NCBI GenBank assembly: GCA_018817585.1
Contig: JAHITE010000094.1
Coordinates: 1-58,959 of the forward strand
Reading direction: 5' to 3'
Length of the DNA: 58,959 nt
Source of the DNA: Candidatus Omnitrophota bacterium
Lineage (GTDB): Bacteria > Omnitrophota > Gorgyraeia > B26-G9
The position numbers were made by a program, and so were the translations under genes. The notes under the pieces were generated by a model that did no database searches, was not told where the DNA came from, and was given only the letters and a program-made list of their open reading frames with translations. This document shows, piece after piece, positions 1 through 58,959 of this stretch (within the stretch, counting starts at the first letter, position 1; the number at the start of each line of letters is the position of its first letter).

Positions 1-1418
1 CAAGAGGAGATATATTGGGTATTTTAAGTGTGGATAATTGGGAAAAACCGCTCGCGGACAATCCTGATCTTTCTGAACCGATATTCACGCCTGGAGCGGA
101 TAGTCAGCAGAAAATAAAAAGTCTTAAAATGTTCGCGCAGCTAAGCGGATTGGCAATGCAAAGAATTGATTTTAAACGCAAGGAACAGGGTATAGATAAT
201 TTGCAGGAATCAGAAGCCATTCTAAGGGAAATATTACATGGCCTTAGGAATAAAATAATGAAGATTCGGGGGTATTTGACTAGAATTGAGGCTAAAGAAA
301 CTAAACAAAAAGTTAAGGAAAGCGCTGAGAAAATCAATTATTTATTTGCTAGTTTAGTTTTAAGGGTAAAAGGATCAGGTGAAAATTTAAAAGTTGATTC
401 TGTTTTGCGGCCCGGAGCATTGATTGATAGAGTTTTGCAGATTATTGAAGAATCAGTGGTTCTTATCCGTAGTCATGATCCAGAGAAAGTAAATGCTTTG
501 TTTCAGGGGTATACAAAACAACTACGTGATGCGGTAAGAAACTCGGGAAATGCGGCTTCTCAGCAGCAGCAGGATTTTTGGGATTTTCTGGATGATTTTA
601 AAAAACTGGCTGTTTATCAGGCTGGTTTGTTTGGCAGGAGGGAGGAGCTATTTGTTATTCATCAAGAGATCCAAAAATCTTGGCAAGAAATAGAGCGGAA
701 CATTAATTCTTTGCTTTCTGTTGAAGATGCTGACATTAATTCTCAAGAGCGAAAAAATCTAACGGACATACTCATGGCTTATACGGCGGCGAAAGAAGAC
801 TATGATAAATATATTGATTTATGTAATGATTTGGCATCGCGGGGTTTTTTACAAAGATCTCTGGATTATCAAAAAACCGACATTAATGAGTTAATGAAAG
901 TTATTGATGATCGGTGGTTATCCGGTAAATTAGAAAGCGGGATTAGGATAGATAATGATTTACCAAAAGTGATTGTGGATAGTCAGATTTTTCTTTCTGT
1001 TTTTGATGAGTTAATAATGAATGCTGAGAAATACGGAGGAAGTTCTGTATCGATTGATGTTTCTATGGATAAAAAACAAAAAGATTTTGCGCGTATAGAC
1101 TTTACTACAGCAGGAAGAGGGATCGCGGAAGATGAATGGGAAAAAGTTTTTCTTGATGAGTATCGTGTTGTTAAAGATGACGGGCTGGGAACAGGGTTGG
1201 GGCTTTATGCTGTAAGAAAAAACTTAGAACGTATGGGCGGTAAGATATCTATTACTAAAAGTGTTTTAAAAAGCGATAATCAGAAAGGTAGTGTCACTTT
1301 TTCTATTGAGATTCCGGTAGTAAATGAAGCCAGCTTAATTAAAGATGACTTTTCAAAAACACCTTTACTCAATAGAAAAAATATAAATAAAAATTCTTTA
1401 ATTGCTGTTTCTATTTAA
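1..1418 (+). CDS. Sensor histidine kinase, probably 5'-truncated by the window edge
   Basis: The frame of ORF 15..1418 stays open back to nt 3 (R-G-D-I precede the TTG at 15). H-box-like REILHGLRNKIMKIRGYL. HATPase_c N-box FDELIMNAEKYGG, G1 TTAGRGIAEDEWEKVF, G2 GLGTGLGLYAVRKNLERMGGKISI. No TM segment in the visible part. Confidence 0.75.
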   Translation, partial: RGDILGILSVDNWEKPLADNPDLSEPIFTPGADSQQKIKSLKMFAQLSGLAMQRIDFKRKEQGIDNLQESEAILREILHGLRNKIMKIRGYLTRIEAKETKQKVKESAEKINYLFASLVLRVKGSGENLKVDSVLRPGALIDRVLQIIEESVVLIRSHDPEKVNALFQGYTKQLRDAVRNSGNAASQQQQDFWDFLDDFKKLAVYQAGLFGRREELFVIHQEIQKSWQEIERNINSLLSVEDADINSQERKNLTDILMAYTAAKEDYDKYIDLCNDLASRGFLQRSLDYQKTDINELMKVIDDRWLSGKLESGIRIDNDLPKVIVDSQIFLSVFDELIMNAEKYGGSSVSIDVSMDKKQKDFARIDFTTAGRGIAEDEWEKVFLDEYRVVKDDGLGTGLGLYAVRKNLERMGGKISITKSVLKSDNQKGSVTFSIEIPVVNEASLIKDDFSKTPLLNRKNINKNSLIAVSI

Positions 1419-1536
1419 GCTTGTTTTTATCGAAAAATCAGGTTGAAAAATAGATAAATAGCATGTTTCCGGTCTTTTAAAAGCAATTTTTTAAAGATTA
1501 GGTAAAAGCTTAAAAATCATGCTCATATCTTATTTA

Positions 1537-1550
1537 TTTGCAAGTAGTTG
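1537..1550 (+). repeat. Direct repeat copy 1 (TTTGCAAGTAGTTG)
   Basis: Exact 14-mer recurs at 1728..1741. Sits about 27 nt upstream of the -35 box at 1577. Contains TTGCA-N5-TTGCA. Confidence 0.6.
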
Positions 1551-1576
1551 CATTTATAAAAAAGTTAAAAAAAATA

Positions 1577-1605
1577 TTGACCGTATGTACTTTATATGCT
1601 ATACT
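1577..1605 (+). promoter_or_regulatory. Sigma70-type promoter with extended -10, upstream of the giant gene
   Basis: TTGACC (1577..1582), 17-nt spacer, TGC then TATACT (1600..1605). Confidence 0.5.
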
Positions 1606-1727
1606 TAAAATGTATTAAAAAAGTGCATGTAAAATTAATATATGTGCTTGAAAATAAAGTGATTTAGAAAAATATAAGACTTATAATTTAATCTGAACAA
1701 ATGGTCACCTTATCCCTATTTTATATT

Positions 1728-1741
1728 TTTGCAAGTAGTTG
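1728..1741 (+). repeat. Direct repeat copy 2 (TTTGCAAGTAGTTG)
   Basis: Identical to 1537..1550. Lies in the predicted 5' leader of the giant gene, 45-60 nt before the candidate ATGs. Confidence 0.6.
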
Positions 1742-1785
1742 GGCAAATCTTGGAATTTAGGGGCCAAGATGTAAGCACTCAAAAG

Positions 1786-4700
1786 ATGTTTAGCAGGGGA
1801 AATATGTTTAACTCAGGGAAAAAACACAATATATATTTCAGAGCAATTTCCGCCGTGATTATTCAGGCGTTTTTGCTTAGTGATATTGCTTTTGCCGCTG
1901 GCGGTGATCTGCGCTGGCTGAATAATGATAATTCCCAATCTTCTACTCTGGCTCCTGGTACCGCTATCCCGCAGGGGACTTTTCGTACAAAATTTGATCT
2001 TATTTTAGCACTTGTATCTGCTTTTGAAAAAAAAGATAGCGCTGATTTGCCGCTGGGAATGAACTATATTGATCCAGCGAATTCAATTGTAAAATTTGAA
2101 GGCAAAGATTCAGATCTTTTTATATTTGAGGCAAATAAAGATAATGTTCCATTGGTTTTAAAGAATGCGGCCGATCAAATCAGATTTAATGGATATGTTA
2201 TAGCGACTCTGCCCAAAGAAGTTCAAAAAATTCCGGAAGATTATGTTGAGGTAATAAGTGAAAAAAGCTTTGCTGAAAAGCTTGCGGCTTTAAAAGCTCA
2301 GGGCAAAGACTTTGATCCCCGGGCAGCTTTAGAACTGGTAAAGCAGTCCATACTATTAAATGGATTTACTGGCCAGTCTGAAACTATTGGCGCAAAACAA
2401 TATGCTCCTTGGAAAAAAAATAAATGGGATGTGCAAAAGCAGGCTATTGCTTTAATGACCTCAGGCGTAATTGTGCGCATGCCGACATCAGCAGGTAAAA
2501 CCTTTGTATTCAATGGCGTCAGTGTCTTAAGAAGTTTGGCAAATAAATGGAATCCCAATGCTCTCAAAGAAGTTTCCATTGTTCACACTGAAGAAGGACT
2601 TGTTGAAAGAGACGCCAGAAACGCGGCTCAGGTAAATGCTGATTTCGGGCTTACCACTGGATATGTTGTTTCTCGCGACGGCAGGAGAATTGCTTATTTT
2701 GTTGATGTAAACGGCAATGAGTCTGAATTGCCGGGCGGAGAAAAAGAGCTTTATGCTACAGCTGACATTGTTTATTTAAATATTAGTAATTTTATTTTCC
2801 GTTTTCTGGATGATAATTTTACCGCGCGTTCTGAAGCGGATATGGCATTGAATTGGGGCAAACAGACCTATTTTCTCGCTTTTGATGAAGGAGATGTTCC
2901 TTTAGATATTCGCGCTTTTAATCCGCATACAATTTCCGGAGGAGCTTCGCTTACTGGACAAGGTTTACAGCAGATTTCTGAACAAACCCTTAAAATGCAG
3001 GAAATTATTGATCAAATGATCCAAGGCGAGTTATTGCCGGTCAGCAATGAATTATGCAAAAAAAATGATGATTCTAAAACAGTTAGTCTGACAAAACGCG
3101 GCGAGCAATGGTTAAAAGCTAAATTAAATACAATTAGCGCGTATACTGATAATAAAGATAAAGCTTCAGTATTTGCTGATCAGACTTTATGGCAGGAATT
3201 TACTGAACTCGCTTTATCCGCGTATGTCTATTATCAGAATGGCCAGGATTATATTATCTCAGATGAAAATAAAGTGGTTATCATTGATAAAGATAATAGC
3301 GGTATGCAGATGCAAGGCATGAGCTGGAGTAATGGCTTGGATATTGCTGTGCGGTTAAAAGAACGCCGCAATGGTCTTGATATTGAAATCAAGCCTGATG
3401 CCTTAAATGTTGCGTCCATGATTTTACCGGTAATTTTAAGTAATAAATTAGGTCTTGTTTCCGGAGTCACTGCGGCTTCTGCTACTATTGGAGAAAAAAC
3501 AGCTGATAAGTATGGATTAGAATTTAAAAATCTTAGCGGTTTGGATCAGGTTTCAAAAAGAGTAGAACAGATTATCCTGAGTTCAGATAAACAGGAATCA
3601 ATGCAAAACGCGATTGACGCGCTGGTTGTGATGAAATCAGATCAAAGCGCAACGCGGGAAATGGCTGATTGGGGAATTCCTGATAATGCCGGAGCTGTGC
3701 TTGTGCGCTGCGATAATGAAAATCAGGCAGCTGATTTTACTGATCAGCTTTTACAAAAACAAGCTATGTCCGAGCGGAATATTGTGCGGATTACTCAGGA
3801 TGGGAAGATTACTGACGCCAAAGGCGCTGAAATAGCAAACCTCAGCTTGGCTGATCTTGATTCTTTGCTTGCGGATGATAATGTGGACAATGTTATTATT
3901 GAATTTGTGTCTAAAAATCATGAGTCTGTATTTGGCGGTAAAATGTTAAAAGATAAGGTAGAGGCACTTTCTAAAAACAGTAAGGTTATTATTGTTTCTA
4001 CCAATATAGCAGGCCGCGGAGTTGACTTTAAAGGCGACAGAATGGTGGTTATGTCTTTAAGTGCTGATGCCTCTGAAGAAACAGATATTCAGCTTAGAGG
4101 CCGCAGCGCGCGTGATGGCAGAGAAGGATTCTTTTTTGGTTTTTGGTCGCCGGAAGATTTTAATAATTATAAAAATCTTGTTTCGGAACAATTAGCTTAT
4201 TTAAACAGCAAAGTCAGGGTTGGTAAGCCGCATACATTTATTATGAGCAATGATTCCAAAGCAGCTGATCGCAGCCAAAAAATTATCACGGCCATACGTA
4301 AAAGTATAAATGATAATAAGCAAACCATGGAACAGCAGCAAAAAGCTTTTGGTGAGTTTTTGTGGCAGGAAGCGGACGCGAAAGGGAAAAACCAAGGATT
4401 TGCCCGGGAACATGTAATGTATCGAAGAAGTATAGTTACTCAAGGTTTAAATTCCTTAGGTATTCCTCAGCATATCATTCAATCAATCAGAGAAAAGATC
4501 GCTCAGGCGGTTGAGAATAAAATCACTTTTTTTCTCCAGCCGGAAGAATTTGTAAATGAAATTTTAAGCAAAGAGTTTGGCTTGAGCGATATAGACGCGC
4601 GAACAATTAAGCAGTCTTTAGAGTCAGGAGATTATGATATTGCCCAAGCTGTATTTTCTGTTATCGAAACTGTGCTTAAAAATCGCGCTTTGGAAATTGT

Positions 4701-7700
4701 TGACCAACAGTGGACACGTTTTTTAAGTGAATCAGAATGGAATAAACATCGATTAGAAAAAATATCAACGCGCTCTGGATATGAAAAGCAGTTTATAAAA
4801 CCGCAGATGATTTACGCGGAAATTAAGCGGATTACCGCGAATATATTTGAACGGACTAAAACCGTAACTCAAGAAGAGTTGGGAAAGAATGTAATTGCTC
4901 TGGCTTTTCAGCTGGCGGGAAAAGATCCTACAAGTGAAGAGATGGATCAAGCGCAAGCAGCGGCAGATAAAATAAATACTCTTTCCCTTGGTCAAAGAAT
5001 AAAACTCTTAACTTTAAGAATCGGTCCAGCGGCTATCGCCATATCGGCTAATATTGCTTTGGCTGTTTTAATTGGCGTAATATTTAAAGCGCTTAGCATA
5101 GGCGGCGTCGGCAGCGCGGTGGGTTTACCGGTTATTGGCAGCGCTATCAGTTTATTTCTTAGTTTAGGTCCTGTTGCTTTGGCGGCGATTACCATCGGCG
5201 CGGTAATGATTGGATTCGCGCTTAATTCACAGGTAAAGCGATTATCTCAGGTTGATTCCAGTATTGCCAAAATGGCTGACGCGATCGCGATTGGCCATCG
5301 GCAGTCTTTAAAAGACATTGGAAAAACAGTCGGATTAACTGCCTGGCGCAAGACGCTTACGGTAACTGCTACTTTCGCTCCTTTTGTTGCCGCGATGACG
5401 CTTTTTTCCTATATTGGTTCAGCGGCGTTTATTGCCGGTACTATCGGCAATACGGTTTTACTTGCTTCTGTGGTATTAGGGGTTGTCGGGATTATATCTT
5501 CAGGTTTATTGCTGTTTACCAGCCGCAAAGATTTAAAATCAGCTCCTTTGATGCCTATGACCAGCGCGAAAAGATTTTTCCGCGGCGGAATTTTTGGTTC
5601 TTTAGTTACTTTAGGAACATATGCTTTTGCTTTTGTTTCCAGCGGAACTTTTGGCGTGCCGGTGATTATCGGTATTGTTGGGGTAGGAGCAAGTATGCTG
5701 ATCGCTAAAAATATATTCGCGCTTAGCAGTGATAATATCGCGGTTAAAGGCTGGATTACTCCTTTAGGGTTTCTTGCCGGTATTGCAGCGGCAGCGGCTA
5801 TTGTTTTAGGCATAGTTCCTTTATTAGGAGTTCAGGTTATTGATTCAATTCGTATCGCGATGAGCACTGGAGTTATGCCGGGAGGCGGAGTTCTTCAGGT
5901 TGTGGGCTTCCTGGTTACAGCTTTATTTTCTTTACAAGGCATAATGTTTTTTAAATCCCAATATTCTACTGGTCAGAAAATCGCTAAACAAGAAGTTGGT
6001 TTTGATGGCAAAGCAAAAAAATCTAAACAAACAATCTTTACTTTTTTGGCAATGGGACGAGCTTCGGCTCTTCAATCCCGGATGGTTATGATTACTACTG
6101 GTTCAATTATGGGATTAGCCGTTACCGTAGGTGTTCTGATACTCGGAGTAAAATTAATTGCCATGCTGCCGCTGATTGCTTTATTTACTGTTGGTACTTT
6201 TATTTCTAAGGTAATTATCAGGAAAATTTCCACAAAACCCACAGACTATTCTGCTTTAGCTAAGCGTAAAGTAAAAAACTTTGCCGGAATACAGTCTCAA
6301 TTAAATACAGTAGGCCTTAATCAGTTTTCGGAAAATATTGGTTTAATTATCAATCAGTTTAAGCAAGAGGTTGGTAATTCACAAAATCCCACCAGCTTAG
6401 CTTATAGTAAATTAAATGGAATGATTGAAAAAGATAAGCTTCTACAGACTTTTCTTATTGCCCTGCAAAGTTCCAGTCCTAATGACGGCAGTTTCTTTTC
6501 CAAAGCGGAAATAAAGCATATGATTGCTAAAATTCCCATGGAAGATTTAAATTCTCAACAGCGAGCGGCGTTTACTAAAGCAATAATCGCTTTATTGGTT
6601 GAGCTTAATTTAGCTAAGGTCGGAGTAAATAGATTATTCAACATTGCGGTAAATCCGGAAAAACTTACCAAAGCTTTGCAGATTTCAGTTATGCCGTTTA
6701 TGGGAGCAACAATGCTGGCTTCTGTGCCGACAATGGCGGCAGCATCAATCAGCCAAAACGCGCAAAGTCCTTATGAAACAGCAAAAGCAGACCTTCCTCA
6801 AAATACTCCAGAAATAGCGGCTTATTATGCTAACTTGGCTGAGCAGGCAAGAAATGAGCGGCTAATTGAAATTCCGGATATAGAACAAGAACAGGCTTTA
6901 AATCAATTTGTCAGTAAGTTCAGAATTCCGGTTCTTACCGAATACCAGACAAACCTGGCTTGTGAATTCGGGGCAATTCGGGAAAATGGAATCCGTACTC
7001 ACAAAGGTTTTGATTTTCTTGTCCAGGCAGGTACGAATATTTATCCGACAATGCCGGGCAGAGTTGTTTTTGCCGGACAAGGTACTGGGTATGGCAACCT
7101 TGTTGTTGTCGAGCATGAAGTTGAGAATGGTATCTCAGGGCGGATAGATTATTTTTATACTCTATACGGGCATAATCAGTCTAATTTGGTGAAAACCGGA
7201 GATTATGTGGGAGTTAATGAGCCGATAGCAAAAGCCGGGGTAACCGGTCATGCGTCTTCACCTGATGGCGGATGTGTACATTTTGAAATTAAACAGGCTG
7301 AAAAGAAGATTAATGATTATTATCAATACATAGCTTTAACAGCGCTGGATCCTGAAGCTGTTTTAGGTAAAGATCTGCATCTTATGGCTGATATCAGCAA
7401 ACGTAATGAACCAATTTTGGTTGCCTCAATAGATCCGAGTATGCCTTTGTTTAGTTTAGCTAAAAATAAAGAGCCAAAAGTTATTGGTCAAGCACCTCCT
7501 CCTCCAGCTAAAGAACAAGTTAATGTTTCTAAGCCTGCTCCATATTCAAGTTTTGCCGGGATTATTGGCAAAAAAATTGTTTTAAATCAACTAATAAAAG
7601 GTAATTCCTGGGCTCAGGCAGCGCAGAAACTTTTTGGAAATCCGCATCTTTGGGCAACATTGCGGGATATATATGCGCGGCAACATCCAGACGAGAACGT

Positions 7701-10700
7701 TGTTGGGACATTAATAATTAATATTGCTAATGGCGCTACTTTAGAGATCACGGAAGAATTAGCAGCCTTACTTAGTCCTGAATTTAAAGCGACTATTGAT
7801 CCTAGAAATGCAGAGCAGATTATTCAGCCAACAGTTCATCAAACAGTTTTGCCTATAGTTCCTGAAGCAGGAAGTCAAGTAACTGCGCGAGTATGGAAAC
7901 ATACTGTTGAACCAGGGGATTGCTTATCTAAAATAGCCCAGGATCTTTTAGGCAGTCACAGGTTATGGCCAAATTTCCGGGAAATTTATAATCAGCAGAA
8001 TCCGAATAAGAAAATAATCGGGACTTTAATTTTCGCTAGTGACACCTTAACCTTGAACATTACGGATGAAGTTGCGGCTTTAATGACTCCCGCGGCAAGA
8101 GAGAATCTTAATCTAAAACCTGCGGCAAGCGGACCGCCGCCGGCCATAGCAAAATTAACTGCTTCGGATACACCAGCTGCTATTGCTAATCCTGTTTCCA
8201 ATAATGATGATCAAGATCAAGATAGCTTTGCTATTCGTGATCAAGTGGCTGCGCGTGCTAAAGAATTAATGGCTTCGCGTGCCGCGGAATTAGCTAAAAA
8301 GAAAAATGCTGAAACTGAAAAAATTTATTACTCTGATCCTGCTAAACCAACCCCTGCTCGCAACTATGAACGCGGTCTTGCCAATGCGATTATAAAAATT
8401 TTAACTAATGCCGCGGAAGGCGGACATTTTGCGGTGGCGGAAAACCCTGCATTAAGTGATGAGTTAAAGACAGCTGGCAATTTATATTTTTATCATAAAG
8501 GTTCGGAACAGGAAATTGGTGCGCGTGATGGAAGTTTGCAAAAACTTATTGATGCTGATCGCGCCAGTAATACAGCCAAAAATGTGGCAGATATTGAGAT
8601 CTGGATTGGCAGTAAATATCTAAAAGATACTAAAGGTAATATTTTAAGAGATAAAAGAAATAATCCAATATTAAATGAATTAGCAAAACCATATATTCCG
8701 CTTATTGATAATAAGCCGCTGGTTTATGATTCTCTTAGCCAGCTGAGTGATGTGCAGAATTTATTGCATTTTTACAAATTTCCAACTCAGCTGGAGAATA
8801 GAGATAGCTTTGGCCGAGGTCAGGAATTAACCAGTCCGTCTGAGATTAGAGATTATCAGGCCAAAGGCTTTCCTTTAGATATTTGGATTGAAGGAAAAGA
8901 TGTTGGCGGTCAATATTCATACCGTTTGAATTTTGGTACAGTTGCCGCGAATATGACCCTGGACGATGTAAATGATTATGCCAGAGCAAGAGTTTTGCAA
9001 TTGGAAGTTGTGGGTAAAATTTTAAGTAATCTTGATCGCGAATCTCAGCAGCAAATGATCAACGACGCGAATACTAAGGGGATTACTCCTTTTGGGGCTG
9101 CGGCTATTCCAAATATCGCTGGGAAATTGCCGGAAAATCCAATGATGAAGGAAAATCCGTATATTGGAGCGATTGTTGCCCAAAGAGGCAGTAATCCGTT
9201 TGAAGTTAAGACTTATTTGCAAAGCGATAACCTGAATCAGAATTATATTGAAGTATATAATGCCCAGAAACATATCTCAAAAGCAGAACGGCTTGAAAAA
9301 ATAGATAAAAATACTAATTTTGATAATGTTTATTATTTCTCTAAAGACTCTGCGGGAAAATTACTTCAAAGAAAAATGCATTTTCTGAGTTATAATCGCC
9401 AGGGTAAATTAGTCGAAGTTAATGCCCGCTCGGCTCATGATGTAATTGTTTTGGAAACAGAAGGAGCCAAAGGAGACTGGGCTAATTGTGATATTTTATG
9501 GTTTGGCAAAAACGCGACTAATAAAGAAATTTTGAATGTTTCTATTGGTACTTTAATGCATCAGATCGCGGTTGAGAATGCCAAGAAAACAGAAAAACAG
9601 TTAAAACGCAGAATGGTGCTTGAGACAGCTTTAATTCCGTTAAATGTTATGGGCGGATTTGGTGTAGGCGGTATTATTGGGCAATTGTCGCAGCCAGGTG
9701 CTCAGGCCGGCATCCGTTTAATATATGATAGTTTATTTACTGCCTGGGAAATGCCTACAGGCGCTAAAATAATGGGCCCGCCAAGCAAAGATACTGTTGA
9801 GACTTTTATTTCCAGTTATTTGTTTTTTAATCAAGGCCCTGGCAAAAATAGGCCGGCAGAACAAAAAGGTCTTGAATTTATTACCAAAGAGGATAAAGCA
9901 GGCAACCTAACTGTTACAGATAAGGAATTTGCTGCTTATTTAGAAAAACAGAAGAAAGATAAAAAATCAGATCTTAATCTCTGGCTGACCATGGCCATGG
10001 ATGATCAAGCAAGCATAGGATTTGTTAACTATGTCCAGGGGCAGCGGAAATTTGCTATTGCCATGTTTAGCGCGGGAATACTGGATAACTTAGCACGATT
10101 GAACACCGAGAGTTTTAATGCTCCGGGCAATGCTTTTAGAAATATTCTGGCCAGCAGATATTTTAGTTTAACTGGTGAAGTTAATGTATTAGCAGTAATC
10201 GGGGCAATTGCCGGCAATGATGTTTTAGGTGCCGGAGCTAATTTTGGCGCGTTTAAAGAAGGCTGGGGAAATTTCTGGGAAAATTACGTTAATTTCTTTG
10301 GGGTTACAGTTGACGCCAAAGCAGTGATTAATAGCTTAAGTACTTTATTTACAAAAGACAAAGTATTTGAATATAGTCCTGAGCTGCCTAAAAAACGCGC
10401 TTTTGGTCTTTATTTTCTGGGATTTCCGATAATGACCTATTTTGATCTTAAAAATACTCAGGGATTTATTAATTCTTCTAATTCTTTTGCTTTTGAAATG
10501 GAAAGCAGCAGCAATCTTTTTGATAAAAAATGGTGGAGAGATAAAGTCACTGAATATACTGAAGAGGATTTTCAAAAACTCAAGCTGGTTCCTTTAGGAA
10601 AAGTCAAAGCAGAAGGTGAAAAAGGTCAGCCGGTTTGGAGGGTTTATTATATTAATGCTGATACTGGAGGGATTGTATTCTTGGGAGAAAAAGGATATGC

Positions 10701-13700
10701 CAGTAAACTAAAGCGGCTTGAAGACGATGTTAAGCTTTTTGATCAGTTTATGTCTTTGATTGGTGAGGGCGGAGGGAGAATAGAAAAGAAAAGTTATGAT
10801 GCCGGAGCTGTTGTTGAAGCCAATATCACTCAGCCGCAAGCCACGAAAGCTGGAGAAAGGATTCCAGACTTAAACCAGCAGATGCTTTCTTTTTCCTGGA
10901 ATACAAGGCATTCATTGACTAATATTTCTCCCAGTCATATTTATGATACAAAGGCAACAACAAATAGTCTTAATTGGGCTTTTACCTATGACATTGCTTT
11001 GCAATCCATTACTCTTGCCGCGGGCGGAATGCCCGATGAATCAGATGCTTTGCTTAATTACCTTACTGAGCACAAATGGTTATATCGCCAGGGGGAAAAA
11101 GATGATTTTAATGGCGGGGTCTATAATTCAGTTGATCTTGCGCAAATTTCTAGTGCTACGCAAAAACCAATAGCTGAGTTTCGCAATAATGCCGGAAATA
11201 GTAACTGGGTAGCCGCGGCGTTAATTAAAGGCGCTTTACAACATCTTAAACAGCGTTTTCCTGAACCCAGTCTTAATCCTTGGCAGCTAGTGCTTGTTGA
11301 TCAAAAAGAAGAGGTTGATCAGGGGCGAGAAGATTTTAGAAAAAATGGTGATATTGATAAAGTTTTTGCCGGCCGGGGCGAAACTCAGTGGGGTTTTCTT
11401 GGTTTGCGGACAACAAAACTTGCCGCGGTTGATCAAGCGATGAATGATCAGGAAAAAGCCTATATTGAGCGGGCAAAAAATATTGCTGTGTCATTGCTTG
11501 CTTTACAGGATAAAGATGGCGGAATCCGTCATGGTCCGACTGAGCTTAATATTAAATCAACAGAAGAAAATATCAATGCCTTTGGCTTATTTTCCATGCT
11601 TTATGATCTTACAGGTGAAAATAAATATAAAGACGCGGCTAAGAAAATTTTAGAATGGCTGCCAAAAGTTTATGATAAACAAACCGGAGTTTTTCATCGG
11701 GGAATTACCGATGAGATAGTGGATAAAATTTATACTACTGATGCTAATGCTTTGGCAATCATTGTTATTGGCCCTGAGATTTTAAATAAATTAAAAGACC
11801 GCAATGGTTATGTTTTTGATCCTAACGGCAAGACAGCAGAAAAGATCATGGGCTTGAAGGATAATAAGGGAACAATTACTGCCAGTGAAGTAACCGTAAA
11901 ATATAAGGGTAATGATGTTTTAGGTTATGATTATACAAACGCAGATGGCAGAGCAAACAGAGGAGCGGTTGTATCTCCGGAAATGACAGCGCATGTTGCC
12001 AAAGCGCATAAAGTTATGTTTCGCTATTACGCGAATGATCCCGCTAAACAGACATATCACGCTGATAAAGCTAAGACACTGCTGGATAATATGGAAAAAA
12101 TAGCGCTGAGAACTGATTTGGGAATTTCCTTCCCAAACAGTACTGTGCCGGAAAATATTAAACAGGGCGAGCAGATAAACCGATATTATGATGAAAGAAA
12201 AAAAGAATCAGGGCAAGCTGCCAGTGATTTTTATACTCCGTCATTGGCTAGTTTGAATTCTTTATGGATTATATTGGCTGACAAAGATGTCGATCCTTTT
12301 GATGTTCGCAATGAAAAACCGCTGGCTGAAAGATCAGCGGTTAACGGCTTTAAAGGATTTGATCAGTCGATTATCAATTTAAAAGAAAGAATTCTCGATT
12401 TGCAAAAACAAAAGAGAACAGATGCTAAATGGTCAAAAGAAAATGAACAGATTCTTATTGCGGCAATTGATCAGATTAATCAAAAAATGCAGCTATATAC
12501 AAAAGGTATGATCATCCCGGCTGGTCAGGAGTACAATCAAGATATTCTTACAATAATCGCGCTTAAAGCTAAACAAACTAAAGGAATAAAGCTAAACCCT
12601 AAAGAAGCAGCGGATCTTAAGGCCTCAGAATCAAGGCATCCATATTATCAAGGCTGGGATAAGTTGAGTATGCTTTCTGAGAAACGGTTTGTAATCAATC
12701 AAATTAAAGAGATTAAGAAGCTTGAAAGTCCAGCTAAAGATCAAAAGCTAAAGGAATTAATCGATAAAGTTATAAAAGCTTATTATGGTAATGGTCTGAA
12801 AAGTGAGCAGCAAATAGCAGTAATGATAGAGAAGTTTGCTCAATTATTGAAGAATAGCGAATCAGTCGAGATGGCTGCCTTTGAATTAGTTGATATGTTG
12901 TATGGTCAGGACAAGCTGATCAGTGAAGATATTTTTAAAGGAGTTTATCAATATTTGAGTGCGGAAGATAATAGTATCGTTACTGTTACTTTGATTGCTC
13001 CGGCAGAGGCAATTAAGGCTGCTAGAGAAAAAAGGCAGGAAGAGCAAACGATCGCGGCAAAACAGTATGAATTGCTTGAAAAAGGCGGAGTTATTATTAC
13101 TGATAAATCCACTGGCCGGCTTTTGGAAATAAGAGCGGGTGAGGGTATTGATGTATTAGGACAATTTCTCGATAAGATAAAAAATATGGTTGCCGCGGAG
13201 GAAATTGATGTCGCGGCTATGCAGAAAATAATGAAAGACCGCTGGGTATTTACAATCCCTGCGAATAGTTCTGAGGCGCTTTCTGTAAATGGCAAGAAAC
13301 AGGATGTGACTGTTACTTTGGTATTTCCTTATGCTAGTGAATATGTGCGCGAAGAGGAAAATCTAAGAACCGGAGAAAAAGAAGTGCGTGTTTTTAAGTA
13401 TGGTTTACTTGATCGGGTTATTACTAAAGATAAAATTACCGTAATGCAATACAATAACATTGAAGTTGATGTATCCGGTACTGTTTATGAAAATATCACC
13501 AGAAGACTGGACAAAGATGCTCCCTATAAACCGGAAAATATTTTACTAATATCAGAAACTGCTGTTTATGATACTGTTTTTGATGTAGAGAAAGTTTCTG
13601 GAGCAGTTAGCCCGGTTGTAATTAAAAAAGTTTTAGATCCTGATTCAAAAGCAGTTAAGTATGAGGTTTATAAGGATTATGAATTACCGGTTATGACTTT

Positions 13701-16700
13701 TAGTGAAAAATATGTCACGCTTATTGAATTTGATAAATGGGGACGTGAAAAGAGCAGTACTACTTATAAAAACACAGGAAGCATTGATAATCCTCGCTGG
13801 AATCCAGAAAAGCCTGTTTTAAGTTCAGAAGTTTTGCCGCTTATTGGGCTAAAAGATTCAGAGGGGAACCCAGTCTATTGGGATGAAAATTCTAAATGGT
13901 CAAGCAAGCTGGTTTTTGATCATGAACGCAATAAGCATTTTATTGAAGTCAGAGACCAAAACGGTAATTTAATTAAAAAGTATGACGGCACTATGTCTGA
14001 AAATACTCAGGCTAAACCCCAGCCATTGCAGGTAATTCCGGAACAAAAGGATCAGCAGTTTGAAATAGACGCAAGAGATGCTCAGGGCAGAGCGTTTAAA
14101 GTGGAAAAAGAAACTTCTTTCTATTTTGAATATCTAGATGAATTTAAAACTTTGGGTGTAAATGCCGCAGAGATGAACCGCCTGGGCTTAAAAGGCTCTG
14201 CCATGGTAGGAGATACCTATCTCTATACTATTGACGCTAATGGAGTGGGAAGTCGTCAGAAAAATGCAGAAGGTAAAGAGCTTGAACCTGTGGGCAGATC
14301 AGTGGCTCAGGTTCAGAGACCAAATGAAAAAGGTATCAGTAAATACTTTGATAATAAGGGGAATGTATTGCTTCAGATGTATGCGCCAAAGCAAAAACTT
14401 GTTTGGCAGCAGGTCATTGATAATCAGGGCAGAAAAGTAACTGAATATTATGGGTATATGGTTGATCGTAATAATAAGCGGGTTGCCAATGTCCAGGAAT
14501 CTGATTTAAGCAAATTAAAGTTTATTAGAGATAAGGTTTCTTATTCAATATACAGTGTTGATCAATTAAATGATTTGAAAGCATTAAACATCGGTATTTA
14601 TAATCAGCTTAAAGCTGAAATTAAGAAACTAAATATTGATATAGAATCTGAACAATTTAAAAAAGATTTAAATGCTCAGGGTAAGATTGATCTTGCTTTG
14701 CTGGGAGTTACCTGTGCTTATGATCCTGATACCAACAAACCAGTTGAGCTGATGGCATTTTCTTCTGTAGAAAAAAATGCTGACAACAAATTTATAATTA
14801 ATGGCGGCGATGTTTTAGTTATTAGTAAGGATATGCAGAAAAAAGATGTTTCCCAGCAGGTAATTGATGGCGCGGGAAGAGTTAAAATTAAATATGATGG
14901 AAAATTTGATTCTTTAAATAAACGTTTTATCAGGGAAAAAGTAACTTATTTTTACTATGAGTATCAGAATAGATTCGAAAGTTATAATATTTCAGCTGGT
15001 TTAGCAGAAGAAATGAAGATCCTTGGTCTCTTTGGGGTAGCCATGGTTGGCGAAACATTTACTTATGATGATAATACAAAACAGCAGAGTGCCCAGCCAA
15101 TAGCGTATTCTTTCTTAAGAGCATTTGAAAATAAGAGTTATGTTGATGAAAAGGGTAATATTCTTGTTCAAATGATGAATGCTAATCAGCATATGTCTCG
15201 ACAGGATCTTATTAATAATCAAGGTCAGACCATTAAACGTTATTTGGGTAAATTAATAAATGCAGAGACAAAGGAATTTGAAAGAGCGCAAGCGTCTTAT
15301 TTCTTTTATAGTACTCAGCAGCTTGAAGAATTTAAAGAACAAAACCCTGATTTTTATAAACAGTTAGTTAAAGAATATAAAAAAGTAGGCGTTGATATAG
15401 AAGCTGAAAGCTTTAAAGCTGAGCTTAATCGCAATGGAAAAATCGGCATTGCGATTATCGGAGCTACTTATTTATATGATCAGAATCTGAATAAAGAGAT
15501 TAAGTTGATGTCAGTTTCTCGTATTGTGAAGAATAAGCAAGGCGGGTATATTGATGAACAAGGTAATGTTCTGGTTGAGATGAAGGATCTTATCAATAAT
15601 CTGCATTGGCAGGAATTAATTGACAGTACAGGCAGAATTCAGGTTAAATTTGATGGCGTTGTAAAAGCTGGTCAATTTGTTAGAAATCAGAGAACATATT
15701 ATTTTTATGATTATGCCAGTTTTTTTGCTTATCGCCAAGCGCATCCCGAGCTTAAGGTTGAACTTGATGCTTGGGAAGCAAAACTTCCGCAGCTAGGCAA
15801 AGTTAATGCAAAAGAAGTAATGGATGAACTAGGTAGACGTAATATTGCTTTGTTTGGTTTTACTTTCCTTTATGATCAGGAAACAGATAAAGATACTGAG
15901 GCATTGGCATTTTCATTTCTTAATGTCCAGCAGAATCAAGGTAATAAGGTAGAAGATTATTTTAGTAAAGCTGGCGAAATCTCAGTTCAAAATGTCCGCT
16001 TTAAACAGCAGCTTACCTGGGAGGAAATAAAGGATAACTTTGGCAGACCAGTTAAGGTGTATGATTATGAAAAAGGCAAAGATAATAAATATTATCCGAA
16101 TAAAGTAACAAAGTATCATTATGTCTATAATGATACTTTCAGTAAATTAGGCATAACTAAGGAAGTTATGAATCAACTGGGCAGAGCGGGTTTTGCCATG
16201 GTGGGGGAAACTTATCTGCTTAAAAAAGGCACAAAAATAGAACAAGAAAAACCGGGTTCTGTTTCTGTAATGAAGCCGCATAAAAATCTAAAAGGAACGC
16301 AGTTGAGTGATTATTTTAATAATAAAGGAGAAATGATTGTTGAACTTGATAATAAGAGAGATCTGCGTGTATGGCAGGAAGTAAGAGACGCTCACGGGCG
16401 GGTTACATATTCTTATGATGGGGAAATAATAGACGGTAAATTTGTCATATTAAATGTAACGAGGTTTGATTATGATTATAGTGATGCATTATTTAATACT
16501 GTTGCTGAAAAGATGGAAAAGGAATGGATAAAGCTTGGCCTAAATAAAGAGCAAAAACGCGCTGAATTAAAAGAAGCAATGAGCAGATTATCTAAATATT
16601 ACATGGCGGCGGTTGGTAGTACATATCTTTATGATGCTGAAAATGGAAATGAGTATGGGATAAATCCAGATAACCTTACGGATTTTTCAATCCTAGAAAA

Positions 16701-19700
16701 ATTTAATCTTAATGAATATGGAAACCGTGATCAGTTTAAGGTTGATTTATTAAATAATGTGGATATTAAATTTTTAAATAACGTAGTTAAGAAGCTGGGA
16801 ATAAATATTGATGCTAAAGTTATCGATGGATTGGGGAAAGCGATTCGTAAAGCAGCCCAGGGATATGTTGATGAAAAGAGTTTTATAACAATTGATAGTT
16901 TGATTGAAGATTTAAATACATTGAAAACAGAATTTAATCTTAAAGGGTTAAATGATGCTGATTTGAGAAGTATATTTATTGAATTGTTTAAAAATACTGA
17001 TTACATAAATGATGATGGATATGTAAAGGCAATGATCTATAATATCCGAAATCGTCTTTTATGGATGGGGATAAAGGACAATAAAGGAAAAATTCAATAC
17101 AAGTATGATGGTTATTTGACTAAACCTGGTCAGTTTGAATGGGTATGGGTAACTAAAGTAAACTATTATTGGCCTGAAGAAATTGAAAATCTTGGAGCTA
17201 TCGGCATTGCATATAACTCAAATACTCATTTTTATCAGGAGCGAATTGATATGGATAGTTTTGCTTCAGAACTCGCCGCGGTTTATTTTTCTTCAAAGGA
17301 TATTAAGACGGACATTGAAAAGCTCATTAAGGTAACAGTAAAGAATTCTAAACAATCGGATGCTGTCCTAGCGGCTATAGATAAAATTTCGCTTAAAGGA
17401 AAAGACGAAATAGCTCTGAATAAGGCTCTCAGAGATCTTTTAAGAGAAATTATTAAACAAACGGCAGCTCCTTTTAATATTGATCTCGGATTGTCTGCAA
17501 ATTTTAATATCGATAAACTTGTTTTTGAATTTGGCAATATTACGGCAAATTCTAATAAAGATAATTTGATGCCAAAAATAGAAAAATTTCTTAGAGAAAA
17601 TGTTTTAGATAAAGAATATCGCGAGAAGTTATTGTTTGTAATCCAGCAGATCCTGCAAGACCCCGCTATGCAGAATAAAACAGCTAAGCAATATCAGGAA
17701 GCTTTGCTTATGAGTATAATGAAATCAAGAGAATTTGCGGTTGTGACGGAATCTCAGATAGTGCCTTTTAAGCAAAAAGAAGGAAAGGATATATATATTG
17801 ATGAGGCGGGTAATGTTATTTTTCATATGTTTCAGGTTAGAAGGCAGCTGGATTATCAGGAAGTAAAAGATAATCGTGGTAGTATTGTGATTCTTTTTGA
17901 CGGTAAAATTAATAAAGATAAATTAGCACAGCCTTTAACTAAACATAGATCCGAGGCTTTTGAACGGGATATTATGTCATTTTCATATTTTGAAAATAGA
18001 GTACTTAATTCAATGAGTATTTCTAACCGCGGAGAAGCATTCTTTTTTGATGAACAGGATTTAATGGCAAAAAGACTGGCGAATTTGCCTGTAAGAAATA
18101 TTCAGCTTTCTGTTTTTGAGTATACCCAGAAACTTAGAGGACAAGAGGCTAAAGACATGGAGTCTATAGTAAGCTTATCTGGCGGGCAGCGAAAGCTTGC
18201 TGAAAAACTAAGCAAAGTAGTGCAAATTGAAGTAGTTAAACTGGAACAAGATGTACAGTTTATTACTCCGGCTACTTTAGCTAAAAGGATTTACGCTCAA
18301 AAAGAAAAGTATGAATTGAATGGATTTACATTAAATTCTCTTACTAAATTATGTAGTGAATTATTTGGACAAAGATTTAGCGAGTCATGGTTAATCCCTT
18401 ATGAAGAGCAAAAAGGTTCAGATTTAGATGTATTCATTAGTAAAGATAAAGAAGGTAATGTTTTGGGTGATATTCATTATCAGGCTAAAGAGCGCTGGCA
18501 TTCAAGCATTTTTGATTTAGACGATCCACGTGATAAGGTTAAAGCAATAGACAATGATGCAATCCAGAAAGCTTTTGCCGATTATAGGATTAGGCTTGAA
18601 AAAGCCGGGGTTGAGGATTTTAGTCAAATTATAAAGCAAATAGGTGGAGAACAAAAATTAAGTGAAAATTTCCGCCCCTTATTATTAGAATCATTACTAA
18701 AATTACAAAAAGAAAAAGCCCAGGTTTCTCTTGAGTATATTATAAGTACAATGGATGGATTAAAAGGTGATTTTGGTTTAAGTGCTTTAACTAATACGGA
18801 TATAACTATTCTTACTTCAAGTTTATGTACTACGTCAGCAAATGTTTATTATCAAAAAGAAAAGGATAATCTGGGGCGGGTTGTAAAACATACTTGGGGT
18901 TATGTGGATAATACTGGTCAATTTAATGGAACAATGCAGTTTCGTTCACAGTATCAAACTGAATATGGAAAATTCGGGGTTGCGGATATTACAACATCAT
19001 TTTTAGTTGAAGCAAATTGGACATTATTCAACTATTCTAAGGCAGTTAATTTAGATCAACGCAGCGGTGCGGTTGATTATGCGGTAATAAAAACAATGCT
19101 ACCTAATGAAAGAGGCGAGTACTTTGCCGGAGAACTTGAGAAAAAATTCGAGGATTCATGGTATATATTCCGCATTCCTTTGCCGAAAACGGATATGATT
19201 GAATTTTTTCAAGCTGGCCCGTTTAATCTTAAGTATGATGCGGCAAAAAGTGTTGTTGAAGATTTGATTGGTAAATATAGAACAGGCAGATTCTTAACCC
19301 AAGAAGACCTTATTTACTTTTTAACTCCAAGCCTTGAAAAAAATGGAGTGGATATAAACAATTCGGATATAAAAGAAATTTTGATTTCCAAATTATTTAA
19401 AGGAATGGATTCAAAATCAGCGACTATATTTGTAGATAGAAAATCAATTGATGATGAGAAACAGCGTCCTAATATTCTTCAGATGTGGATGGAAGTTAAA
19501 AATAATAGAGGCCATCTTGATCTTATGTTTAGCGGGTATCTAAATATGTATGATGAACAAGGTGTTCTAATTAAAGAAAAAAGACAAAGCTTAGATGTCG
19601 GCACAATAGAGTTTGGTAAGACTTTTGTTAATTTTCTCCATTACAACAAAAAAAGAAATATTGGCATATCTAAAGGCAGTACACTATTTAGGTTTGATCC

Positions 19701-22700
19701 GAATTTTGCTATTGAAACCGAATATAATGGAGTTTTGTACCGCAAGTATAAAGATGAAGGTAGAGAAGATTTAGCCCACACCAAGGATCTGAGGTTTGAA
19801 ACAAATGAACAGGGGCGGGTAGCAATGCTCTACATTGTTGATGATGTCCGCCGCAGTAAACAAAGCACGGTTGGACTGGCTCTTAGACCTGACGGCAGAA
19901 AAGTATATGAAATTCATCAGGGTAAGGTTGGTAAGGGGGAACTGCTTAAAGGTCAGTTTACGGATAAAGTTAAGCTATATTATGATTTATATGAACTTCC
20001 AGTGGAAACAAAACTATTGTATCCTGATGGTACTGAAAGACTCAAAGAAAAACATTTTGTTGTATTTATTGCAGATAGGATTGCTGAACAATGGGTATTT
20101 GCGCAGAGAGTTGTAGAAACAAGACTAGATGCGTTTCTAAACAAGTTGAATGAATTTGTTAGCGGTAATGAAATTGTACAGCCACAGGGAGAAACCAAAC
20201 AGTTTTATACTCGTTCTTATGCTGAGTCAGAAAAAGAAGCAGAACGTAATGGGGCTTATTTTGAAAACGGTATTGAGATGTATCAGCGCAAAGATAAGTT
20301 TAATCCAGTTGTTTGGCGGGATTATCAGGCCACTGGTGCAGTGGATGCTTTTAAAGAATACCTTGATATACAAATTTTAAAGCATGCTACAAATAACTTA
20401 TTTACTAATGTTTTTGTCGAAGGCCGTGAACGCGGTGTTTTTATGCCATTACTGGTTGTTGTCGGAACAACCACAGTATTGATAACCTTAGGCTTGCCAG
20501 CAGCGCTTTTAGCAGCAAGCTGGTTCTTGTCTTTATTTGTAAAAGTCACTGGCAGAAAACGCAAAGCTTGGAAAGTGCCTGTTGCTGCAAGTGGTGATGG
20601 AACGCCTGATGATGCAGATAAGCCGCCGGTTGAGCCTTCTGTTGTTGTGGCTGGTTCAGGCCCGCGTACTGCGCCTGATGCTACTTTTGTTGGTTCAAAG
20701 AATATTGATTCAAGCATTCGCAACAGAATGTCGATTATGATTCCGCAGATCGGCGTTATAGGGCAATTCACAAAATATATAAGTGATCTTTATGAAGAAG
20801 GCGGATTTTTAGAAGCAGATCCAATTCTCAAAAAGGGCATGGAAGATGCTTTTATTCAGCGGTTTTATCCTGATTGGGATGGCAGAGAAGCAACAAGACC
20901 TCAGAGAACAGAAGAAGTTTGGTCTGGTTACTTGACTCAGTATGGTATTGAGTTAACTGAAATTGAAAAATTAGTTATTGAACCAGTGATGTATATTCTT
21001 TATTATGCAACCTCGCAGGATTCGCGCAGACTAGATAATTGGACCGCTGGTCAAACGCGTACGGGAAAAGGCAATAAATGGGATAAAGCCGATGGAGCTA
21101 TAAACTGGGATACGAAAACTAATCCGTTTGTTAAATTTGGTCATATTTATCAGAAGCAGGAAGAAAAAGAACTAGTAGTTGATTATATTGGTTCCTTATT
21201 GTCTGAACAGAATATTGTACTTACAGACGAAGACAAGGGATTCTTAATTACTAAGCTATTTAATAAAAAAGATTCAAGCATTATTGATCCTAAGAAAATT
21301 AAAACAATATTAGTTGATCGGTTTGGGGCGTTGGATGATTTAACAATTCAAAATATTGTGGATAAGGTTATTGTTCGCTATGGCGGAAGAGAAAAGATGC
21401 TACTTGTTGGTGATAGGGATTTTCGCCGTTATTTTGAATACTGTGAGCAAGACGGAATTGATCCTTTTACCGGAGAAGCCTTAAGACCAGGTGCGATTGC
21501 TAATCAAGAGCTTGATTTTAGAGGGTTTATTCCTGTTGCCAGAAAAATGATTGTAAGCCAATCTGCAGACAGTCAAAAAACTTTTTACGAAAAAGTGAAA
21601 AATAGAGATCAGTATTTGCTTGATCCCATGCGCAAGCTTCTTGCTGAAAAATATAAGCAGGATAATTTTAGGCCATATGAATTTCCTCAGGCTTTTGCTA
21701 AAGGAGATGTAAAGAGAACAATCCTTACCTGGGGACTGGTTCTGGGCGGCATTGCCTTAAGCGGATATTTCCTTTTCGTAGGTGGAATGGCTGCAACAGC
21801 ACTCTGGGTTTTTCCTATATATAGTTTATTTAGCTGGCAGCTGGTTGAGATGATGCCAATGCTCGTGTTTTTCTATCGCCATAAAATGGGCGGATGGATG
21901 ACGGTATTGCGGGCTAAAACAAGAGCGCAGTATGAAGGATTTAAGCCAAGACGTGACATGGCTAATGATCTTCGGGCGCAACTGGGGTTAAGTGTAACTC
22001 AGGCTAAAAAAGCAGTGAATATTCTTACTAAAGGATATTTTAAAAATGATTTTGCAACGCAAGACGAACTTAATGAGTTTATAGCTAAAACAATAAGAAA
22101 ATACAAAAAAGATTTTAGGATTATTGATTTTAATCAAGCAACTTTACTTTCATTTACAAAAAATTTAAATCAAGATAAAACAACAAGAGATAGACTGCAG
22201 GGTAAATATCGATTCTGGACAGTTTTGTTTACTTGTTGGGGTTTAAACTTTGCGCTTCTTTCCGGAGCATCATTATATTATGCAGCCGGAACAATACCTG
22301 CTATAGGTTATGTAATTGGTATTGGTGTGTTATTATTAAATTCCGTTGTTTCTCTGAGAAGCTGGTGGTCATTACTTAATGAGGCAGTTACTTTAAATAT
22401 GGAAAAACAGGGTAAATGGCGTGAATTCTCGTCTTATGAGCAGATAAAACCAATACATTTACAGCAGATTGCAGTGGATCCTTATTTAAAAGATGTTTTT
22501 AATACTGTATTAGTTGATGAAACATTGCTTCATTACACTCTTATTACAGAACAAGAAGTACAGCTGTTAAAAGATGCCTTGGTAAATGGCACTGCGCTTC
22601 CTAAGCTTGAGAACCCTCGTGCCCAAAGAAAAGTTATAGAATTCTTTAATAAAATAAATTTATATAGTGCTGATGAGTTTGAAGAGATGAAGGAATTTAT

Positions 22701-25700
22701 GCTCAAGAATCCAGACAAGCTACTTAAAGTTATTACTAAAAATACAGGTATGGGACAACTGGGTACTCCTTTGCGTTCAGGTTTTGATGATAAAAAAACG
22801 GCTCAGATTAAAACTCCTTTTAGAACAGTAAAAGATACTTTTACCGGAGATTGGATTATTTATTTAAAATCACTGGCACGCAATCTTGACGCTGTTCAGC
22901 AAAAAGAATTTGTTACTAAGTTGAAAAATCCATTGCTTACATACGAACAGACTCTTAGTATTATGCTCAATGAGTACGGGATATTACCGCTTGGGTATAA
23001 TGCAGAAGGCATGCCTTTTACTACTTTGATGACACAAGCTGTTTTTGAGGCTAAGTCAAAACAGGAAATGTTGAACGAGTTAAACCGTGAATTGAATCAT
23101 ATCGCAATTCCTGATCTTACTTTTCTTATGAAACACTTAGGAATTTCTTTGGATCCTGCAATAGCAAAGCCAAAATTAGCTGATTATAAAAATACTCTTA
23201 ATAAACACTTTTCTGCTATGAGTGATTCTGATCTAGAGAACTTGTTGAAAGAGTTGATGCTTAACAGACAAATAATTCATCAATTTATGATTTATCGTGT
23301 TGATAGTTATCAAAAAACTGTTCGGACTGCTCATCATGCTTCTATTGTAGGATATAAAGTATTTTTAAAACATGCTCTTGACCTTGATCATGAACCAACG
23401 GAAGCAGAGATAGTAAAGTATTTCAGGTCTATTTTTAGCTATATGAAAGTTTTAATGGGAAATGGAAGGTCTCATGGCGACATTATGTGGGAAGATCTAA
23501 AGGAACTTGGATGGGAAAGTGCATCTTACACAGATGGCAAACCAGATCACCATTTAAAATCTTGGGCTGATTTTGACAGCAGTCCTGAGGCTAATATTCA
23601 GCAATCGAATTGGGGTTTTAAAGTTGATAATTGGACAATGGCTCTAAGGTATGTTGATGATCCGGACGCGGTAATTTTTAATACTGACTGGGAGCATACA
23701 ATATTCCCCACAGACGCATTCTTATTGCCGTTTGTTGCCTATGAATTTACCAAACGCGAAGATCTGGGATTATTACTTACTGATTTACGGCAGGCTGATG
23801 AAGGCATGACTCCTACAGCTAAAGATCAGACAATGGCTGAAGATGTCTGGAATATTCGCATTATTCCTGCTGAGACTCGTTTTGGAACACCGGCAATGTA
23901 TGGACCGCTTATAATTCGTTTGCCTGCGATGCGTGACTTTGGGACTCCTGCAAGTAAAATAGAAGATACTTATACCGGACAGGAAGTCTTAAAATCAGGT
24001 TATAAATCTGATTTTACTCCGGCGATTAGTATGGGTAGAGGTAGAGAAAAGACTCAAGCTGGTATGCCTGGGTTTGTAAACAGGTTTGGCGGTCTTACAT
24101 TAGAGAATACATTGTCAACGCACTATCAGCAATTTTTAAAGAGTAAGTTTGTTCATTGGACTGAAAAATTAACCTTAATGTTTAATGATGATCACTATGT
24201 AAACCAGGTTCTGATTCCTCGCTATAACTTGACAATATTCCTGTTTGCGTTTTTTGTATCGTTTACTCCTTTTGCGTTTTTAGCAATACCATTGTTTTTT
24301 GTTTGCGCGCAATATATATTTGCGCAGGCAATAACTGCTGGCGGTGTTAGGAAAATGACAAAAGAATTTGGAGTCTGGAAAGGATATGGATTGTATTTAC
24401 AGCGTTTTTGGAGTCTGGTATTTACTTTTCTATCTTTGATATCAAATGATGCTCAAAAAACATCAGATGCTTTAGGCGGAAATAGCGGAGTTTTTGTTGG
24501 CGGGATGAAAGATGTTAAACATCCTTCAGACCGTTTTGGTTCTGTAGGAGATGATAAATCTATATATGGTAAGTTTAGAGAATCAACTAAATGGGGAGTT
24601 ATTTTAGCAGGAATTCTTTTGGTCGCGCCTTTACATCCATGGGGTGTTGCTGCTCAGTATTTTTTCTATGTTTTGCCATTTGCATTTATCTGGGGGCCAT
24701 TTTTGCATAATGCATTATATGGCAGAGACTCATTCAGAGGTAAGGTGCAATGGGATTATTTTAAGACAAAAAAGGCAGCATTTGATAATTTAAAAGGAAA
24801 GAGAAAATTTGGAGATTATGTTGACATGATCTTTGCTTTGCCTGTATTGAATCTTGCTCCAGTCACCGGATTTTTCTATGGGCTTATATCTATACCTTAT
24901 TTTATATTTGTAGACATTTTATGGGTTAATATCTTTAATCGTTTTATAATCAATCCTGCCGGAAAATTATTCAGAAATCTTAACTTTAAAACTATTACAG
25001 CTAAAACTTTCGGCATTACAGGTATTTCTATACAGTACAAAGATTTGACAGAAAGCTTTGTAAATGATCTGGAACTTAGATTTAATATATCAGGGGCAAG
25101 TGATAGTCGTTTTTCGCCGAATGGCAACCGCGCAGAAAGACTGGCTCAGATATTTAATGAAGCAATGCTTTATTTAGAAAGCACAGTTGTTCAAGATACA
25201 GTATTGAATGATTATTTGCAAGATTTACTGGTTAAGCAGGATAATCGTGCTCCTCCGATGGTTGTAAGAGTGAACAGCGCATTGCCGGTAAATGCTGCGC
25301 GCTATTATAATCCAAAACAAGGATGTGTAGAAATAATTCTTAATGAATTATTTACGCGTGAGTTGATTGCCGCATATGATGTTTATCCTCAGGCAGTGCT
25401 TACAATCATTGCTGAAAGATTATTCCATGAATTAGCGCACAATAATACTGTGGGTACAGATGCCCAAGAAAGAGAAGAGACAAAACAGATTCTTTTAAGA
25501 GATATTGCTCTGCATCAGCTGGTTATTAAATCAGGTAATCAAGCATTTGTTGATGATTATTTTGCTAATTCAAATCCTACATTTAAATCAGGTTATTATT
25601 TTAAAGCAGTTATCCAGGATCAGCTTATTCCGGTTTTAAATGATACAGCTGAATTTGATAAGCGGGTTAAGGCTTATCTGGATAATACTCTGCATCAAAT

Positions 25701-28700
25701 ACACAGCGAGCCTCTAAAAGGTATGGCTGATCAGAACATAATCATTAATAGCCCTGAGAAATTAGCCCAAGCATATGATATTAATTGGGAAAGCACAACT
25801 GCCATGGTTAAAGCTGGAAAAGCTCCGGCAGCTCCATTAAAGAATTTTAAACATGAAAAGTCAGATGTATCAATTATTGTTTCTGCCCCGGATTTTCCGC
25901 AAGCAATGAGAGATGCTTTAAGTAATATAGCTGAAGAATTAAAAGGTATATTCAAAGGGTTGGCAATTACTGATAATGAAATGATTCATGCAACTATTTT
26001 TGTTCTGGGAGATAATTATCCAATTACTCCTGATATGGCGAATAAAATAAGCGATATTCTTAAAGATATTGGGCCGCTTAAAATCAGGGTTAAAGGTCTT
26101 AATATGAGCTCAAATGGAAATATATTTGCTCAATGTTATGTGGAAGATGAAAAATTTTATAAACTTTTAAAGAAACTTGACTGGGGTTTTCCTGATGAAA
26201 CCAGGGGAAGCCGCATATTGCATATATCTTTAGCCAGAATATCAGAAGGTATAAGTTCTGACGAATTTAAACAACTCTATGATAAGGTTGCGCAATTACG
26301 GAATTTTGATTTTGGACAAGTTGTAATTAAAACTCCAGAACTTATTGAAGTATTAGATCGTTGGGGTTTTGCTGTCGGAAGATCATACACATTTTTTGTT
26401 GATGATTTGCTTTCAGATAATCTGCAAACAGGCAGAGCATTAAAAGATGAGTATATTACTAAGCTTGATGGCTTGAGACAGTCAGGTTCTATCAAACCTG
26501 CTGATAAATCACAGCTTAATTTTGAGATGACGGAAAAACAGCAGCAGCTTTATCTTCAAGCAATTAAAGAAGTTTTAGCAGAACGCAAAGAAGAAACTAT
26601 AACTCCCGCAATACTTTTTGAAGCAGCGGATCGTGCGACAAAGGATTATAAATCAACTTTAAAAGCTCGTGTGTGTTTGCAGCCAGGAACAATGAATCCT
26701 CTGCATTATGGTCAGATTACCGCATCGCTTGCTGGTATTTTAGGCCAGGTTAGTGAAGAAGACAAAGATAAAGAGGTCTTAACTTTGCTTGCTAATGGAG
26801 GCACAGTTCCAGATAAACCTTATGCTGCTTCAGCTAAGATACGCAATGAAATGGCTAAACAAGCAATAAAAGATCCCGATCTTGAAGAATGGCTGGAAGT
26901 TACTCCAATCAGAGGACAAGTTGTTAATATGTTCATGTCTGATCCTTATGCTTTAGAAAAAACCGGAAAAAATAGAGCAGCTAGAAGATTTAATATGGAT
27001 ATGGCTGGTTTTATCTGGTTGTTTGCCTCTAATCCAGAGGTAGATTGGATTTACCTTGTTGGTTCTGATAAGGTTGCCGGATATGGTAAGAAAAATGAAA
27101 AGGGTCTTATTGTTGATACATTAAGCAAAGCAAGAGTTAAAGTGGTGTATTTTTCCCGTACAGGTGAAGAAATTGATTATGAAAGAGATATTGAACCTTA
27201 TGAATGGATGAATGCATTAGAAAAACAGGGGTTTTTTGTGAAATCAGAAGTTTCCTCATTTGCCGATCTTTCAGCTACAAAAATTAGAAAGGCATTAATC
27301 TCTGGGGCTGATAATGTAGACAATATTCCTCTTGCAGCATCTGTGCCTCAGCAGGTAATAGACTATATAAAGCCTAATTCTTTGGCTGGCAGAACTTTAA
27401 TATTCCTTTATGATTTGGAAAACAGAGAAAAACAAGCTGATGAACAAGTAACAGCAGGTATTTTGCAAAGAGCTTTGTTTGCTTATGAACAGGCAATCAA
27501 AGATATTGAAAAAGAACAACAGAAAAATGATATTGCTGCTGATATTTTGGCTAAATTGCACGATAAAATATCAGAAAAGGTAGAAAAGCTTAAAGCTAAT
27601 ATACTAATTCAAAACCAGAATGCCCTGATGATTGAATCAGATATTTTCATAAATGATTTAAATGAATTATCGGAAAAATATTTTAATAAACCAAAATTGA
27701 CAAAAGATAAATATGATACTGCCAGAGCCATGGCTTATGAAGTAAACCGCAGATTATCAAGCCGTGATGGGATAAAAGCATTTGGTCGCAATCATAGACA
27801 GGGTCTAAACCCAGAGGTAATTGATCTTGAATATGATAGATATAATCGTGTGCTTGAGGGTGTTATTCAGATATTAAATCGCCATGAATATCCTAATGTT
27901 TTTGTTAATTCATGGGGGTATGATCCAGTAATACGTGAGCGTAATTTAGCTAAACTAAATGAACAATTTACTAAATTATTTTTTGTGAACATTGTAAAAG
28001 GAATGCGGAAAATACTGGCAAGAACAGGGTTTATCGCTAATGCCTCGCCTGCTGCTAGAATTATAATCAATGATTTAAGGATTCTTAAAGAAGATGAGAT
28101 AGAAAAAATGACAGCGCGTGAACTGGCGGATAATATTATTAAGCCTTTGATTGATACACCAGTTGGTTTGAGCATATTTGAGGATATGCAGGAAAAATTC
28201 ATGTTATACTCCGCAGCTCCTGGTACAGGTAAAGGCGCATTAATAGAAAACACCTTCAACCCTGTAAAAAAAGGTGTGGGATATCCTGGGCTAGTAAATA
28301 AACTAATGCTTTATCATACAAGAGATCCGCATAATGAAAATACAGGAAGACTTTCGGAAAAAGACGGATTAGCTTATCACTTCCGTACCCAGGCTGAATT
28401 GGAAACCCTGGAAAGACAAGGAAGAATTGAAACCGCTTGGGTAAATAAACAGTTGCAAGGCTTAGCCAGTAAAGATTTTGAAGAGACAGTTGTTTTAAAT
28501 AAAGAGGATATCAATATACAGGATAGTAGACAAACATTGTTGGATTCAGACCTGATAATAGAAGAAAGAGAAAATCAATATATAGTTAAACGAAAAATAA
28601 GAGGTTCTCAGGCAGTTTTTGATGGAAATAAACCAGTTGTTTTAGAAGGTGGTTATGGCTGGTTTTTATCATTAAAAGATCGTTATCCAGATATTACAGT

Positions 28701-30546
28701 TGCTTTTATTTCTCCGTTTACCGGATACGAGATATCAGTAAGAGCTGGGAATACCAGATGGATAAATGATACATTTACTCATTCAGATGAAAAACGTTTA
28801 GCTTATGAAGAATTAGCATATATTATTTCCCAAAATAAAGGTGAAGTTGATTTAACCATAGATATTGATCTGCAAAAGCAGATAATAAACGCGGTGTATA
28901 AGGAATTAAGTGTAATTTATGTTACTTCAGAGGTTCTTCCTTTTTCTAAATCTGGTGGATTAGCAGAAGTTCTTGGGCAACTACCGCGGGCGATATTAAA
29001 AGAAGGCCATAAACCAGCGGTATTTACTCCGCTGTATAAAACGATTTCTACTAAAGATTTAGAAAAAGTAGATGATTTCGAGATTAATATTGGCAGGGAA
29101 ATCCTGAATACAACTGTTTGGAAAAAGGTGCACAATGGAGTGGAAGTATATTTTATTGATAATAAGTATACAAATTATTTATATGAAGATGATGATCTTA
29201 AAATCGCTTTAATATTGTCAGAAGGGGTGTTGCAGATAATTGATAAAATGGTAAGCAATAAACAACTTAACAGACCTCAGGTTATTAATGCGAATGATTG
29301 GCCTACAGGCTTAATCCCTCTATTCTTACGCACAAAATATAGCGACCATGCTTTATTTAAAGATGTTGTAAGCATCTTTTCAATTCATAATCTTGCTTAT
29401 CAGGGAGGAGAAGCTAATCGGATTCCTTATGAAAGGTTTAAGGAACTGGGCATTTCTGATGAACATTGGTTTGGGGTGATGAACTTTGAAGATACCGGAG
29501 CATTTAATCTGGTTAAAGCAGCTATTCAGCATTCTGATGCGATAGTAACTGTTTCAGAACAATACGCAAAAGAAATCAGAACTAAAGAATTCGGCGAGCG
29601 TATGGAGAATATGCTTGAATTTAGAAAAGATGATCTTTATGGAGTTTTAAATGGTATGGAAATACCTGCGGCGCAGATACTTGACTCAGCTCAAAAACAA
29701 GCAGTCAAAGTCTTATTGCAAAGAGAATTCGGCTTAAAGCAGGATCCCAACGCAATTGTTGTGGCAATGGCAACCCGGGTTACTCAGGAAAAGAATGTTG
29801 ATGGAGCCTTAAATGTGGCTAGAAGAATTTTGTTAGAAAACTCCGAAGTTCAGTTTGTATTTAAAGGCGAAGGGCATAAAGATAATCCATATACTAAACA
29901 AATGCATGAGCAAATGATCGCATTAAACAATGATTTTCCTGGACGAGTTTCTTGTGATGATGAACCAGGTGCTAGACCGAGGCATTCACACATTGCTATA
30001 GCTGGCAGCGATGTTTTGCTTGTCCCTTCGCGTAAAGAACCATGTGGATTAGTGCAGCAGGTTGGTTTATTGCAGGGATCTTTGGTTGTAGTGCATGCTG
30101 TGGGTGGGCTTGCAGATACAGTTAATGAGTTTAATCCCAGGACTGGTCAGGGTAATGGGTTTAGATTTGATAATGTAGATGATGAAAATGATCAGGATTT
30201 TTATCTTGCTGTAAATAGGGCTCTTGCAGTATACCGCAATAAGGATTTAAAAGCTAAAGTTGTGTTTAATGCTCAAACAGAAGACAGAAGCTGGGGAAAA
30301 GCAGCACGTAAATATGCTGAAATTTATATACAGGCATTTTTAAAGAAGAAAAAACAAAACATATCAACTGGAATCACAGAAGCAGAAGCTGAGTTGCCTG
30401 TAGAAGAGACTTTGAAGCCTTTTGCTCCCCAGTCAGACATAATAAAAGATTTGCGCAATCAGATATTGAAAAGTTTGTCAACTGATAGACTGCATGATAG
30501 GGTTGTTCCGGTACAAAGAAATCTATTGCTTGAACAAGCAATATAA
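1786..30546 (+). CDS. Giant multidomain protein (about 9,580-9,605 aa)
   Basis: Continuous open frame 1729..30546 in the supplied track. In-frame ATGs at 1786 (MFSRGN...) and 1804 (MFNSGKKHNIYFRAIS..., AGGGGA at 1795..1800). By analogy with the paralog leaders, 1804 may be the true start. Many independent domain-level motif matches along the frame (listed separately) argue for real coding. Confidence 0.9.
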   Translation: MFSRGNMFNSGKKHNIYFRAISAVIIQAFLLSDIAFAAGGDLRWLNNDNSQSSTLAPGTAIPQGTFRTKFDLILALVSAFEKKDSADLPLGMNYIDPANSIVKFEGKDSDLFIFEANKDNVPLVLKNAADQIRFNGYVIATLPKEVQKIPEDYVEVISEKSFAEKLAALKAQGKDFDPRAALELVKQSILLNGFTGQSETIGAKQYAPWKKNKWDVQKQAIALMTSGVIVRMPTSAGKTFVFNGVSVLRSLANKWNPNALKEVSIVHTEEGLVERDARNAAQVNADFGLTTGYVVSRDGRRIAYFVDVNGNESELPGGEKELYATADIVYLNISNFIFRFLDDNFTARSEADMALNWGKQTYFLAFDEGDVPLDIRAFNPHTISGGASLTGQGLQQISEQTLKMQEIIDQMIQGELLPVSNELCKKNDDSKTVSLTKRGEQWLKAKLNTISAYTDNKDKASVFADQTLWQEFTELALSAYVYYQNGQDYIISDENKVVIIDKDNSGMQMQGMSWSNGLDIAVRLKERRNGLDIEIKPDALNVASMILPVILSNKLGLVSGVTAASATIGEKTADKYGLEFKNLSGLDQVSKRVEQIILSSDKQESMQNAIDALVVMKSDQSATREMADWGIPDNAGAVLVRCDNENQAADFTDQLLQKQAMSERNIVRITQDGKITDAKGAEIANLSLADLDSLLADDNVDNVIIEFVSKNHESVFGGKMLKDKVEALSKNSKVIIVSTNIAGRGVDFKGDRMVVMSLSADASEETDIQLRGRSARDGREGFFFGFWSPEDFNNYKNLVSEQLAYLNSKVRVGKPHTFIMSNDSKAADRSQKIITAIRKSINDNKQTMEQQQKAFGEFLWQEADAKGKNQGFAREHVMYRRSIVTQGLNSLGIPQHIIQSIREKIAQAVENKITFFLQPEEFVNEILSKEFGLSDIDARTIKQSLESGDYDIAQAVFSVIETVLKNRALEIVDQQWTRFLSESEWNKHRLEKISTRSGYEKQFIKPQMIYAEIKRITANIFERTKTVTQEELGKNVIALAFQLAGKDPTSEEMDQAQAAADKINTLSLGQRIKLLTLRIGPAAIAISANIALAVLIGVIFKALSIGGVGSAVGLPVIGSAISLFLSLGPVALAAITIGAVMIGFALNSQVKRLSQVDSSIAKMADAIAIGHRQSLKDIGKTVGLTAWRKTLTVTATFAPFVAAMTLFSYIGSAAFIAGTIGNTVLLASVVLGVVGIISSGLLLFTSRKDLKSAPLMPMTSAKRFFRGGIFGSLVTLGTYAFAFVSSGTFGVPVIIGIVGVGASMLIAKNIFALSSDNIAVKGWITPLGFLAGIAAAAAIVLGIVPLLGVQVIDSIRIAMSTGVMPGGGVLQVVGFLVTALFSLQGIMFFKSQYSTGQKIAKQEVGFDGKAKKSKQTIFTFLAMGRASALQSRMVMITTGSIMGLAVTVGVLILGVKLIAMLPLIALFTVGTFISKVIIRKISTKPTDYSALAKRKVKNFAGIQSQLNTVGLNQFSENIGLIINQFKQEVGNSQNPTSLAYSKLNGMIEKDKLLQTFLIALQSSSPNDGSFFSKAEIKHMIAKIPMEDLNSQQRAAFTKAIIALLVELNLAKVGVNRLFNIAVNPEKLTKALQISVMPFMGATMLASVPTMAAASISQNAQSPYETAKADLPQNTPEIAAYYANLAEQARNERLIEIPDIEQEQALNQFVSKFRIPVLTEYQTNLACEFGAIRENGIRTHKGFDFLVQAGTNIYPTMPGRVVFAGQGTGYGNLVVVEHEVENGISGRIDYFYTLYGHNQSNLVKTGDYVGVNEPIAKAGVTGHASSPDGGCVHFEIKQAEKKINDYYQYIALTALDPEAVLGKDLHLMADISKRNEPILVASIDPSMPLFSLAKNKEPKVIGQAPPPPAKEQVNVSKPAPYSSFAGIIGKKIVLNQLIKGNSWAQAAQKLFGNPHLWATLRDIYARQHPDENVVGTLIINIANGATLEITEELAALLSPEFKATIDPRNAEQIIQPTVHQTVLPIVPEAGSQVTARVWKHTVEPGDCLSKIAQDLLGSHRLWPNFREIYNQQNPNKKIIGTLIFASDTLTLNITDEVAALMTPAARENLNLKPAASGPPPAIAKLTASDTPAAIANPVSNNDDQDQDSFAIRDQVAARAKELMASRAAELAKKKNAETEKIYYSDPAKPTPARNYERGLANAIIKILTNAAEGGHFAVAENPALSDELKTAGNLYFYHKGSEQEIGARDGSLQKLIDADRASNTAKNVADIEIWIGSKYLKDTKGNILRDKRNNPILNELAKPYIPLIDNKPLVYDSLSQLSDVQNLLHFYKFPTQLENRDSFGRGQELTSPSEIRDYQAKGFPLDIWIEGKDVGGQYSYRLNFGTVAANMTLDDVNDYARARVLQLEVVGKILSNLDRESQQQMINDANTKGITPFGAAAIPNIAGKLPENPMMKENPYIGAIVAQRGSNPFEVKTYLQSDNLNQNYIEVYNAQKHISKAERLEKIDKNTNFDNVYYFSKDSAGKLLQRKMHFLSYNRQGKLVEVNARSAHDVIVLETEGAKGDWANCDILWFGKNATNKEILNVSIGTLMHQIAVENAKKTEKQLKRRMVLETALIPLNVMGGFGVGGIIGQLSQPGAQAGIRLIYDSLFTAWEMPTGAKIMGPPSKDTVETFISSYLFFNQGPGKNRPAEQKGLEFITKEDKAGNLTVTDKEFAAYLEKQKKDKKSDLNLWLTMAMDDQASIGFVNYVQGQRKFAIAMFSAGILDNLARLNTESFNAPGNAFRNILASRYFSLTGEVNVLAVIGAIAGNDVLGAGANFGAFKEGWGNFWENYVNFFGVTVDAKAVINSLSTLFTKDKVFEYSPELPKKRAFGLYFLGFPIMTYFDLKNTQGFINSSNSFAFEMESSSNLFDKKWWRDKVTEYTEEDFQKLKLVPLGKVKAEGEKGQPVWRVYYINADTGGIVFLGEKGYASKLKRLEDDVKLFDQFMSLIGEGGGRIEKKSYDAGAVVEANITQPQATKAGERIPDLNQQMLSFSWNTRHSLTNISPSHIYDTKATTNSLNWAFTYDIALQSITLAAGGMPDESDALLNYLTEHKWLYRQGEKDDFNGGVYNSVDLAQISSATQKPIAEFRNNAGNSNWVAAALIKGALQHLKQRFPEPSLNPWQLVLVDQKEEVDQGREDFRKNGDIDKVFAGRGETQWGFLGLRTTKLAAVDQAMNDQEKAYIERAKNIAVSLLALQDKDGGIRHGPTELNIKSTEENINAFGLFSMLYDLTGENKYKDAAKKILEWLPKVYDKQTGVFHRGITDEIVDKIYTTDANALAIIVIGPEILNKLKDRNGYVFDPNGKTAEKIMGLKDNKGTITASEVTVKYKGNDVLGYDYTNADGRANRGAVVSPEMTAHVAKAHKVMFRYYANDPAKQTYHADKAKTLLDNMEKIALRTDLGISFPNSTVPENIKQGEQINRYYDERKKESGQAASDFYTPSLASLNSLWIILADKDVDPFDVRNEKPLAERSAVNGFKGFDQSIINLKERILDLQKQKRTDAKWSKENEQILIAAIDQINQKMQLYTKGMIIPAGQEYNQDILTIIALKAKQTKGIKLNPKEAADLKASESRHPYYQGWDKLSMLSEKRFVINQIKEIKKLESPAKDQKLKELIDKVIKAYYGNGLKSEQQIAVMIEKFAQLLKNSESVEMAAFELVDMLYGQDKLISEDIFKGVYQYLSAEDNSIVTVTLIAPAEAIKAAREKRQEEQTIAAKQYELLEKGGVIITDKSTGRLLEIRAGEGIDVLGQFLDKIKNMVAAEEIDVAAMQKIMKDRWVFTIPANSSEALSVNGKKQDVTVTLVFPYASEYVREEENLRTGEKEVRVFKYGLLDRVITKDKITVMQYNNIEVDVSGTVYENITRRLDKDAPYKPENILLISETAVYDTVFDVEKVSGAVSPVVIKKVLDPDSKAVKYEVYKDYELPVMTFSEKYVTLIEFDKWGREKSSTTYKNTGSIDNPRWNPEKPVLSSEVLPLIGLKDSEGNPVYWDENSKWSSKLVFDHERNKHFIEVRDQNGNLIKKYDGTMSENTQAKPQPLQVIPEQKDQQFEIDARDAQGRAFKVEKETSFYFEYLDEFKTLGVNAAEMNRLGLKGSAMVGDTYLYTIDANGVGSRQKNAEGKELEPVGRSVAQVQRPNEKGISKYFDNKGNVLLQMYAPKQKLVWQQVIDNQGRKVTEYYGYMVDRNNKRVANVQESDLSKLKFIRDKVSYSIYSVDQLNDLKALNIGIYNQLKAEIKKLNIDIESEQFKKDLNAQGKIDLALLGVTCAYDPDTNKPVELMAFSSVEKNADNKFIINGGDVLVISKDMQKKDVSQQVIDGAGRVKIKYDGKFDSLNKRFIREKVTYFYYEYQNRFESYNISAGLAEEMKILGLFGVAMVGETFTYDDNTKQQSAQPIAYSFLRAFENKSYVDEKGNILVQMMNANQHMSRQDLINNQGQTIKRYLGKLINAETKEFERAQASYFFYSTQQLEEFKEQNPDFYKQLVKEYKKVGVDIEAESFKAELNRNGKIGIAIIGATYLYDQNLNKEIKLMSVSRIVKNKQGGYIDEQGNVLVEMKDLINNLHWQELIDSTGRIQVKFDGVVKAGQFVRNQRTYYFYDYASFFAYRQAHPELKVELDAWEAKLPQLGKVNAKEVMDELGRRNIALFGFTFLYDQETDKDTEALAFSFLNVQQNQGNKVEDYFSKAGEISVQNVRFKQQLTWEEIKDNFGRPVKVYDYEKGKDNKYYPNKVTKYHYVYNDTFSKLGITKEVMNQLGRAGFAMVGETYLLKKGTKIEQEKPGSVSVMKPHKNLKGTQLSDYFNNKGEMIVELDNKRDLRVWQEVRDAHGRVTYSYDGEIIDGKFVILNVTRFDYDYSDALFNTVAEKMEKEWIKLGLNKEQKRAELKEAMSRLSKYYMAAVGSTYLYDAENGNEYGINPDNLTDFSILEKFNLNEYGNRDQFKVDLLNNVDIKFLNNVVKKLGINIDAKVIDGLGKAIRKAAQGYVDEKSFITIDSLIEDLNTLKTEFNLKGLNDADLRSIFIELFKNTDYINDDGYVKAMIYNIRNRLLWMGIKDNKGKIQYKYDGYLTKPGQFEWVWVTKVNYYWPEEIENLGAIGIAYNSNTHFYQERIDMDSFASELAAVYFSSKDIKTDIEKLIKVTVKNSKQSDAVLAAIDKISLKGKDEIALNKALRDLLREIIKQTAAPFNIDLGLSANFNIDKLVFEFGNITANSNKDNLMPKIEKFLRENVLDKEYREKLLFVIQQILQDPAMQNKTAKQYQEALLMSIMKSREFAVVTESQIVPFKQKEGKDIYIDEAGNVIFHMFQVRRQLDYQEVKDNRGSIVILFDGKINKDKLAQPLTKHRSEAFERDIMSFSYFENRVLNSMSISNRGEAFFFDEQDLMAKRLANLPVRNIQLSVFEYTQKLRGQEAKDMESIVSLSGGQRKLAEKLSKVVQIEVVKLEQDVQFITPATLAKRIYAQKEKYELNGFTLNSLTKLCSELFGQRFSESWLIPYEEQKGSDLDVFISKDKEGNVLGDIHYQAKERWHSSIFDLDDPRDKVKAIDNDAIQKAFADYRIRLEKAGVEDFSQIIKQIGGEQKLSENFRPLLLESLLKLQKEKAQVSLEYIISTMDGLKGDFGLSALTNTDITILTSSLCTTSANVYYQKEKDNLGRVVKHTWGYVDNTGQFNGTMQFRSQYQTEYGKFGVADITTSFLVEANWTLFNYSKAVNLDQRSGAVDYAVIKTMLPNERGEYFAGELEKKFEDSWYIFRIPLPKTDMIEFFQAGPFNLKYDAAKSVVEDLIGKYRTGRFLTQEDLIYFLTPSLEKNGVDINNSDIKEILISKLFKGMDSKSATIFVDRKSIDDEKQRPNILQMWMEVKNNRGHLDLMFSGYLNMYDEQGVLIKEKRQSLDVGTIEFGKTFVNFLHYNKKRNIGISKGSTLFRFDPNFAIETEYNGVLYRKYKDEGREDLAHTKDLRFETNEQGRVAMLYIVDDVRRSKQSTVGLALRPDGRKVYEIHQGKVGKGELLKGQFTDKVKLYYDLYELPVETKLLYPDGTERLKEKHFVVFIADRIAEQWVFAQRVVETRLDAFLNKLNEFVSGNEIVQPQGETKQFYTRSYAESEKEAERNGAYFENGIEMYQRKDKFNPVVWRDYQATGAVDAFKEYLDIQILKHATNNLFTNVFVEGRERGVFMPLLVVVGTTTVLITLGLPAALLAASWFLSLFVKVTGRKRKAWKVPVAASGDGTPDDADKPPVEPSVVVAGSGPRTAPDATFVGSKNIDSSIRNRMSIMIPQIGVIGQFTKYISDLYEEGGFLEADPILKKGMEDAFIQRFYPDWDGREATRPQRTEEVWSGYLTQYGIELTEIEKLVIEPVMYILYYATSQDSRRLDNWTAGQTRTGKGNKWDKADGAINWDTKTNPFVKFGHIYQKQEEKELVVDYIGSLLSEQNIVLTDEDKGFLITKLFNKKDSSIIDPKKIKTILVDRFGALDDLTIQNIVDKVIVRYGGREKMLLVGDRDFRRYFEYCEQDGIDPFTGEALRPGAIANQELDFRGFIPVARKMIVSQSADSQKTFYEKVKNRDQYLLDPMRKLLAEKYKQDNFRPYEFPQAFAKGDVKRTILTWGLVLGGIALSGYFLFVGGMAATALWVFPIYSLFSWQLVEMMPMLVFFYRHKMGGWMTVLRAKTRAQYEGFKPRRDMANDLRAQLGLSVTQAKKAVNILTKGYFKNDFATQDELNEFIAKTIRKYKKDFRIIDFNQATLLSFTKNLNQDKTTRDRLQGKYRFWTVLFTCWGLNFALLSGASLYYAAGTIPAIGYVIGIGVLLLNSVVSLRSWWSLLNEAVTLNMEKQGKWREFSSYEQIKPIHLQQIAVDPYLKDVFNTVLVDETLLHYTLITEQEVQLLKDALVNGTALPKLENPRAQRKVIEFFNKINLYSADEFEEMKEFMLKNPDKLLKVITKNTGMGQLGTPLRSGFDDKKTAQIKTPFRTVKDTFTGDWIIYLKSLARNLDAVQQKEFVTKLKNPLLTYEQTLSIMLNEYGILPLGYNAEGMPFTTLMTQAVFEAKSKQEMLNELNRELNHIAIPDLTFLMKHLGISLDPAIAKPKLADYKNTLNKHFSAMSDSDLENLLKELMLNRQIIHQFMIYRVDSYQKTVRTAHHASIVGYKVFLKHALDLDHEPTEAEIVKYFRSIFSYMKVLMGNGRSHGDIMWEDLKELGWESASYTDGKPDHHLKSWADFDSSPEANIQQSNWGFKVDNWTMALRYVDDPDAVIFNTDWEHTIFPTDAFLLPFVAYEFTKREDLGLLLTDLRQADEGMTPTAKDQTMAEDVWNIRIIPAETRFGTPAMYGPLIIRLPAMRDFGTPASKIEDTYTGQEVLKSGYKSDFTPAISMGRGREKTQAGMPGFVNRFGGLTLENTLSTHYQQFLKSKFVHWTEKLTLMFNDDHYVNQVLIPRYNLTIFLFAFFVSFTPFAFLAIPLFFVCAQYIFAQAITAGGVRKMTKEFGVWKGYGLYLQRFWSLVFTFLSLISNDAQKTSDALGGNSGVFVGGMKDVKHPSDRFGSVGDDKSIYGKFRESTKWGVILAGILLVAPLHPWGVAAQYFFYVLPFAFIWGPFLHNALYGRDSFRGKVQWDYFKTKKAAFDNLKGKRKFGDYVDMIFALPVLNLAPVTGFFYGLISIPYFIFVDILWVNIFNRFIINPAGKLFRNLNFKTITAKTFGITGISIQYKDLTESFVNDLELRFNISGASDSRFSPNGNRAERLAQIFNEAMLYLESTVVQDTVLNDYLQDLLVKQDNRAPPMVVRVNSALPVNAARYYNPKQGCVEIILNELFTRELIAAYDVYPQAVLTIIAERLFHELAHNNTVGTDAQEREETKQILLRDIALHQLVIKSGNQAFVDDYFANSNPTFKSGYYFKAVIQDQLIPVLNDTAEFDKRVKAYLDNTLHQIHSEPLKGMADQNIIINSPEKLAQAYDINWESTTAMVKAGKAPAAPLKNFKHEKSDVSIIVSAPDFPQAMRDALSNIAEELKGIFKGLAITDNEMIHATIFVLGDNYPITPDMANKISDILKDIGPLKIRVKGLNMSSNGNIFAQCYVEDEKFYKLLKKLDWGFPDETRGSRILHISLARISEGISSDEFKQLYDKVAQLRNFDFGQVVIKTPELIEVLDRWGFAVGRSYTFFVDDLLSDNLQTGRALKDEYITKLDGLRQSGSIKPADKSQLNFEMTEKQQQLYLQAIKEVLAERKEETITPAILFEAADRATKDYKSTLKARVCLQPGTMNPLHYGQITASLAGILGQVSEEDKDKEVLTLLANGGTVPDKPYAASAKIRNEMAKQAIKDPDLEEWLEVTPIRGQVVNMFMSDPYALEKTGKNRAARRFNMDMAGFIWLFASNPEVDWIYLVGSDKVAGYGKKNEKGLIVDTLSKARVKVVYFSRTGEEIDYERDIEPYEWMNALEKQGFFVKSEVSSFADLSATKIRKALISGADNVDNIPLAASVPQQVIDYIKPNSLAGRTLIFLYDLENREKQADEQVTAGILQRALFAYEQAIKDIEKEQQKNDIAADILAKLHDKISEKVEKLKANILIQNQNALMIESDIFINDLNELSEKYFNKPKLTKDKYDTARAMAYEVNRRLSSRDGIKAFGRNHRQGLNPEVIDLEYDRYNRVLEGVIQILNRHEYPNVFVNSWGYDPVIRERNLAKLNEQFTKLFFVNIVKGMRKILARTGFIANASPAARIIINDLRILKEDEIEKMTARELADNIIKPLIDTPVGLSIFEDMQEKFMLYSAAPGTGKGALIENTFNPVKKGVGYPGLVNKLMLYHTRDPHNENTGRLSEKDGLAYHFRTQAELETLERQGRIETAWVNKQLQGLASKDFEETVVLNKEDINIQDSRQTLLDSDLIIEERENQYIVKRKIRGSQAVFDGNKPVVLEGGYGWFLSLKDRYPDITVAFISPFTGYEISVRAGNTRWINDTFTHSDEKRLAYEELAYIISQNKGEVDLTIDIDLQKQIINAVYKELSVIYVTSEVLPFSKSGGLAEVLGQLPRAILKEGHKPAVFTPLYKTISTKDLEKVDDFEINIGREILNTTVWKKVHNGVEVYFIDNKYTNYLYEDDDLKIALILSEGVLQIIDKMVSNKQLNRPQVINANDWPTGLIPLFLRTKYSDHALFKDVVSIFSIHNLAYQGGEANRIPYERFKELGISDEHWFGVMNFEDTGAFNLVKAAIQHSDAIVTVSEQYAKEIRTKEFGERMENMLEFRKDDLYGVLNGMEIPAAQILDSAQKQAVKVLLQREFGLKQDPNAIVVAMATRVTQEKNVDGALNVARRILLENSEVQFVFKGEGHKDNPYTKQMHEQMIALNNDFPGRVSCDDEPGARPRHSHIAIAGSDVLLVPSRKEPCGLVQQVGLLQGSLVVVHAVGGLADTVNEFNPRTGQGNGFRFDNVDDENDQDFYLAVNRALAVYRNKDLKAKVVFNAQTEDRSWGKAARKYAEIYIQAFLKKKKQNISTGITEAEAELPVEETLKPFAPQSDIIKDLRNQILKSLSTDRLHDRVVPVQRNLLLEQAI
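1837..1905 (+). other. Conserved Sec-type leader / signal-anchor of the giant protein
   Basis: FRAISAVIIQAFLLSDIAFAAGG follows the basic stretch KKHNIY. Same motif at 31099..31161, 35699..35764 and 38279..38344. AxA-like cleavage context (AFA|AG). Confidence 0.7.
2390..4160 (+). other. SecA-like DEAD-motor ATPase domain (within giant ORF)
   Basis: WDVQKQAIALMTSGVIVRMPTSAGKTF (Walker A, nt 2479..2505). YFLAFDEGDVPLDIRAFNPHTISGG (compare SecA [22 protein letters not shown]). QDYIISDENKVVIIDKDNSGMQMQGMSWSNGLDIAV (compare [34 protein letters not shown]). VSTNIAGRGVDF (compare IATNMAGRGTDI). IQLRGRSARDGREGFFFGFWSPED (compare [24 protein letters not shown]). E. coli SecA motifs recalled from memory. 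Confidence 0.8.
4980..6230 (+). other. Polytopic membrane block (roughly a dozen hydrophobic helices)
   Basis: Long run of G/A/I/L/V-rich 20-aa segments separated by short basic loops (LRIGPAAIAISANIALAVLIGVIF ... MLPLIALFTVGTFISKVIIRK). Confidence 0.65.
6955..7300 (+). other. Peptidase M23 (LytM-type) domain
   Basis: HKGFD (HxxxD, nt 7000..7014). GTNIYPTMPGRVVFAG, YGNLVVVEH, TLYGHNQSNLVKTGDYV. The terminal HxH motif reads CVHFE (Cys codon 7273..7275). Confidence 0.75.
7570..8070 (+). other. Two tandem LysM-like repeats
   Basis: HTVEPGDCLSKIAQDLLGSHRLWPNFREIYNQQNPNKKIIGTLIFASDTLTLNITDEVAALMTP and a more degenerate upstream copy NQLIKGNSWAQAAQKLFGNPHLWATLRDIYARQHPDENVVGTLIINIANGATLEITEELAALLSP. 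A Pro-rich linker precedes them. Confidence 0.5.
10890..12310 (+). other. (alpha/alpha) toroid domain with QW-like motif, homologous to the C-terminus of ORF 47440..49386
   Basis: NWAFTYDIALQS vs DVGFTYDQALSA. LLALQDKDGGIRHGP...TEENINAFGLF...YKDAAKKILEWL...FHRGITDE...TDANALAIIVIGPE vs LLELQNRNKDGSLPGGP...TEQNIAAYMFF...YALAARKVYKWL...FNRGTDDR...TDTVALSIMAFGPQ. Confidence 0.55.
13700..19950 (+). repeat. Array of at least 10 divergent 120-150-aa protein repeat modules (protein-level only)
   Basis: Recurrent anchor D.(K/Q)GN(V/I)L(V/L).M.......L.WQ(E/Q)(V/I).D..GR....(Y/F)DG. Examples: WQQVIDNQGRKVTEYYG, SQQVIDGAGRVKIKYDG, WQELIDSTGRIQVKFDG, WEEIKDNFGRPVKVYDY, WQEVRDAHGRVTYSYDG, WMGIKDNKGKIQYKYDG, YQEVKDNRGSIVILFDG. 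Each is followed by (V/T)(T/S)YF(Y/F)Y.Y, a helical stretch, and A(M/I)(V/I)G(E/D/A)T(Y/F)(L/T)YD. Confidence 0.7.
21700..24970 (+). other. GT48 (FKS / callose synthase)-like beta-1,3-glucan synthase module flanked by TM clusters
   Basis: Core at nt 23959..24117 IEDTYTGQEVLKSGYKSDFTPAISMGRGREKTQAGMPGFVNRFGGLTLENTLS. It aligns without gaps to the yeast Fks1 segment [53 protein letters not shown] (recalled from memory), matching at ED.Y.G, G, G.GR(D/E), F, G, E, LS. Upstream VIFNTDWEH...VAYEF vs IQLIDANQDNY...LAEF. Downstream LGGNSGVFVGG and FAFIWGPFLHN vs IGGARYISTGRGF and FAPFVFNPHQF. TM clusters at about 21715..22380 and 24215..24960, as in FKS topology. Confidence 0.55.
25860..26400 (+). 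other. 2H phosphoesterase (LigT / cyclic phosphodiesterase-like) domain
   Basis: Two H-x-(T/S)-x motifs 78 residues apart: MIHATIFVLG (His codon 25987) and ILHISLARI (His codon 26221). Confidence 0.5.
26520..27380 (+). other. NadD-like (HxGH-family) nucleotidyltransferase module, giant-protein copy
   Basis: LQPGTMNPLHYGQI (HxGH motif with the last His replaced by Gln, codon 26713..26715). LLANGGTVPDKPYAAS, RRFNMDMAGFIWLF, YLVGSDKVAGYGKKNEKG. SSFADLSATKIRKAL (ISSTxIR-like). Confidence 0.65.
27600..28900 (+). other. Guanylate-kinase-like module (tail segment followed by P-loop head)
   Basis: Tail 27628..27995: ESDIFINDLNEL...YEVNRRL...YDRYNRVLEGVIQIL...WGYDP...FTKLFF. Head 28198..28800: LYSAAPGTGKGALIENTF, LMLYHTRDPH...SEKDGLAYHFRTQAELETLERQGRIETAWVNKQLQGLA, VVLEGGYGWFLSLKDRYPDITVAFISPF. 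Confidence 0.55.
28905..30345 (+). other. GT5 glycogen/starch synthase (GlgA-like) domain at the C-terminus of the giant protein
   Basis: VIYVTSEVLPFSKSGGLAEVLGQLPRAILKEGHKPAVFTPLY (KxGGL motif at nt 28948..28962). INANDWPTGLIPLFL. VPSRKEPCGLVQQVGLLQGSLVVVHAVGGLADTV (compare PSRFEPCGL...GGLxDTV). Confidence 0.8.
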
Positions 30547-30560
30547 AAAGGAGAATAGCA

Positions 30561-30920
30561 ATGGATCAAGATAGACGTAATAGCGCAAGGAAGCAAGCTA
30601 AAGATACTTCAATAAGTCTGCGCCCGCTTGACCCGCAAGTCTGGTTTAGGTTTTGGAATGGCGCGGAATGTTCAATGCGCGATATTAGTATGGTTGGAGC
30701 AGGAGTTGTCTCCAGAGAAATGATTCCGATTGGATCACCTTTGAGCATGGATCTACGTTTGAGTAAAACCAATAGTATGATCCGTATTTTTGGTAAAGTA
30801 GAATGGGTTTCTGAGCACGATGGTTTATACCGAACAGGAGTTAGTTTTTCTTGGTGGAAAGATGATCAGGATAAAAATACTGTTAGCCAATGTTTGGAAA
30901 GATTAGCGAATTTAAACTAG
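30561..30920 (+). CDS. Stand-alone PilZ-domain protein (putative c-di-GMP receptor)
   Basis: RBS AAGGAG at 30548..30553; ATG 14 nt after the giant ORF stop. RRNSAR (RxxxR) and DISMVGAG (DxSxxG). Paralog at 52772..53140. Confidence 0.8.
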   Translation: MDQDRRNSARKQAKDTSISLRPLDPQVWFRFWNGAECSMRDISMVGAGVVSREMIPIGSPLSMDLRLSKTNSMIRIFGKVEWVSEHDGLYRTGVSFSWWKDDQDKNTVSQCLERLANLN

Positions 30921-30965
30921 TCATAAGTAACTTTAAATATTAAGGTTGTGTTAAAATTTTTAAAT

Positions 30966-30994
30966 TTGCAAAATAGAATATTATATGGTACACT
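30966..30994 (+). promoter_or_regulatory. Sigma70-type promoter with extended -10
   Basis: TTGCAA (30966..30971), 17-nt spacer, TGG then TACACT (30989..30994); about 70 nt upstream of the ATG at 31066. Confidence 0.5.
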
Positions 30995-31065
30995 TTAATA
31001 CATTTTTAAAGTCTTTATCAAAAGCCAAAATTAGCAACTTTAAAATATCGTATCGAGGAGGATAA

Positions 31066-34000
31066 ATGTATAATAATAAACATAGCAAACATGTGTGGTT
31101 TAAAGCAATCTCATTGATTCTGATTCAGTCATTTTTGTTTACTAATATTGGTTTTGCCGCGGAAAATCTGATTACATCTGTGGATAATAGCTATCTTGCA
31201 CCGACTATAAATATTCAAAATGGAGCAATTTCTTCTACCTTTAATAATGTTTTAAATGATAACGATATTACTAATGCCAATAATGTAAGTCATATTGAGC
31301 CATTAAAAACCGGTTTTGAGACAAAAAACCATTATATATCCGAGCTTAATCGCTTAAAATCCAAGAAATATATTAATAAGTTTACTGATGCTGAGCGGGA
31401 AGATTTAAGAATTGAGCTTACTTCTGAGCGTAAGGCAGCTTATTTGGCCGCGATTCGGGAAGTTTTAAAAGAAAAGAATGTAAAAGTTATTACTCCGGAA
31501 ATTTTGTTTGAAGCAGCAAAAAGGGCAACTAAAAATGATCATTCTACGGTAAAAGCGCGGGTGAATTTACAGCCAGGAACAATGAATCCTTTGCATTATG
31601 GGCATTTAACCGCTTCTTCAGCCGGGATTATCGGCCGGGTTACAACTGCGGATAAAAATAAACAAGTAAAAGTTATGACTCTGCTTGCCAACGGCGGGAC
31701 TGTTCCGGACAAACCTTTTGCCGCGAAAGCTGAGACTCGTAATGAAATGGCCAGAAAAGCAATAGAAAATTCAGACATGCATGATTGGACTGAAGTTACT
31801 CCGATTCGCGGTCAGGCAGTTGACATGTTTCTATCTTCCCGGGAAAATTTAGTTTTAGCCGGAAAAAATGAAAGCAGTAGACGGTTTAATATGGATATGG
31901 CTTCATTTATCTGGTTATTTGTGGCTAATCCCAATGTTGAATGGGTATATCTTGTTGGTTCTGACAAAGTCGCCGGATACGGTAAAAAGAATGAAAAAGG
32001 TTTATTGGTTGACACTTTAAGCCGCCCGGAAGCGCATGCTAGTGTGGTTTATTTTGGCCGAAAAGGCGAAGAAATAGATTATGAAAATGATATTAAAAAA
32101 TATGATTGGCTGGATAAACTATGGAAAGCTGGATTTTTTAAGCTGTCCACTGTGTCTAGTTTTGCTGATTTATCAGCAACTAAAGTAAGAACCGCACTGG
32201 TAAACGGCGATGAGCAGATTGACGGTATCTCTTTAAGTGAAACCATGCCTACCAGTGTGTCGGAGTATATAAGAGATAATCGGGAATTAATGTATTTATA
32301 TCCCTTAGAAATGCAGGAGAAAAAAGCTAATAAGCTGGTCTCTTCTAATAAGTTAGCTGAAGGTTTAAAAGAATACGCCAAAACCTCGCAAATGGTTAAA
32401 GATGAAATTGCTAAAGATGCTATTGATCGCGCTGTAGATTTAGGAACACTTAATACTTTGTATTTAATGGTACTGGCCAATGAAATCAGAGCTTTGGCAT
32501 CTGTAGGTGCTTTGAAAGAAATTTCTCAGATATTCTTAATCTATTCCGCCGCGCCAGGTACAGGCAAAGGTGAGTTAATGGATAATACCTTTGAAAAAGG
32601 AAAAGGCAAGTTTGCTGATATTATTGGTAAGATTATTCTGTATCATACCCGTAACCCAAGAGTTAAAAAAGGTGCTTCTGAAAAAGACGGGTTAAAGTAT
32701 CACTTCCGCACTCAAGCACAGCTAAAAGACTTAGAGGCTAAAGGCAAAATTGTTACTGCTTTGGTTAATCGCCAGTTACAGGGTTTAGCAATTGAAGATT
32801 TTGTGGAAAATGGGGTTATGGTCCAAGGGGTTAATAATGCTGATCTTTTGCAAAAAGACGATATTATCAAGCAGATAAAATCAGACAATGTAGGTAATAT
32901 TCAGCAGATTATTGTTGAAAGAGCAGGTAAAACCGAAAAAATTAGCGGTGTTAGTATTGCTCTTGATTCAATGTATGGTCTGAATGAGGGAGATACGGTA
33001 ACTGATGTAAAAAATAATGCGGTTATTGTTGACCGGCAAGTAAAAGGCATGTCTTCTGTATTTGCTCAAGGCGAGCCAGTGGTTTTAGAAGGCGGATATG
33101 GCTGGTTTAATGCCTTGGTTAATCAAAATCCTGAAATAGTTAGCATGTTTATTGCTCCATTTGCGGATAAAGATATTCAACAAAGAGAAGCAAATACTGC
33201 CTGGATTAATCAGAACTTTTCTAAAACATCAGAAAGATTAATTGCTTACCAGGTAATACAGACTTTAATTGAAAAAAATTTAGGCGAGATAAGTCTTACT
33301 CTAGCTAATGATCAGTCTAAACAGTGGCAGTCTGTTATTAAAAGAGCAGTGGAAGATCAGAGAATAGCTAATTTTAATGCTGAGCTTCTTGACTCGGAAG
33401 CATTTGTTCAGGATTTAAATGATCTGCTAAAATTATTCTCTAAAGATCCGATTAATAAAGATCAGGAGAATCTAGTTCGTTCTTTAGGCTATGAAGTTAA
33501 TCGCCGTATAATATCTCGTGAAGGTCAGATTCGTTATAGTCGCGGAAAACGGCCGGCATTTGCCGAAGGTGAAACTGATCTGCAATTTGACCGCTATAAT
33601 CGGGTATTAGAAGGGGTTGTTCAAATTCTGCATCGCGATGATTATCAGAAGAATAGGCAATTTGGTAAAAAAATTATTAACCCTTGGGGCTATACAGAAG
33701 ATAGCAAAAAGCAAATTATCAGCACTCTTACCAGTGATTTTACCAGATTCTTTTTTGAAAGTATTTTAACTGGAATCAGGATTCAGCTTGCTACTAAAGG
33801 TCATCAGCTTAATGCTCCGCCTGCTGATATTGACCGGAAATCTATTGAAGCTGGAGAAGCTGAGATTGATCAGATTCTTAAATACAGCGATCAGGATATA
33901 AAGGGGCTATCAATAGAAGAGCTGGCAGCTCATGTAACTGCGCTTACTAATACAGGTACTTTGGCCAGAGTGCCGGATTTATCGCAAATATTTTTAATTT

Positions 34001-35340
34001 ATTCAGCAGCTCCTGGTACTGGCAAAGAAGAATTAATGAATGCTACGTTTGAAAAAGGCAAAGGCAAGTATGCTGATATTATTGGCAAGCTGATTCTTTA
34101 TCATACCCGCAATTCACGAGTTGAAAAAGGCGCTGCTGAAAAAGACGGAATTAAATATCATTTCCGCACTGAAAAACAGCTTAAAGACTTAGCTGCTCAA
34201 GGAAAGATAGTAGTTGCTTGGGTAAATCGTCAGCTACAGGGACTTGCTATTGATGATTTTGTTGAAACTGGTGTAGTAATTGATAATGTTGAGGGAACCG
34301 ACATGTTTAGAGTCGGTGATAAAATTACTGAAATTGGAACAGTGAACAATGCAGGTAATACAGGTCTTCTCCGTATTAATGTGCGCAGAGATTGGCAAAT
34401 AATTGATGTAAGGGGTGTAAAGATTCCCACGGATGTAATGAGTGAGCTTATTGAAGGTGATCTTATTACGGCGATTAATCCTAATTCATTAGTGGTCAGT
34501 CGTCAAGTTAAGGGTCTGAATTCTGTTTTTACCGAAGGGAAGCCTGTTGTTTTAGAAGGCGTTTATAGCTTGTTTAATCAGCTTTTCAATCAGAACCCCA
34601 ATATTGTTACAATATTTTTAGCTCCTTTTTCTGATAATGATATTGATGTAAGAGAACGCAATACTGTATGGATCAATGCTAATTTTAATACTTCGGCAGA
34701 ACGTTTAAAAGCTTATGAAACAGTTCAGGTATTGATTGAAAAAAATAAGGGAGAAATAAATCTTAATCAAAAAGGTGCTCAAGGTCAGTTATGGCGGGAC
34801 GCGATCAGAAAAGCAGTAGCTGATGAGAAAATCAGTTTGGCTAATGCTGAGCTTATTGAATCAGATTCCTTTATAAACAGCTTAAATGAATTGCTGGAAA
34901 TTTTCGGGACTTCTCAGGTAACAGAAGATCAATATGATTTAATCAGAGCTTTGGCGTATGAAGTTACTCGCAGACTGGTTTTTAGGGAAGGAGAACTACT
35001 TTTTGAAAAGGGACAACGTCCAATATATCCTGTGGGAGAAACAGATCCTAATCATGATCGCTATAACCGGGTATTAGAAGGAGTGGTTCAGATTCTTAAG
35101 CGTGATGATTATGATACTAATAGACAAAACAATCAGTTCGGTAAAATCATTGACAATCCTTGGGGATATACAGAAGAAAGCAAAAAACAAATCATCAGTG
35201 ATCTTACTAATGGATTTACCAGATTCTTTTTTGAAACAATTATCGCTCAGGTAACTGAGAAATTAACTTCCGGTCCGATTAATAGATGGGTAACACAGCA
35301 ATTGCAGACACAAGTTCAGGCTGTTGGTTCTGCGATATAA
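31066..35340 (+). CDS. Leader-bearing NadD-like nucleotidyltransferase fused to two tandem guanylate-kinase-like units
   Basis: RBS GAGGAGGA just upstream. Leader FKAISLILIQSFLFTNIGFAA. NadD-like LQPGTMNPLHYGHL ... SSFADLSATKVRTAL. P-loops IYSAAPGTGKGELM (about 32530) and IYSAAPGTGKEELM (about 33990), each followed by LYHTRN.R...EKDG.KYHFRT, VVLEG.Y and a DRYNRVLEGVVQIL tail. Confidence 0.85.
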   Translation: MYNNKHSKHVWFKAISLILIQSFLFTNIGFAAENLITSVDNSYLAPTINIQNGAISSTFNNVLNDNDITNANNVSHIEPLKTGFETKNHYISELNRLKSKKYINKFTDAEREDLRIELTSERKAAYLAAIREVLKEKNVKVITPEILFEAAKRATKNDHSTVKARVNLQPGTMNPLHYGHLTASSAGIIGRVTTADKNKQVKVMTLLANGGTVPDKPFAAKAETRNEMARKAIENSDMHDWTEVTPIRGQAVDMFLSSRENLVLAGKNESSRRFNMDMASFIWLFVANPNVEWVYLVGSDKVAGYGKKNEKGLLVDTLSRPEAHASVVYFGRKGEEIDYENDIKKYDWLDKLWKAGFFKLSTVSSFADLSATKVRTALVNGDEQIDGISLSETMPTSVSEYIRDNRELMYLYPLEMQEKKANKLVSSNKLAEGLKEYAKTSQMVKDEIAKDAIDRAVDLGTLNTLYLMVLANEIRALASVGALKEISQIFLIYSAAPGTGKGELMDNTFEKGKGKFADIIGKIILYHTRNPRVKKGASEKDGLKYHFRTQAQLKDLEAKGKIVTALVNRQLQGLAIEDFVENGVMVQGVNNADLLQKDDIIKQIKSDNVGNIQQIIVERAGKTEKISGVSIALDSMYGLNEGDTVTDVKNNAVIVDRQVKGMSSVFAQGEPVVLEGGYGWFNALVNQNPEIVSMFIAPFADKDIQQREANTAWINQNFSKTSERLIAYQVIQTLIEKNLGEISLTLANDQSKQWQSVIKRAVEDQRIANFNAELLDSEAFVQDLNDLLKLFSKDPINKDQENLVRSLGYEVNRRIISREGQIRYSRGKRPAFAEGETDLQFDRYNRVLEGVVQILHRDDYQKNRQFGKKIINPWGYTEDSKKQIISTLTSDFTRFFFESILTGIRIQLATKGHQLNAPPADIDRKSIEAGEAEIDQILKYSDQDIKGLSIEELAAHVTALTNTGTLARVPDLSQIFLIYSAAPGTGKEELMNATFEKGKGKYADIIGKLILYHTRNSRVEKGAAEKDGIKYHFRTEKQLKDLAAQGKIVVAWVNRQLQGLAIDDFVETGVVIDNVEGTDMFRVGDKITEIGTVNNAGNTGLLRINVRRDWQIIDVRGVKIPTDVMSELIEGDLITAINPNSLVVSRQVKGLNSVFTEGKPVVLEGVYSLFNQLFNQNPNIVTIFLAPFSDNDIDVRERNTVWINANFNTSAERLKAYETVQVLIEKNKGEINLNQKGAQGQLWRDAIRKAVADEKISLANAELIESDSFINSLNELLEIFGTSQVTEDQYDLIRALAYEVTRRLVFREGELLFEKGQRPIYPVGETDPNHDRYNRVLEGVVQILKRDDYDTNRQNNQFGKIIDNPWGYTEESKKQIISDLTNGFTRFFFETIIAQVTEKLTSGPINRWVTQQLQTQVQAVGSAI

Positions 35341-35390
35341 AAGCAGCGATTAGCGAATAGTTTAAATTTACAAAGTCACCAATATTATCA

Positions 35391-35425
35391 GCCGCGAGAG
35401 ATAGCTTCTTGCGGCTTTTGTTTTA
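35391..35425 (+). terminator. Rho-independent terminator
   Basis: Stem GCCGCGAGA (35391..35399) / TCTTGCGGC (35407..35415) with one G-U pair, 7-nt loop, then TTTTGTTTT. Confidence 0.65.
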
Positions 35426-35539
35426 TAAAAGCTTGCCACTCATAACTATCAGCCAAGCGCAAAGTGTTTCCTGCTTTTAATATGCGCTACTTTTCTGTCC
35501 GCCATCCCCTAACTGCTTTATTTTTAGCATGTTATGAAT

Positions 35540-35568
35540 TTGCAATATATATAATCCTGTGGTATACT
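35540..35568 (+). promoter_or_regulatory. Sigma70-type promoter with extended -10
   Basis: TTGCAA (35540..35545), 17-nt spacer, TGG then TATACT (35563..35568). Confidence 0.55.
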
Positions 35569-35671
35569 TTTATGTATTTTTTATAAAGGACTTTATGAAA
35601 AGATTACACGGATTAATTTTAACATGCAAACACGTAAACGCGCTAATGCGCTAACTTGAAGGGTGTGTATT

Positions 35672-38212
35672 ATGAATAAATTATTATCCAAATCCTGGGT
35701 TCGCATTATTTCCATAGTTCTCATCCAAGCCTTCCTGATATTAGATATTGCCTGGGCAGGAGGAACAGAGCTATCAGTTGTAACTCCTGATAAAATGCTC
35801 AGTGCTCAAGTGCAAATCAGCCAGCTGGATTTTGCGCTTGGTTTTGATAAGTTCTATAAAGTTAAAGATCAGGCATTGGCCCAGGAAGATATTCTTACGG
35901 CTAATAAAGCACAAGAGCAGAAAAGCGTAGGGCAGGGGAGATCAGTAATTAAACAAAAAGCTATTGAATACTACCAACAGCAAACAGATACTCCTGACGC
36001 ATCAGTTATCGACCAAATATCTAGTTGTGAAATCCCTGCGTATTATCTTGAAAAAGCAAGAGTATTAAATAAATTTGGTGTTTCTTTTGAAGTTGTAGCT
36101 AATGTTAAGCAAGTTAATCAGGGAGTATTTGGTACGAATTATATATCATCAGCCAATGTTAGCGAAGACGATAAAAATGTTTATGAATTTACTGGTATTG
36201 ACATAAAACCTTTGACTGCTGATAAAAATACAGAGCTAAAGGATATTATAATTGTAGCTATTCCTGAGCTTAAAGAGTTTGGTAAGAATGAAGCGGAAAT
36301 GTTTGATTATTATGTAAAAGAATTATTCTTTTATGCTGATTTTACCAATAAAGTGAAAGAAATAGTGGCAAATATAGTGGAATTAAAAAACAATAAGACA
36401 GTAGATGCTTTAATTGCCATGGATAAATATTCTGCGAGTTTTAATTTTGCCAATACTCTGACAATTATCAGAGCTTTAGGGCAGTTAAAAGATAATAAGG
36501 CAGTAGATTTTTTAATCCAGCAGTTAAAAGATAAGGGTGTTCAGGAAAGAACCTGGGCAGACACAATAATTGATGCTTTAGAGCAAGTTGGTGTAGACAG
36601 AGATAAGAGCATTGAGAGCTTGATTGATGCAGCTATTGCTAAGCTTGATAATCAATATACTAAAACAAAAGCCGCTTATGTATTACAAAGTTTTGGCGTA
36701 AAAGCAAAAAGAGCACTTCCGGCGCTTAGAGAATCACTCAAAGCTGAACCTGAAACTAAAAGCAGAATGGTTGGTCATGACGGCATATCTGATGTGCCGG
36801 CTATTGGTCAAGTTGAAGAAGAAAATATTACTTGCTTAATATTGAAAAATATTATTGAGAACATTGAAGCTTTAGATCCATCAATTCCTAAGATGCAAAA
36901 AACCGGCCGCAAAACAGTGGAAGTTTATTTTGATAAAGTTAAGCAGATGGAAAAAGATAAAGAAATAACAAAAATTGATCATGAGGATATTCGTTTTGCA
37001 ATGGATAAAGACCAAAAAGATTTTTATATTGCAAAGATTATAGAAGTAATGAAAACTAAAAAAGAAGAAGTTATTACTCCGGCAATTTTGTTTGAAGCAG
37101 CAGCCTTAGCAACAGAAAATGATCATTCAGATATAAGTGCCAGAATTGGTTTACAGCCTGGCACAATGAATCCATTACATTATGGCCATATTTCCGCGTC
37201 TTTGGCTGGGATCATCAGTGAAAAACTGGACATGGTATTGCTGGCAAATGGCGGCACAGTGCCGGATAAGCCATATGCGGCTTCTGCTGATATTCGCAAT
37301 GAAATGGCTCAGATTGCGGTTAATGAACAAGGTGAGGCTAATAAGCTTGGGCTCAATCAATGGCTTGAGGTAACTCCGATCAGAAAAGAAACAGTGGAAA
37401 TGTTTAGCGGCAATGAGGAGCTTCTAAGTATGGCAGGAAAAGATGAGTCAGCTCGCCGTTTTAATATGGATATGGCTGGGTTTATTTGGATGTTTGTTGC
37501 TAATCCTAATGTTGAATGGGTTTATCTTGTTGGCTCTGATAAAGTAGGAGCAAAGGGTGAAAAAGGATACGGGGAAAAAGATGAAGTAGGCCTTATCAAA
37601 GACACTTTAGCTAAAGCTAAGGTTAAGATTGTATATTTTGAAAGAACAGGTAAAGAAGTTGATGTTAAAAATCAAATTGAAAAATATCCGTGGTTGCATG
37701 AACTGTGGAAATCAAATTTTAAAAGATCAGATGTGGGGTCTTTTGCTGATCTTGCTGCTGTAAAAATAAGAAAAGCCTTAAGTGATAAAAATGATATACC
37801 AACCAAGGATCGGATTGTGGGCAATCATCCGCTAGACCAATCAATTCCTCAGGGAGTGATTGACTATATTACCGCGGATACTGCTCAAGGAAGACAGCTT
37901 AGGTTTTTATATCCTTTGGAAAATGAAGAAAAAGCAGCTGATAAGCTTGTAAAACAGAAAAAATTGGAAGAAGGTTTGCAAGCATATCAAACTATTTTAA
38001 ATAAGATTGATCTTGAAAAAGAAAAATCTGACGATCAAAGACAGGCAAGCATGCAGGTGCTTGAATCCGCGGCTAAGAGCTTGAATAAAAAAATCGCGAA
38101 AATGGATCTGCAGAATAAAGCTATTGAACAAATCAAAGACACTGGTTTGAGTATGGATAAATTAAATATTTTAAATACAACCTCATCAGGGTTTATAATG
38201 CAGGCAATATAA
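35672..38212 (+). CDS. Leader-bearing HEAT-repeat / NadD-like nucleotidyltransferase protein
   Basis: ATG at 35672 (GAAGGG 9 nt upstream; the track start GTG 35663 is also possible). Leader VRIISIVLIQAFLILDIAWAGG. HEAT/PBS-lyase-like repeats about 36374..36752 (AVDFLIQQLKD...IIDALEQVG...). NadD-like LQPGTMNPLHYGHI, LLANGGTVPDKPYAAS, RRFNMDMAGFIWMF, GSFADLAAVKIRKAL. Coiled-coil tail. Confidence 0.85.
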   Translation: MNKLLSKSWVRIISIVLIQAFLILDIAWAGGTELSVVTPDKMLSAQVQISQLDFALGFDKFYKVKDQALAQEDILTANKAQEQKSVGQGRSVIKQKAIEYYQQQTDTPDASVIDQISSCEIPAYYLEKARVLNKFGVSFEVVANVKQVNQGVFGTNYISSANVSEDDKNVYEFTGIDIKPLTADKNTELKDIIIVAIPELKEFGKNEAEMFDYYVKELFFYADFTNKVKEIVANIVELKNNKTVDALIAMDKYSASFNFANTLTIIRALGQLKDNKAVDFLIQQLKDKGVQERTWADTIIDALEQVGVDRDKSIESLIDAAIAKLDNQYTKTKAAYVLQSFGVKAKRALPALRESLKAEPETKSRMVGHDGISDVPAIGQVEEENITCLILKNIIENIEALDPSIPKMQKTGRKTVEVYFDKVKQMEKDKEITKIDHEDIRFAMDKDQKDFYIAKIIEVMKTKKEEVITPAILFEAAALATENDHSDISARIGLQPGTMNPLHYGHISASLAGIISEKLDMVLLANGGTVPDKPYAASADIRNEMAQIAVNEQGEANKLGLNQWLEVTPIRKETVEMFSGNEELLSMAGKDESARRFNMDMAGFIWMFVANPNVEWVYLVGSDKVGAKGEKGYGEKDEVGLIKDTLAKAKVKIVYFERTGKEVDVKNQIEKYPWLHELWKSNFKRSDVGSFADLAAVKIRKALSDKNDIPTKDRIVGNHPLDQSIPQGVIDYITADTAQGRQLRFLYPLENEEKAADKLVKQKKLEEGLQAYQTILNKIDLEKEKSDDQRQASMQVLESAAKSLNKKIAKMDLQNKAIEQIKDTGLSMDKLNILNTTSSGFIMQAI

Positions 38213-38263
38213 ATAATAAATGTGAATTCAGGTTTTTGACAAATACTTGTTTAGGAGAATCTA

Positions 38264-38675
38264 TTGCTGAAGCACATATTTCGCGGTATCGCGGTTGTTT
38301 TAATAAATGCTTTCTTATTAATAGATATTTCCTGGGCTGGAGGTATGTCTGAAATTGATATTAGTAAGCAAAAAATGTCTTTCCCCTAAATTATATGTGC
38401 AAGATATAGCAGCTCATAATTTTTTCCAAAATCTGACTAATGATGTCATCTCAGTTTCTAATTTAAGTCCTTTGCCGCAATTAATTCAAGCAGAAATAGA
38501 TGAAGAATTAAAAGCTTTTAGAAAAGTATTAAATACCGAGATATCGAATACATTATATTATGATCTAATGGATGATGACGAGTCATTGGGGGATTCTGAA
38601 TTTAGAATGGATGTAGATAATGCTATGGGTTATCTGAAGGATACATTAATGGCTTTAGAATGGCGCGAAGTATAG
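38264..38675 (+). pseudogene. Frameshifted, truncated fourth member of the leader-bearing family
   Basis: RBS AGGAG, then TTG 38264. The frame encodes LKHIFRGIAVVLINAFLLIDISWAGGMSEIDISKQK and stops at 38387..38389. It resumes in the +1 frame after the A6 run at 38370..38375 (CLSPKLYVQDIAAHNFF, similar to KMLSAQVQISQLDFALGF of the 35672 gene). No enzyme module follows. Ends where the IS30 remnant begins. Confidence 0.6.
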
Positions 38676-38893
38676 AGGATCGAGCTGAGGAAGTGAATAA
38701 TCGAGTTGAATATGGTCACTGGGAAGGTGATTGCGTAAAGGGTCCGTTGGGAACAAGAACAAGTTTATTTACATTAACGGAAAGAAAGAGTTTAGAAGAA
38801 ATAATAATTAAGCTTGAACAGACGACACAAGAAGAAGTGCAAAAAGCATTAGATGGTCTGGAAAAGAAGTATAGAGCTGAATTCGAATTGTAA
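38660..38893 (+). mobile_element. IS30-family transposase remnant (77 codons)
   Basis: RVEYGHWEGDCVKGPLGTRTSLFTLTERKS matches the IS30 GHWExD ... TLVER.SR region. The N-terminal HTH and most of the DDE domain are absent. No terminal inverted repeats recognised. Confidence 0.6.
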
Positions 38894-38907
38894 TCCTCTT
38901 TATATTC

Positions 38908-38936
38908 TTGACAGAAACTTTAATTTATGTTATAAA
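38908..38936 (+). promoter_or_regulatory. Near-consensus sigma70-type promoter with extended -10, no obvious gene
   Basis: TTGACA (38908..38913), 17-nt spacer, TGT then TATAAA (38931..38936). Confidence 0.5.
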
Positions 38937-39073
38937 AAGAGTTCTATTAATGCCTATTTATAAAGGAAAGAACTTCCCTGGAATTTAATAATTTAGGAAA
39001 AATATGTCTATTTTGTATTTACAAAACCAATATATATCTTTAATAGTTTGTCAATTAATCAAAGAATTGTCAT

Positions 39074-39104
39074 GCCCATATAAAATTATGTGGGCTTTTT
39101 TATT
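39074..39104 (+). terminator. Rho-independent terminator
   Basis: Stem GCCCATAT (39074..39081) / ATGTGGGC (39088..39095) with one G-U pair, loop AAAATT, then TTTTTTATTT. Confidence 0.55.
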
Positions 39105-39205
39105 TACTAATCATAGCTTGATTCAAAATAATTGCTGAAATACGTGTAACTTTTTAAGGCATGGACAAAGATCGTAGCTAAGTACAAGATAGGGAAGGAG
39201 CTCTA

Positions 39206-40648
39206 ATGAGTGAGGTAACACATTGTACGACTAAACCCCAAGATCGGATTAGTCTTAGTCAGAAACTGATATATGGACTAGGTGGGCTGGTTAATAATCT
39301 TTTGGGAGCAGCTGTTGGCTGCATGGCAATTGTGCTTAATCTCGGACTAGGCATGAATCCAGCTTTGGTTGGAACATTAATGGCATTGCCGCGATTAACT
39401 GACGCATTGACTGATCCGATTATGGGTTATATTTCCGATAATACCCGTTCGCGTTTTGGCCGGCGCAAACCCTATATCTTTTTTGGCGCGATATTTTCGG
39501 GAATTATCTTCGCGATGATGTGGCAGCTGCGTCCTGGACAGAGTGAGACATTTTATTTCTGGTATTTTCTAATTGTCTCAATTATTTTTTATCTGGCTTA
39601 TACTGTGTACGCGACTCCATGGGTAGCATTGGGTTATGAAATGACTCCGGATTATCATGAGCGTACTCGGGTTATGGGGTTTAGTAACTGGATTGGTCAG
39701 TTTGCTTGGGTGATTGCTCCTTGGTTTTGGAAAATAATGGAAAATGATACATGGTTTGCTAATAGTGTTGAAGGCGCGCGCGGTTTGGCAATCATAGTTG
39801 GAACATTTGTGGCGATTGTGGGAATCATGCCGGCTATATTTTGTAAGGAAAGATTTGGCAGCAAAGCAGATACTAATCGTAAGGCAGTAGTAAAAATTGA
39901 TGGTCTGGGTAAAAATATTGCTAAGTTTTTTAAAGGTTTCGCGATTACGCTTAAATCCAAGCCATTTCTTAAACTGTGCACTTCCACATTTCTCGTGTTT
40001 AATGGTTTCATGCTGGTTTCCGCGTTTTCTTCTTATGTAATTATTTATTATGTTTTTGGCGGTGATAGTCCTGCTGGAGCAACTTATATGGGCTTGTTTG
40101 GTACTGTTTCTTCAATTTCAACTTTTTGCGTGATTCCTTTTATTACTTGGGTTTCGACTAAAATTGGCAAAAGAAGAGCATTTATTTTTTCCACAACTGT
40201 ATCGATTTTTGGTTATGCGATGAAATGGTTTTGCTATAATCCAGCGCATCCGAATATGCTGCTTATTCCCGCGCCGTTCATTGCTTTTGGTTTGGGCGGA
40301 TTGTTTACCTTAATGGGCGCGATGATGGCTGATGTTTGTGATGTTGATGAGGTGGAAACCGGAGAGCGCAGAGAAGGCATGTATGGCTCAATTTACTGGT
40401 GGATGGTAAAATTAGGCATGGCTTTGGCTTTTGCTATATCCGGTCATTTGCTTAATGCCACTGGGTTTAAAGTAGAATTGGGCGGTGAGCAGACTGTTAG
40501 AACATTATTGCTGTTAAGAGTATTTGATATCAGCGTTCCGATGATAACCTCATTGATCGCGGTGATTACAATTTGTACTTTTAAAGTAACTGAAGAAAAA
40601 GCTTTGGAAGTGCGGAAAATACTCGAAGCACGGCGCGGTTGCGCTTAA
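39206..40648 (+). CDS. GPH-family (glycoside-pentoside-hexuronide) MFS sugar:cation symporter
   Basis: RBS GGAAGGAG 5 nt upstream. Hallmark loop LTDALTDPIMGYISDNTRSRFGRRKPYIFFG. About 12 hydrophobic helices. Confidence 0.8.
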   Translation: MSEVTHCTTKPQDRISLSQKLIYGLGGLVNNLLGAAVGCMAIVLNLGLGMNPALVGTLMALPRLTDALTDPIMGYISDNTRSRFGRRKPYIFFGAIFSGIIFAMMWQLRPGQSETFYFWYFLIVSIIFYLAYTVYATPWVALGYEMTPDYHERTRVMGFSNWIGQFAWVIAPWFWKIMENDTWFANSVEGARGLAIIVGTFVAIVGIMPAIFCKERFGSKADTNRKAVVKIDGLGKNIAKFFKGFAITLKSKPFLKLCTSTFLVFNGFMLVSAFSSYVIIYYVFGGDSPAGATYMGLFGTVSSISTFCVIPFITWVSTKIGKRRAFIFSTTVSIFGYAMKWFCYNPAHPNMLLIPAPFIAFGLGGLFTLMGAMMADVCDVDEVETGERREGMYGSIYWWMVKLGMALAFAISGHLLNATGFKVELGGEQTVRTLLLLRVFDISVPMITSLIAVITICTFKVTEEKALEVRKILEARRGCA

Positions 40649-40739
40649 AATAAGATCGAATATTAACTTTGCGGTTATTAAAAAATAAACAATAAATAAT
40701 TTATTTGTCAGAGTTGGGTTGGAAGGAAAGGGTATCTAA

Positions 40740-42632
40740 TTGCATTTTAAGCAGTTTATTATAATATTTTCAATAAGTAGTTTTTGTTTTAGTCTGAGCA
40801 GTGTTTGGGCTTTGCCTGAAGCGAGTTTTAAATTATTTGATCCAGGCACTGAACTGGTTGTTGATTACGCGAAGTATGGTGAATTTAAAAATCTGGATAC
40901 AGCCAAGTATAAATTTCAAATCAAAGACGCCAAAGGTTTGGCTGCGGCAGTGGGCGAAGGAATTTTTCCCAATAATTCGGTTAAAAATGATCCTAAATAT
41001 AAGAGTTTTGATAAAGCAAAAAAACTTGTGGGCAGTCATTGGTCTTTTGTAAATATCACGGATCATCAAGCCGCATTCTATAAATGGGCGACAGCAGCCG
41101 AAGATCCAGGGATAAAATTATTTTATACCGCGGAAATCTTGGAAACTGCCGGGCATATTAGTCAGGCAATAAAAGCTTATTACGCGACAGCCGTACATTA
41201 TCCGAGAAGCATTGGTATTACTTATTGGGGAACTGCCTGGTATGTGGGGCCAGCGGCTTTGGATCGAATTATGTATTTGACTAAAAGATATCCTGAACTG
41301 GGAATTAAGTTAGTTGACGCGCGCATAGCGGTTGAAAACCGTTATGATGAGAATTTAAAAAACGATATATTCAGCATTAATCCTGGTAAATTAATTAAAG
41401 TTAATCCTAGTCAGGTAATTGATCCAAAAATCAATCTAGCGGCTTTGGAAGTGGAGCAGGAAAAAGTTTATGGCAATATTAGTTTGATAAAATATAGTAA
41501 TAGGCATTGGCAAATGAAAGTAGACGGCCAGCCGTTTATCATCAAGGCAATGGCTTATCAGCCGTCTAAGGTCGGGCAGAGCCCGGATATCGGTACTTTA
41601 AAAGACTGGTCAATCTCCGATGAAAATCAAAACAATAAAATCGACAGTCCTTATGATTCCTGGGTTGATAAAAATCGGAATAATATTCAGGAAGGCGATG
41701 AGCCGGCTGTGGGTGATTTTCAGATCATGAAAGACATGGGGGTAAATGTTGTCCGGGTTTATCATCATGATTTTGTGCGAAATAAACAAGTGTTTGTTGA
41801 TTTGTATAAAACCTATGGAATTCGGATTATTATTGGTGATTTTTTAGGAATGTACGCGGTTGGTTCTAAAGCTGATTGGATTCCGGGAACTGATTATTCC
41901 AATCCTGAGCATCAAAGCAATATGCTCGATTCAGTGATGAAGATGGTTAATAATTATAAGGATGAGCCTTGTGTGTTAATGTGGGTATTGGGCAATGAAA
42001 ATAATTACGGAATTGCTAATAATTCCCAGAAAAATCCAGAAGCGTATTATCATTTTGTTAATGAAGTGGCTAAAAAAATCAAAGAAGTTGATCCTTATCA
42101 TCCCGTGGCTTTGTGCAATGGTGATATTCATTTTCTCGATATTTTCGCGGATAATTGCCCGGACATTGATGTTTTAGGCGCGAATTCTTATCGTGGGAAG
42201 CATGGCTTTGGCTATTATAATTTATGGCTGCCGATTAAGGAAGTCGCTGATAAGCCGGCAATGATCACAGAGTACGGCTGTCCGTCTTATGGCCATAGAT
42301 ACAGCCGGGAATATGCTGAAGATTTTCAGGCGGATTATCTGGTCAGCAATTGGCAGGATATTATCCAGAACAGCGCGGGTTATGGTACTGGCAATGCTTT
42401 GGGCGGAGTAGTATTTGAATTTGTTGATGAATGGTGGAAAACCGGAGCGCCTCCAGGATTTCCGGATATAATTCAGGATGTTACTCCTAATTGCGGCGGG
42501 CCATTTGTTGATGGATGGTATTATGAGGAGTGGTTTGGAATTACCAGTCAGGGAGATGCTACGGATTCTCCGTTTATGCGCCAGCTTAAAAAATCTTACT
42601 TTGAACTGCAGAAAATTTGGCTGGAAAAATAA
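40740..42632 (+). CDS. Secreted clan GH-A (beta/alpha)8 glycoside hydrolase with N-terminal extra domain
   Basis: TTG start after GGAAGGAAAGGG. Signal peptide FSISSFCFSLSSVWALPEA. VDGQPFIIKAMAYQP, MGVNVVRVYHHD, MWVLGNENNYG (acid/base Glu), DVLGANSYRG, AMITEYGCPS (nucleophile Glu), GGVVFEFVDEWWK. Confidence 0.7.
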   Translation: MHFKQFIIIFSISSFCFSLSSVWALPEASFKLFDPGTELVVDYAKYGEFKNLDTAKYKFQIKDAKGLAAAVGEGIFPNNSVKNDPKYKSFDKAKKLVGSHWSFVNITDHQAAFYKWATAAEDPGIKLFYTAEILETAGHISQAIKAYYATAVHYPRSIGITYWGTAWYVGPAALDRIMYLTKRYPELGIKLVDARIAVENRYDENLKNDIFSINPGKLIKVNPSQVIDPKINLAALEVEQEKVYGNISLIKYSNRHWQMKVDGQPFIIKAMAYQPSKVGQSPDIGTLKDWSISDENQNNKIDSPYDSWVDKNRNNIQEGDEPAVGDFQIMKDMGVNVVRVYHHDFVRNKQVFVDLYKTYGIRIIIGDFLGMYAVGSKADWIPGTDYSNPEHQSNMLDSVMKMVNNYKDEPCVLMWVLGNENNYGIANNSQKNPEAYYHFVNEVAKKIKEVDPYHPVALCNGDIHFLDIFADNCPDIDVLGANSYRGKHGFGYYNLWLPIKEVADKPAMITEYGCPSYGHRYSREYAEDFQADYLVSNWQDIIQNSAGYGTGNALGGVVFEFVDEWWKTGAPPGFPDIIQDVTPNCGGPFVDGWYYEEWFGITSQGDATDSPFMRQLKKSYFELQKIWLEK

Positions 42633-42645
42633 TATTATTAAGGTA

Positions 42646-43308
42646 ATGGTTAAGATAAGGAAAAAGATAAAAATGAAAAATAGTTGCTTCCTGATAGTTT
42701 TAATCAGTTTAATTGTTTGCGCTAATCCTTGGGTTTTTGCTCAGGAAGGATTAATTCCGGAATCTGAGCCAGCTAAAAAAGCGGGACAGGCCATTGAGCT
42801 TAAACAGCAAATTGTTTATTCTGATAAAGACGCCGCGGAAAACAGTTTTTTTCCATCCCAGACTATTGGCGATGGGCCGGCAATTGAATTTGATCAGGGT
42901 TGGCAGGAAAATCCCCAATCCGGCAGTACCTGTGTAAAAATAAAATATAACGCGACTGGTGATTTTGGCTGGGCAGGCCTTTATTGGGTTAATCCGGTTG
43001 GTAATTGGGGACAGAAAAAAGGCGGCTATGATTTGCGCTTTGCAAAAAAACTTACTTTTTGGGCCAAGGGAGAAAAAGGAGGTGAACACATCGCGGTTTT
43101 TAGATTAGGCGGTTTAAAAGGAACTTATCCTGATTCTGATAATCACGGAATCGGACCTGTGGTATTGACTCCAGAGTGGAAACAGTACGCTGTGGATGTT
43201 TCTCAAAGAAATCTGAAGTACATTTTTGCCGGGTTTAGCTTTGCTCTTACCAAAGCGCACAATCGAAAAGGTTGTATTTTTTACCTGGATAATATAAAAT
43301 ATGAGTAA
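42646..43308 (+). CDS. Secreted CBM-like beta-sandwich protein (paralog 1)
   Basis: The track ORF starts at 42478 inside the previous gene. Realistic starts are ATG 42646 (MVKIRKKIKMKNS...) or 42673. Signal peptide LISLIVCANPWVFAQEG. GSTCVKIKYNATGDFGWAGLYWVNP..WG...GYDLRFAKKLTFWAKGEKGGE ... FYLDNIKYE. Confidence 0.6.
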   Translation: MVKIRKKIKMKNSCFLIVLISLIVCANPWVFAQEGLIPESEPAKKAGQAIELKQQIVYSDKDAAENSFFPSQTIGDGPAIEFDQGWQENPQSGSTCVKIKYNATGDFGWAGLYWVNPVGNWGQKKGGYDLRFAKKLTFWAKGEKGGEHIAVFRLGGLKGTYPDSDNHGIGPVVLTPEWKQYAVDVSQRNLKYIFAGFSFALTKAHNRKGCIFYLDNIKYE

Positions 43309-43338
43309 TAGGTTTGGGGCTTAGAATTAATAATGATT

Positions 43339-43398
43339 CCCGAATCAGCAGCTAACCGCTGCTTCTCGGGCAAAATTCCCCCGCCGAATTGCGGCGGG
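43339..43398 (+). other. Two GC-rich hairpins between the CBM-like paralogs
   Basis: CCCGA-ATC-AGCAGC / GCTGCT-TC-TCGGG (43339..43370) and CCCGCCG / CGGCGGG (43380..43398). No T-tract follows. Confidence 0.5.
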
Positions 43399-43419
43399 AT
43401 CAATTAAGAGGAGGAAGTA

Positions 43420-44064
43420 ATGAAAAAGGTAGTTTGGTTTGTGGCAATTTTATGTTTAGGCTTGATGCTTTCTGCTCCCATGGCTGTTGCTCAGGACTGG
43501 GAAGATTCGGACGCGGAGCTTATTGGTAAAACCGGAGATTTTAAAGATGGGATATTCTATGTATACAAAGAGAGAGATGATAAAGAAAATCATTTTGTTC
43601 CATCGGGATGGATGGGGGATACCGGAGATCTAAAAATGGACTTATTTTGTCAACAAATGCCATATTCCGGAAATACCTGTATAAAATTTACTTATACAGC
43701 AAAAGGCAAGCAAGGCGCTAATTGGGCTGGAGTATTCTGGCAGAACCCAGCGAATAACTGGGGTGAGGTAAATGGCGGATTTGATCTGCGCGGAGCTAAA
43801 AAACTTACATTTTGGGCTAAGGGGCAAAATGGTGGTGAGCGGCTAATGGAATTTAAAATGGGCGGGATTAATGGCCCTTATCCTGATTCTGATTCTGTGG
43901 GAATCGGACCAATTGACCTTACAGCTGAATGGCAGCAATATACAATTGATTTGACTGATGTTGATTTGTCATATGTAAACGGTGGTTTTTGTTGGGCATC
44001 AAACGCGGATTCCAATCCAGATGGAGCAGTTTTCTACCTGGATGATATTCGTTATGAAAAATAA
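43420..44064 (+). CDS. Secreted CBM-like beta-sandwich protein (paralog 2)
   Basis: RBS AGAGGAGGA. Signal peptide LCLGLMLSAPMAVAQD. GNTCIKFTYTAKGKQGANWAGVFWQNP..NWG...GFDLRGAKKLTFWAKGQNGGE ... FYLDDIRYEK. Confidence 0.7.
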   Translation: MKKVVWFVAILCLGLMLSAPMAVAQDWEDSDAELIGKTGDFKDGIFYVYKERDDKENHFVPSGWMGDTGDLKMDLFCQQMPYSGNTCIKFTYTAKGKQGANWAGVFWQNPANNWGEVNGGFDLRGAKKLTFWAKGQNGGERLMEFKMGGINGPYPDSDSVGIGPIDLTAEWQQYTIDLTDVDLSYVNGGFCWASNADSNPDGAVFYLDDIRYEK

Positions 44065-44091
44065 TTAATCGTTTAATAAATATCAACAAAT

Positions 44092-44136
44092 AAGGGTAGG
44101 GGCCTGATTCTAGTTCCTACCCTTATTTGCTGTTTT
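44092..44136 (+). terminator. Rho-independent terminator
   Basis: Stem AAGGGTAGG (44092..44100) / CCTACCCTT (44116..44124), 15-nt loop, then ATTTGCTGTTTT. Confidence 0.55.
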
Positions 44137-44230
44137 AGTGTGCGAGTTGAATTATTACAAACTGTTTTTTAAAACAAGGGATTGTTGCTTAAATTTATCA
44201 AGATGAGAAATCAGGGAAAGGTTTTTTTGT

Positions 44231-45505
44231 ATGAATAGGGAAATTCGGAAAATCGCAGTAGGCTTAATATTTTTATTGCTCACAGGCTGCAGCTTAATAA
44301 ATCAAGAGCCTAAGGGTAAGGTGTCTATTAATAAAATAAAAGTTAAAAAAGAAAACAAAGAAGATGAACAAAAATATCACTATCAGCTGATTGTTGATAA
44401 AAAACCGTTTATTATTAAAGGAGTTTGTTATTCCCCGGTACCGATTGGCCAGCAGGGTATTTTATATAATTTTATGTGCGACGCGAATAAGCCTTGGATA
44501 GTTGATGGAAAATTAATGCGGGAAATGGGTGTAAATACTGTGCGGCTTTATCATAGCGGTGAAGAAGTCGCTTTTTGCCGGGAGATGATTGAAGATTTAT
44601 ACAATATGTATGGGATCAGAACGATCTTAGGTCATAGTCTGGGATTTTGGGATTATCCGCCGGCAAATTATGCTGATCCGGAATTTAGAAAACAAATTAC
44701 GGATAAAGTGTTAAAAACCGTGGAATATTTTAAAGATGTGCCGGGTTTATTGATCTGGAATTTAGGCAATGAGAATAATTATAGTTTTGATGGAAGAATC
44801 AATCCCTGGTCAAACGATGAAATTGACGCCCTGGATACTTTTGGCAAAAAAAGAGACGCTCGGGCCAAAATATATTACGCGTTTGTTAATGAATTGGCTA
44901 AAAAGATAAAAAAAGTTGATCCAGCGCATCTTGTTTCTTTGGGTAATGGGGAAACCGTGGGTTTAAAAATCGCCGAGGAAAATTGTCCGGATGTAGATCT
45001 GATTGGCTGTATTGTCTATCGAGGCAGGGTATTTGGCAACTTTTTTAAAGAAATAAAACGCAAGTTTGACCGGCCGGTAATTTTAACTGAATTTGGCTGT
45101 GATGCTTTTAATATGGTTAAAATGCAGGAAGATCAGAAAAACCAGTCAAAGTTTTTAAAGAGCCAGTGGCTGGATATTGAGAATAATCTGGCTGGCGGCC
45201 CAGGAATGGGAAATTGTTTGGGCGGAGTTATTTTTGAATGGAGCGATGAATGGTGGAAAAGCTCGGAAAGTGACCGGGATAGCTGGTTGGTTCATGATAA
45301 TGATGCTGCCTGGGGTATGGGCTCTTATGATTTTGACGCTAAAGCTGGTAAGAATATGAATGAAGAATGGTTTGGCTTAGTAAGTTTAGAGCCGGAACTG
45401 GACGCGAATGGCTTAAATAAAAGAAGCCCGAGAAAGGCTTATTATGTTTTGCGCAAACTTTGGAATCAGGCTTATCAAAATCAAGCGGATGAAACGGAAA
45501 AATAA
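44231..45505 (+). CDS. Lipoprotein clan GH-A glycoside hydrolase (paralog of 40740..42632 catalytic domain)
   Basis: Lipobox LLLTGC. VDKKPFIIKGVCYSP, MGVNTVRLYHSG, LIWNLGNENNYS, VILTEFGCDAF, GGVIFEWSDEWWKS, EEWFGLVS. Confidence 0.7.
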   Translation: MNREIRKIAVGLIFLLLTGCSLINQEPKGKVSINKIKVKKENKEDEQKYHYQLIVDKKPFIIKGVCYSPVPIGQQGILYNFMCDANKPWIVDGKLMREMGVNTVRLYHSGEEVAFCREMIEDLYNMYGIRTILGHSLGFWDYPPANYADPEFRKQITDKVLKTVEYFKDVPGLLIWNLGNENNYSFDGRINPWSNDEIDALDTFGKKRDARAKIYYAFVNELAKKIKKVDPAHLVSLGNGETVGLKIAEENCPDVDLIGCIVYRGRVFGNFFKEIKRKFDRPVILTEFGCDAFNMVKMQEDQKNQSKFLKSQWLDIENNLAGGPGMGNCLGGVIFEWSDEWWKSSESDRDSWLVHDNDAAWGMGSYDFDAKAGKNMNEEWFGLVSLEPELDANGLNKRSPRKAYYVLRKLWNQAYQNQADETEK

Positions 45506-45547
45506 AATAATTTAAATCAACTGAAAAAACAAAGGATGTGAACGCGT

Positions 45548-47368
45548 ATGTATAGTTTTGTGTTTAACTCTAAAAAAATAAAATTTAGCTTAATGATTTT
45601 TATGCTGATAAGTTTTATGTTAGGCAAAACGCTTTGTTTAGCGGAAACAGAGATTTCCGCCCAGACAATTAAAGATCGTTTTACTGCCTTTGTTTCTCAG
45701 GAAGATTTTACAGGACTGCGGCTATATTTAAAACAGCTTAAAATCCCGGGCGCTGATTCCGCGAATAGCTTTTTAGTGGAATATTATACAGCTTTGGCTG
45801 ATTCTATGTATCTGGATAATCTGGAGAAAAAAGAGTTGTGGCAGGTTTTTTATGACAATATAGACGCACTGGATGAGCAGATAACTCAAATCGCGGCTAA
45901 ATACGCGGACAGGCAAATCAGCAGTGAGCTGCTGGATTTGCAGTATTTAGCGCAAAAAGCTTATTTGCGCGATGAAGATGAAGAATCCGCGGAACAGGTG
46001 TTTAATAATTTTGTAAATAATCTGATTGCTTATACTGAGCAAAGCGGTGATATTGCAAAATTTCAGGAAGTTGCCCGAATCATTGCTCAAGAGGGCAGAA
46101 AACATCAGCTGAATCAGCTGTTTGTGGCCTATAAAGATTATCTGCTGGCGAATAACGCGGATGCTTCTTCCGCGCAAAATTTATTAGAAATCGCTGATCG
46201 ATATTTGGCTGATGGGCAAATTGATATGGCGATTGTTATCTACGGCCATTATATTGATTTTATTCTAGCGAAATACGCGCAGCCTGAGGCAAAAGCAGCT
46301 TTGCTCAATATTTGTGATAAATTCCGGGACTATGGTTTTTCTTTAGCAGTTGACGCGGATTTTGCTGAGCAACTATATGCTAAAGCGGAAAAAACTTTTG
46401 GTCCGGAAGTATTTAATGAAACAGAGATATTTGCCAGAGGGCTAAATCTGGAAGCATTGGGAGATTATAAACGAGCGCGGGAAGAGTATAAAAATTGCGC
46501 GAAAAAAGCCAATGAAAAGCAGCTTTTAGCGGAAGTCTATACCCGCTTAGGGATTATAAATATTTTTTATCAAGGCAATCTGGATCCAGGACTGAATTAT
46601 CTGGAAAAAGTAAGCAATGAATTTGCTGATTCGGATTATGCTGATTTTTGCGCTTATCAGTCTGGTTTGATTTTCCAGTGGAAGAAAGAAAATCAAAAAG
46701 CCGCGCGAATATATTCAAAGCTTATTGATCAGGCTAATCCTTTTTCTGCCCAGGCAGCCCAGCGTAAGCAGGAAATTGATGATGAAAAGCCTTTACCCGA
46801 GGAATTAGCTTATCCTTTGGATATGCTGTTTGGCGGGCAAGGTTCGAATATTGTGATGACTTTAAAAAGCTTGCCTCAATCCGGATTTATCAATCAGGAG
46901 ATTGTTTGGCAGGCAACTGCCCAGGATTTCTCCGTGGGCACGGTTCAGCCTTTGTTTAAATATGAATGGTTCGGGGATATAGGTTTAAATAATGTTCCAG
47001 GCAATGTCACTGAATTTAAAACCACTTATGATACGCTTATGCCGAAACTCCTGTGTCTTGTGGCAAAAACTCCGGGCAGTGAAAACGCGGTTTGCCGAAG
47101 TGTCTGGATACATGATATAGTTCTTGATATCAGCAGAGAAAACAAAATTGGTCAGCCGGTTAATTTCGGCGCGCGGATTTATCCCGCGACTATTTTGGAA
47201 AAAGATATTCAATGGAGCTGGGATATCAAAGCCCCACAGCCGATCAATGGGCAGACAAAAAACTTTAATCATTTGTTTGAGCAGGCCGGGGATTATGCTG
47301 GCGAGCTTTTAATCACGATTAAAGGTCAGAAAATAAGTAAAAAGTTTTCGTTTAAAGTTAGTGAATAG
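45548..47368 (+). CDS. Secreted TPR-like protein with C-terminal PKD/Ig-like repeats
   Basis: Signal peptide MIFMLISFMLGKTLCLAETE. TPR-like helices (LGDYKRAREEYKNCAKKA..., AEVYTRLGIINIFYQGNLDPGLNYLEKV). C-terminal YEWFGDIG...FKTTYDT and WSWDIKAP...HLFEQAGDYAGELLITIKG. Confidence 0.6.
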   Translation: MYSFVFNSKKIKFSLMIFMLISFMLGKTLCLAETEISAQTIKDRFTAFVSQEDFTGLRLYLKQLKIPGADSANSFLVEYYTALADSMYLDNLEKKELWQVFYDNIDALDEQITQIAAKYADRQISSELLDLQYLAQKAYLRDEDEESAEQVFNNFVNNLIAYTEQSGDIAKFQEVARIIAQEGRKHQLNQLFVAYKDYLLANNADASSAQNLLEIADRYLADGQIDMAIVIYGHYIDFILAKYAQPEAKAALLNICDKFRDYGFSLAVDADFAEQLYAKAEKTFGPEVFNETEIFARGLNLEALGDYKRAREEYKNCAKKANEKQLLAEVYTRLGIINIFYQGNLDPGLNYLEKVSNEFADSDYADFCAYQSGLIFQWKKENQKAARIYSKLIDQANPFSAQAAQRKQEIDDEKPLPEELAYPLDMLFGGQGSNIVMTLKSLPQSGFINQEIVWQATAQDFSVGTVQPLFKYEWFGDIGLNNVPGNVTEFKTTYDTLMPKLLCLVAKTPGSENAVCRSVWIHDIVLDISRENKIGQPVNFGARIYPATILEKDIQWSWDIKAPQPINGQTKNFNHLFEQAGDYAGELLITIKGQKISKKFSFKVSE

Positions 47369-47439
47369 TTTGTGGCAGGTTAAGCTTTATGCTAAAATAA
47401 TTCAAACTGATAATTCAAAGCAACGGAAAATATTTGCCT

Positions 47440-49386
47440 ATGACAAATGAAAGAAGAAAATATGTTCGGCTTAATAAAATCTTTCCGGTTGAATTAAAAA
47501 TTGTTGATTCCCAGAACAAGCCGCTAAGTGATTTACTTCAGGGTTTTACCCGCGATGTAAGCTTTTTCGGCGTATGCGTGGAAATAAACAGCTTTAAACC
47601 CGAACACCTTGAACTGCTTAAAGACACTAAAAACAAACTCCAAATATTTTTAAATATCCCCTTAAAAAATAATCCGGTCAAAGCGATTGCCCGGATTGCT
47701 TGGTCCAAGAAAACCGCGTCGCCTTATCCTGAGAGTTGCATGTTAGGATTGGCTTATGAGGCAATTGACAGTGTTGAGCAAAAACGGATAATCAGTTTTG
47801 CTAAGTTCCTGACTGCTATTCCCCGGATGATTGTTGTGGGTTGTCTGCTGCTGTTATTGTTCTGCGGATTTTTAGCCTATGATAATATCCGGCTGAATCG
47901 TAATAATAATTTATTAGTCGAGCAGCTCAGCCAATTAAGTGATGAGCAGTTTATCGTAAACCAGGAACTGGATAAAATTAAAGCGGAAAAGCTGATTTTA
48001 GCCGGGATGATGAATTATAGCGCGAAAGCGGAAAATCAAACGCGGGAAAAATTAAGCCGGATTGAAGCATTGCAAAAGCAGCAATTGGCTGAGCAGAATA
48101 CTGAGCAGGTGGAGAAATTATTATTAGTTCAGCAGCAGTTAAAAAAGCAGCTGGCTGTTTTATCAACTGAAAAACAACAGATTGAGAGCAGGCTTAATCA
48201 ATATACCGATACGCAAATCGTACTTGAGACTAAACTGGAAAAAATCAGTAACAAAAGAGTGGTTTTAGAAGATAAAACTCTGGATTTAATGCGCCAATGG
48301 CTTTTGGCTTCGCAAAGCAGCAAAACCGGGCTGATTGTCAGCTATGACAATGATCATGCTTTTATTGATGTCGGCTTTACTTATGACCAGGCTTTGAGCG
48401 CGTTTAATTTTATTAATTTTAAGCAGTATGAAAAAGCAGAATTGATTTTTGATTTTTTCAATAATCGCGCTAAAAAAGTCCAGGGAGGATTTGCCAATGC
48501 TTATGATGTGATTACCGGCAATGTCTCGGAATATATTGTGCATACTGGTCCGGTGATTTATTTAGGACTGGCGCTGATGCGGTATGAGCAGGCAACCGGA
48601 AAGACCACCTATAAGCAGCTGGTATCTGATATCGCTGATTGGCTGTTGGAATTACAGAATAGAAATAAAGACGGTTCGTTGCCGGGCGGGCCGCAGGTTA
48701 ATTGGGCGGGAACCGAGCAGAATATTGCCGCGTATATGTTTTTTAAAAAACTATTTAAAGAAAGTAATGATCAGCGTTATGCTCTGGCGGCGCGGAAAGT
48801 GTATAAATGGCTGAAGGATTCCGCCTACAATAAAACATTAAAACGGTTTAATCGCGGTACTGATGACCGGATGATTGCCACAGATACTGTTGCTTTGAGT
48901 ATAATGGCTTTTGGGCCGCAGGGGCTGGAAGACATGGGCGTTGCCGTAGACGATCTTTTGGCTTGTGTTGAGGAAAACTGCAAGACCACGATAAATATTC
49001 AAAATATCGCGGGGAAAAAGGTAAAGGTCAGCGGTTTTGATTTTTGCGCGTCTTCGAGCATCAGCCGCGGCGGTACAATCTCAGTGGAATGGACAGCGCA
49101 AATGGTAGTTGCATTGTGCCAGATCAGCAGTTTTTACAAACAGCAAGATGATCAGGCTCAAGCCAGTAAATATCAGCGCAAAGCTGATTATTATTTAGGC
49201 GAGCTGGAAAAACTGATGCTGATCCGGGCGGCTTTTGGTTCGAGTAAGGGCCGAGGCGGTTTGCCTTATGCCAGTAATAGCGCTGTTGATACCGGCCATG
49301 GCTGGTATACTCCGGACAGCGGTTCAATTTCCGCGGCTGGAACTAATTTTGCAATTTTCGCGAAAGAAGAGTATAATATATTTTAG
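47440..49386 (+). CDS. PilZ - TM - coiled-coil - (alpha/alpha) toroid protein
   Basis: ATG 47440 (the track uses TTG 47434). PilZ motifs RRKYVR and DVSFFGVC. TM MIVVGCLLLLLFCGFLAY. Q/L/E-rich coiled coil of about 150 aa. The C-terminal toroid is homologous to giant-ORF region 10890..12310. Confidence 0.75.
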   Translation: MTNERRKYVRLNKIFPVELKIVDSQNKPLSDLLQGFTRDVSFFGVCVEINSFKPEHLELLKDTKNKLQIFLNIPLKNNPVKAIARIAWSKKTASPYPESCMLGLAYEAIDSVEQKRIISFAKFLTAIPRMIVVGCLLLLLFCGFLAYDNIRLNRNNNLLVEQLSQLSDEQFIVNQELDKIKAEKLILAGMMNYSAKAENQTREKLSRIEALQKQQLAEQNTEQVEKLLLVQQQLKKQLAVLSTEKQQIESRLNQYTDTQIVLETKLEKISNKRVVLEDKTLDLMRQWLLASQSSKTGLIVSYDNDHAFIDVGFTYDQALSAFNFINFKQYEKAELIFDFFNNRAKKVQGGFANAYDVITGNVSEYIVHTGPVIYLGLALMRYEQATGKTTYKQLVSDIADWLLELQNRNKDGSLPGGPQVNWAGTEQNIAAYMFFKKLFKESNDQRYALAARKVYKWLKDSAYNKTLKRFNRGTDDRMIATDTVALSIMAFGPQGLEDMGVAVDDLLACVEENCKTTINIQNIAGKKVKVSGFDFCASSSISRGGTISVEWTAQMVVALCQISSFYKQQDDQAQASKYQRKADYYLGELEKLMLIRAAFGSSKGRGGLPYASNSAVDTGHGWYTPDSGSISAAGTNFAIFAKEEYNIF

Positions 49387-49434
49387 GAAATTAACTATGT
49401 ATAAATCCAGTTTAGCCAAGGATGGTTGCTGAAA

Positions 49435-51741
49435 ATGCGAAATATTTATTTTCCCTCAACATATTTAAAAATAGTTAAAAAGATTTTTTTTGATCCAGAT
49501 TGTTTTTCCGCTTTTCTGTTTAAAATGATTCCCCTATGTTTATTATTCAGCTTTGTTTTGTTCCTGCGATTAGCAAATGCCCAGCAGCAAACCAGTGAAC
49601 CTATATACTCCGGGGATAATTTAGCTTTAATCGATAATTATGATCCGGAGATTTATGCTTTGGCCCAGGAAGATTATGCTAGTGATGAACTTCTGTCTGA
49701 ACCAGTGGTTAAGGGCAGTTTTCGTTTTAATTTTGGCGTGAATACATCTGATTTTATTTGGAAAGATGCCAGCTGGCTGGAACATGAACGTTCCTGGCGC
49801 TGGCTGTTTGGCGATAAGCGTTATAATACTTTTGATAATTCCATCTACAATCAAGTCCAGCTGAGCATTGACGCGCCGATAAATGATCAACTTTCCATGT
49901 ATACCAAAATATCAATTGATCCCTGGGCTTTTGTCGGTAAATCGCGAACAATTACTTTGCCGACCTGGTATGGCGCGACAGATGCCAATGATCCGGTTGA
50001 ACTGCAATTAAAATACTGGTCAAGTACCGGCAATCTCTATCCTGAAGCTGCGCGTTCTGCTGCCGGAGATACTTTTTATTTAAAGGAAACAAAAGTTGCT
50101 AATGGTTATGCTAAGCCATCAACAGTAGAGGGATGGACAACTCCCTATGTTCACCGTTTAGATATTCCTGAACTTAAAATTGATATGGAATTAAAACCAA
50201 TGAAAGCTTTATGGTTTGATTATAAGCAAGACGAATACCGGGCGATTTTATTTTTATACGCTGAAGAAAATATATCAATGTATTCTGATGATCCGCTAAA
50301 ACTGGTGAATAATCATATTTTCTGGCAGGCCAGTCCCTGGCTGTATAAATGGATTCCTGGCAGATTATATACAGCTGAGGGCTGGGCTCCGGGAACCTGG
50401 CAGGCTGATGAAGTGCTAAGGGACAGTGCCGGCAACTGGCTGACTTTACTACGCGCTTTTCGGTTTGAAGGTGAGCTTGCCAGTATCTATACGGATTTTA
50501 TGCTGGCCGCGCCTTTGGATCTTTGGGATGATTATACTGATGTAAATAATATTCCTCTGGGTTTTAGATTTAAAAAAGAATTTTCAGATCAATTTATGCT
50601 CGGAGGAGTATATACTTCCCGGATTGGATTTGATAAAGCCAGTCAGGATGCTTATGATCAGGCCATGGCGGTTGATTCTAGCTATGAGATCAATGAATGG
50701 CATACAATTAAAGCTGAAGCAGCAATATCTAAATCAGAGCATAATACTAATAATCAGGTTTATGAAGTAAACAGCGATGATGATGCCTATACAGTTGTTT
50801 TAGAAAGTAAAATTGATCCGTTTGAAATGCCGGTTGAATCAAAATTATCATATTCGCAAATGGGCAAGGATTTCGCGCCGCCTTTGGCAGTTTACAATTA
50901 CACAAAAAGCGATCAGCAATGGGGCAGACATATAGAATTTTATCGCCGGGGAGATGATGAAGAAAATTATCGAATTGGCGACAGTCTGGATCAAGATCGG
51001 AAAGTCACGGCAGTTGATTTGCGTTTTGGTGAATTTGAAGGTACAGATGTTTATTTAAATTTCCGTACTGTGAATAACGCGACGGATGATCAATTTGTCG
51101 AAAATGTTTTAAGAACAGAAATCGCTTATCAGGCAAATGAACAACTGCTTTATAAATTCCTGGTGCTTACGCATAATCGTCCGGATGCGGCGGACGGAAA
51201 AAGTTTGGATATAAATACAGGGTCAATAGGCTTTAAATATGATTTCACCGAATGGCTGAGTTTAGAGGAAATATTTGAAAGAACTAATGAATATCCGGAA
51301 TTTCCGGATTATCTGTATACCTGGCTGAACGTAAATCCAGACGCGCCTTATCCTTATTATTATATTAATAAAACTCGCTTGGTTATTACTCCGGATAAAT
51401 GGACGGAAATCGGTCTTGAGTATGTTTATAATGAATTTAATTATGCCGCGACCTTGGATGATTTTATGAACTATGCCGGCGCGGATATTCGCTATCAGCT
51501 GGATGAAGATATTAGTACTCGTTTAGTTTATCGTTATAGCCGGGTTTCTGATTATGGCTTAGGCGGCGATGTTATCGGGCATCATAATCTTTATTTTGAA
51601 TGTGTTTATGAATGTGATAAAGACAGCCGGGTTTCTTTGCGGTTTAGCGATCTTGGCGGTTATGTGGCTGGATTGGGATGGCAGAGCGCGGTCTTGGATA
51701 CTCAGCATATTGTGCGTCTGGTTTATGAAGGAACATTTTAA
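49435..51741 (+). CDS. Probable outer-membrane beta-barrel protein
   Basis: Signal-like MIPLCLLFSFVLFLRLANAQQQ (possible starts 49426, 49435, 49525). Aromatic-rich alternating strands. C-terminus ...VRLVYEGTF, ending in Phe (OMP beta-signal). Confidence 0.5.
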   Translation: MRNIYFPSTYLKIVKKIFFDPDCFSAFLFKMIPLCLLFSFVLFLRLANAQQQTSEPIYSGDNLALIDNYDPEIYALAQEDYASDELLSEPVVKGSFRFNFGVNTSDFIWKDASWLEHERSWRWLFGDKRYNTFDNSIYNQVQLSIDAPINDQLSMYTKISIDPWAFVGKSRTITLPTWYGATDANDPVELQLKYWSSTGNLYPEAARSAAGDTFYLKETKVANGYAKPSTVEGWTTPYVHRLDIPELKIDMELKPMKALWFDYKQDEYRAILFLYAEENISMYSDDPLKLVNNHIFWQASPWLYKWIPGRLYTAEGWAPGTWQADEVLRDSAGNWLTLLRAFRFEGELASIYTDFMLAAPLDLWDDYTDVNNIPLGFRFKKEFSDQFMLGGVYTSRIGFDKASQDAYDQAMAVDSSYEINEWHTIKAEAAISKSEHNTNNQVYEVNSDDDAYTVVLESKIDPFEMPVESKLSYSQMGKDFAPPLAVYNYTKSDQQWGRHIEFYRRGDDEENYRIGDSLDQDRKVTAVDLRFGEFEGTDVYLNFRTVNNATDDQFVENVLRTEIAYQANEQLLYKFLVLTHNRPDAADGKSLDINTGSIGFKYDFTEWLSLEEIFERTNEYPEFPDYLYTWLNVNPDAPYPYYYINKTRLVITPDKWTEIGLEYVYNEFNYAATLDDFMNYAGADIRYQLDEDISTRLVYRYSRVSDYGLGGDVIGHHNLYFECVYECDKDSRVSLRFSDLGGYVAGLGWQSAVLDTQHIVRLVYEGTF

Positions 51742-52418
51742 TGCGATTGAAAAAAGGCGTTACCCTGATCGAGCTTTTAGTTGCCATGGGAATTCTGGCT
51801 TTGCTGGTAACTATTTTATATTCGGTGTTTAGTGTTTCTTTGCGTGCCTGGAAAAAAGCTGATAATATATTTAAAGCAACAACCATTGCCCGGGTTGTGC
51901 TAGACAGGATCTCCCGGGAAATTTCCAGCGCGTTGATCAAAGATAATAATTTTTATTGCCTGGGCTTTGATTCCACTGCGCCTAGCGGCTGGAGAACCAA
52001 TAGTATTGGCGATGAATTCTATTTTATCGCGCCGACAAATCCCGGCAAAGAGACTTCTGATTTAGCGGAACTTGGTTACTGGCTGGATGGAGAAGGAACC
52101 GCGGCGGCAAATGATGATGTTTTGAGAAGGTTCTATGTTCTTGATGACAGAAATGATGTAAGTTCTTCGGATTTTGATTTTAACTTTTCAACCGGTTCGG
52201 CTAATGCGAGTGATCCGTTTTCTGAGAATATTACTGATCTGCAATTCACTTTTTTTGATACCAGCAATAATCCGGCTAATTCCTGGGATTCGCATACAGA
52301 CGGGGTTCCGAGTAAAATCGAGATATTAATTACAGTGCGAATCGGCCAGGGCACGCAAGCCACAAATCCGGAATTTTATCAAAATAGTTATACTACGACA
52401 ATTTCCTTCCTAAAATAA
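51741..52418 (+). CDS. Type IV pilin-like / T2SS pseudopilin with prepilin leader
   Basis: MRLKKG|VTLIELLVAMGILALLVTIL (Gly -1, Glu +5). The ATG overlaps the upstream stop (TAATG). Confidence 0.75.
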   Translation: MRLKKGVTLIELLVAMGILALLVTILYSVFSVSLRAWKKADNIFKATTIARVVLDRISREISSALIKDNNFYCLGFDSTAPSGWRTNSIGDEFYFIAPTNPGKETSDLAELGYWLDGEGTAAANDDVLRRFYVLDDRNDVSSSDFDFNFSTGSANASDPFSENITDLQFTFFDTSNNPANSWDSHTDGVPSKIEILITVRIGQGTQATNPEFYQNSYTTTISFLK

Positions 52419-52514
52419 ATATGCGATAAGCTGCATACTGCAGGATGTAAGTTGCAGGTTTTTTCATATTCACATTAATTAAAAATGACCCAAAAATAAT
52501 ATAACAACCTGTAG

Positions 52515-52535
52515 GGGCTGGGCTTGCCCCAGCCC
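52515..52535. other. GC-rich hairpin in AT-rich spacer
   Basis: GGGCTGGG / CCCAGCCC with loop CTTGC, preceded by TGTAG. No flanking T-tract on either strand. Confidence 0.5.
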
Positions 52536-52771
52536 GAATAGAATTATCAATAAGCGGTCTATAATTATCCGCTACAAGAAAAATCCAGAATAATTTGCAA
52601 AAATCTAAACATTCAGGTAAACTTAATGAGCATTTAATAAATCTTTTTAAAACTATATAGAATAGTTTTAGTTTAATATTAGATATCAATAAAAAGTTCT
52701 TAGCTAAAAACAGATAAAATATGAAATTAATTACTATTACGCGAAATAAACAAATTTTTGGGGTAAAAAAT

Positions 52772-53140
52772 ATGGATATTATATCAACGGAAAAAAGAAC
52801 AAGTATAAGAAGATTGGCTGATAATTCTGGAATACAAGTTAGGCCACTGGATCCTCAAGCTTGGTTTCGCTATTGGAATGGGACAGAGTGTTTTTTGCGG
52901 GATTTTACTTTGCTTGGAGCTGGGGTTTTTTCTAAAGAGGCAATGGTCGCGGGTACTCGTATAAGTATAGATCTTCTTTTAGATGATAGTATTAGTCCCA
53001 TAAGAGTTTTTGGCAAAGTTGAATGGACTATCCCTTATGATGATAAATACAGATCAGGTATAAGCTTTTCATGGTGGAAGAATGATCAAAGAAAAAAGCT
53101 AGTAAATAGGTTTTTGGAAAAGCTTAATTTATCAGCTTAA
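52772..53140 (+). CDS. Stand-alone PilZ-domain protein, paralog of 30561..30920
   Basis: ATG 52772 (MDIISTEKR...) chosen by alignment with the paralog and GGGGTA upstream. RTSIR (RxxxR) and DFTLLGAG. Shared blocks (V/L)RPLDPQ.WFR.WNG.EC and FGKVEW...G(V/I)SFSWWK.DQ. Confidence 0.75.
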   Translation: MDIISTEKRTSIRRLADNSGIQVRPLDPQAWFRYWNGTECFLRDFTLLGAGVFSKEAMVAGTRISIDLLLDDSISPIRVFGKVEWTIPYDDKYRSGISFSWWKNDQRKKLVNRFLEKLNLSA

Positions 53141-53216
53141 CTCTTATGTATATAGTAAGTTGTGATTGTTTATCCTCCATAATCATGTCTTGATTTTACT
53201 TTATATTTTATTATTA

Positions 53217-53350
53217 TAGGCCACGTCACGCCGTGGCCCTACTATTCGCTGCTTTTCTCGTCCATCGTCCTAGCGTAGCGATCGTCTACCTGTCCTCCAT
53301 AGCCTAGGCGTTGGAGGATTATTCTTCGGTTTTCTGTTCTCTGTTCTCTG
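53217..53350. other. GC-rich structured island in intergenic DNA
   Basis: Hairpin GGCCACG / CGTGGCC (53219..53238). Hairpin CCTCCA / TGGAGG around an inner CCTAGG. Short TTCTCTG tandem copies. Visibly more GC-rich than the flanks. Confidence 0.4.
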
Positions 53351-53373
53351 TCTTCTTGGGTAAAAGCTATTAA

Positions 53374-53402
53374 TTGACAAAATCTTGTTTTTTTGGTATA
53401 TT
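53374..53402 (+). promoter_or_regulatory. Sigma70-type promoter with extended -10 for the glycan export operon
   Basis: TTGACA (53374..53379), 17-nt spacer, TGG then TATATT (53397..53402). Confidence 0.55.
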
Positions 53403-53588
53403 ATTTTCAGATTATACTAGTCTAACTATTTATAATTTCAAGGTGTTGCGAATAATTAGCTGTAATTTTAGCCAAACACTGCTGTTTGTAATTAAGCAAG
53501 CTAATGCAGCCCTGCCTGGATTAAATTTTCTCTAATTATATTTGGGCATTATCCTGTCCGAAATAATAATATATAAAGGCTTAAGAAA

Positions 53589-54608
53589 ATGTATATGGCT
53601 ATTGGTTTATTATTTATAATTGCTTTTGGTTCCTGCTATTTTTTAATGCCTTTATTTGAAAAATTAGCAAAGCATAAAAATCTGGTTACAAATCCTGCTC
53701 CGCAAAAAATCGATTCTCGCAGCATGCCTTATTTGGGCGGCATTGCCATGTTCAGTGTTTTTCTGATTCTTGGCTGCGGGTTTTACCGGTTTTCCGGTTT
53801 TTCTTTGAATTTGTTTAAGTTCTACATGTTTATGTTTTCCGCCGGGATCATTGTATTATTCGGGTTTTTCGATGATATCCGGGAAATGAATCCTTGGGAA
53901 AAACTTATCGGGCAGTTTCTTGGTACATTGATTTTAGTTGGTTTTGTCGCGCGCACTGAGATTATTTATCTTAGTCCTTTGCTGAATATAATCTTGAGTT
54001 TTTTTTGGATTATTTTACTGGTCAACGCGTTTAACTTACTGGATATTCTTGACGGTTTGGCCGGGAGCGTGTCTTTAATCACTACTTTTGTTTTTTTTGT
54101 TTTTTCGGTTTTAACCAATAATCATTTTGTGCTGCTGGTTTCGACGATTCAGTGCGCGGTATTAATTGCTTTTTTAAAATATAATCTGCCGCCGGCGCGA
54201 ATATTTATGGGCGATGCCGGCAGTCAGTTTTTGGGGTTTTCCCAGGCAGTAATGGCCATATCGCTAAGCTTTGCCCATACCGGCTCTGAAATCGGTTTGG
54301 TTATTCCGATAATAATCCTGGCTTTGCCGCTGTTTGATATGCTGTTTGTTATTTTTGTCCGGTTAAGGCAGGGTAAATCGATATTTCTTAAAAGTAATGA
54401 TCATTTTGTTTTCCGCCTGCTTAAAATCAATATTTCCAAGCAATCAATCCTGAGGATAATGATTATTCTGTCGATTGTCACAAATTGCTGCGCTTTACTG
54501 ATTTATCTGGTGTCAAATACCATGGGTTTATTTGTTTTTTTATTGGTTATTAGCGGCATGTGTTTGGTCGGAATAAAATTAAGCAGATTGGAAATAAGTG
54601 ATGAGTAA
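53589..54608 (+). CDS. Polyprenyl-phosphate sugar-1-phosphate transferase (MraY/WecA family)
   Basis: YLGGIAMF, FGFFDDIREM, NAFNLLDILDGLAGS, IFMGDAGSQFLGF; about 10 TM helices. Confidence 0.8.
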   Translation: MYMAIGLLFIIAFGSCYFLMPLFEKLAKHKNLVTNPAPQKIDSRSMPYLGGIAMFSVFLILGCGFYRFSGFSLNLFKFYMFMFSAGIIVLFGFFDDIREMNPWEKLIGQFLGTLILVGFVARTEIIYLSPLLNIILSFFWIILLVNAFNLLDILDGLAGSVSLITTFVFFVFSVLTNNHFVLLVSTIQCAVLIAFLKYNLPPARIFMGDAGSQFLGFSQAVMAISLSFAHTGSEIGLVIPIIILALPLFDMLFVIFVRLRQGKSIFLKSNDHFVFRLLKINISKQSILRIMIILSIVTNCCALLIYLVSNTMGLFVFLLVISGMCLVGIKLSRLEISDE

Positions 54609-55887
54609 GCAGATCATAATTTTAGGTGCCGGACTTGCCGGCTTAAGCGCGGGTTTTCATCTAAAGGCTAAAACGAAAATATTTGAAAAAGAAGCGCGGG
54701 TCGGCGGGCTTGCCCGAACTGAAATCATCAAGGGCTTTATTTTTGATTATGACGGACATCTCCTGCATTTTAAAACCAAATATGTCCGGCAATTAATTGA
54801 TCAGCTTTTACCAAATCAGATTTCCGCGCGTAAACGCAATGCCTGGATTTATTCTAATGATGTTTATACTAAATATCCGTTTCAGGCCAACACTTTTGGT
54901 TTGCCGCTGCGAATAGTTAAAAAATGTATTTTAGGCATGCTCAAACCAGCGGTAAAAACAAAAGATAAAGACACGCAAAATCTCTATGATTGGATGCTCG
55001 ATAGCTTTGGTGCGGGGATAACCAAGTATTTTATGTATCCCTATAATTATAAATTCTGGACAATACCGCCGCAAGAGCTGATCCCGGATTGGACAGTAAA
55101 TTTTGTGCCGCGGGTAAAGATTAAATCTGTTTTAGACGGAGCGTTTACTTTAAAAACAAAGGCTCTGGGTTATAACAGTGAATTTTATTATCCGGATAAA
55201 GGGGGGATTGAGCAGCTGGCAAAAGCTTTTGCTAAACAGGTCAAAAACATATATACTGAACACGAGGCGCAGGCAATAGATCTCGAGCAGAAAACAGTAA
55301 AATTCAGCAATGGCAGGATCGAGGAATTTACGCGGCTTATTTGTTCTTTGCCAATGCTTGAATTAAAGAAACTTATTGTTAATAAACTGCCGGAAAACGT
55401 TAAAACCGCGTTTTTAAAACTTAGGTATATATCGATCTATAATCTTAATCTGGGAATTGACCGGCCGGAAATAAGCGATAAACATTGGATATACTATCCG
55501 GAAGATAAATTTTCTTTTTTCCGGGTTGGGTTTCCGATGAATTTTTCGCATAATACCGCGCCGCGGGGCAAGAGTTCTTTGTACGCGGAAGTATCCTATT
55601 CGAAAAATAAGCCTTTAGACAAACAGGGAATTGATAAACTAATTCACCAGGATTTGATTAAGGCTGGGATTTTGCGGCCAGACGATAAAATTTTAGTTTC
55701 GCATGTTAATGATATTAAATACGCTTATGTTGTTTATGATCATAATTATCGCGATTGTCTGAAAATATTAAATGATTTCTTAACCGCGAATAATATTTTC
55801 CCTGTCGGTAGATTTGGAAAATGGAAATATATGTCCATGGAAGATGTGATTGTCGACGGAAAGCTGATTGCCCAGGAGCTGAACTAA
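54601..55887 (+). CDS. FAD-dependent UDP-galactopyranose-mutase-like flavoprotein
   Basis: IIILGAGLAGLSAG (GxGxxG). GGLARTEIIKGFIFDYDGHLLHF and C-terminal GRFGKWKYMSMEDVI resemble Glf (GGNAYTE...YGAHIFH, GRLAEYKYYDMHQVI; recalled). Start overlaps the upstream stop. Confidence 0.6.
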   Translation: MSKQIIILGAGLAGLSAGFHLKAKTKIFEKEARVGGLARTEIIKGFIFDYDGHLLHFKTKYVRQLIDQLLPNQISARKRNAWIYSNDVYTKYPFQANTFGLPLRIVKKCILGMLKPAVKTKDKDTQNLYDWMLDSFGAGITKYFMYPYNYKFWTIPPQELIPDWTVNFVPRVKIKSVLDGAFTLKTKALGYNSEFYYPDKGGIEQLAKAFAKQVKNIYTEHEAQAIDLEQKTVKFSNGRIEEFTRLICSLPMLELKKLIVNKLPENVKTAFLKLRYISIYNLNLGIDRPEISDKHWIYYPEDKFSFFRVGFPMNFSHNTAPRGKSSLYAEVSYSKNKPLDKQGIDKLIHQDLIKAGILRPDDKILVSHVNDIKYAYVVYDHNYRDCLKILNDFLTANNIFPVGRFGKWKYMSMEDVIVDGKLIAQELN

Positions 55888-55889
55888 TT

Positions 55890-56669
55890 ATGAGTTACGC
55901 TTATATAAAAAACATTTATGATTATCGCGATTTAATGATAAGCCTGACTAAAAAAGAAATAAAAATAAAATACAAATCAGCGTTATTAGGCTGGTTATGG
56001 TCTTTGTTAAATCCTTTACTTTTAATGCTGGTCTTTAGTTTTGTGTTTACTGTGATTATTAAGATTCAAATCGATAATTTCCCGGTTTTTTTACTCAGCG
56101 CGCTTTTACCCTGGTTTTTTCTGAATTTTTCTTTAAACGCCTCAGTTACTTCGATTGTTGATAATGCCAGCCTGATTAAAAAAGCCTATTTTCCTTATGA
56201 AGTAATTACTTTGTCGATTGTTGCCGCTAATTTGTTTAATTTTCTGATTTCGCAATTATTGCTGTTTGTTTTTTTAGTTTATTTCAAGTTGTTTCCCAGC
56301 TGGCTATGGCTTTATTTGCCGCTGATAATTGTTTTGCAAACCTTGTTTATCGCCGGAATTTGTTTGGCTGCCGCGGCTTTGCACACTTTGTATCGGGATG
56401 TGAAGTATATTGTTGAGCTGCTGCTGCTGGTATGGTTTTACGCTACTCCGATTTTTTATCCATTGTCTTTTGTTCCGGAAAATATTCAAAAGTTTTTTTA
56501 TCTTAATCCATTGAGTTTATATATAAACGCTTATCGGGATATTTTGCTTTATGCCAAGGCTCCGAGTTTTTTAACTCTCGGATGCATGTGCCTGATTAGT
56601 CTGGGGTTTTGCGCGGTAGGGATTGCTTTATTTTGCCGATATAAGAAATTTTTTGCTGATTTTACTTGA
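55890..56669 (+). CDS. ABC-2 type polysaccharide export permease (Wzm/TagG-like)
   Basis: ATG 55890, 3 nt after the upstream stop. LTKKEIKIKYKSALLGWLWSLLNPLL and six hydrophobic helices. Confidence 0.8.
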   Translation: MSYAYIKNIYDYRDLMISLTKKEIKIKYKSALLGWLWSLLNPLLLMLVFSFVFTVIIKIQIDNFPVFLLSALLPWFFLNFSLNASVTSIVDNASLIKKAYFPYEVITLSIVAANLFNFLISQLLLFVFLVYFKLFPSWLWLYLPLIIVLQTLFIAGICLAAAALHTLYRDVKYIVELLLLVWFYATPIFYPLSFVPENIQKFFYLNPLSLYINAYRDILLYAKAPSFLTLGCMCLISLGFCAVGIALFCRYKKFFADFT

Positions 56670-56693
56670 ATACTTAATCACAAAGGAACAATA

Positions 56694-58959
56694 ATGGCGG
56701 AAACGGTTATTGAACTTAAAAATATTGCCAAAAAGTATTGTTTTAGTTTAGCCAAACAATCTTTGCTGAATAATGTTTTGTCTTTTTTTAAAAAAGCGTT
56801 GCCGAAAACCGATGTCTGGGCTTTAAAAGATATTAATTTCTCAGTGGAAAAAGGCCAGATTCTGGGAATTATCGGAGAAAATGCCTCGGGCAAGACCACG
56901 ATTCTACGGATTATCAGCCGGATTACTGTGCCTACTTTGGGCCAGGTAATGGTTAAAGGCAAAGTCGCCGGCTTGCTTGATTTGGGTGCTGGCTTTCATC
57001 CGGAATTAACTGGCAGGGAAAACATCTATCTGGATGCGGCGCTTTATGGTTTGAATAAAACTCAAACCGACGCTCTGCTTTTAGAGATCATTGAATTTTC
57101 CGGATTAGAAGATTTAGTTGACGCGCAAGTAAAGACCTATTCCCAAGGCATGCTGGTGCGTTTAGGATTTTCCGTGGCGGTACACGTGGATCCGGATATA
57201 TTTCTGATTGATGACAGTTTAGCTGTAGGCGATGAGGAATTTCAGCGCAAATGTCTTAGTAAGATTCTGGAGTTAAAAGAACATGGCAAAACGATCATTG
57301 TCGTATCGCATGATCTTGATTCTATTAGCAGGATTTGTGAACGGGGCATATTGCTTAAAAGCGGCCGGATTGTAAAAGATGATTCTATGCATAAGGTTAT
57401 TATTCGTTATGTTGAAGCTGTAGGAGATAAAGATTCTATTGTCGCGATAGATAAAGGGAAATTAAGCGTTATATTTAACGGGGGAAGGATAATTCTTCTC
57501 TGGAACGGAAAACCTCTAACCAAGAATTTCGGAGGATATATCAGTGTGCAGGTTATGGATAAATGGATCTTGTCCTGGAAAGCGCGATGGAAGGTGATTG
57601 AAAAAAGCGCTGATTATTTTAAGGTCCAGGGCAGCTGGGATAATTATGGTTTAAATATCTGCATTGAGGTTTATTTAAATAATGAGTGCAGCATTTCTTG
57701 GAAAAGCATTATTGAAGGGAGTGGTAATGCGGATGCAAGAGAAATAATTATTGGTTTAATGCTGGACGGTATTTATAACCATTATTTTGATAATTACAGA
57801 ATGAAACAGATAGAAAAGCGTCATTATAAATCAAGTCGTTGGTATGATATTTATAGAACAGATGAACAAAACGCGGCTCTTATTTTAAAAACAGATGATG
57901 AATTGCCTGCGGTAGTAATTTCTTTTAAAAAGAATAATATTGAAGGATTTCAACTGATTCAGAAAACGGACAGCAATTTAGATGCAAGTGTCGCGCAAAT
58001 ACACATGATTCTGTCTGAATCAATGAAAAGAAATGATAGCCGGATACAGACTGTTTATTGTGAAGCGGACATTGAGGTTGCTCAAGAAGAAAGGATTGAA
58101 CAAATAATCATTAAACAAAGAAGAAAGAAAAGTATTGAGCAGGGGCTTTTGCGTCTTGAATTAGAGGGGAAAAGCCTGCATGTTTTTTTTGATGATCGCA
58201 GATTAACTGGGAGAAAAGGACTGCAGTTTGGATTTTCCTATCAGGAAAAATATTTTAATATTTTTGACGAAGAATGGAATTTTGAAAAAAAAGATGCGCA
58301 GTCTATGAGTATTTCTTCATGGCTTAAAGATAATAAAATTAAAACAAAACTTAATATAATCATGGAAAATAATAAAATTTGTTGGCAGTTTGATGTTAAA
58401 GAGGATAAATCAGTTGCGGTGGGGATTGAGTCCGTGGAAGTGAATCTTTTTGCGGTTGAAAAATATGAAAATTATTTTAGTCTGGAAGAGTCGGGGCATT
58501 TTTCAAATGTTATTGGATTTAATAATAAGACTGAGATAAGAAATTCTTTAGAAGCGGTAATTGGATTAAGGGGTGAAGATCCAAACCTGCCTTGGCTTAT
58601 AAGTGAATACGGTATTAATACAAAGGTACAGCTATTTGATATGCAGAAAGAAGCCGGAGGCAGGCTTATTCGAGCATGGGTAAAAGAAAGTAATAGTATT
58701 AAAGGGAGCATATTTGTTTTTAAAGAGAAAAAAAATATAGATAATTATCTGCTTGAGCAAAGGAAAAATCTGCAAAAAAGTAAAGTACTTTCAAATGATA
58801 TTCTTATGCTTTCCTTTAGCGATAATCGAATAAGGCTTTTCTGGAAGGGTATTGAGGTTACTGCTGAAAATGGATTAAGCAGTAGTATTTTTTTCAATGG
58901 TTGCTGGTATGAGTCTGAAATTAACGATAAGCAGATTGTAGAAAATGGAAATAAGCTGG
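56694..58959 (+). CDS. ABC polysaccharide export ATPase (Wzt/TagH-like) with long repeat-containing C-terminal extension, 3'-partial
   Basis: My own translation from ATG 56694 (AAAGGAA upstream) has no stop up to the window end. Walker A GENASGKTT, signature YSQGMLVRLGF, Walker B IFLIDDSLAVGD. The extension from about 57420 has three similar modules. Confidence 0.8.
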   Translation, partial: MAETVIELKNIAKKYCFSLAKQSLLNNVLSFFKKALPKTDVWALKDINFSVEKGQILGIIGENASGKTTILRIISRITVPTLGQVMVKGKVAGLLDLGAGFHPELTGRENIYLDAALYGLNKTQTDALLLEIIEFSGLEDLVDAQVKTYSQGMLVRLGFSVAVHVDPDIFLIDDSLAVGDEEFQRKCLSKILELKEHGKTIIVVSHDLDSISRICERGILLKSGRIVKDDSMHKVIIRYVEAVGDKDSIVAIDKGKLSVIFNGGRIILLWNGKPLTKNFGGYISVQVMDKWILSWKARWKVIEKSADYFKVQGSWDNYGLNICIEVYLNNECSISWKSIIEGSGNADAREIIIGLMLDGIYNHYFDNYRMKQIEKRHYKSSRWYDIYRTDEQNAALILKTDDELPAVVISFKKNNIEGFQLIQKTDSNLDASVAQIHMILSESMKRNDSRIQTVYCEADIEVAQEERIEQIIIKQRRKKSIEQGLLRLELEGKSLHVFFDDRRLTGRKGLQFGFSYQEKYFNIFDEEWNFEKKDAQSMSISSWLKDNKIKTKLNIIMENNKICWQFDVKEDKSVAVGIESVEVNLFAVEKYENYFSLEESGHFSNVIGFNNKTEIRNSLEAVIGLRGEDPNLPWLISEYGINTKVQLFDMQKEAGGRLIRAWVKESNSIKGSIFVFKEKKNIDNYLLEQRKNLQKSKVLSNDILMLSFSDNRIRLFWKGIEVTAENGLSSSIFFNGCWYESEINDKQIVENGNKL

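Follow-up and report, generated by a model that had tools for sequence, protein, structure and literature searches.

Three NadD/NMNAT-like nucleotidyltransferase modules in and beside a giant Omnitrophota protein, one with glutamine for the second histidine of the catalytic motif

The window (the whole 58,959-nucleotide stretch analysed, contig JAHITE010000094.1 from a Candidatus Omnitrophota bacterium) contains a giant open reading frame followed by two satellite genes, g2 and g3 (Table 1). The real start of the giant ORF is probably ATG 1786 or ATG 1804, just before an N-terminal leader common to the giant, g2, and g3 that resembles a Sec signal peptide. As g2 and g3 carry the same leader as the giant, the three proteins probably have the same destination and are co-localised. 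If such a leader led to export, ATP-dependent enzymes would end up beyond the cytoplasm, which the best explanation given below leaves unaccounted for. The stretch from the giant ORF to g2 showed no terminator-like hairpin. No record matches the form of g3 that starts with GTG. Genes for carbohydrate import and pilin/T2SS-like genes are close to the giant ORF, as with Archaeovorin-type giants, and PADLOC returned nothing among the window proteins.

Table 1. Features of the giant ORF and its satellite genes in the window. NT, nucleotidyltransferase module; GK, guanylate kinase; X, domain X.
Feature	Position	Strand	Basis or remarks
Giant ORF, 9,605 aa	1729..30546	+	SecA_DEAD/PP_bind/Helicase_C, Peptidase_M23, GH76-like region, C-terminal NT-X-GK-GlgA; collinear ortholog L002
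NT module, giant copy (giant aa 8232-8602)	26422..27534	+	Motif HYGQ; SATKIR intact
Gln codon CAG replacing second His of (T/H)xGH	26713..26715	+	Codon read in giant ORF
Domain X, giant copy, ~175 aa	27574..28098	+	Invariant D..DRYNRVLEGVxQ
GK-like P-loop domain, giant copy	28129..28893	+	Profile comparison
GlgA-type GT5+GT1 glycogen/starch synthase domain, ADP-glucose type	28894..30543	+	TIGR02095 330.7 bits, cut-off 328.45
g2, 1,424 aa	31066..35340	+	Signal-like leader, NT module, two tandem GK-like + X units
NT module, g2 copy	31303..32424	+	HYGH; copy used for structure model
g2 GK-like + X unit 1	32512..33945	+	Sequence comparison
g2 GK-like + X unit 2	33991..35337	+	57-61% identical to unit 1; tandem duplication, period ~1,460 nt
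Terminator-like hairpin and T-run after g2	35390..35416	+	Sequence
g3, 849 aa (846 aa from ATG 35672)	35663..38212	+	Leader, HEAT repeats, NT module, coiled-coil tail
NT module, g3 copy	36899..38032	+	HYGH

A preliminary description of the window proposed that a NadD-like module occurs three times in 12 kb and that its copies share long identical runs, and both points hold. With the g2 module as query against the window, tblastn finds exactly three copies of ~370 aa: the g2 module itself (31345-32397), the giant copy (26500-27492; 58.5% identity, E 1e-128), and the g3 copy (36929-37987; 50.4% identity, E 4e-111), with the coordinates first proposed falling inside these. Pairwise protein identity among the three modules is 50-58%, and a three-way alignment places every run quoted earlier (LQPGTMNPLHYG, LLANGGTVPDKP, RRFNMDMA.FIW, YLVGSDKV, and SFADL.A.K(I/V)R) in all three. 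The suggestion that the last ~1,100 residues of the giant are a leaderless g2 is only partly right, as domain order and content differ: giant residues 8232-9051 (~820 aa; NT, X, and GK-like) match g2 at 37-55% identity, but the order is NT-GK-X-GK-X in g2 and NT-X-GK in the giant, and the GlgA-type last 550 aa are absent from g2.

DNA-level repeats over the NT segments have 63-83% identity, while nucleotide identity between the copies is about 62% (57-68%); this level, together with the lack of extended stretches of identical DNA, rules out recent gene conversion between them. The three modules are ancient paralogs with saturated dS. The giant and g2 copies fall in one clade of the tree, (giant, L002, (L001, (g2, P0001))), with a bootstrap of 0.80, and the g3 copy falls in a different clade. 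A related Omnitrophota MAG carries both the L002 and the L001 type, so the split between the giant and g2 copies is older than the split from that MAG.

The NT module forms a branch of its own, hitherto without annotation, in the (T/H)xGH nucleotidyltransferase superfamily, closest to NadD/NMNAT. NCBIfam NadD models match 13 of 13 family members (best E 1e-12), the best match among PDB profiles is the NadD 8aih (E 1.5e-5), with an alignment that also spans the ISxTxxR-type motif, and the likeness to NadD first described is thereby borne out. Profile placement confirms membership of the superfamily; it does not make the module a NadD equivalog, and the family stands as a small, separate one. 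All 13 members match the equivalog model TIGR00482 far below its cut-off (29.7 bits for g2 vs 112.45). Against Pfam PF01467, with a gathering score of 21 bits, g2 scores 15.8 bits, g3 13.1 bits, and the giant copy has no match, so that Pfam, run on whole proteins and on the modules alone, returned no significant match for the NT module; some relatives (P0057, P0012) do pass PF01467. The AF2 model of the g2 module (pLDDT 91.3, pTM 0.89) predicts a Rossmann core like that of NadD, extended by helices at the N- and C-termini to a total of about 330-370 aa, and puts the catalytic motif between strand 85-90 and helix 99-110. In Foldseek searches of the PDB with this Rossmann-like nucleotide-binding fold, the top 36 matches are all NMNAT/NadD (TM 0.57-0.76, normalised to target); NMNAT, NadD, or NadM account for every match at E<=1e-3 (ranks 1-37) and for most as far as rank 43, the first PPAT coming at rank 40 (E 2.3e-3). 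The family is rare, with only 10 matches among 5.8e9 proteins and ~56 cluster representatives at E<=1e-10 among 1.84e9, followed by a gap before ordinary NadDs.

Most family members lie inside giant proteins of Omnitrophota, with ORFs of at least 4,000-7,000 aa in MAGs, and others are in leader-bearing satellites of such giants; the loci closest to the window also come from Omnitrophota MAGs. The partners of the module are a GK-like domain, domain X, and an ADP-glucose-type glycogen-synthase domain, in orders that include NT-X-GK-GlgA, GK-X-NT-GlgA, and NT-GlgA. In the giant, the GlgA domain has the KxGGL motif as SKSGGLAEV. Leaderless GT5-GK-NT proteins (about 1,160 aa) and GK-NT proteins occur elsewhere, and their GK domains are above the Pfam cut-off; the GK domains of distant fusion partners reach 43-52 bits. 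The GK-like copies in the window score 21.3 and 20.6 bits vs a guanylate kinase cut-off of 25.2 (PF00625/TIGR03263), and keep the motifs HTRNPR, of the TTRxPR GMP-phosphate type, and E.DG..YHF; each of their top 12 PDB profile matches is a guanylate kinase (best E 2e-5). For domain X, no homolog is known, neither PDB nor Pfam giving a match, and the AF2 model of the GK-like + X unit, built from a five-row alignment, is unusable (pLDDT 54.9). A by-eye likeness of X to the guanylate kinase lid and C-terminal helix, by which X-GK of the giant would be a circular permutation, was not supported by HMM tests: in P0042 and P0065, whose GK domains are bona fide, the X profile misses the C-terminal halves of those domains.

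Within the catalytic motif, g2 and g3 read NPLHYGH, both with CAT for the second histidine, while the giant reads NPLHYGQ; the two codons differ by one third-position base change, and the substitution first noted in the giant copy is thus confirmed at codon level in the assembly. Of the three, only the giant copy lacks the (T/H)xGH motif that follows the first beta strand. As proposed earlier, the changed residue belongs to the signature motif and is one normally needed for transfer: it is equivalent to His19 of Escherichia coli NadD, where H19A leaves 0.62% activity (PMC1249556). In the related FADS, H31A/D lowers kcat to <0.1 from 17 per min (PMC3509593). All three copies keep the equivalents of T11, H16, and D109 of E. 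coli NadD and have lysine for R46, and the ISxTxxR-type C-terminal motif is present in each (SATKIR, SATKVR, and AAVKIR, aligned to ISSTKIR of Enterococcus faecium NadD). His45, which contacts the substrate in E. coli NadD (numbering of PMC1249556), is aspartate in the family. The positional orthologs closest to the giant copy, P0017 (63% identity over 1,374 aa) and L002 (about 55-58%), both have HYGH; with histidine kept in these two, the change to glutamine is recent and lineage-specific.

The explanation preferred here, at a probability of roughly 0.6, is that the three modules are ancient paralogs of a distinct NadD/NMNAT-related branch with, most plausibly, ADP-sugar-type transfer, the giant copy being probably weakened by the histidine-to-glutamine change and intact copies standing alongside in g2 and g3. 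The NT module would use ATP to adenylylate a phosphorylated acceptor with release of PPi. Given the repeated fusion to glycosyltransferases, the acceptor would most plausibly be a sugar phosphate, and the module would provide the GT5 beside it with ADP-sugar, much as HldE/RfaE domain II does for heptose. An ADP-sugar is favoured over NAD as the product, and NMN or NaMN is a possible acceptor. The second motif histidine helps to keep the ATP phosphates and the transition state in place. With the rest of the domain under normal constraint, the giant copy would most likely be a weakened or substrate/ligand-binding version, not a decaying remnant, backed by two intact paralogs that could supply full activity at the same place; the effect of the glutamine on catalysis is one that we infer. 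A wider proposal, offered tentatively and as speculation, is that NT + GK-like (+X) + GT5 would form a self-contained unit for making and polymerising nucleotide-sugar in the leader-bearing giants of predatory or episymbiotic Omnitrophota. In such a unit, a NadD-derived enzyme would replace GlgC as ADP-glucose/ADP-sugar pyrophosphorylase, nucleotide recycling would fall to the kinase-like domain, and the HxGQ copy would be regulatory or substrate-holding. For one part of these giants, this amounts to a concrete hypothesis of local synthesis of a nucleotide-activated substrate for GT5.

If fold and sequence are followed instead, the nearest enzymes are those acting on NMN/NaMN and not those acting on sugar phosphates, which counts against an ADP-sugar product, as does the co-occurrence of NUDIX domains, familiar from NadM-type NAD enzymes. 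The modules could then be real NMN/NaMN adenylyltransferases in NadR/NadM-like NAD synthesis or salvage, with the GK-like and NUDIX domains acting on pyridine nucleotides and the link to GT5 incidental. The best sequence and structure matches, all to NadD/NMNAT, are as expected from this, and NaMN adenylyltransferase is the JGI annotation of several members. Fused or neighbouring NUDIX domains are seen in L003, P0030, P0032, and the L016/L018 operon, and the domain pairings of NadR and NadM offer precedent. However, the scores far below the NadD equivalog cut-off and the aspartate at the substrate-contacting His45 position speak against a NadD, glycosyltransferase fusion recurs (GT5 or GT2, including the compact GT5-GK-NT proteins), and three copies in 12 kb would be odd for a housekeeping step; NAD synthesis or salvage is considered rather doubtful.

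Three other readings concern the glutamine of the giant copy. That this copy is a dead pseudo-enzyme domain, redundant beside g2 and g3 and drifting to loss, would agree with the requirement for the second histidine in tested relatives (PMC1249556, PMC3509593) and with the degenerate motifs of distant members in long proteins (P0032, P0056, P0062, P0065 with HFGQ), but such degenerate copies lost several motif residues, including those of ISxTxxR, while the giant copy lost only the histidine. Synonymous sites between the copies are saturated (pS 0.63-0.77, dS 1.4 to infinity), so no dN/dS branch test is meaningful and the dN/dS check proposed for relaxed selection is uninformative; relative-rate and conserved-column tests were used in its place. 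The giant copy keeps 63 of the 65 columns conserved in >=95% of members, deviating at 2 where other members deviate at 0-2. In Tajima tests against P0017 and L002 with six outgroups, it has an excess of unique changes in few comparisons, none of them significant, and in every significant test it has fewer. With dN also well below dS, the giant copy shows no sign of decay, no rate acceleration, and no sign of relaxed selection, and its being a dead domain is quite improbable. At the other extreme, HYGQ could be functionally neutral, with glutamine still forming hydrogen bonds to the ATP phosphates and the copy fully active. Active bacterial TrpRS has TIGN instead of HIGH (PMC10201369), an amide side chain in the fourth place of the motif being tolerated there, so HYGQ may retain activity; the remainder of the giant domain is also conserved as in active-looking copies. 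Nevertheless, 29 of 30 close copies and practically every non-degenerate member of the wider family retain the histidine, which argues that the position is strongly selected, and the alanine and aspartate substitutions cited above abolish activity in NadD and FADS (PMC1249556, PMC3509593), so that full neutrality is unlikely. A sequencing or assembly error, the true codon being CAT or CAC, would need only a single third-position change in what is one assembly; the independent Logan contigs retrieved stop short of 26713-26715, and JGI metagenome contigs, scanned for the exact pattern around the glutamine codon, gave no match. Consensus substitution errors are uncommon, though, and the Logan contigs of SRR6514274, which reproduce g2, g3 (846 aa), and the MFS gene, match the neighbouring g2 and MFS gene exactly in an independent assembly, so the window consensus is otherwise reliable and an error is very improbable. 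The HxGQ module represents a naturally occurring replacement of just one residue, a histidine essential for catalysis, and the two intact adjoining paralogs are built-in controls that make the effect of the glutamine easy to test.

Among known systems, NadD/NMNAT (TIGR00482, PF01467 clan) shares with the module the Rossmann-like fold, GTxNPxH-x-G-H at the junction of strand 1 and helix A, a P-x-K loop aligned with the PPHR loop of E. coli, the G-x-D motif, and the C-terminal S-A-T-K-I-R. The module differs in its length (about 330-370 aa vs 190-230 aa), conserved extra helices at both ends, scores far below cut-offs, aspartate for His45, position within giants or fusion to GK-like and GT5 domains, and HxGQ in one copy. 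HldE/RfaE domain II, a heptose-1-phosphate adenylyltransferase, would be a functional analogy: it too is an HxGH-fold adenylyltransferase with a fused kinase and makes ADP-sugar for a glycosyltransferase, but its kinase is ribokinase-like and the one here is GK-like, and nothing among the top Foldseek hits matches HldE/HldC specifically in sequence or structure. Fusions of an NMNAT-type domain to a P-loop kinase, as in NadR, or to a Nudix hydrolase, as in NadM, are established architectures. NadM (PDB 2qjo) is a weaker Foldseek match of the module; in contrast to both systems, there is no HTH here, the kinase is GK-like, and the GT5 fusion is without counterpart. The giant ORF itself has the features of the Archaeovorin type (West-Roberts et al. 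2023, bioRxiv 10.1101/2023.11.21.568195), with SecA_DEAD, PP_bind, Helicase_C, M23, and GT5/GT1 in 9,605 aa and HEAT repeats in a satellite. It differs in the NadD/NMNAT-like and GK-like domains found here, which Pfam misses and which are unmentioned in that study and in a 2026 catalogue (10.64898/2026.06.07.730766). Large stretches of Omnitrophota giant proteins are unannotated, and three recurring blocks are now assigned, the NadD/NMNAT-like nucleotidyltransferase, the GK-like domain, and domain X, which occur together with the glycogen-synthase-like domains known from these giants before.

A tblastn search of the window with the nucleotidyltransferase (NT) module of g2 recovers exactly three copies, in the giant open reading frame, g2, and g3, as the preliminary description had claimed, and the identical runs quoted there are all present in the three aligned copies. 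The motif difference also stands: the giant copy reads NPLHYGQ, with the Gln codon CAG at 26713-26715, while g2 and g3 read NPLHYGH, with CAT at the corresponding codon. The proposal that the giant's C-terminus is a leaderless g2 holds for approximately 820 residues, which correspond at 37-55% identity, but not for domain order, which is NT-GK-X-GK-X in g2 and NT-X-GK-GlgA in the giant (GK, guanylate-kinase-like P-loop domain; X, domain X; GlgA, glycogen-synthase-type domain). The GK and X domains of g2 form a tandem duplication (32512-35337) with a period of approximately 1,460 nt and 57-61% amino acid identity.

Genes, module copies, domain X, leaders, domain orders, and the stand-alone operon
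Feature	Location	Strand	Detail
Giant ORF	1729..30546	+	9,605 aa
g2	31066..35340	+ (giant's strand)	1,424 aa
g3	35663..38212	+ (giant's strand)	849 aa
NT copy, giant	26500-27492		tblastn, 58.5% identity, E 1e-128
NT copy, g2	31345-32397		tblastn, self
NT copy, g3	36929-37987		tblastn, 50.4% identity, E 4e-111
Domain X	27574-28098, 33364-33945, 34798-35337		~175 aa
Leader	1786-1900, 31066-31170, 35672-35770; also L002:15160-15363, P0001, P0002		
Order NT-X-GK-GlgA	window giant, L002, L004/L005		
Order GK-X-NT-GlgA	L009		
Order NT-GlgA	L012		
Order NT..GK-X	L003, L014		
Stand-alone NT operon	L016:8001-17056, L018:1556-10614, L017:8001-9597		
L, loci with relatives in other genomes; P, related proteins.

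Pfam PF01467 misses the module (g2 15.8 bits, g3 13.1 bits, giant copy none; cut-off 21). NCBIfam NadD models match all thirteen members of the family alignment (best E 1e-12), with g2 scoring 29.7 bits, below the cut-off of 112.45. In a profile search of PDB sequences the best matches are NadD (8aih, E 1.5e-5), the alignment spanning the GTxNPxHxGH block, PxK loop, GxD block, and ISxTxxR-type block. AF2 modelled the g2 module with high confidence (pLDDT 91.3, pTM 0.89), and the top 36 Foldseek matches of this model in the PDB are all NMNAT or NadD (E down to 1e-7, TM 0.57-0.76 on the target), with PPAT absent until after rank 39. These results place the module in the (T/H)xGH superfamily, nearest NadD/NMNAT, and bear out its earlier labelling as NadD-like; it is not a NadD equivalog. 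A word-indexed search of 5.8 billion proteins found only 10 relatives, and a profile search run exhaustively over 1.84 billion representatives found 40 matches with E<=1e-30 and 56 with E<=1e-10, with a weaker tail of ordinary NadD-like proteins of approximately 200 aa (E 1e-9 to 1e-4). The NT family is small and separate. Two papers on Omnitrophota giant proteins describe SecA-like, GT5, GT1, and NUDIX content and make no mention of NadD/NMNAT-like or guanylate-kinase-like domains (10.1101/2023.11.21.568195; 10.64898/2026.06.07.730766); a further search of the available literature also found nothing.

A scan of GTDB genomes found fifteen loci with the module, mostly in Candidatus Omnitrophota MAGs and mostly within very long frames (at least 4,247, 3,678, 5,032, 7,017, 4,735, and 5,280 aa). 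The window is assigned to Omnitrophota from its closest relatives together with its architecture. Local BLAST with the window's pieces finds it accompanied by a P-loop block, block X, and a GlgA-type domain; that of the giant passes the 'ADP-glucose type' model. The P-loop block, which matches PF00625 (E 2.4e-4) and TIGR03263 (E 8e-6) and has guanylate kinases as all 12 of its top 12 matches in a PDB profile search, is classed as guanylate-kinase-like; the fused GK domain of more distant relatives scores 43-52 bits, above the Pfam cut-off. No relative of block X was detected in PDB or Pfam. It has an invariant D..DRYNRVLEGVxQ, as well as NPWGY and F..FF, and is always present with a GK-like domain, on either side; a likeness by eye to the guanylate-kinase lid and C-terminal helix gained no support from HMM tests. 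The distant relatives P0036 and P0037 (L022:5170-8673) are leaderless three-domain GT5-GK-NT proteins of approximately 1,160 aa among housekeeping genes (leuB/leuCD side). Neither gave a match in a search for GG[LM], the core of KxGGL, so the GT5 part of these two proteins may have diverged. Other distant relatives are GK-NT proteins of approximately 750-880 aa and combinations of the NT family with GT2, NUDIX, NDK, or APH domains.

The three copies share 57-68% nucleotide identity with saturated synonymous sites (pS 0.63-0.77), and are old. The related MAG Modern_marine.mb.214 holds both copy types: L002, collinear with the giant from approximately aa 5100 to the stop, and L001, which has the architecture of g2 and leads into the same MFS and GH genes, with no g3 in between. 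In an NJ tree of 22 NT modules, the giant copy, L002, and (L001, (g2, P0001)) form one clade (bootstrap 0.80), with support of 1.0 for g2, L001, and P0001; g3 is weakly grouped with modules of other giants, and the stand-alone proteins have their own clade. The MAG's two loci and the tree date the giant/g2 duplication before the split from the Modern_marine.mb.214 species and assign the g3 copy a different origin. Each GK-X unit of g2 pairs with its counterpart in L001, so the internal g2 duplication, already present in this ortholog, is old too. The g3 gene (leader, HEAT, and NT) is missing at the syntenic position L001:10392-12195, where the MFS transporter directly follows the g2 ortholog; in L014, HEAT repeats precede the NT module of a giant ORF, as they do in g3.

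The giant ORF contains SecA_DEAD, SecA_PP_bind, Helicase_C, Peptidase_M23, and a GH76-like stretch, with the GT5+GT1 starch/glycogen synthase at the C-terminus. Upstream, an ORF reaching the window edge region (15-1418) has a HATPase_c histidine-kinase-type ATPase domain. No terminator was found between the giant and g2 and a strong one follows g2 (35390-35416), so the two may be co-transcribed. The genes 3' of g3 (39206-52418) encode an MFS_2 sugar transporter, two GH2_C/GH72-like proteins, a PilZ protein, and an N_methyl pilin-like protein, in agreement with the carbohydrate-import and T2SS-like neighbourhood reported around Omnitrophota giant genes; a small secreted paralog pair (42478-43308 and 43420-44064) is approximately 50-65% identical. 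A family-specific leader heads the giant, g2, and g3: a basic stretch, the hydrophobic core IS..(L/I)IQ.FL, an A-x-A-like end, and then an S.L(A/S)P-type motif. This common leader suggests a common destination. It resembles a Sec signal peptide, and the topology so implied conflicts with the ATP-dependent chemistry of these enzymes. Its position suggests that the giant starts at ATG 1786 or 1804, not TTG 1729.

The stand-alone NT proteins (approximately 350 aa) lie within a conserved operon with a DUF4062-like protein (PADLOC candidate PDC-S60, E 2e-22), a protein of approximately 1,125 aa that matches HAD weakly, and a NUDIX + ARMT1-like + CofD protein of approximately 1,270 aa. This operon may form a nucleotide-modifying system that is mobile or related to defence. 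On a Zixibacteria contig the pair adjoins a phage-type integrase.

A sequencing error at the Gln codon is unlikely, since independent Logan contigs, which end short of the codon, reproduce the neighbouring genes exactly. The second motif His is kept in 29 of 30 close copies, and the first position holds one of the two canonical residues, H or T. The closest positional ortholog of the giant copy, P0017 (63% identity over 1,374 aa, order NT-X-GK-GlgA), and L002 both read HYGH, which makes the change a derived feature specific to the window's lineage. In the wider family the second His is missing only in distant copies that lost other motif residues too, for example P0065 (HFGQ, without the ISxTxxR arginine). 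In the multidomain proteins P0065 (aa 481-815), P0062, P0032, and P0056, the motifs are HFGQ, HYGY, SYAN, and TYRD and that arginine is also gone; from such degenerate motifs, inactive NT-like domains seem to recur in the family. Of 65 columns conserved in 95% or more of the family, the giant copy departs at two, and the other members at 0-2. Tajima relative-rate tests with six outgroups compared it with P0017 and L002: it has an excess of unique changes in only a few comparisons, none significant, and every significant test gives it fewer. Neither analysis gives any sign of relaxed constraint. The second His is highly important in the relatives tested: in NadD, H19A leaves 0.62% of activity (PMC1249556), and in FADS, H31A/D has a kcat of <0.1 versus 17 per min (PMC3509593). 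By analogy with bacterial TrpRS, which functions with TIGN replacing HIGH (PMC10201369), an amide at the second-His position would not necessarily be fatal. Most probably, the giant copy, otherwise under constraint, is a weakened or substrate-binding form of the domain, and full activity could be supplied by the intact g2 and g3 copies.

[quoted passage not shown] The main rival for that acceptor is an NAD-type substrate, in line with the NMNAT-like fold and with the links to NUDIX domains. Fusion to glycosyltransferases recurs, also in the compact GT5-GK-NT proteins, and favours as acceptor a sugar phosphate, from which the module would make an ADP-sugar for the GT5 domain. HldE/RfaE domain II is a precedent for ADP-sugar supply by such an enzyme. 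The module exceeds NadD in length by approximately 150 residues and has conserved helices at its N- and C-terminal ends. Mutagenesis of E. coli NadD links T11, H19, R46, and D109 to catalysis (PMC1249556); the module has T, H, K, and D at these positions, with Gln for H19 in the giant copy, and Asp in place of His45.
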